28,112 nucleotides of DNA. It comes from Hyaloraphidium curvatum SAG 235-1 (lineage: Eukaryota; Fungi; Monoblepharomycota). The notes under the pieces are model-generated. The model was not told the DNA's origin. It did not search any database and saw only the letters and a program-made list of their open reading frames with translations. Below are positions 1 to 28,112 of the stretch, in pieces. Positions within the stretch are counted from its first letter, which is position 1; each line of letters begins with the position of its first letter. The stretch lies in assembly GCA_025558095.1 (NCBI GenBank), contig JAIVFI010000049.1, forward strand, positions 1-28,112, written 5' to 3'. A program made the position numbers and the translations under genes.

Positions 1-2
1 CC

Positions 3-728
3 CTCCGCAACGCATGCCTCGCACTCCGCGCGGCCGTCGACGACGTTGCTTTCCTGCGCAAGTGGCTGCTCGCGCCCCCGGACGAGCGCCGCGTTGCGCT
101 GTACGACCGCACCGAGGCCATGCTCGCGAAGCATCACCTGACCGCGAAGGCCGTGCCCGTCGCCGAGGTCCTGCAGCAGCTGGGCGCCGCCGACCCCGGC
201 GCGTGCCATGGATGCAAGCGCTCGCCGGAGGAGCTCCCCCCCCGCGCCGACGGCGGTGCCGCACCGCCCGACTTCCTCGCCATGGGATCGAGCACCTTTC
301 TCTGCCCCCCCTGCCGGCGCCGCCACTTCCCGACCTCCTCCGAGCTCCCGTGGGGCCTCGCCGCGTCGGACGTCTCGGGTCTCGCCGGCATCCGCCTTCC
401 GGGGAGCTACGTGACCTACTACCCTTTGACCAAGTTGGCCCCCGTTGCCCGCCGCAAGTTCCCCTCGCTCCCCCCCGACGCCAACCCCTCGCAGCTCGAC
501 GCGGCGTGGGCGGAGCGCCTGGCCCGTGCCGCGCGCAGGAGGAAGGAGGCGCTCTCGGCGCGGCTGCGTGAGGACGAGAAGGGCGAGATCGAGGCGGCGC
601 TCAAGGATGCCAAGCTGCTGAGCTACCGCGGGCAGTTCACGACGAGGTACAGGGCGAACCTCAAGCGGGGGAGGGGGACGAGGGGACGAGGGAGGCCGAG
701 GCGTTCGCGGAGGCGATGGCGTACGTGA
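3..728 (+). CDS. 5'-truncated hypothetical protein, possibly F-box-like, with a CxxC...CxxC putative zinc-binding pair; the original C-terminus probably ran to 757
   Basis: The frame is open from position 3 (LRNACLALRAAVDD resembles an F-box C-terminal end) through CHGC...CPPC. An 8-bp tandem duplication at 676-691 shifts the frame; removing it gives ...REAEAFAEAMAYVKGKKAAKAG* ending at 757. Confidence 0.5.
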   Translation, partial: LRNACLALRAAVDDVAFLRKWLLAPPDERRVALYDRTEAMLAKHHLTAKAVPVAEVLQQLGAADPGACHGCKRSPEELPPRADGGAAPPDFLAMGSSTFLCPPCRRRHFPTSSELPWGLAASDVSGLAGIRLPGSYVTYYPLTKLAPVARRKFPSLPPDANPSQLDAAWAERLARAARRRKEALSARLREDEKGEIEAALKDAKLLSYRGQFTTRYRANLKRGRGTRGRGRPRRSRRRWRT

Positions 729-911
729 AAGGCAAGAAGGCGGCCAAGGCCGGGTAGCGCCCGAAATGACGACAGACAACCCGCCAAACGCAACTCGCGC
801 CCCGACCTCCACACCAGGCGTTTCCCGTCCGCTTCCCCCTTCCTGACGCGTCTCTCGAATCATTCCTTCCACCGGCACCCGCCAGCCTCCTCGCCTGCCC
901 GCCGGACCGCC

Positions 912-1388
912 ATGGACGCGCCTTCCCCGGCCTCCGACGTTTCTCCCCCTCCGGACGCTTCCCTCCCCACGGCGCAGCCGGTGACGATGGAATCCCTCCT
1001 TTCCTTCCTCCCGGCATCTTTATTGCCCCCCGCGCTCTTCCTCCTCTCCGGCTTCTCCGCCTGGGTCCCCTCGTTGCTCTCCCTCCTGGACCACGTCACG
1101 CACATGGGCCCCGCCCGGCAGTTCGGGTACTTTTTCGCCGCCTGGATCTCCCTGCGGATGTTCCACCTCGCTTCCCCCTCCGGCTTCGCGCGCGCGAGGA
1201 TCTGGCTGCAGGCCGCGCTCGTGGCGCTGGTAATCGCGGGGCTGGCGGGCGGGTTCGCGGCAAAGGGCGTGGAGTGGTACCACGCTCCCCCGGCGCCGCG
1301 CAGGAACGCCACGCTGTTCAACGCGACGTTTGCCAACGCGACCGGGAACGGGACGGCGGGGGAGGAGGAGGGGTTCGAGGAGCTGTAG
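912..1388 (+). CDS. hypothetical small membrane protein (about 3 hydrophobic segments, C-terminal NxT sequons)
   Basis: 158-aa ORF with ATG in good context (ccgccATGg), hydrophobic stretches, NAT/NAT/NAT/NGT sequons and an acidic tail ending FEEL. Confidence 0.5.
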   Translation: MDAPSPASDVSPPPDASLPTAQPVTMESLLSFLPASLLPPALFLLSGFSAWVPSLLSLLDHVTHMGPARQFGYFFAAWISLRMFHLASPSGFARARIWLQAALVALVIAGLAGGFAAKGVEWYHAPPAPRRNATLFNATFANATGNGTAGEEEGFEEL

Positions 1389-1667
1389 GTCGCCGGACGG
1401 GGACGCGCTCATTCGACTGGAGGGGCCCGTGCAGGATGGATACCCTCCTAACTACATGTAGGACGGCCGATACCCGTAAATTTCCTGCCTGCTTCGGCTG
1501 AGGAACGCGTCCGGAACGCCGGTGATTATCGGGCCAGTCACGCGGCCTTCGCCACCCCTTCCGCCGACGCGGGTTCGTCCTCCAGCGGCGGCAGCGAGCC
1601 AGCCCGACGACCCCCGCGGGCAATCCTCACAACTTCCTCGCGTCCGGGAACCGCGCGGCAGCCGAAG

Positions 1668-1779
1668 ATGCCCGTCTTCTCCGACCCCGCCTCGCGCCGC
1701 GTGGACCTCGCCCTCCTCCTCTTCTTCACCTCTCCCTCGCCCTCTCCGTCGTCTCGGCCCCGCGGTCCACCGTGGCTCG

Positions 1780-1817
<38 letters not shown>

Positions 1818-2555
1818 TGGCGGAGCCTCGCGCCGTACCTCCCCGCCACGCTGTTCGGCCTGTTCCGCTCCTGCGCCGCCTTCGGGGACGACGTCACGTG
1901 CACCAACTTCCCCTCGGCGCGGCTGTGCGAGGGGAGCGCGGGGACTTTGCGCCGCGTGGCTGTCGGCAAGGTTCGGGTGGTCCTTGCCTGCGCCGGCGGG
2001 GCGGTGGCGGCGGTCGGGGGGGTGCTGGGGCTGGCGGCGGAGGAGGGGATGAAGGCGATGGCGGGTGGGGGGGTTCCTTTCGCCTGCTTTGGCATCGGCG
2101 GGAGGGTTCGAATTGTCGCGTCTTTGCCGGGTGCGGCCGCGTCGCTTCGCTTCGCTTTTGGCGCGCCGATAGGCAAAATGGCCGTCGCCGGCGTCCTCGT
2201 GCACCTCCTCGGCCAGGTGGTCGCCATGTCGGTCATGATCAACGTGGAGGCCAATGCGGACGGGGCGGTGCCGCTGCCCGTGTTCCGGACGGCGTGGGTC
2301 ACCGCGGTGCGCCGCGGGGATCGATGGACGGGGGCTGACGCGCCGCGCGGGGCGACAGGTTCGGCGCGAGCTTCGTGCTCTGCATCGTGAGCTGGGTCGC
2401 GGACGTGTTCATCGTGGCGGTGGGTCGCTCCGCTTCCAACCTGCCGGCACGGGGCTTTGATGTTGATTCGGACCGTTCGGTTCCCGCGTGGCAGATCAAA
2501 GCTCGTCGCCATCGGCCTCTCCAAGCGGTCCGCGTACACCGAGATCGCGAGCTGA
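1668..2555 (+). CDS. multi-exon tetraspan membrane protein, claudin/SUR7-PalI-like; exact exon structure uncertain
   Basis: GLFRSC...C resembles the claudin-superfamily first-loop signature. An intron (GTGCGC near 2308, gctgac branch point, cag near 2358) leads to FGASFVLCIVSWVADVFIVA, and a last exon reads LVAIGLSKRSAYTEIAS* (TGA 2553-2555). TM1 appears disturbed by small indels next to a 36-C run. Confidence 0.45.
1780..1815 (+). repeat. poly-C homopolymer (36 nt)
   Basis: Directly visible. Confidence 0.9.
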
Positions 2556-3076
2556 GTTTCCCCCGCCCGGCCAAATTGGGCCCTGCTGGCGAGGGACGGA
2601 GTTGATCAGTGGCTTCTTGGCTGGGCGATTCCCGGGGGTGATCAGGTTGCGGGGGGCCGGGGGGGGGGGGGGGGGCATGTGGGGTGTATTTGGATTGCTG
2701 CGGCCCGGACATAGATTGCTGCTGAATGCCAACGAGGAGGGATTGGGACGGGGAGGTCACGGGGGTGTATGGAAGGCGGCGTCCCAATCGAGGGTCGCCA
2801 AATTCAGGTTGCGGCAGAGGAGCTGCCGGACCGTGCCGCCGCTCGGACGCGGCGGGAAAATTAGGCCGAGTTGCAAGGCAGCATGCTGCAGGGGATGCAG
2901 TGTTCCCGGGGGTCCCGAATCGGGGTCGAGGGGATACCGCAGCTTTGGTTCGCGGGGACCCGGCGCGAACCAAGTCGAGGAATCTCCCCGACACCCCCAA
3001 ACACCGGGCAGTCCCCGTACGGAGGCGACAGCCGACCCCGCTCCGCCGCCTCGGGACCCCGCGCGCACGCGCCGCC

Positions 3077-5629
3077 ATGCCCTTCGAAGGCGGCCCGTCG
3101 CGCGCCGCGCCCTCCGCCGGCCCGTCGCCCCCGCGCCCGCCGCCCCCGCTGCCCTCTCAGCCGCGCACGCCGCACGCCGCCGCCCCTCAGCCGCACCGGA
3201 AGCACCCGCGCGACTCGCCGGCCGCATTCTCGGCGCACGGCGCGCGCGGGGGCATGGCCGGGGCGGGCGGCCCGCAGCCGCACCCCGTGCCGGCCCCGCC
3301 CGACGCCGCCCCCGCTGCGCACGGCTCCCCCGCGGCAAAGGCAAACAAGAAGCGCCGTGCGGACCCGCCGCCGCTGCCCGTCGCCGCCCCGCGCGGCACG
3401 CACTGGCCCGCAATGCCCGCGCCCAGCCTCGCCGCGTTCCCGGCAAAGCACCCCTCGCCGCCCTCGCTCCACGCGCAGTCGCCCTTCGGCATGCAATTCG
3501 GGCACCCCGCCTCGCAAGGCGCCCGCATGCCCGGCCCGCCCTTCGGCCCGCCCGCCGCGCTCACCCCCGCGCTGCACCGCGCGCCCCTCGCCGACCCCGG
3601 CTCCCCGCACAAGCGGCACTCGCTGCCCGCGAACCCCTTCTCCGCGCACGCGGGGGGGCCCCGTCCGCACGCGGGCGCCTTCGCCTCGCCCCGCGCGGAC
3701 GTGCGCTTCCCGCAGGTCGGCGCCGGCGCGCACGGCGCGGCAGCCGGCAGCCCCGCCTTCTTCCGCGAGACCCCCGGCCGCCCGAAGCCGGTCCTCGACC
3801 AGGCGTCCCCCTTCTTTGCCCCCCCGTCGCATACCGCCCCCCCGCCCTCCCAGTTCCACCCCGCGTCGTCGCAGGCCGCGGCTTCTTCCCAGGCCACGCT
3901 CCGCGGGACCGGGAAGCAGGCGTCGACCTGGCCCACCCCCGCGCGGCCGACGAGCAACGTCATGAGCCCGCACGAGCAGCGGGACGCGATAATGAGCAGC
4001 CCCGAGGCCAGGGATGAGAAGGAGGTGCGTTCTCGCTTCCCGCGCACCGCAACGGCCAGCTCACCAGGCTCCGCGTTCCAGTTCTGGGCCTCGCCCCCGG
4101 CAAAGACCCCCCGGACCGAACGGCACCAGCTGCTCACGCCCGTCAAGAGCGGCAAGAAGCAGCCCGATGACTGGTGGCTCAAGTCGCCCTTCAAGTCCGA
4201 AAAGGGCGGCCGCCACGGAAAGTTCCACGAAAAGGTCGACTTCCGGAGCCCCGGCGGGTTCGGCAAGCTCGCGAGCAGGTTCGGGGACATACAGATGCTC
4301 GAGCACGATGCCGCGCCAACGGCGGCGGTGGCCGGGCCGGCGTCGCCCGCGCGGAGGGGCAACCTGCTCTTTTCGGACTTTCTCCCCGCGCCGAGCTCCC
4401 CCGCAAACCACGGCCAGCAAGCGCATCAGCCCGGCGACTTTGTCGCCCTGCTCATGTTCCCCGAGGCCGCTGCCCAGGACCAGCCCCTCCCCTTCGAGCT
4501 CCTCTGCCGCGTGCTCGCGTACCTCCCACCCCCCGACCTCGTGCGCTGCATGGTCCTCAGCAAGTCGTGGTGCAACGCCGCCGCCCCCGCGCTGTGGAGC
4601 GAGATTCGTGTGCGCAGCACGGTCGGCTGGTCCAAGATCTTTGGCGTGCTCAAGGGCAAGTCGACCCCCGCCTCGGACGCCTCGTTGTTCGAGGACCCCC
4701 CCGGCAGCCCGCGCCGCTCCTCCCGCCTTGCCTCTCCCGCGCGCCCCGCGATGCCCTTTGGCGCGCACCGCCGCTCCGGCCCCCGCGCTGCGGTGTACCG
4801 CTCCCTCGTCCGCGCATGGAGCTACTCCTCCATCGACGCCGACGGCAAGCGGCTGCCCACCACGCGGGGCGCCACCCTGTCCATCCTCCGCGGCCTGCTC
4901 ACCTCGCGGGTGTACATGCCGAACCTGCGGCGTGTGTCGCTCGCCGGGGGCGCGGAGTGGGCCGACGACGGGTTCCTGAGGATGCTGGCGGCGGGGTTCG
5001 GCGGGGTTCTGGAGCACCTCTCCCTGTCGGGGTGCAGGAACGTCACCCGCGCCGCGCTGCTCGCCAGCCTGCCCGAGTTCCGTGCGCTCAGATCGGTCAG
5101 GATCGAGTACTCCTCCGAGGTGGACGCCGCCGTCGTCTCGCGCATCGCCGCCCTCGGGGTGCCTTGCGTGGCGGTGGTGTACTGCGGCTCGCTCGACGAC
5201 GCCGCCGTCGCCCTCCTATCGGGGTGCAGGGAGCTCGAGGTGACTTTCTGCCCCGGAGTGACCTTTGGCGCCGGCATCCGCGGGCTGCTCGCGCGCGCCG
5301 AGGGGCTCGAGGTGCTCAGGGCGGGGTACATCACCTGGAGCGAGCCGCCCAGGGGGCAGACGGCCAGGTTCCCGCGGGGGATGAGGGAGCTGGATCTCTC
5401 GGGCTTGCCGGTGCTCGATGCGCGGGTGTCGCTACCGGCGTCGCTGCGGAGGCTGGTGCTGAGGGAGCTCCCGCAGGCCGCGACGGCGGCGGCGCTGGCG
5501 AGGCTGCTGAAACGGTGCACATCCTTGGAGGTGCTGGACGTGGGCGGGACGCCGTTCGCGCCGGGGGAGAGGGAGGAGGCGGGGCGGTGGTGCGCGGGGA
5601 GGGGGGTGCGGATGGTGGCGGACGACTGA
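3077..5629 (+). CDS. F-box / leucine-rich-repeat protein with a long Pro/Ser-rich disordered N-terminus
   Basis: F-box LPFELLCRVLAYLPPPDLVRCMVLSKSWCNAAAPALW and LRR-like units (LRRVSLAG, LEHLSLSGCRNVT, MRELDLSGL, LEVLDVGGT). Start taken at gccgccATG 3077 rather than the non-ATG start at 2726. Confidence 0.85.
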   Translation: MPFEGGPSRAAPSAGPSPPRPPPPLPSQPRTPHAAAPQPHRKHPRDSPAAFSAHGARGGMAGAGGPQPHPVPAPPDAAPAAHGSPAAKANKKRRADPPPLPVAAPRGTHWPAMPAPSLAAFPAKHPSPPSLHAQSPFGMQFGHPASQGARMPGPPFGPPAALTPALHRAPLADPGSPHKRHSLPANPFSAHAGGPRPHAGAFASPRADVRFPQVGAGAHGAAAGSPAFFRETPGRPKPVLDQASPFFAPPSHTAPPPSQFHPASSQAAASSQATLRGTGKQASTWPTPARPTSNVMSPHEQRDAIMSSPEARDEKEVRSRFPRTATASSPGSAFQFWASPPAKTPRTERHQLLTPVKSGKKQPDDWWLKSPFKSEKGGRHGKFHEKVDFRSPGGFGKLASRFGDIQMLEHDAAPTAAVAGPASPARRGNLLFSDFLPAPSSPANHGQQAHQPGDFVALLMFPEAAAQDQPLPFELLCRVLAYLPPPDLVRCMVLSKSWCNAAAPALWSEIRVRSTVGWSKIFGVLKGKSTPASDASLFEDPPGSPRRSSRLASPARPAMPFGAHRRSGPRAAVYRSLVRAWSYSSIDADGKRLPTTRGATLSILRGLLTSRVYMPNLRRVSLAGGAEWADDGFLRMLAAGFGGVLEHLSLSGCRNVTRAALLASLPEFRALRSVRIEYSSEVDAAVVSRIAALGVPCVAVVYCGSLDDAAVALLSGCRELEVTFCPGVTFGAGIRGLLARAEGLEVLRAGYITWSEPPRGQTARFPRGMRELDLSGLPVLDARVSLPASLRRLVLRELPQAATAAALARLLKRCTSLEVLDVGGTPFAPGEREEAGRWCAGRGVRMVADD

Positions 5630-5856
5630 TGCGGTGGTGGTGGTGGTGTGGGGCGGGGGCTCGCGCGCGCGGCGCATGCATCTCTTTCGGCTCGAATCAT
5701 CTCTTTCGCTTCTCTTTCTCTGTTTCTGTATCTGTTGTAGAGGCGCGTGCGTGCGGGAACATGATTATGGAATCCCAAAGCTCGGACCGGGGAGTGACTG
5801 GATTTCGTCCGCGTCTGTGCATCACAGTGAGCTTTGTGGTGATGTACATGGAGTAG

Positions 5857-7560
5857 CTACCTCCCCGGCATGAACGACCCCCGCTCCGCCAACGGCCACC
5901 CCTCCAGCCCCCCATCCCAGTCCCTCGGATCCTCCACCGCCCTCGCCAGCGCCTCCATCCCCGGCACGCACCCCGCGCTCCCCCTCAGCGCGCGGAGGCC
6001 CCCGTCCAGCCGCTTCCTTACGAACCCGCGGAGTTCGGGCTGGTCGGGCGGCAGGTCGCGGAGGAGCATGGAGAGGAGGAGGGAGAGCTTGGCGGTGCTG
6101 GTCCAGACGGTGCAGGGGAGGTGGTCCAGGGCGGTGGGGGAGGAAGCGAGGAGGGAGGAGAGGCGGTCGCATGCGGCGAGGGCGGCGTCGAGCGCGGGGA
6201 CGAAGGATTCGGAGGAGAGCCACGGGTGCAGGGCGGCGGCATCGGCGACCCTTGCAGGGCACAGGCAGAGGGCGCGGAGGGTGTGCAGGTGCAGGAGGAG
6301 GTGTTCCGGCTGGGCGTGGCGGAACCGGGAGGGGGCGTCGGGGAGGAGGGTCCATGCCGGTGGGGAGGCAGGGGTGGGGCGGGCGGCGAGGAGGTCCAGG
6401 GCCGAGGCGGCGGCGTCCATGAGGTCCGGCGCGGGGGAGGAGCGGAAGGTGTGGAGGTACGCGAGCATGGCGATGCCGTCGAGGTGGGGGAAGAGGACGG
6501 GGATGGCTCCAGGGGCAGAGAGCATCGAGGCGGTGACGGCGGGGGCGGCGGGTGCGCCGTAGGGGCGGGGGAGGGGAACATCGGCGACCAGCTCATCGGG
6601 GACGATCCAGGTGCCCGTGGACGAGCGCAGGATGCCAGAGCGGTCGTAGGCGTAGACGAACCAGCGCAGACGCCGCGCGAGCTCGCCGTCGTGGCCCTCG
6701 GCCGCGGGGTCCGTGGACGCGGCCGCGGCGGCAGCCAGGCGGAAAAGGTGCTCGGCCGGTCTCCGGTCCGGGTTGTAGAAGGTTGCGATGAAGGCAAGGT
6801 GCACAAGGGCCACGGCATCCCAGAGCAGGCTCCGCCCGTCGAGCGGGGCGGCGTGGAGGGAGGGAACGGGCACGAGGGAGCTTTGCACGAGCTCCGTGGC
6901 CGTGGCCGTACAGGCAGCCCCCCATTTCATGCACTCTGCCGCGCTCAGGCTGCCCGGGGCCGCGTCCAAGGTGCGCTGCGAGGTCCCACTTCCCGTGCCA
7001 ACCGAGGAACCGCGCGCATCGTCGTTGCCCACCCCGTCCTCTCCAATCTCATCGGCAAGATAGAAGAGCGCCAGCGCCAGCACGGCGTTCGCGGCAGCCG
7101 CGGGCATATAACCGGCGTCTCCCACCAAACGCAAGTCCACGAGAGGGAGGGTCGCATAGGCCGAAGCGGAGTACACCTCCATCGTGCGCTGCCGCAAATC
7201 GTCGGGCACGTCTACAACGCGTCCGGTCGCGGAGCTTCGAGAGGGCGCCGGGCTCGGCAGCGGCGGCGGCGAACGCGTCTTCCCGGCCACCGGCCCGGGC
7301 GGCACGCACGCATGCCGCTTCCTGGGCGTGCCCCGCAGCGCCGCTTCGCCGAGCGCCAGCAATTTCGCGAGATCCGCGGCATCGGGCGCCTCGTACTCGC
7401 ATTCGCCGCCGCGGGAGGCGCACCGCCCGCACCGCAGGCCCGCGAACCGGTCCGCGGGATCCCCCTCACGCCAGCCCTCGGCCGCGGCGAGGATGAGTAG
7501 CTCGATGTCGCAGACGCGACGTCGTTGCCGGCAGTACGCGCAGATCAGTCGGGGGCGCAT
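5857..7560 (-). CDS. Zn(II)2Cys6 fungal transcription factor with a fungal-specific TF (middle homology) region
   Basis: CAYCRQRRRVC-x26-CGRCASRGGECEY at the N-terminus, the ELARRLRWFVYAYDR motif typical of the Fungal_trans domain, and an uninterrupted 567-aa ORF. Confidence 0.85.
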   Translation of the reverse strand: MRPRLICAYCRQRRRVCDIELLILAAAEGWREGDPADRFAGLRCGRCASRGGECEYEAPDAADLAKLLALGEAALRGTPRKRHACVPPGPVAGKTRSPPPLPSPAPSRSSATGRVVDVPDDLRQRTMEVYSASAYATLPLVDLRLVGDAGYMPAAAANAVLALALFYLADEIGEDGVGNDDARGSSVGTGSGTSQRTLDAAPGSLSAAECMKWGAACTATATELVQSSLVPVPSLHAAPLDGRSLLWDAVALVHLAFIATFYNPDRRPAEHLFRLAAAAAASTDPAAEGHDGELARRLRWFVYAYDRSGILRSSTGTWIVPDELVADVPLPRPYGAPAAPAVTASMLSAPGAIPVLFPHLDGIAMLAYLHTFRSSPAPDLMDAAASALDLLAARPTPASPPAWTLLPDAPSRFRHAQPEHLLLHLHTLRALCLCPARVADAAALHPWLSSESFVPALDAALAACDRLSSLLASSPTALDHLPCTVWTSTAKLSLLLSMLLRDLPPDQPELRGFVRKRLDGGLRALRGSAGCVPGMEALARAVEDPRDWDGGLEGWPLAERGSFMPGR

Positions 7561-7893
7561 TTTTGTCTGCCAACGAGCGTGTATGGTTCATTTCCGCAAG
7601 GAAGACAATATACAGAGCATAATAATCACGGGCTTAGGCGGACGGTCAGGTCCGCGGCCAGGCTAACCGGGCGGGCGGCCAGCTCTAACGCGCTGACCGC
7701 ACAAACGCTACCCCGAAGCAACCGCCCGAACGCGGGCAAACACCCCCGCGCGGGCCCCGCCGACAGCGCAGAGCCGGACAGCTGTCGCGCGCCGAGCTCC
7801 CCGGGCCGGCGCTTCGCGCCGCGGAGGCCCGGTGCGCGAGCGGCGCCGCATCGCCCGCGGGCAAACGCTGACAGGTCGCGCGCGCGGGTTCCC

Positions 7894-7963
7894 CCGCGGT
7901 CCTCCCGCGCCGCGGTCCTCCCGCGCCGCGGACCCCATAGATTCGGCGGACCCCATAGATTCG
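7894..7963 (+). repeat. two adjacent short tandem duplications (16 bp x2 and 18 bp x2) just upstream of the recombinase ATG; also at 13318-13387
   Basis: ccgcggtcctcccgcg x2 at 7894-7925 and gcggaccccatagattcg x2 at 7928-7963. Confidence 0.85.
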
Positions 7964-7966
7964 CGC

Positions 7967-10900
7967 ATGGACACCCTCGCCGCCGCGGCGGCCGCGCTGG
8001 AGCCCGTCGCGGGCCCAGGTGCCGGCGGTGACGTCGACTCGACCCCCGCCCCGCGCGCCGCGCCCAAGCCGCGCAGGCCCGCCGCCGGAGCCGCCCCCGC
8101 CCGGGAGACGGGAGAAAGGAAGCGGAAGAGCGCGGGGGAGGGCGAGGGCGGCGCCGCTGCGGGCCCCGTCGCCTCCGCCGGCGGCCTGCAGGGCCCACCG
8201 AAGCGTCGGATCGCCGCGACCAAGCCCCCGTCGGCCAAGGCGCCCGGCGAACCGGGGCGCAAGCAGCCGGCAGGCATACGCAAGAAGGATCTGGCATCGG
8301 CCGGTGCTCCGGCAGCCCGCGGAGGTGCGGCGGGCGCCCCGGACGCGGCGGGCTCGGGAGGCAGCGGAGCGACGCGCAGGAGCAAGGTTGGCGACGCCGT
8401 CGTCCTGCACGAGGCGTCCCCGGGCGGGAATGATGCCGCTGCATCCGGTGCCGGGGCTCGCGCTCGCGGAGGAGGTGCTGGGGGCGACGGCGACGGCGCG
8501 CGGACCGGAGCTCCGGCTGGAGGGACGCCGGTCAAGGCAGGAACCCCTCCCGGCGGTCAGGAAGCGCAGAATCCTGGCGGCCAGGGATCAGATGGATCCG
8601 CTCCCGCGGCAACGGCTGCCTCGGTCCCTCCGGCGGAGGCTCCGGCTCGACCGACGGCGCGGAAGCCAAAGAGGAAGCGCGCCGCCGAAGACGACGGGGA
8701 TGCGGAGCGAGCCGGTGCCGAGCCCGGTGCAGACGGCGCGGACGGAGGCTTGGGCCCCGCCGAGCGCAGCGAGCTCGAGGAGGCGCTCCGTTCCGGCCCC
8801 GCCGTGTCGGACGACCTGGAGCGCCGGGCCGCCCTCGCCGCGGACGAGGCCTGGAAGAACAGGGAGAACAGCGGGACCACGGACAGCATCTACGCCTCGC
8901 ACTTTGAGCACTACAAGCTCTGGTGCGGCGGGAACGGCGTGGAGCCCTTCCCCGTCCTGCCGGCCAAGGCGGTGCTGTTCGCCGACTGGACGATGAAGCG
9001 GCCGCGCCTCAAGTCCGGCGTGAGGAAGGGCTCGAAGAAGGGGCGCACGGCGGACCAGGGCCCAGCAACCCTGGCGGCTTTGGAAGAGCTGTTCGTCACG
9101 GGCACTCGGATTGGGCCGGGTGTGGTCGGGGGCGTTCTCAACGCCCTCGAGTTCTTGCGCAAGGCCACGGCCATCGACTTCCCCGAGGCCGATTTCCCGC
9201 AGGCCCACCGCCCGCTCCGAAGCGATCCTCGGGTGACGCGGATCGAGAAGCTCTCGAAGCAGAACAGCGCGTCGCGGCAGGCAAACTCGGAGGAGATCAA
9301 GTCGGCCGGCGGCGCGTCCAAGACCTACAACCAGCAGCAGTACCGCGACGTCGCGGACTACCATCTGCTGCGAGCGGCGAACGGCAAGAAGGCTGCCGTC
9401 ACGCCGCAGGAGGCCGCCGCGGGGGTGCGCAACCGGGCACTGCACTTGATCTCGGGATCCTTGGCGGATCGGTCGTCGGACGTGCGCCCGACCGCGCTCT
9501 CGGACGTGCAGTTGCGCGAGGTGACTCTCCCAAAGACTGATCGCATTGTGGAGGTGGGCAGTCAATCTCCGTGGGTCGCGTGAAGCTTCCTAACGCTTGT
9601 TTGCCCGCCCAGCTCGGCGTCATCCTCGACAACAGCTCGAAAACAAACAAGGAAGGGGAGATCTTCGAGAAGGCGATGTTGCGGAACCCGGACGTCCGGA
9701 TCTGCCCCATCAACTCGCTCGCCCTGCACAGCTATGCAACGTACCACATCCTACAGGAGCGGCCCTCGGAGCTTGCCCCCGTTTTTGACGCCAAGAGCCC
9801 GCCGTACGGCCGCAGGGACTGGTACAAGATCCCGCTGTTTCCTGGGAACGGAGAGAAGGGGGAGATCGCGTACAAGAGTGGGTGGCCGCGGACTTCCCGC
9901 CTCTCCGTGAACTCACGGGCCCTTCTCCGCCGCAGCGCACTGGAAAGCAGTCACGGGAGCACACACGGCGCTCGGGCTCTTCGACGTCACGAAGAAGACC
10001 CACGCTGGGCGCTCGTACGCTCCGCGTCGCGCGCATGCCAAGGACTGTCCCGACGAGGACATGATGGCCCTGGGGCGGTGGAGCAACGGCAAGATCTTCC
10101 GGGAGCGATACTTGACGTCGATGCCGTGGCCGGCGGTCATCGCGACCGCCGACTCCGACGCCTCCAACCCGGCGGCCTACTACGTCCCGCGTGCGCAGCT
10201 CGGTGGGTGCCGTCGAATTGACACCTGGCGAGGCGCCACTGACGCAGCACGATCGATCGCGTCGATCCTGCAGAGCCGCCTGCGGAGCTCCAGCAACGCA
10301 TCATGCCTTGGGCAGACGCCTCGCTCGCTGCGTACAAGGAGCGCCTCGAACTGGACCCGTCCAAGTACCGCGACCCGTGCTGTGAGATGACCTGCAAGAG
10401 GTTCATTTTGGAGCGGAAGGTGCGGGGCGTCCCTTTTCCTCGGTCGTGCGTGCATGCGGGCGGTTGCTGACCACCCTGCTTTACTCTTGCAGATCCTCCT
10501 TCAAGACGCCCCGGAGCTCATCAACCATTTCGCCCCCGAGTTCAGCAAGGACGGCTACGATGCGCACGCGGACGACGGCCTCCCCTTCGTCTTCAAGACC
10601 GAGCTCTTCCTCTCCACCGAGTACCTGGTATGGCACCGCGAAGCGCTCGCCAAGATCGGCGAGCTGCGCGAGGCCGTGCGCCACGTGGCTGGGCCGAAGG
10701 AGTTTGTGAACGCATCGTGCCGCTCTTTCAGCAGCAGAACCTACTCTTCGGGCGCCTCGAGGAGGCTGTCTCGCGCAAGCCGGACGGGGCGTCGGCAGAC
10801 CTGCGCACCGCGGTGCGCGAGGACGTGCGCGAGGACATGACCGTCCTCTACAACACGCTCGTGGAGACCCTCGACTCCACCATGGAGCAGGCCATGGAGC

Positions 10901-11790
10901 ATCTGACCGAGACGGTCACGGACGTGGTGCAGGACGTGTTCCGCAAGGCTGTGCCTTCCTTGGCGGCGGCCCTGCAGGCCCAGGTGCCGGCCGTCTCGGC
11001 CGGAAGCCCGGGCGTCTCCACCTCCTCCCCTTCGGCCCCGGCCCTCGCCAATCCATCGGCAACGGAGCTCCCGGTGCTCCTTCCCCGCCCGCAGCCCGTT
11101 TCCCAGGACGGTGGCGCCGGCCTGGGTGTTCCCCGCCCCCTGCTTTGCTTCCCCCGGCCTCCGAGCTTTCCCCCCTCCGGAAGCCCGGTCTCCGCCCTTG
11201 CTCCGCAGCCCAGCACCTCTGCAGCTCCCTCAGAACCTGCCCAGGGACCGGCAGCTGCCCCCTCGGCCGGCGCTGCGGCGGCAACGGGCCTCGACGCCGC
11301 CCAGGCGGAGAAGCGGGCGCTGGAGGCGTCGCGGCTGCGGCAAAAGTACGGAGCCAAGCTCCAGGGCATCGACATTGTTTTCCACAACGGGCAGATGGTA
11401 CCGGCGTACGAGCTTGCCGCCGGGAAGCTGTCGATCGAGGACGCCTACAACGAGATCTACGTCGGGCGCGATGGCAAGATCTCGGTGGAGGAGCTGGACA
11501 GGGACTTTGGGCCCAAGTGGCGGCGGAACAACAACCGCATCCAAACCGAATACGGAAGGCGGAAAGCGATCAAGGAGGAGCTGGAGAAGATCCGGCGCGG
11601 CCCGCCCGCAAAGTCGCCGACGGCGGCGCTCCGGGCCCTCAAGGACAGGTTCACGGACAATGGGGCGGAGCTGACGGCGCGGCAGGTGAGCGACCGGCTC
11701 CAGAAGGCGGCGCGGGACGCCGCCAAGGCTGCGAAGGAGGCGGCGGGCGGGGCGGGGACGGGTGCGGCCGCGCAGGGGGCTGCGGCGTGA
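7967..11790 (+). CDS. Crypton tyrosine recombinase (Ndc10-II-like YR domain + C-terminal GCR1_C domain), copy 1; predicted exons 7967-9553, 9613-9877, 9936-10202, 10274-10419, 10493-10675, 10732-11790 (about 1168 aa)
   Basis: Manual splicing at GT..AG introns of 59, 58, 71, 73 and 56 bp gives one open frame. Catalytic residues: R (LADRSSD, 9470), K (SKTNKEG, 9640), HxxR (KKTHAGR, 10001-10012), W (LGRW, 10079), Y (RERYL, 10109). It also has the Crypton/Ndc10-like motifs RNPDVRICPINSLAL, PPAELQQRIMPW and ILLQD, and a GCR1_C-like segment YEL...SIEDAYNEIYVG...SVEELDRDFGPKWR...YGRRKAI. The fifth intron is the least certain. Confidence 0.88.
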
Positions 11791-12090
11791 CGGAAGGCGG
11801 GTCTTCTTGGGACATGGGGCAGTAGCGAGGTAGCGGAGGATCTTTTCGTTCTTTTCCCTGTGTTTGGTTCGGTTCAAGAATTGTAGGCCTCAGAAATCCG
11901 GTCAATCCAGTCCAGTCTGCCAGCGGGCGGCGCCCGCGGGCTCGCAAAACCTCCAGGAGGCCGGCAAGGCCGCCAGTCGCGGGCACCCTGCGCTGGCAAG
12001 AGCCGCGCTGGGCTCGTTGTCCGATTTTGCGGTCCGTTGCCGCGCTGTATCGCGGGGGTAGAGGGGTGGCGGCGAACCCACGGCACTGCC

Positions 12091-12420
12091 CCCCCACATC
12101 CCCCTCCCGCCGGCGGGAACCCCCGGAAAATCCGAACGGCCAGCGAGTTCAATACCGCGGGCACCTCGAACGGGGATTTGTCCGGCCCTTCGACCCATCC
12201 ATCCCGTGTTTCGCCTCCGGAAGAACCGGCGCCCGACCGACGGTCCCCCACATCCCCCCTCCCGCCGGCGACAGCTCCCGGAAAACCCCAACGGCCAGCG
12301 AGCCCAATGCCGTGGGCACCTCGAACGGCGATTTGTCGAGGCTTCGACCCGTCCGCCCGGTGTTTCGCCTCGAAGAGCCGGCTTCCGCCAGACGGCCCTC
12401 CCCATCCCCCCTCCCGCCGC
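12091..12420 (+). repeat. diverged ~154-bp tandem repeat (2 units plus the start of a third) in the Crypton 3' non-coding region, copy 1
   Basis: Units begin with cccccacatccccc(c)tcccgccggcg at 12091 and 12245, with a partial unit near 12400. Shared blocks include aacggccagcgag, gggcacctcgaacgg, gatttgtc, cttcgaccc and gtgtttcgcctc. Confidence 0.85.
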
Positions 12421-12894
12421 CCTCCGGTCCCTCTGGGAGCTGGTCCAAACCGGTGCAGCAACGGTGCCCGGCCTCGGCGCGACGCACGCCGGCCGGCGGA
12501 CCCGGCGGCGCCGCGGGAACACGGCACCTCCCGCGGGGGGTTCCCGCCCGCGGCCGCAATTGCGGGCTCCCCCACCGCCACGCCCGCCGCCGCGGGCCCG
12601 CACGCCGGGGCGCCGCACGGCCCGACCGGTGCCGGAGTCGCAGCGCCGCGCGGCGGCCCGGGGGGAGCGGCGGTGCGGCGCGCGGGAGCGCGGCCGGCTT
12701 CGCCCCTCCGCGGTCGGGGCCAAACACCGCCGCCGCCGCGGCCGCCGCCGACCACGGCGCCGCGCAGGCGGATCCCGCGGCCGCGCTGCAGGCCGGGCGG
12801 GCGGGGGGCGGCGGCCGTGGGGCAGCGGGGGAAAGGCGGTCCGGCTCCGGGGGAATGTTACACGCCCTGGGTGGGTTCGAGTCTGGCGGGGCCA

Positions 12895-13124
12895 ATTAGA
12901 GCTGACCGCGGAACTGGCCGGGGAATGTTATGCGCATAACATTCCCTGCGGTCAGGGCGGCTAACGATCGGGCGGTCAGGTCTAGTTCAATTAGGCGGCG
13001 GTCAGGGGTTTGGGGGCTGACCACGGTGCACACACACAGAGCATAATAATCACGGGCTTAGGCGGACGGTCAGGTCCGCGGCCAGGCTAACCGGGCGGGC
13101 GGCCAGCTCTAACGCGCTGACCGC
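12895..13124. other. right-end/left-end junction of the Crypton (circle-junction or attP-like site) with arrayed GCGGTCAG-type motifs
   Basis: Reads ...ctgaccacggTGCAC-acacaca-GAGCAtaataatcacggg..., with repeated GCGGTCAG/CTGACCGC motifs on both sides. Confidence 0.7.
12921..12946. repeat. perfect 26-bp palindrome GGGAATGTTATGCGCATAACATTCCC near the Crypton right end, copy 1
   Basis: GGGAATGTTATGC is the exact reverse complement of GCATAACATTCCC. An extra half-site GGGAATGTTA lies at 12851-12860. Confidence 0.95.
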
Positions 13125-13390
13125 ACAAACGCTACCCCGAAGCAACCGCCCGAACGCGGGCAAACACCCCCGCGCGGGCCCCGCCGACAGCGCAGAGCCG
13201 GACAGCTGTCGCGCGCCGAGCTCCCCGGGCCGGCGCTTCGCGCCGCGGAGGCCCGGTGCGCGAGCGGCGCCGCATCGCCCGCGGGCAAACGCTGACAGGT
13301 CGCGCGCGCGGGTTCCCCCGCGGTCCTCCCGCGCCGCGGTCCTCCCGCGCCGCGGACCCCATAGATTCGGCGGACCCCATAGATTCGCGC

Positions 13391-16300
13391 ATGGACACCC
13401 TCGCCGCCGCGGCGGCCGCGCTGGAGCCCGTCGCGGGCCCAGGTGCCGGCGGTGACGTCGACTCGACCCCCGCCCCGCGCGCCGCGCCCAAGCCGCGCAG
13501 GCCCGCCGCCGGAGCCGCCCCCGCCCGGGAGACGGGAGAAAGGAAGCGGAAGAGCGCGGGGGAGGGCGAGGGCGGCGCCGCTGCGGGCCCCGTCGCCTCC
13601 GCCGGCGGCCTGCAGGGCCCACCGAAGCGTCGGATCGCCGCGACCAAGCCCCCGTCGGCCAAGGCGCCCGGCGAACCGGGGCGCAAGCAGCCGGCAGGCA
13701 TACGCAAGAAGGATCTGGCATCGGCCGGTGCTCCGGCAGCCCGCGGAGGTGCGGCGGGCGCCCCGGACGCGGCGGGCTCGGGAGGCAGCGGAGCGACGCG
13801 CAGGAGCAAGGTTGGCGACGCCGTCGTCCTGCACGAGGCGTCCCCGGGCGGGAATGATGCCGCTGCATCCGGTGCCGGGGCTCGCGCTCGCGGAGGAGGT
13901 GCTGGGGGCGACGGCGACGGCGCGCGGACCGGAGCTCCGGCTGGAGGGGCGCCGGTCAAGGCAGGAACCCCTCCCGGCGGTCAGGAAGCGCAGAATCCTG
14001 GCGGCCAGGGATCAGATGGATCCGCTCCCGCGGCAACGGCTGCCTCGGTCCCTCCGGCGGAGGCTCCGGCTCGACCGACGGCGCGGAAGCCAAAGAGGAA
14101 GCGCGCCGCCGAAGACGACGGGGATGCGGAGCGAGCCGGTGCCGAGCCCGGTGCAGACGGCGCGGACGGAGGCTTGGGCCCCGCCGAGCGCAGCGAGCTC
14201 GAGGAGGCGCTCCGTTCCGGCCCCGCCGTGTCGGACGACCTGGAGCGCCGGGCCGCCCTCGCCGCGGACGAGGCCTGGAAGAACAGGGAGAACAGCGGGA
14301 CCACGGACAGCATCTACGCCTCGCACTTTGAGCACTACAAGCTCTGGTGCGGCGGGAACGGCGTGGAGCCCTTCCCCGTCCTGCCGGCCAAGGCGGTGCT
14401 GTTCGCCGACTGGACGATGAAGCGGCCGCGCCTCAAGTCCGGCGTGAGGAAGGGCTCGAAGAAGGGGCGCACGGCGGACCAGGGCCCAGCAACCCTGGCG
14501 GCTTTGGAAGAGCTGTTCGTCACGGGCACTCGGATTGGGCCGGGTGTGGTCGGGGGCGTTCTCAACGCCCTCGAGTTCTTGCGCAAGGCCACGGCCATCG
14601 ACTTCCCCGAGGCCGATTTCCCGCAGGCCCACCGCCCGCTCCGAAGCGATCCTCGGGTGACGCGGATCGAGAAGCTCTCGAAGCAGAACAGCGCGTCGCG
14701 GCAGGCAAACTCGGAGGAGATCAAGTCGGCCGGCGGCGCGTCCAAGACCTACAACCAGCAGCAGTACCGCGACGTCGCGGACTACCATCTGCTGCGAGCG
14801 GCGAACGGCAAGAAGGCTGCCGTCACGCCGCAGGAGGCCGCCGCGGGGGTGCGCAACCGGGCACTGCACTTGATCTCGGGATCCTTGGCGGATCGGTCGT
14901 CGGACGTGCGCCCGACCGCGCTCTCGGACGTGCAGTTGCGCGAGGTGACTCTCCCAAAGACTGATCGCATTGTGGAGGTGGGCAGTCAATCTCCGTGGGT
15001 CGCGTGAAGCTTCCTAACGCTTGTTTGCCCGCCCAGCTCGGCGTCATCCTCGACAACAGCTCGAAAACAAACAAGGAAGGGGAGATCTTCGAGAAGGCGA
15101 TGTTGCGGAACCCGGACGTCCGGATCTGCCCCATCAACTCGCTCGCCCTGCACAGCTATGCAACGTACCACATCCTACAGGAGCGGCCCTCGGAGCTTGC
15201 CCCCGTTTTTGACGCCAAGAGCCCGCCGTACGGCCGCAGGGACTGGTACAAGATCCCGCTGTTTCCTGGGAACGGAGAGAAGGGGGAGATCGCGTACAAG
15301 AGTGGGTGGCCGCGGACTTCCCGCCTCTCCGTGAACTCACGGGCCCTTCTCCGCCGCAGCGCACTGGAAAGCAGTCACGGGAGCACACACGGCGCTCGGG
15401 CTCTTCGACGTCACGAAGAAGACCCACGCTGGGCGCTCGTACGCTCCGCGTCGCGCGCATGCCAAGGACTGTCCCGACGAGGACATGATGGCCCTGGGGC
15501 GGTGGAGCAACGGCAAGATCTTCCGGGAGCGATACTTGACGTCGATGCCGTGGCCGGCGGTCATCGCGACCGCCGACTCCGACGCCTCCAACCCGGCGGC
15601 CTACTACGTCCCGCGTGCGCAGCTCGGTGGGTGCCGTCGAATTGACACCTGGCGAGGCGCCACTGACGCAGCACGATCGATCGCGTCGATCCTGCAGAGC
15701 CGCCTGCGGAGCTCCAGCAACGCATCATGCCTTGGGCAGACGCCTCGCTCGCTGCGTACAAGGAGCGCCTCGAACTGGACCCGTCCAAGTACCGCGACCC
15801 GTGCTGTGAGATGACCTGCAAGAGGTTCATTTTGGAGCGGAAGGTGCGGGGCGTCCCTTTTCCTCGGTCGTGCGTGCATGCGGGCGGTTGCTGACCACCC
15901 TGCTTTACTCTTGCAGATCCTCCTTCAAGACGCCCCGGAGCTCATCAACCATTTCGCCCCCGAGTTCAGCAAGGACGGCTACGATGCGCACGCGGACGAC
16001 GGCCTCCCCTTCGTCTTCAAGACCGAGCTCTTCCTCTCCACCGAGTACCTGGTATGGCACCGCGAAGCGCTCGCCAAGATCGGCGAGCTGCGCGAGGCCG
16101 TGCGCCACGTGGCTGGGCCGAAGGAGTTTGTGAACGCATCGTGCCGCTCTTTCAGCAGCAGAACCTACTCTTCGGGCGCCTCGAGGAGGCTGTCTCGCGC
16201 AAGCCGGACGGGGCGTCGGCAGACCTGCGCACCGCGGTGCGCGAGGACGTGCGCGAGGACATGACCGTCCTCTACAACACGCTCGTGGAGACCCTCGACT

Positions 16301-17214
16301 CCACCATGGAGCAGGCCATGGAGCATCTGACCGAGACGGTCACGGACGTGGTGCAGGACGTGTTCCGCAAGGCTGTGCCTTCCTTGGCGGCGGCCCTGCA
16401 GGCCCAGGTGCCGGCCGTCTCGGCCGGAAGCCCGGGCGTCTCCACCTCCTCCCCTTCGGCCCCGGCCCTCGCCAATCCATCGGCAACGGAGCTCCCGGTG
16501 CTCCTTCCCCGCCCGCAGCCCGTTTCCCAGGACGGTGGCGCCGGCCTGGGTGTTCCCCGCCCCCTGCTTTGCTTCCCCCGGCCTCCGAGCTTTCCCCCCT
16601 CCGGAAGCCCGGTCTCCGCCCTTGCTCCGCAGCCCAGCACCTCTGCAGCTCCCTCAGAACCTGCCCAGGGACCGGCAGCTGCCCCCTCGGCCGGCGCTGC
16701 GGCGGCAACGGGCCTCGACGCCGCCCAGGCGGAGAAGCGGGCGCTGGAGGCGTCGCGGCTGCGGCAAAAGTACGGAGCCAAGCTCCAGGGCATCGACATT
16801 GTTTTCCACAACGGGCAGATGGTACCGGCGTACGAGCTTGCCGCCGGGAAGCTGTCGATCGAGGACGCCTACAACGAGATCTACGTCGGGCGCGATGGCA
16901 AGATCTCGGTGGAGGAGCTGGACAGGGACTTTGGGCCCAAGTGGCGGCGGAACAACAACCGCATCCAAACCGAATACGGAAGGCGGAAAGCGATCAAGGA
17001 GGAGCTGGAGAAGATCCGGCGCGGCCCGCCCGCAAAGTCGCCGACGGCGGCGCTCCGGGCCCTCAAGGACAGGTTCACGGACAATGGGGCGGAGCTGACG
17101 GCGCGGCAGGTGAGCGACCGGCTCCAGAAGGCGGCGCGGGACGCCGCCAAGGCTGCGAAGGAGGCGGCGGGCGGGGCGGGGACGGGTGCGGCCGCGCAGG
17201 GGGCTGCGGCGTGA
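13391..17214 (+). CDS. Crypton tyrosine recombinase, copy 2; predicted exons 13391-14977, 15037-15301, 15360-15626, 15698-15843, 15917-16099, 16156-17214
   Basis: Same as copy 1 shifted by 5424, with one T/A amino-acid difference in the low-complexity N-terminus (GGTPV vs GGAPV). Confidence 0.88.
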
Positions 17215-17514
17215 CGGAAGGCGGGTCTTCTTGGGACATGGGGCAGTAGCGAGGTAGCGGAGGATCTTTTCGTTCTTTTCCCTGTGTTTGGTTCGGTTCA
17301 AGAATTGTAGGCCTCAGAAATCCGGTCAATCCAGTCCAGTCTGCCAGCGGGCGGCGCCCGCGGGCTCGCAAAACCTCCAGGAGGCCGGCAAGGCCGCCAG
17401 TCGCGGGCACCCTGCGCTGGCAAGAGCCGCGCTGGGCTCGTTGTCCGATTTTGCGGTCCGTTGCCGCGCTGTATCGCGGGGGTAGAGGGGTGGCGGCGAA
17501 CCCACGGCACTGCC

Positions 17515-17844
17515 CCCCCACATCCCCCTCCCGCCGGCGGGAACCCCCGGAAAATCCGAACGGCCAGCGAGTTCAATACCGCGGGCACCTCGAACGGGGA
17601 TTTGTCCGGCCCTTCGACCCATCCATCCCGTGTTTCGCCTCCGGAAGAACCGGCGCCCGACCGACGGTCCCCCACATCCCCCCTCCCGCCGGCGACAGCT
17701 CCCGGAAAACCCCAACGGCCAGCGAGCCCAATGCCGTGGGCACCTCGAACGGCGATTTGTCGAGGCTTCGACCCGTCCGCCCGGTGTTTCGCCTCGAAGA
17801 GCCGGCTTCCGCCAGACGGCCCTCCCCATCCCCCCTCCCGCCGC
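17515..17844 (+). repeat. diverged ~154-bp tandem repeat, copy 2
   Basis: Same as 12091-12420 shifted by 5424. Confidence 0.85.
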
Positions 17845-18344
17845 CCTCCGGTCCCTCTGGGAGCTGGTCCAAACCGGTGCAGCAACGGTGCCCGGCCTCG
17901 GCGCGACGCACGCCGGCCGGCGGACCCGGCGGCGCCGCGGGAACACGGCACCTCCCGCGGGGGGTTCCCGCCCGCGGCCGCAATTGCGGGCTCCCCCACC
18001 GCCACGCCCGCCGCCGCGGGCCCGCACGCCGGGGCGCCGCACGGCCCGACCGGTGCCGGAGTCGCAGCGCCGCGCGGCGGCCCGGGGGGAGCGGCGGTGC
18101 GGCGCGCGGGAGCGCGGCCGGCTTCGCCCCTCCGCGGTCGGGGCCAAACACCGCCGCCGCCGCGGCCGCCGCCGACCACGGCGCCGCGCAGGCGGATCCC
18201 GCGGCCGCGCTGCAGGCCGGGCGGGCGGGGGGCGGCGGCCGTGGGGCAGCGGGGGAAAGGCGGTCCGGCTCCGGGGGAATGTTACACGCCCTGGGTGGGT
18301 TCGAGTCTGGCGGGGCCAATTAGAGCTGACCGCGGAACTGGCCG

Positions 18345-18370
18345 GGGAATGTTATGCGCATAACATTCCC
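18345..18370. repeat. perfect 26-bp palindrome, copy 2
   Basis: Same as 12921-12946 shifted by 5424. Confidence 0.95.
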
Positions 18371-18819
18371 TGCGGTCAGGGCGGCTAACGATCGGGCGGT
18401 CAGGTCTAGTTCAATTAGGCGGCGGTCAGGGGTTTGGGGGCTGACCACGGTGCACACACACACGAAAAGCGAGTCGTTCATTTCGCCGCGCTCCCCTCGC
18501 CTCGACCCCCGAATCCCCGACGCGAAAAGGTAGCAATTGGTGGACGTTGGACCGGCCAGGGCGCAGAGGAACTATCCTCGTCCGTGGACACGAACTAAAG
18601 CCAGGAAATACGCGTGCGGATTCAAAGACTCACGAAGGACAGATCGACTCGGTCGTGACCGTTATTCCCGCCCATCTCCCAGGCCTTCACGCTGCGTGCA
18701 CACCATTTCGATAGCGAGCAACTAGACTTGTCGTGAAGGGGGTTCTCAATTGCATTGCCACTGACCCAAAATACACGGAGCTTCGGTCGGATTGCTCATC
18801 CGCAGTGAGGCACGTTTCG

Positions 18820-19743
18820 CTACAGATTGGACCTCCTCCGCCGCGGGATTCCGACGGCTCCGACGCGAGCCAGCCCAACGATCTCCTCCGATGCGAACCC
18901 GAGCTCGCCCAACACCTCCTCCGTGTGCTCGCCCAACCCCGGCGCACGGGTCGGCGCCTTCCCCGTGCCCTCTTCCCCTTCGACGCGGAACGGGCACCGC
19001 ACGGTGCTCCCTTTCCCGTCCTCAAACTCGGCAAAGAACCCGCACTCCCTGGGCTGCGCGTCCGCCGCGACCGCCCCCGGTCCCGGCAGCCCCGGGCCCA
19101 ACGAAGGCACACCCGACGGCTCCCCGTTCAGGTCCCCGTGGAGCGGCGCAGCGGCGGCCCATAGCCCGTTGGCGAGCAGCGCGGTGCTCACGTGCGAACC
19201 CTTGCCCGTGCGCTCCCGGTTGTACAGGGCGAGCAGGACGCCGGCGACGAGGGAGACGGCGGTGGGGTGGTCGCCCGTGCCCGGTATCGGGGAGGTGCGC
19301 AGGATGGAAAGCATCCCCGAGCGGGCCCAGTAGGCTTGCGGGTCGAACCCTGGCGCGTCGGCCTCGGGTCCTCGCTCGCCGTACGCCGAGACCGACGCGT
19401 AGATGAGCCGCGGGTTGAGCGCCGACAGCGACGCGTAGTCGATCCCCATCCGTTCGCGCGACGAGGGCAGCGCGTTGGTCACGAACACGTCCGCGCCCTT
19501 CACGAGCCTGCGGAGCACCTCGCGCGCCTCGGGCCGCTTCAGGTCCAGCGAAATGCAGCGCTTGTTCCTGTTGGTCGTGTCGTACGGGTACGCCCCACTT
19601 ATGCCGAACGCGGCGCCGCGCCACGGGTCGCCCCAGGGGGGCTCGATGCGCACGACCGACGCGCCAAAGTCGGCGAGGAGCGTCGAGGTGGAGGGGCCCG
19701 CAATGAAGGTCGCGCAGTCCACGACGCGCAGGTGCGAGAGCAT
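18820..19743 (-). CDS. family III CoA-transferase (CaiB/BaiF), 307 aa, apparently lacking the small domain
   Basis: LSHLRVVDCATFIAGP...LLADFGASVVRIEPPWGDPWR, NRNKRCISLDLK, ADVFVTN, LNPRLIYASVSAYG, a catalytic-Asp-like GDHPTA and the C-terminal APGLGEHTEEVL. Start taken at ATG 19743; the upstream extension of the ORF is antisense to the GST. Confidence 0.9.
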   Translation of the reverse strand: MLSHLRVVDCATFIAGPSTSTLLADFGASVVRIEPPWGDPWRGAAFGISGAYPYDTTNRNKRCISLDLKRPEAREVLRRLVKGADVFVTNALPSSRERMGIDYASLSALNPRLIYASVSAYGERGPEADAPGFDPQAYWARSGMLSILRTSPIPGTGDHPTAVSLVAGVLLALYNRERTGKGSHVSTALLANGLWAAAAPLHGDLNGEPSGVPSLGPGLPGPGAVAADAQPRECGFFAEFEDGKGSTVRCPFRVEGEEGTGKAPTRAPGLGEHTEEVLGELGFASEEIVGLARVGAVGIPRRRRSNL

Positions 19744-19953
19744 CGAGACGGAAGGCGACTGCAGATTCGTTGGAAGCTCAGAAACACGCGTTTCGCTCGC
19801 TTTCGGCGCGACGCGGCCGAGGTAGTGGACGATGCGTTTCGGGGGAGACAATGCACGAGTCGATCGCGAAAGCGCGATAGTGCCGGCCCCTCGTTCTCGA
19901 AGGAATCTCCCGTCTCCCTGGCCGCGTCCTTCCAGGAAACATCGGGCGAAAAG

Positions 19954-20915
19954 ATGGCCGCAGCCAACAATTTCGTCGGTGGCCCCGTCAGAGTGGCCTA
20001 CTGGTGCGCGTCGCGCCTTCCATGACGTGTCTTGTGACAGTCTCCCGTCCTCACCTCTGTTCCATTCCCTGCCAACCGTACCTTGCGGTCGCGCTTTCGC
20101 CTCCCGGCTACCACGGCGGAACGCAGGGACTATCCCATCGCCCGCGGGAACAATATCCGCCTCGTGCTCGCGGACCTCGGCGGACCTCGGAATCCCGTTC
20201 GAAGACGTCGTCCCGGGGACGATCGAGGAGTGGCCCGCGGAAAAGAAGCGCATCCTCGAAAACAAGATCAACCTCGGCACGCTGCCCTGGGTCGAGCTGC
20301 CCGATGGGAGGGTGATCGGGGAGCACCTCGCTTTTCTCCGGTACGTAGCGAGGAAGGCGGGCGGCGAACTGTACCCCGTTGAGGACCCCGAGAAAGCTTT
20401 GGTTGTGGATGAGGTAGCATTTCGCGTTCTTGACGGATCGGAGAACGGACCGCCGACCTCCACTGCAGATGCTGGACCTCAACTAGGACTGGAGGCTCAA
20501 CCGCCGCGAACGCCCTTTCGTTCTCCCTCATCTCCATCGGCTCCCTCCATGTCATCTCACCCCGTTCTCCTGCAGCTACGAGCGATCCCGCCTCGCCATC
20601 CTCGACGTGATCGAGCACCGCTACGCCACGAACCCGTTCCACGGCCCAGGCCCGATCACCATCGCGGACCACTTCACCTACCAGACCCTCGTCGAATGGC
20701 CTCCTGCTATACTTCCAGGGGCGGATGCGAGGTTTCCGGAGCTGGTCAAGCTCAGGGAGGCGATGAAGCAGAGGCCTGGGATCAAGGCGCTGGAGGAGAG
20801 CCAGAAGGGGAGGAGCGAGGCGGTGCCGGAGATGGTCGCCCAAAGCCAGCCTCATTTGGCGGAGATGTACCGCCGGGTGGTGGGCGAAGACGAAGTCAAG
20901 GCACGCGAAGAATAG
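19954..20915 (+). pseudogene. glutathione S-transferase, disrupted
   Basis: Exon 1 MAAANNFVGGPVRVAYW, an intron starting GTGCGC at 20004, then DYPIARGNNIRLVLADLG/IPFEDV...GTLPWVELPDGRVIGEHLAFLRYVARK, and C-terminal ITIADHFTY...FPELVKLREAMKQRPGIK. It is disrupted by a 10-bp tandem duplication (20171-20190) and an in-frame TAG at 20484-20486 (MLDLN*DWR). Confidence 0.8.
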
Positions 20916-21002
20916 AAGAAAGGTGGAGGCGATACAGGGCACGGCGCGGGTGGTGCTGAGTCACCGTTTTCCGGACAGCACGAAACCATCGTTCAAGCAA
21001 GC

Positions 21003-22118
21003 ATGTCGACCCCTTCCTCCATGCCGTCCGAAGCCGAAACGGTTGCGGTGGAGGACTCGGAAAGCGGTTCGCGGCTCCCCCCGGAGCTCTATCTCCACGT
21101 CTCCTCCTTCTTCAACCCGGGGACACAGAGCCTCCTGAAAATGATGCTTGCCTGCCGGGACCTGTACGAGCTGCTGCTGCCGCGCTTTATGGAGACATTC
21201 TGCTTGGAATGGCTTCCAGAGGAGACCGCGGAAGAGACGGTCGAGGAGCTCGGCCCCCGAGGCGCGCTGGGCTTTATCAAGACCATGGACCTCCGCCTCC
21301 GGAGCGACCGCCAGTCGGAGCCAGACAGCGGTGACCTTGTTTTCCCGGACGCCCACGCCTTCGTGCTGCGGCAGAGGTTACCTTCGCTCTCCCGCCTCTC
21401 GCTCATTCTGTCCACGGAAGAGCTCGTCAAGGCATTTGCCGTGGCAGATCTGACGACCGTCGGTTTTCTGGACCTCGACATCGACTCTGGCCCGTTCCTG
21501 GACTTCGAACATATAAGGTTTCCATCCCTTCCCGCTCTCCGGGAGCTCAAGCTCGCCTTGTGGTACGACGCACGTGTCCTTGCGATTTCGGAAGCCGCAT
21601 GCCCCAACGTCGCAGCAGCCTTCATGAACGTCATGCTCCACCCGCGCGTGCATCACGCCGCGTCCTTTCCAAATTTCCTCTTGGAACGGACGTCGATTGG
21701 ACAGCGCATAACGCGGATCTGCTCGGCGATTTCTCCTCGCTCCCGCACTTTCGTCCGAGAACCCTCCGCTATCGCTTCGGATCCTATGCCCGCGGTGACC
21801 TGCACCAGGAGCTCTGGGTTCTGATGCCGATGTGGCAGTGTGGAGGAGTTGATTGTACCAGTGGAAGAGGGCTGGGGCGACCAGTTCGACATCCTTCTCG
21901 CATTCGAATCTGCAGACGGCGTCGGCGGCGGCTTCCCACCCAACCTCAAAGTGCTGGTCATTGAGCAGCTCAGAGTCTTATTTATCCCATCTGACCTACT
22001 TGCCTTCTCCTCCACTTTCTCGGCAAACTCCCCGAGAGTCGAGGCTTCTAGCCAGAGAGAGAGGTTTCTCGTGTCCTCAATCGTTTTGGCAGCATTGAGG
22101 GAATCCTTCATGACGTGA
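21003..22118 (+). pseudogene. F-box/LRR-like protein gene with frameshifts
   Basis: F-box-like RLPPELYLHVSSFF...MMLACRDLYELLLP and LRR-like units LPSLSRLSL, LPALRELKL and PPNLKVLVI. The protein-like reading jumps frame near 21690 and 21835 with no evident introns. Confidence 0.6.
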
Positions 22119-22497
22119 GCCGCGGCAGCCCTGACGAGTTGGGTGATCTTTTTCTTTGGCAGCGCAGTGTCGGCAATCGCAAGGGTGCCCAGTAACCTCG
22201 GTCGCGCCGGCGATGATCCCGTCGGTAAGCCACGACGGCGGCGACATTTCGTTGCCGGAAGAGACGGTACGGGGGTTGACCATGTCAGTCAGGTCGAAGG
22301 GCGAGCACACGCCGCGATCTCACGGCGTGCAGAACGCGGTCGAGTGACGATAGGGAAGGAGTCGCGGAGGCGCGGGACGGGCCAGGCAGGCCGTGGGCAG
22401 GGAACCATCACTTTTGGGGGTCGCGCCGGGGCATATAGCCGGCGGCTGGGGGCTATCCCTAATCAGCCCCGTTTCCGAGTCAGCGTCCCCGACGGCC

Positions 22498-23664
22498 ATG
22501 AGCGCCGACGCGGGGCCGCTCCGCGTGGCGGTGATCGGCGGCGGCTGGTACGGCTGCCACATCGCGGCGGCGCTGCTTGCGCTGGGCCACACGGCGGTGT
22601 GTGCTCGAGCGCGGCCCGCGCCTCTTCTCCGGCTCCTCGGGCGCCAACCAGTTCCGGCTGCACGCGGGCTTCCACTACCCGCGCTGCGCGCGCACGCGGC
22701 GGCAGGTTGCGGCGTGCGCTGGGCCGCTTCCTCGCGGCGTACCCGCGGCTCGTCGCCCCGCTCGCCGCCAACATCTACGCCGTGGCCGCGCGCAGCTCGC
22801 TGCTCGACTTTGAGACGTACGCGACCGTGCTGCGCCACGACGGCGGCGGCGCGCCGTTCGACGTGATCGACCCGGCCGCCGCGGGCCTCGCCGGCGTCGA
22901 GGGCGCGCTGCTGTGCCGCGAGCCGGCGCTGCTCGCCGACGCGCCGCGCGCGCACTTCGAGCGCGTGCTGGGCGGGGCGGTGCAGTGCGGCCGCTCCGTC
23001 GCCTGCGTGGCGTCGCTGCGGGCCCCCGGCGGGGGAGGCCGTCGGCGCCGCGGTCGGACGGCGAGCGCTTCGACTGGGTCGTCGACGCCACGTACGGGCA
23101 GCTGGACGTGCCCGTGCCCCGGCCGGCCCACTTTTTCGAGGTCTGTCTGACGCTGGTCTACCGCCGTCTGGCAGAGGGCCCCGCGGTGGCCCGCGCATTC
23201 ACCATCATGGACGGCGACTTCTGCTCCCTCTTCCCATATTTTTCCGACAGCGAGGACGCCGAGCTCGACCGGCGCAGGCTGCACACGCTGACCCACGTGC
23301 GGCACACGCACCTCGCCCGCTTTCGGACGCTTCGAGGACGCCGCGGCGTTCGCCGCCTCCTTCGGCGAGGCGGACGCCCTGCGGTCGGTGCCCCTGTTCG
23401 AGGACGCCATCGTACGGTTCCTCCCGGCCTTCAGGGAGGAGTACCGGTACCACTCGTACTTTCTGTCGTTCAAGACCAAGATCCCGGGGGCGGACGGACG
23501 GCCGCGAGACCGTCTGCACGCACGAGGGCAGGGTCATCTCGGTCATGTCCGGCAAGGTGAGCACGGTCTTTGTCGCCGAGGACTATGTGCTGGACGTCAT
23601 GGGGCTCGCGGGCAAGCGCGAACCCGGGAAGGAGGCGGTGGCAGGGGTTGCAAAGGCGAGCTGA
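22498..23664 (+). pseudogene. FAD-dependent oxidoreductase (bacterial/giant-virus-type family), multiple frameshifts (pseudogene or assembly errors)
   Basis: Segments spread over different frames: LRVAVIGGGWYGCHIA (GxGxxG), SGANQFRLHAGFHYPR, NIYAVAARSSLLDFETY, FDWVVDATYG, FTIMDGDFCSLFPY, TLTHVRHT, SFKTK, VISVMSGKVSTVF...AKAS* (TGA 23662-23664). Confidence 0.8.
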
Positions 23665-23816
23665 GGGGAGCGGAAGGGACGTCACCACAACCGATGCAAT
23701 GTATTTGCGGTAAAGCAAACGTCGCTTGCCGCACCATCGCGACGCACGATCGCACCGCAACGGCCTCCGCCGCGCACAGCAACGTCAAACCGGTCGGCGA
23801 CCCCGATCCGCCGCAG

Positions 23817-25507
23817 TCACCCAAACAGGCACTGGTAGGTTGCCTCGTAAAACTCCAGCGACGCCTCCAGCTCCCGCACCTCCCTGCATACCATCTCCAG
23901 CGCCACGCATGCCCCGTAACTTCGCATCCTTCAGCGCCGCGCTAACCCCTGGCGTGGTCCACCTGGGGCCCACTACGGCGCAGCAATCGGCTCGAGACGT
24001 GGAAGTGCGCGGGCTGCCCCTCCTCACGGCGCGCCGAAACCCGCCGACGCCACGTCCTCCCCGCCATGGCCATGCACGCCGCGTCGAGGTGCACCTGCAG
24101 CCCCGGGTGTCCGACCCGCCGCACCAGGGACAGGGCGTGGGCCGAGGTGGTGGCAAAGTTGCACCCGTACTGCGGGGCGTTGGGTTCCAGGCACAGGGCG
24201 CAGCCCCTGGAATGGGCGTACTCGGCGAGCGGGCCGAAGAGGGCGCAGAAGATGCGGTCGGCTTCCTCGTGGGACATGCCGTCCGGGATCCGGCGGTTCT
24301 TGGGCGCGCCAAAGACGATGGGGAACGGGCCCGGGGAGGGGCGCCAGAGCTCGCGGAGGGAGGCGGCAAAGTCGACGACCACGCGGAGGTGCCGGGCGAG
24401 CCTGCCCCTCGCCTCCTCGGTGCCGAAGAGGACGAGGTCGGGTTTGCCGAAGAGGACGGCCTGGAGGGAGGAGATCCCGAGCCCGCGGGCCGCGAGGTCC
24501 GCCGCAAACCCCGCGACGAGCCCGTCGAGAACCCCGCCGGCGACGGCCCGCTCGATGGCGTCCCATGCAAAGAACCTGGTGGGGGCGACCTCAATGTACC
24601 GGTACCCGCGGGTCCTCAGCAGGGAAACCGCGGCGTCGTGGGACGGCTCGTCCCACGCGATGCACGAGACAGAGGTACGCCGGAACATGTTCCATTCCCC
24701 GAGGAACCGCGAAAAGGAGGCCAGGACTTGCGCGGCGGTGCAGATGTACGGCAGCCCCGCTGGGGCGCCGAACGCCTGACCGTGCTTCGTCAGGCAGTCG
24801 TAGCGCAGCGGCGGGCCGCCGTGGCCGACGTCGCGGGGCTCGACGTCTCCCGCCAGGAGGCCGGCATCCGAGATGAGCCGGATCAGTTCGGCGGTGGGCA
24901 CGGGTTCGGGGAACAGGTTGGCCTCGCGGAGCCCGAGCTCCAGGGCGCGCTGCATGTCCGCGGACAGCCGCGAAACGTCGTACCATTGGAACGCCGAGTT
25001 CATGTTGATGGCGGGGAGGTTGTTGCCCACTAGCAGGTCGTAGACGTAGTTCTTCTTAAGGTGGATGCCGAACAGCGCGGGGAGGCGGAGGACCAGGTGG
25101 TCGGGGAACCGGTCCCGCACGAAGCGCTCGAGCAGCGCGCGGTGCCTGCCGTAGGGGTGGAGGTCGGGCATGTCGGCGGCTCCACCCAGGCCGTCTTCGT
25201 CCCTTCGGCCGTCCGCCGGGTTGTAGACGTCGATGGTGGAAATGAGCACGAAGCGGTCGCATTCGACGCCCGCCAGCACGGCCTCCAGCTTCCGCAGGTT
25301 CGCCAGGTCGGCGTCCGGGTCCTTGTTTGCCAGCCATTTGGCGGCCGGGAGGGCGGCGCACACGACGGTGGAGAATCGGCGGCCGCGGGCGGCGCCGGCG
25401 TCGGTCGAGCGGAACGCGTGGTCGAACCTGAGTGCGCGCCGCAGAGACGTGCCGACGAACCCGGTGCTGCCGAAAAGCGCCGAGTTTGGCGGCGGGAAGC
25501 TCTCCAT
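23817..25507 (-). CDS. fusion of an NAD-dependent epimerase/dehydratase-like SDR domain and a xylose-isomerase-like TIM-barrel (sugar phosphate isomerase/epimerase) domain; the last ~250 bp carry indels
   Basis: N-domain: ALFGSTGFVG, VVCAALPAAKWLANKDP, VLISTIDVY, PYGRHR, LRLPALFGIHLKKN. C-domain: VSCIAW, IEVAPT, SLQAVLFG, VFGAPKNR, LCLEPN, HLDAA, HFHVS, and after frameshifts YGACVALEM...QCLFG* (stop 23817-23819). The uncorrected ORF stops at 23942. Confidence 0.8.
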
Positions 25508-25625
25508 CAGGGGAGTCAAGGCGCTTTTTGATTGGGGATCGATGATGATGGTGCCCTTATTCTACTAGCTTCATTGGGGCCCCACCTGGGACACCGACGG
25601 ACGACTTGTGGGACGCCACTCCCCG

Positions 25626-26933
25626 ATGCAGATCTTTTGGCTGTGGCAAGGATCGAGGCCGCTCTCGGCGGCAGCCGTGCTGCTCGCCTCCACGATGCTG
25701 CTCGCGTGGTCGTGGTCGTGGTCGCGGACTGGAGGCCGCGAAGGACCGCGTCGGTTCTCCGTGCTGGCGGACCCCTCGCTGGCGGCGTCCTACGCCGCGT
25801 TCGTGCGCACCGCCGACGAGGCCGACGGCACCACGATCAGCCAGTACTCGCTCAACATCGGCTTCGAGGATTCCGTGCGCCGCAGCACGGCCTTCGTCGC
25901 GGACCCGGCCGCGGCCGACGCCGTCGTCGTTGCCCTATATCCAATCGCTTTGGGCCTGCACAGGCACATGGAGGGCAATCTGATGCGGACAATGGAAACC
26001 GTCGCCAAGCGCTTGGTTCCCGCCATCCGAAGCCTGCCCTCCAGGACCGTGCTCATCTTTGTTATTACGCACGTCGACGAGCTGCCCGAAATCAACCGGT
26101 ATATCCTGCGCCGGGTGCGCGAGGTCCACCCCCGCCGCATCCTGCTGATCCGCACGGACGTCGGCGATACCTCGTGTTCCTGCTACGGCAGGCCGTACTA
26201 CGTCCCGGGAATTGAGAACCTCATGGCGCCCTACGCCGTCGCCAAGCCGCGTGCTCTGGTCTCGGCCGCCGAGCGGGGCTCTCTGGACCGCCCGCGGAAC
26301 CTCACCGTCTTTTTCCGCGGCCGCAGCCCCGGCGTGCGCCGCAAACTCGCGGACAGCATTCGCGCCCTCAAACGGCCGGACGTGCTCTATGACCTCGTGT
26401 CGGACGCCGGCGCGGACCGCGCGCGCCACGCGGACTACCTGGACAAGGCGCTCTCTTCCAAATTCTGCCTCGTACCGGACGGCGACGTGTCGAGCTCGCT
26501 CAGGCTTTTCGAATCCATCGTGGCCAGGTGCGTCCCCGTCATCTTTTCCGACTGCCCGGACCTTCTCCCGTTCGACGGCACCCCCGAGGTCGGCAACTAC
26601 TCGGCATTCTCGCTCATCGTGCCCCTCGCCTCGAGCGGGTCCGCGGTCATGTCCAGGATCGACGCCGCGGTCGCCTCGGGCGCGTACCAAAGGATGCTGG
26701 CGCGCCTCGACGAGGTCTGGATCCACTTTACGGCGCCCAGGGTGCCGATTCCTGGGCAGGCCGGCGCCCACGCGCTGCTGCTGCGGCTCGCGAGTGAGGC
26801 CATGGACCGGATGGACGCGGGGTTGCCGACCAAGTGGTCGCGGTACGACGAGAAGAGGCTTTCGAGGTGCGTCAACATGTACGGCGATGCGTGGTTGCGG
26901 GCCTGGCGGCGGGGAGAGGTCGGAGGAAAGTAA
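25626..26933 (+). CDS. exostosin-like glycosyltransferase (GT47), type II membrane protein
   Basis: N-terminal hydrophobic anchor, RNLTVFFRG and the GT47 signature SSKFCLVPDGDVSSSLRLFESIVARCVPVIFSD...LPF. The ORF is intact and intronless; first ATG at 25626. Confidence 0.88.
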   Translation: MQIFWLWQGSRPLSAAAVLLASTMLLAWSWSWSRTGGREGPRRFSVLADPSLAASYAAFVRTADEADGTTISQYSLNIGFEDSVRRSTAFVADPAAADAVVVALYPIALGLHRHMEGNLMRTMETVAKRLVPAIRSLPSRTVLIFVITHVDELPEINRYILRRVREVHPRRILLIRTDVGDTSCSCYGRPYYVPGIENLMAPYAVAKPRALVSAAERGSLDRPRNLTVFFRGRSPGVRRKLADSIRALKRPDVLYDLVSDAGADRARHADYLDKALSSKFCLVPDGDVSSSLRLFESIVARCVPVIFSDCPDLLPFDGTPEVGNYSAFSLIVPLASSGSAVMSRIDAAVASGAYQRMLARLDEVWIHFTAPRVPIPGQAGAHALLLRLASEAMDRMDAGLPTKWSRYDEKRLSRCVNMYGDAWLRAWRRGEVGGK

Positions 26934-27142
26934 GAGGCCGCAGAACAGCTCCGTGCCAACGTAGCGAAGCTTTTCTTCAACGAATTCGCCGCATTTCACG
27001 TACCCTCTCTCGAGAGAAAGATCCATCGGCGGCAGGAACCATCACGGAACAACGGGAAGGAAGGACGACACAGCATGTCCTGCACGTGGATTGTCACGTG
27101 CGCTATCCGCGGCAACAGCACTGGACACATGGTACACAATAG

Positions 27143-27202
27143 ACCCAGCTTTCTCGTCACTCGACCCTCCAACCCAGCTTTCTCGTCACTCGACCCTCCA
27201 AC
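27143..27202 (+). repeat. 29-bp perfect tandem duplication (intergenic)
   Basis: acccagctttctcgtcactcgaccctcca at 27143-27171 and 27172-27200. Confidence 0.9.
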
Positions 27203-27472
27203 AGACGACTCATCTCGATGTGCCAAACCGAGGATGCTCGTGTACAGTCCATCCAGCGCAGGAGCTGGCAAAGACGTCTGTGCGGGACGCTGTCAGGCGG
27301 GACGCCTCCCGCGTGAACTACAACATTCGCGCTTCGTTGTTTAATAGGAGGAAGTCGCAGAAGATCGCATTCCATTCAATGTCAATCTCAATCTGAAGTT
27401 CTGAAAAGCAAAGAAACCCGCCACAGAGCAGAAACCCCGCGCCCGCAAACAACCACCGAGTCCAAGCCGCCG

Positions 27473-28112
27473 TCAAACCTTGCCCGTCCCCACGCTGACC
27501 TCCACCAGCTTCCCTCCCTCCACCTCCCTCAGCTGCACATCCACCTCCCTCCTCCCCTGGGCCCCCACCTGCCCCCCCCCCTCTCCGCGGCCCTGCGCAC
27601 CTCCATCACGGCCCTGTGCGCCTCCGCCAGCGCCCTGTACGCGCGCGCCAGCTCCCCGGGATCGTCCGCGGCGAGCGTCCACGCGCGCTTGGGGCAGACG
27701 ATCTTGAGCGCGTGCGGGTGGGCTTTGGAGAGCCGGAGGGGATCGCCGCCGGGAGGCGGGAGGAACGAGAGGACGGTGGAAAGGGGGATGATGCGGAGGC
27801 ACTGGTACTCCTGCCGTCCCCGACGTCAGCCTCATGACGGAGCCGAACGCGCACCGACGTACCTTCTCGTCCTTGTACGCCGCCACCTTGCCTCCCCTGA
27901 CCACGAACCACCTCCTCTTCCACCCGCTCCCGGACTTGCCGAGCTTCCACAGCCACCCCGCGTACCGCACCCCGCCGTCGTCCTCGCCCGGAAGCGGGGG
28001 GCCGACGATGATGTCGTCCTCGGAGTCGGCGCGGCCCGGGGGGGATGGGCGGCCGGGGGATGGCCGGTCCTCGTCCGAGGCGATGTATTCCTCATCGCTG
28101 GAGAGGCCATGC
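27473..28112 (-). CDS. 3' part of a PH-domain protein (Opy1-like); the gene continues beyond the window
   Basis: RYAGWLWKLGKSGSGWKRRWFVVRGGKVAAYKDEK, a 52-bp intron at 27862-27811 (GTACGT..gctgac..CAG), then EYQCLRIIPL...HALKIVCPKRAWTLAADD. The stop is at 27529 as written, or at 27473 if the G homopolymer near 27575 is miscounted. Confidence 0.8.
   Translation of the reverse strand, partial: HGLSSDEEYIASDEDRPSPGRPSPPGRADSEDDIIVGPPLPGEDDGGVRYAGWLWKLGKSGSGWKRRWFVVRGGKVAAYKDEKVRRCAFGSVMRLTSGTAGVPVPPHHPPFHRPLVPPASRRRSPPALQSPPARAQDRLPQARVDARRGRSRGAGARVQGAGGGAQGRDGGAQGRGEGGGQVGAQGRREVDVQLREVEGGKLVEVSVGTGKV

What the first reader, a model, noticed from the sequence alone, without database searches (positions are those of the whole stretch)
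7612..18462. Head-to-tail dimer of a catalytically complete Crypton transposon that preserves the circle junction
Seen: two 5424-bp units join precisely end to end, with only one substitution that I could find (A8525/G13949). Each encodes a spliced tyrosine recombinase with intact R-K-HxxR-W-Y residues. The repeat boundaries coincide with the motif-rich ends of the element, not with arbitrary points. Established: Cryptons are YR DNA transposons proposed to move through excised circles and to leave short terminal direct repeats. Inference: the central junction is a chromosomal record of that circle, formed by a circle integrating into its own end, a dimeric circle, or recombinase-mediated inter-sister exchange. 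This would make it a very young, probably active eukaryotic site-specific recombinase with substrate and product sites all readable here.
Basis: partly seen in the sequence, partly recalled or inferred. Interest (0 to 1): 0.88.

Follow-up and report, generated by a model that had tools for sequence, protein, structure and literature searches.

The report
Tandem array of a Crypton transposon
A young tyrosine-recombinase (Crypton) transposon stands as two or three exact head-to-tail copies at one chromosomal site, joined as its proposed circular intermediate would be; but this contig duplicates another contig that shows three copies, and every array copy carries a frameshift as assembled.

Summary
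Units 7612-13035 and 13036-18459 are identical except for A8525/G13949, and a shared ACA closes the array. The element is a CryptonF-type transposon (NDC10_II-type tyrosine recombinase plus GCR1_C, five exons, introns seen in RNA). Two single copies elsewhere (C22, C2) end at the same bases, so the internal joint is the element's end-to-end (circle) junction.

Four corrections:
- The window is a whole 28-kb contig (C49) that duplicates C21:148966-182461, where three units are assembled. The copy number is therefore 2 or 3, and no read evidence could be obtained.
- All array units lack one G after 10713 that C22, C2, an old relic copy and all short-read contigs have. As assembled, the reading frame breaks before GCR1_C. 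The intact copies are C22 and C2.
- Array units share four derived changes, so the array grew from one resident copy.
- The "empty site" is not an ordinary host sequence. It is a 23-nt piece of the constant end of another dispersed repeat. The C22 copy sits in the same motif in a shifted register, which points to target preference.

It is a new member of a known kind, in an arrangement I found no paper describing. Other first-stage notes on this genome had already flagged the Crypton copies, their end motifs and the frame break.

The parts
7586..7594 (+). Left copy of a 9-bp direct repeat GTTCATTTC. Together with 18476-18484 it brackets a very short piece of a second repeat family ('family B'); putative target-site duplication of that piece.
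   Evidence: Read from the sequence. An analogous 10-bp direct repeat flanks a 41-nt insert holding 33 nt of the family-B end at C1.
7602..7611 (+). Left half (AAGACAATAT) of the 23-nt target. With ACA and 18463-18472 it reconstitutes the constant end of family B.
   Evidence: The 13-mer AAGACAATATACA occurs 12 times in the genome, against 1 per strand for the reversed-pattern control even with one mismatch allowed. Nine uninterrupted sites continue with CGAAAAGCGA.
7612..13035 (+). Crypton unit 1 (5424 bp). It starts with the ACA crossover triplet at 7612-7614 and carries the private A at 8525.
   Evidence: It is identical to C21 unit 1.
7643..7699 (.). Left-end cluster of CGGYCAG motifs (7643, 7655, 7676 on +; 7693 on -). 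Candidate recombinase or GCR1_C binding sites.
   Evidence: 37 matches in the window against 20.2 +/- 4.3 in shuffles, clustered within about 130 nt of both element ends.
7967..9553 (+). Exon 1: start codon, a long low-complexity N-terminus, the core-binding-like region and catalytic Arg-I (in ...LADRSSD...).
   Evidence: Open frame. Collinear with P0037 residues 403-609. The intron 9554-9612 is supported by an RNA joint.
9613..9877 (+). Exon 2: NDC10_II-type recombinase segment with the conserved Lys (SSKTN).
   Evidence: Pfam NDC10_II 2.6e-7. BLASTP to P0037 gives 9e-12. RNA joints support both flanking introns.
9936..10202 (+). Exon 3: T-H-A-G-R (HxxR), G-R-W (Trp) and the nucleophile Tyr (RERY).
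   Evidence: Alignment A1: T21, H22, R25, G46, W48, Y58 and R85 are invariant in 17 sequences. The homologues carry NDC10_II and GCR1_C.
10274..10419 (+). Exon 4.
   Evidence: RNA joints 10201/10273 and 10417/10491, with GT..AG after the stated shifts. The frame is open.
10493..11790 (+). Exon 5, holding GCR1_C (about 11431-11598). In both units a G is missing after 10713, so the frame stops at about 10838-10840 and the GCR1_C part (10714-11787) is out of frame.
   Evidence: deletion relative to C22, C2 and the relic L003; all short-read contigs carry the G, and the RNA contig is unspliced here. Pfam GCR1_C 3e-9.
12085..12431 (+). Three diverged repeats of about 154 bp in the 1.25-kb non-coding 3' arm.
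   Evidence: families D2, D3.
12902..13005 (.). Right-end cluster of CGGYCAG motifs (12902 and 12914 on -; 12949, 12973, 12999 on +) around a perfect 26-nt AT-rich palindrome at 12921-12946.
13036..13038 (+). Internal junction. A single ACA lies between the (CA)n-rich right end of unit 1 and the left end of unit 2; this is the sequence expected at a circle junction.
   Evidence: The same 200-nt junction occurs twice in C21, centred at 161963 and 167391.
13036..18459 (+). Crypton unit 2 (5424 bp). Same gene model shifted by 5424: exons 13391-14977, 15037-15301, 15360-15626, 15698-15843, 15917-17214. It carries G at 13949.
   Evidence: It is identical to C21 unit 3.
18460..18462 (+). Terminal ACA, the second copy of the crossover triplet.
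18463..18472 (+). Right half (CGAAAAGCGA) of the 23-nt family-B end that was split by the insertion.
18476..18484 (+). Right copy of the 9-bp direct repeat GTTCATTTC.

Best explanation
This is a CryptonF-type DNA transposon of 5424 bp. It has one five-exon gene for a tyrosine recombinase fused to a GCR1_C DNA-binding domain, no reverse transcriptase, no long terminal or inverted repeats, and motif-rich ends.

Shown: one copy inserted by conservative recombination at an ACA inside a 23-nt piece of the constant end of another dispersed repeat. That copy acquired four changes: P-to-S at 9766, loss of CTCCG in intron 3, loss of G after 10713, and loss of G after 13011. At this one locus the element now stands as a head-to-tail array of two (contig C49) or three (contig C21) units. 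Each internal joint carries exactly one ACA between the right and left ends.

Inferred: the first duplication was made by the element's own kind of recombination. The route was either a left-end by right-end exchange between sister chromatids, or excision of a circle from one sister followed by re-entry into the resident copy, at its end or anywhere along it by homologous recombination. If the frameshift is real, the recombinase came in trans from the intact copies at C22 or C2. The step between two and three units needs no recombinase, because unequal exchange between 5.4-kb repeats suffices. Alternatively, the 2-versus-3 difference is only an assembly ambiguity.
For: Identity as a Crypton:
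- NDC10_II and GCR1_C are found.
- Exon 3 homologues are NDC10_II/GCR1_C proteins with invariant HxxR, W and Y.
- Arg-I and Lys are aligned.
- Four GT-AG introns are seen as RNA joints.
- There is no RT, LTR or TIR.

Mobility:
- Two more full copies have unrelated flanks and differ by 6 and 16 substitutions, and there is one 5%-diverged relic.

Ends and crossover:
- All three loci show ACA or ACAC at both ends.
- Nine uninterrupted paralogues of the target show that the insertion added exactly one unit plus nothing else.

Array from one progenitor:
- All five assembled array units share four states that are derived relative to C22, C2 and the outgroup relic.

Junction:
- It is identical in C49 and at both joints of C21.
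- Unit 2 is a sequence type (G8525 plus the array-specific indels) found nowhere else in the genome, so it is not borrowed from another locus.

Known behaviour of the family:
- CryptonF-1_cRei inserts at a motif matching its terminus, excises cleanly and yet rises in copy number (PMC9977147).
Against: - No read or contig spanning the junction or the whole array was available. The de Bruijn contigs stop exactly at 7612.
- The two contigs disagree on unit number, and C49 differs from C21 in the flanks almost only by single-base indels. At least one of them is an imperfect reconstruction.
- C21's middle unit has 15 private indels.
- The array units as assembled cannot make the full protein.
- Circles were not observed.
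- A 3-bp microhomology event unrelated to the recombinase cannot be formally excluded.
Confidence: 0.6

Rival explanations
1. Assembly artefact. The chromosome carries one unit at this locus. The assembler threaded extra units through reads that contain the end-to-end joint (for example reads from free circles) or mis-resolved a repeat loop, giving 2 units in one contig and 3 in another.
For: C49 is a redundant copy of C21 with a different unit count. The flank differences are indel noise. C21's middle unit looks unpolished. No independent junction-bridging sequence was obtained.
Against: Both contigs place the array between the same unique flanks. In both contigs the flank-proximal unit carries A8525 and the units after a junction carry G, so the joint is linked to a sequence type that exists at no other locus. 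Circles from this locus would carry A if only one unit existed. Assemblers rarely invent exact 5.4-kb tandem copies without reads that show the joint.
Confidence: 0.13
2. Recombinase-independent tandem duplication. The first duplication arose by replication slippage, template switching or unequal exchange at the 3-bp ACA repeats flanking a single insertion. Later changes came from homologous unequal exchange.
For: Any insertion flanked by short direct repeats can in principle duplicate this way. The 2-versus-3 difference is what homologous unequal exchange produces. The array units may be unable to make full-length protein.
Against: Three bases of homology is a very poor substrate. The breakpoints fall exactly on the sites that the element's own recombinase is expected to cut and that define all three insertions. 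Intact recombinase genes are present in trans.
Confidence: 0.12
3. Integration of a ready-made multimeric circle (from rolling-circle or dimer formation) in one step, rather than stepwise growth at the locus.
For: It would give the same junctions. Shared derived changes in all units fit a multimer of one template.
Against: The single A/G difference sits in the flank-proximal unit in both contigs, which is as easily a later mutation. There is no evidence of replication functions in the element. The donor carrying the four derived changes exists only at this locus, so the multimer would have had to leave and re-enter the same site.
Confidence: 0.08
4. Two or three independent insertions of circles from the other genomic copies into the same preferred target (double insertion).
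For: The target motif is clearly preferred: two of three loci lie in the same 13-16-nt motif. The left junction keeps the motif and ACA after insertion.
Against: All array units share four derived states absent from C22 and C2, so the donors were not those copies.
Confidence: 0.04

Closest known systems
CryptonF-1_cRei of Chlamydomonas reinhardtii (Lopez-Cortegano et al. 2023, PMC9977147)
   Same: It is a CryptonF-type element. It inserts where the target matches a short motif at its own terminus (CACCG end, CAYCG target), with clean excisions and a gene-proximal insertion bias. Copy number rises despite excision, which the authors call a complex mode of transposition.
   Different: Here the crossover is ACA/ACAC inside a (CA)n run, and two registers were used on the same target. 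The preferred target extends to at least 13-16 nt and is the end of another repeat. The element stands as a tandem array, which that paper's main text does not mention. Activity here is inferred from copies and not observed.
Fungal and oomycete CryptonF elements (Crypton-Cn1 etc.; Goodwin et al. 2003 as cited, and Kojima & Jurka 2011, PMC3212892)
   Same: One protein with a tyrosine recombinase and a C-terminal GCR1_C domain. No TIRs or long direct repeats. Short terminal direct repeats are taken as the recombination substrate. Low copy number. The best named homologues here are fungal Ndc10-domain proteins.
   Different: The terminal repeat is 3-4 bp rather than the 4-6 bp reported. The protein is only 30-45% identical to anything found (37 hits at E<=1e-3 among 1.8 billion representatives). 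The host is an unidentified eukaryote of about 70% G+C.
Tandem arrays of integrative elements that use tyrosine recombinases in bacteria (lambda polylysogens, CTX-phi arrays, tandem genomic islands). This rests on my own knowledge; SGI1 multimers appear in PMC12217951 (title and abstract only).
   Same: A circle enters a site that is regenerated at a junction of the resident copy, or enters the copy itself. The result is head-to-tail arrays whose internal joints are the circle's attachment site.
   Different: Those are prokaryotic and experimentally shown. Here the process is inferred in a eukaryotic nucleus, and no excisionase-like or replication gene is present.
Tandem dimers of DNA transposons by double insertion (McGurk & Barbash, 10.1101/158386 / PMC5932611; title and abstract only)
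   Same: Head-to-tail copies of a transposon at one site, as a possible seed for longer arrays.
   Different: That model uses independent insertions. Here shared derived mutations show that the units descend from the resident copy.

Membership tests
Crypton (CryptonF group) | Encodes a tyrosine recombinase with the catalytic residues R, K, HxxR, W/H and Y | tested here: met
   HxxR, W and Y are invariant in alignment A1. Arg-I and Lys are conserved in pairwise alignments with P0037. NDC10_II hits exon 2. The R and K assignments rest on alignment to uncharacterised homologues only.
Crypton (CryptonF group) | GCR1_C DNA-binding domain C-terminal to the recombinase in the same protein | tested here: met
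   GCR1_C at 3e-9, in frame in the C22 and C2 copies. In every array unit it is out of frame as assembled.
Crypton (CryptonF group) | No reverse transcriptase, no LTRs or split direct repeats, no TIRs | tested here: met
   There are no other Pfam domains in ORFs on either strand. The only long repeats are the tandem units and the internal 154-bp repeats.
Crypton (CryptonF group) | Short terminal direct repeat that is the same in all copies (a crossover site, not a variable target duplication) | tested here: met
   ACA (window/C21), ACAC (C22) and ACA (C2). Uninterrupted paralogous targets hold one copy of it.
Crypton (CryptonF group) | Dispersed copies with unrelated flanks | tested here: met
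   Three loci plus one relic.
Crypton (CryptonF group) | Movement through an excised circle | not testable with these tools
   Only contigs of short reads were served, and none bridges the joint. The internal junction is indirect evidence.
DIRS/Ngaro/PAT tyrosine-recombinase retrotransposons | Reverse transcriptase and RNase H beside the recombinase; terminal or split repeats | tested here: not met
   No RT or RNase H hit. Introns are retained in all genomic copies.
Ordinary segmental tandem duplication | Breakpoints unrelated to the ends of a mobile element | tested here: not met
   The breakpoints equal the termini defined by the C22 and C2 copies, to the base.

The most novel reading that the evidence does not exclude
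The 2-unit and 3-unit versions are both real and coexist in the sequenced culture. This would be because an active eukaryotic site-specific recombinase (supplied by the C22/C2 copies) keeps exchanging element ends and circles at a defined 13-23-bp target, the end of a retroposon-like repeat. The genome would then display target, both hybrid junctions, circle junction and nine unoccupied targets of one natural eukaryotic integrase system. Array growth by sister exchange would also explain how Cryptons gain copies although they excise.
Probability: 0.22. Interest if true: 0.75.

Novelty: new member of a known kind. Interest (0 to 1): 0.5.

Why it matters
Cryptons are the least understood order of eukaryotic DNA transposons. 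Their circle has been proposed since 2003, and movement was first seen only in 2023, with an unexplained rise in copy number.

A locus that keeps the end-to-end joint gives all four recombination sites of one element in readable form: the circle junction, the two hybrid junctions and the target. The two hybrid junctions, a second insertion in the same motif in another register, and nine unoccupied copies of the target complete the set. That makes a direct biochemical test of a eukaryotic tyrosine-recombinase transposon easy to design, by expressing the C22-encoded protein and offering these sites. It also suggests a simple route to copy gain, namely exchange between sister chromatids or re-entry of a circle into the resident copy.

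The finding is also a caution for annotation. The contig is a redundant reconstruction, and the unit number and one frameshift depend on assembly quality.

Tried and rejected
- **Read evidence.** The only runs served were Logan contigs of short reads from two studies. They stop at the element's ends and cannot bridge the junction or count units. Depths there are per contig and I did not use them as copy numbers.
- **Word-based homologue search with exon 1.** No hit.
- **PDB sequence search with exons 2 and 3.** No hit.
- **Pfam on exons 1, 3, 4 and the first part of exon 5.** No significant hit (nothing below E = 0.26).
- **Naming the organism through the neighbouring CoA-transferase.** Only bacterial-like relatives at 50-57% identity came up, so the host stays unidentified. 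Other first-stage notes call it a fungus or fungus-like, which I did not test.
- **Tandem copies in the closest metagenomic relative (L036).** None found. The P0008 contig had no DNA served.
- **Reverse transcriptase in family B.** None found in the two copies scanned, so 'retroposon-like' rests on the truncation pattern and flanking direct repeats only.
- **Frame change at 10713 as an intron.** Rejected, because the RNA contig of the relic copy runs through it unspliced and the other copies simply have one more G.
- **Array from independent insertions of C22/C2-type circles.** Rejected because the array units share derived changes absent from those copies.
- **Literature.** Searches for tandem or head-to-tail Cryptons found nothing. 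This covers only the open-access library held here.
- **Joined protein.** The spliced protein was never assembled. Every search and translation was done exon by exon by reference.
Full report
**Observation.** The window has an exact period of 5424 bp from 7612 to 18462. Unit 1 (7612-13035) and unit 2 (13036-18459) differ only at 8525 (A) against 13949 (G). The triplet ACA that opens each unit recurs once more at 18460-18462. Identity falls to background immediately outside.

**What the unit is.** Pfam finds NDC10_II (the Crypton-derived recombinase fold of Ndc10) and GCR1_C on the + strand and nothing else. Contigs of an RNA run show four GT-AG introns. With the sequence they give this gene model:
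- exon 1: 7967-9553
- exon 2: 9613-9877
- exon 3: 9936-10202
- exon 4: 10274-10419
- exon 5: 10493-11790

A full HMMER scan of 1.8 billion representatives with exon 3 gave only 37 hits at E<=1e-3. The longer ones carry NDC10_II with or without GCR1_C, and the named ones are fungal Ndc10-domain proteins. In the alignment the T-H-x-x-R, G-x-W and Y positions are invariant. Arg-I in exon 1 and the Lys in exon 2 align with the same homologue, collinearly. There is no RT, LTR or TIR. This is the CryptonF architecture of Kojima and Jurka (PMC3212892).

**It is mobile and its ends are defined.**
- The genome (31.9 Mb, 55 contigs, about 70% G+C) holds two further full copies with unrelated flanks: C22:612043-617473 and C2:568462-573843. 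It also holds a 5%-diverged, truncated relic at C2:557579-561410.
- The single copies start and stop at the same bases as the tandem units.
- The bases shared by the left and right junctions are ACA (window), ACAC (C22) and ACA (C2). A repeat that is constant among loci is a crossover site and not a target duplication.
- The internal joint has exactly one ACA between the (CA)n-rich right end and the left end, which is the sequence a circle would have.
- Both ends carry clusters of CGGYCAG motifs, and the right end carries a 26-nt palindrome.

**First correction: the contig.** The window is the whole of contig C49.
- Its left flank equals C21:148966-156538 and its right flank equals C21:172818-182461.
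- Between them C21 carries three units, with both joints identical to the C49 joint over 200 nt.
- C49 and C21 differ in the flanks almost only by single-base indels and one 36-C run. The left flank has 19 differences, confined to 664-2659. The right flank has one mismatch and 24 gaps in 8.5 kb.
- C21's middle unit has 15 private indels.
- C49 is therefore a redundant, poorly polished reconstruction of the same haplotype, and the unit number is 2 or 3.
- That could reflect true heterogeneity among molecules or assembly ambiguity. I could not decide, because the only runs served are de Bruijn contigs that end exactly at 7612 and never cross the joint.
- One point argues for a real array. In both contigs the flank-proximal unit has A8525 and the units behind a joint have G, combined with array-specific indels. 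This sequence type exists at no other locus.

**Second correction: the gene.**
- All five assembled array units lack a G after 10713. The C22 copy, the C2 copy, the relic and every short-read contig have it.
- The RNA contig of the relic runs through this point unspliced, so it is not an intron.
- As assembled, the array units stop 115 codons into exon 5 and lose GCR1_C. C22 and C2 have all five exons open.
- The array units also share T9766 (Pro to Ser), loss of CTCCG in intron 3 and loss of a G after 13011. All are derived relative to the relic where it covers them.
- Three of these four states are visible in short-read contigs of the same organism, while the 10713 deletion is not. I rate it about even whether that deletion is real.
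- Either way, the shared changes show that the array grew from one resident copy and not from fresh insertions of C22- or C2-type circles.

**Third correction: the target.**
- The 13-mer AAGACAATATACA occurs 12 times in the genome. The reversed-pattern control gave 1 match per strand even with one mismatch allowed.
- Three occurrences are Crypton left junctions. The other nine continue with CGAAAAGCGA, exactly as the window's right flank does.
- This is the constant end of a second repeat family with 30 or more copies. Its other end is truncated at variable lengths, from 33 nt to over 800 nt.
- In the window a 23-nt piece of that end, bracketed by a 9-bp direct repeat (7586-7594, 18476-18484), was split at its ACA by the Crypton.
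- The C22 copy sits in a 16-nt piece of the same end, with the crossover shifted to ACAC.
- Two of three independent insertions in the same rare motif, in two registers of the (CA)n run, indicate sequence preference with homology-guided strand exchange.
- This is the behaviour reported for CryptonF-1_cRei (CACCG end, CAYCG target; PMC9977147).
- The nine uninterrupted sites serve as in-genome empty sites and confirm the boundaries.

**Mechanism.** The shown facts are listed under Best explanation. The inference is that the first duplication used the element's own chemistry. One route is a left-end by right-end exchange between sisters, giving a dimer plus a restored target. The other is a circle excised from one sister re-entering the resident copy, at its regenerated half-target or by homologous recombination along its length. 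If the frameshift is real, the enzyme came from C22 or C2. Going from two to three units needs only unequal homologous exchange.

Rivals:
- assembly artefact, about 0.13
- recombinase-independent microhomology duplication, about 0.12
- one-step entry of a multimeric circle, about 0.08
- independent double insertion, about 0.04 (contradicted by the shared mutations)

**Expression.** The spliced RNA contigs differ from the window by about 4% and run into the relic's flank, so they come from the relic copy. One contig leaves the right end into the C2 flank. Expression of the array units is not shown.

**Comparison and novelty.** The element is a new, divergent member of CryptonF. I found no paper describing tandem Cryptons, but the library is open-access only. 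The arrangement is what the standing model predicts and what bacterial integrative elements do, so it is not a new kind of system. Its value is as a complete set of readable substrates and products, tempered by the unverified unit number and the possible frameshift.

**Verdict.** Observation confirmed; interpretation partly supported; interest 0.5.

Noticed in passing
G000 C7:884269-885090 (L034), C35:474942-475755, C23:55699-56468 and 30 or more other places; in the window 7602-7611 plus 18463-18472: A second dispersed repeat ('family B') has a constant end, AAGACAATATACACGAAAAGCGAA, and variable truncation of the other end (33 nt to over 800 nt). Short pieces are flanked by 9-10-bp direct repeats, so it looks retroposon-like. 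No reverse transcriptase was found in the two copies scanned.
   Followed up: partly
L003 = G000 C2:557579-561410: This truncated Crypton relic (unit positions 63-3946, about 5% diverged) is the source of the abundant, correctly spliced RNA contigs in run X3 (depth several hundred). An old fragment is expressed while expression of the young copies is not shown.
   Followed up: partly
L002 (C2) right flank, first 70 nt after the element: The C2 insertion lies in a local tandem repeat of about 38 nt. The sequence ...CTGATTTACA that abuts the element's left end recurs 35 nt beyond its right end.
   Followed up: no
L034, last 170 nt (end of contig C7): Contig C7 ends in a run of TTAGG repeats, a pentameric telomere-type repeat, about 6 kb from a family-B copy.
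   Followed up: no
window 1780-1817: A run of 36 C that is absent from the C21 version of the same sequence, one of many indel differences near the contig end. It is a sign that C49 is poorly polished.
   Followed up: yes
window 18820-20463 (-): A family III CoA-transferase exon just right of the array has its best relatives (50-57% identity) among bacterial or metagenomic proteins. GT47, F-box and sugar-modifying genes lie further out.
   Followed up: partly
window 5857-7560 (-): A 567-codon ORF has its ATG about 50 nt from the array's left end, so the array lies in the presumed 5' region of this gene. No Pfam family was found at E<=0.01, so another note's Zn-cluster transcription factor reading was not confirmed here.
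   Followed up: partly
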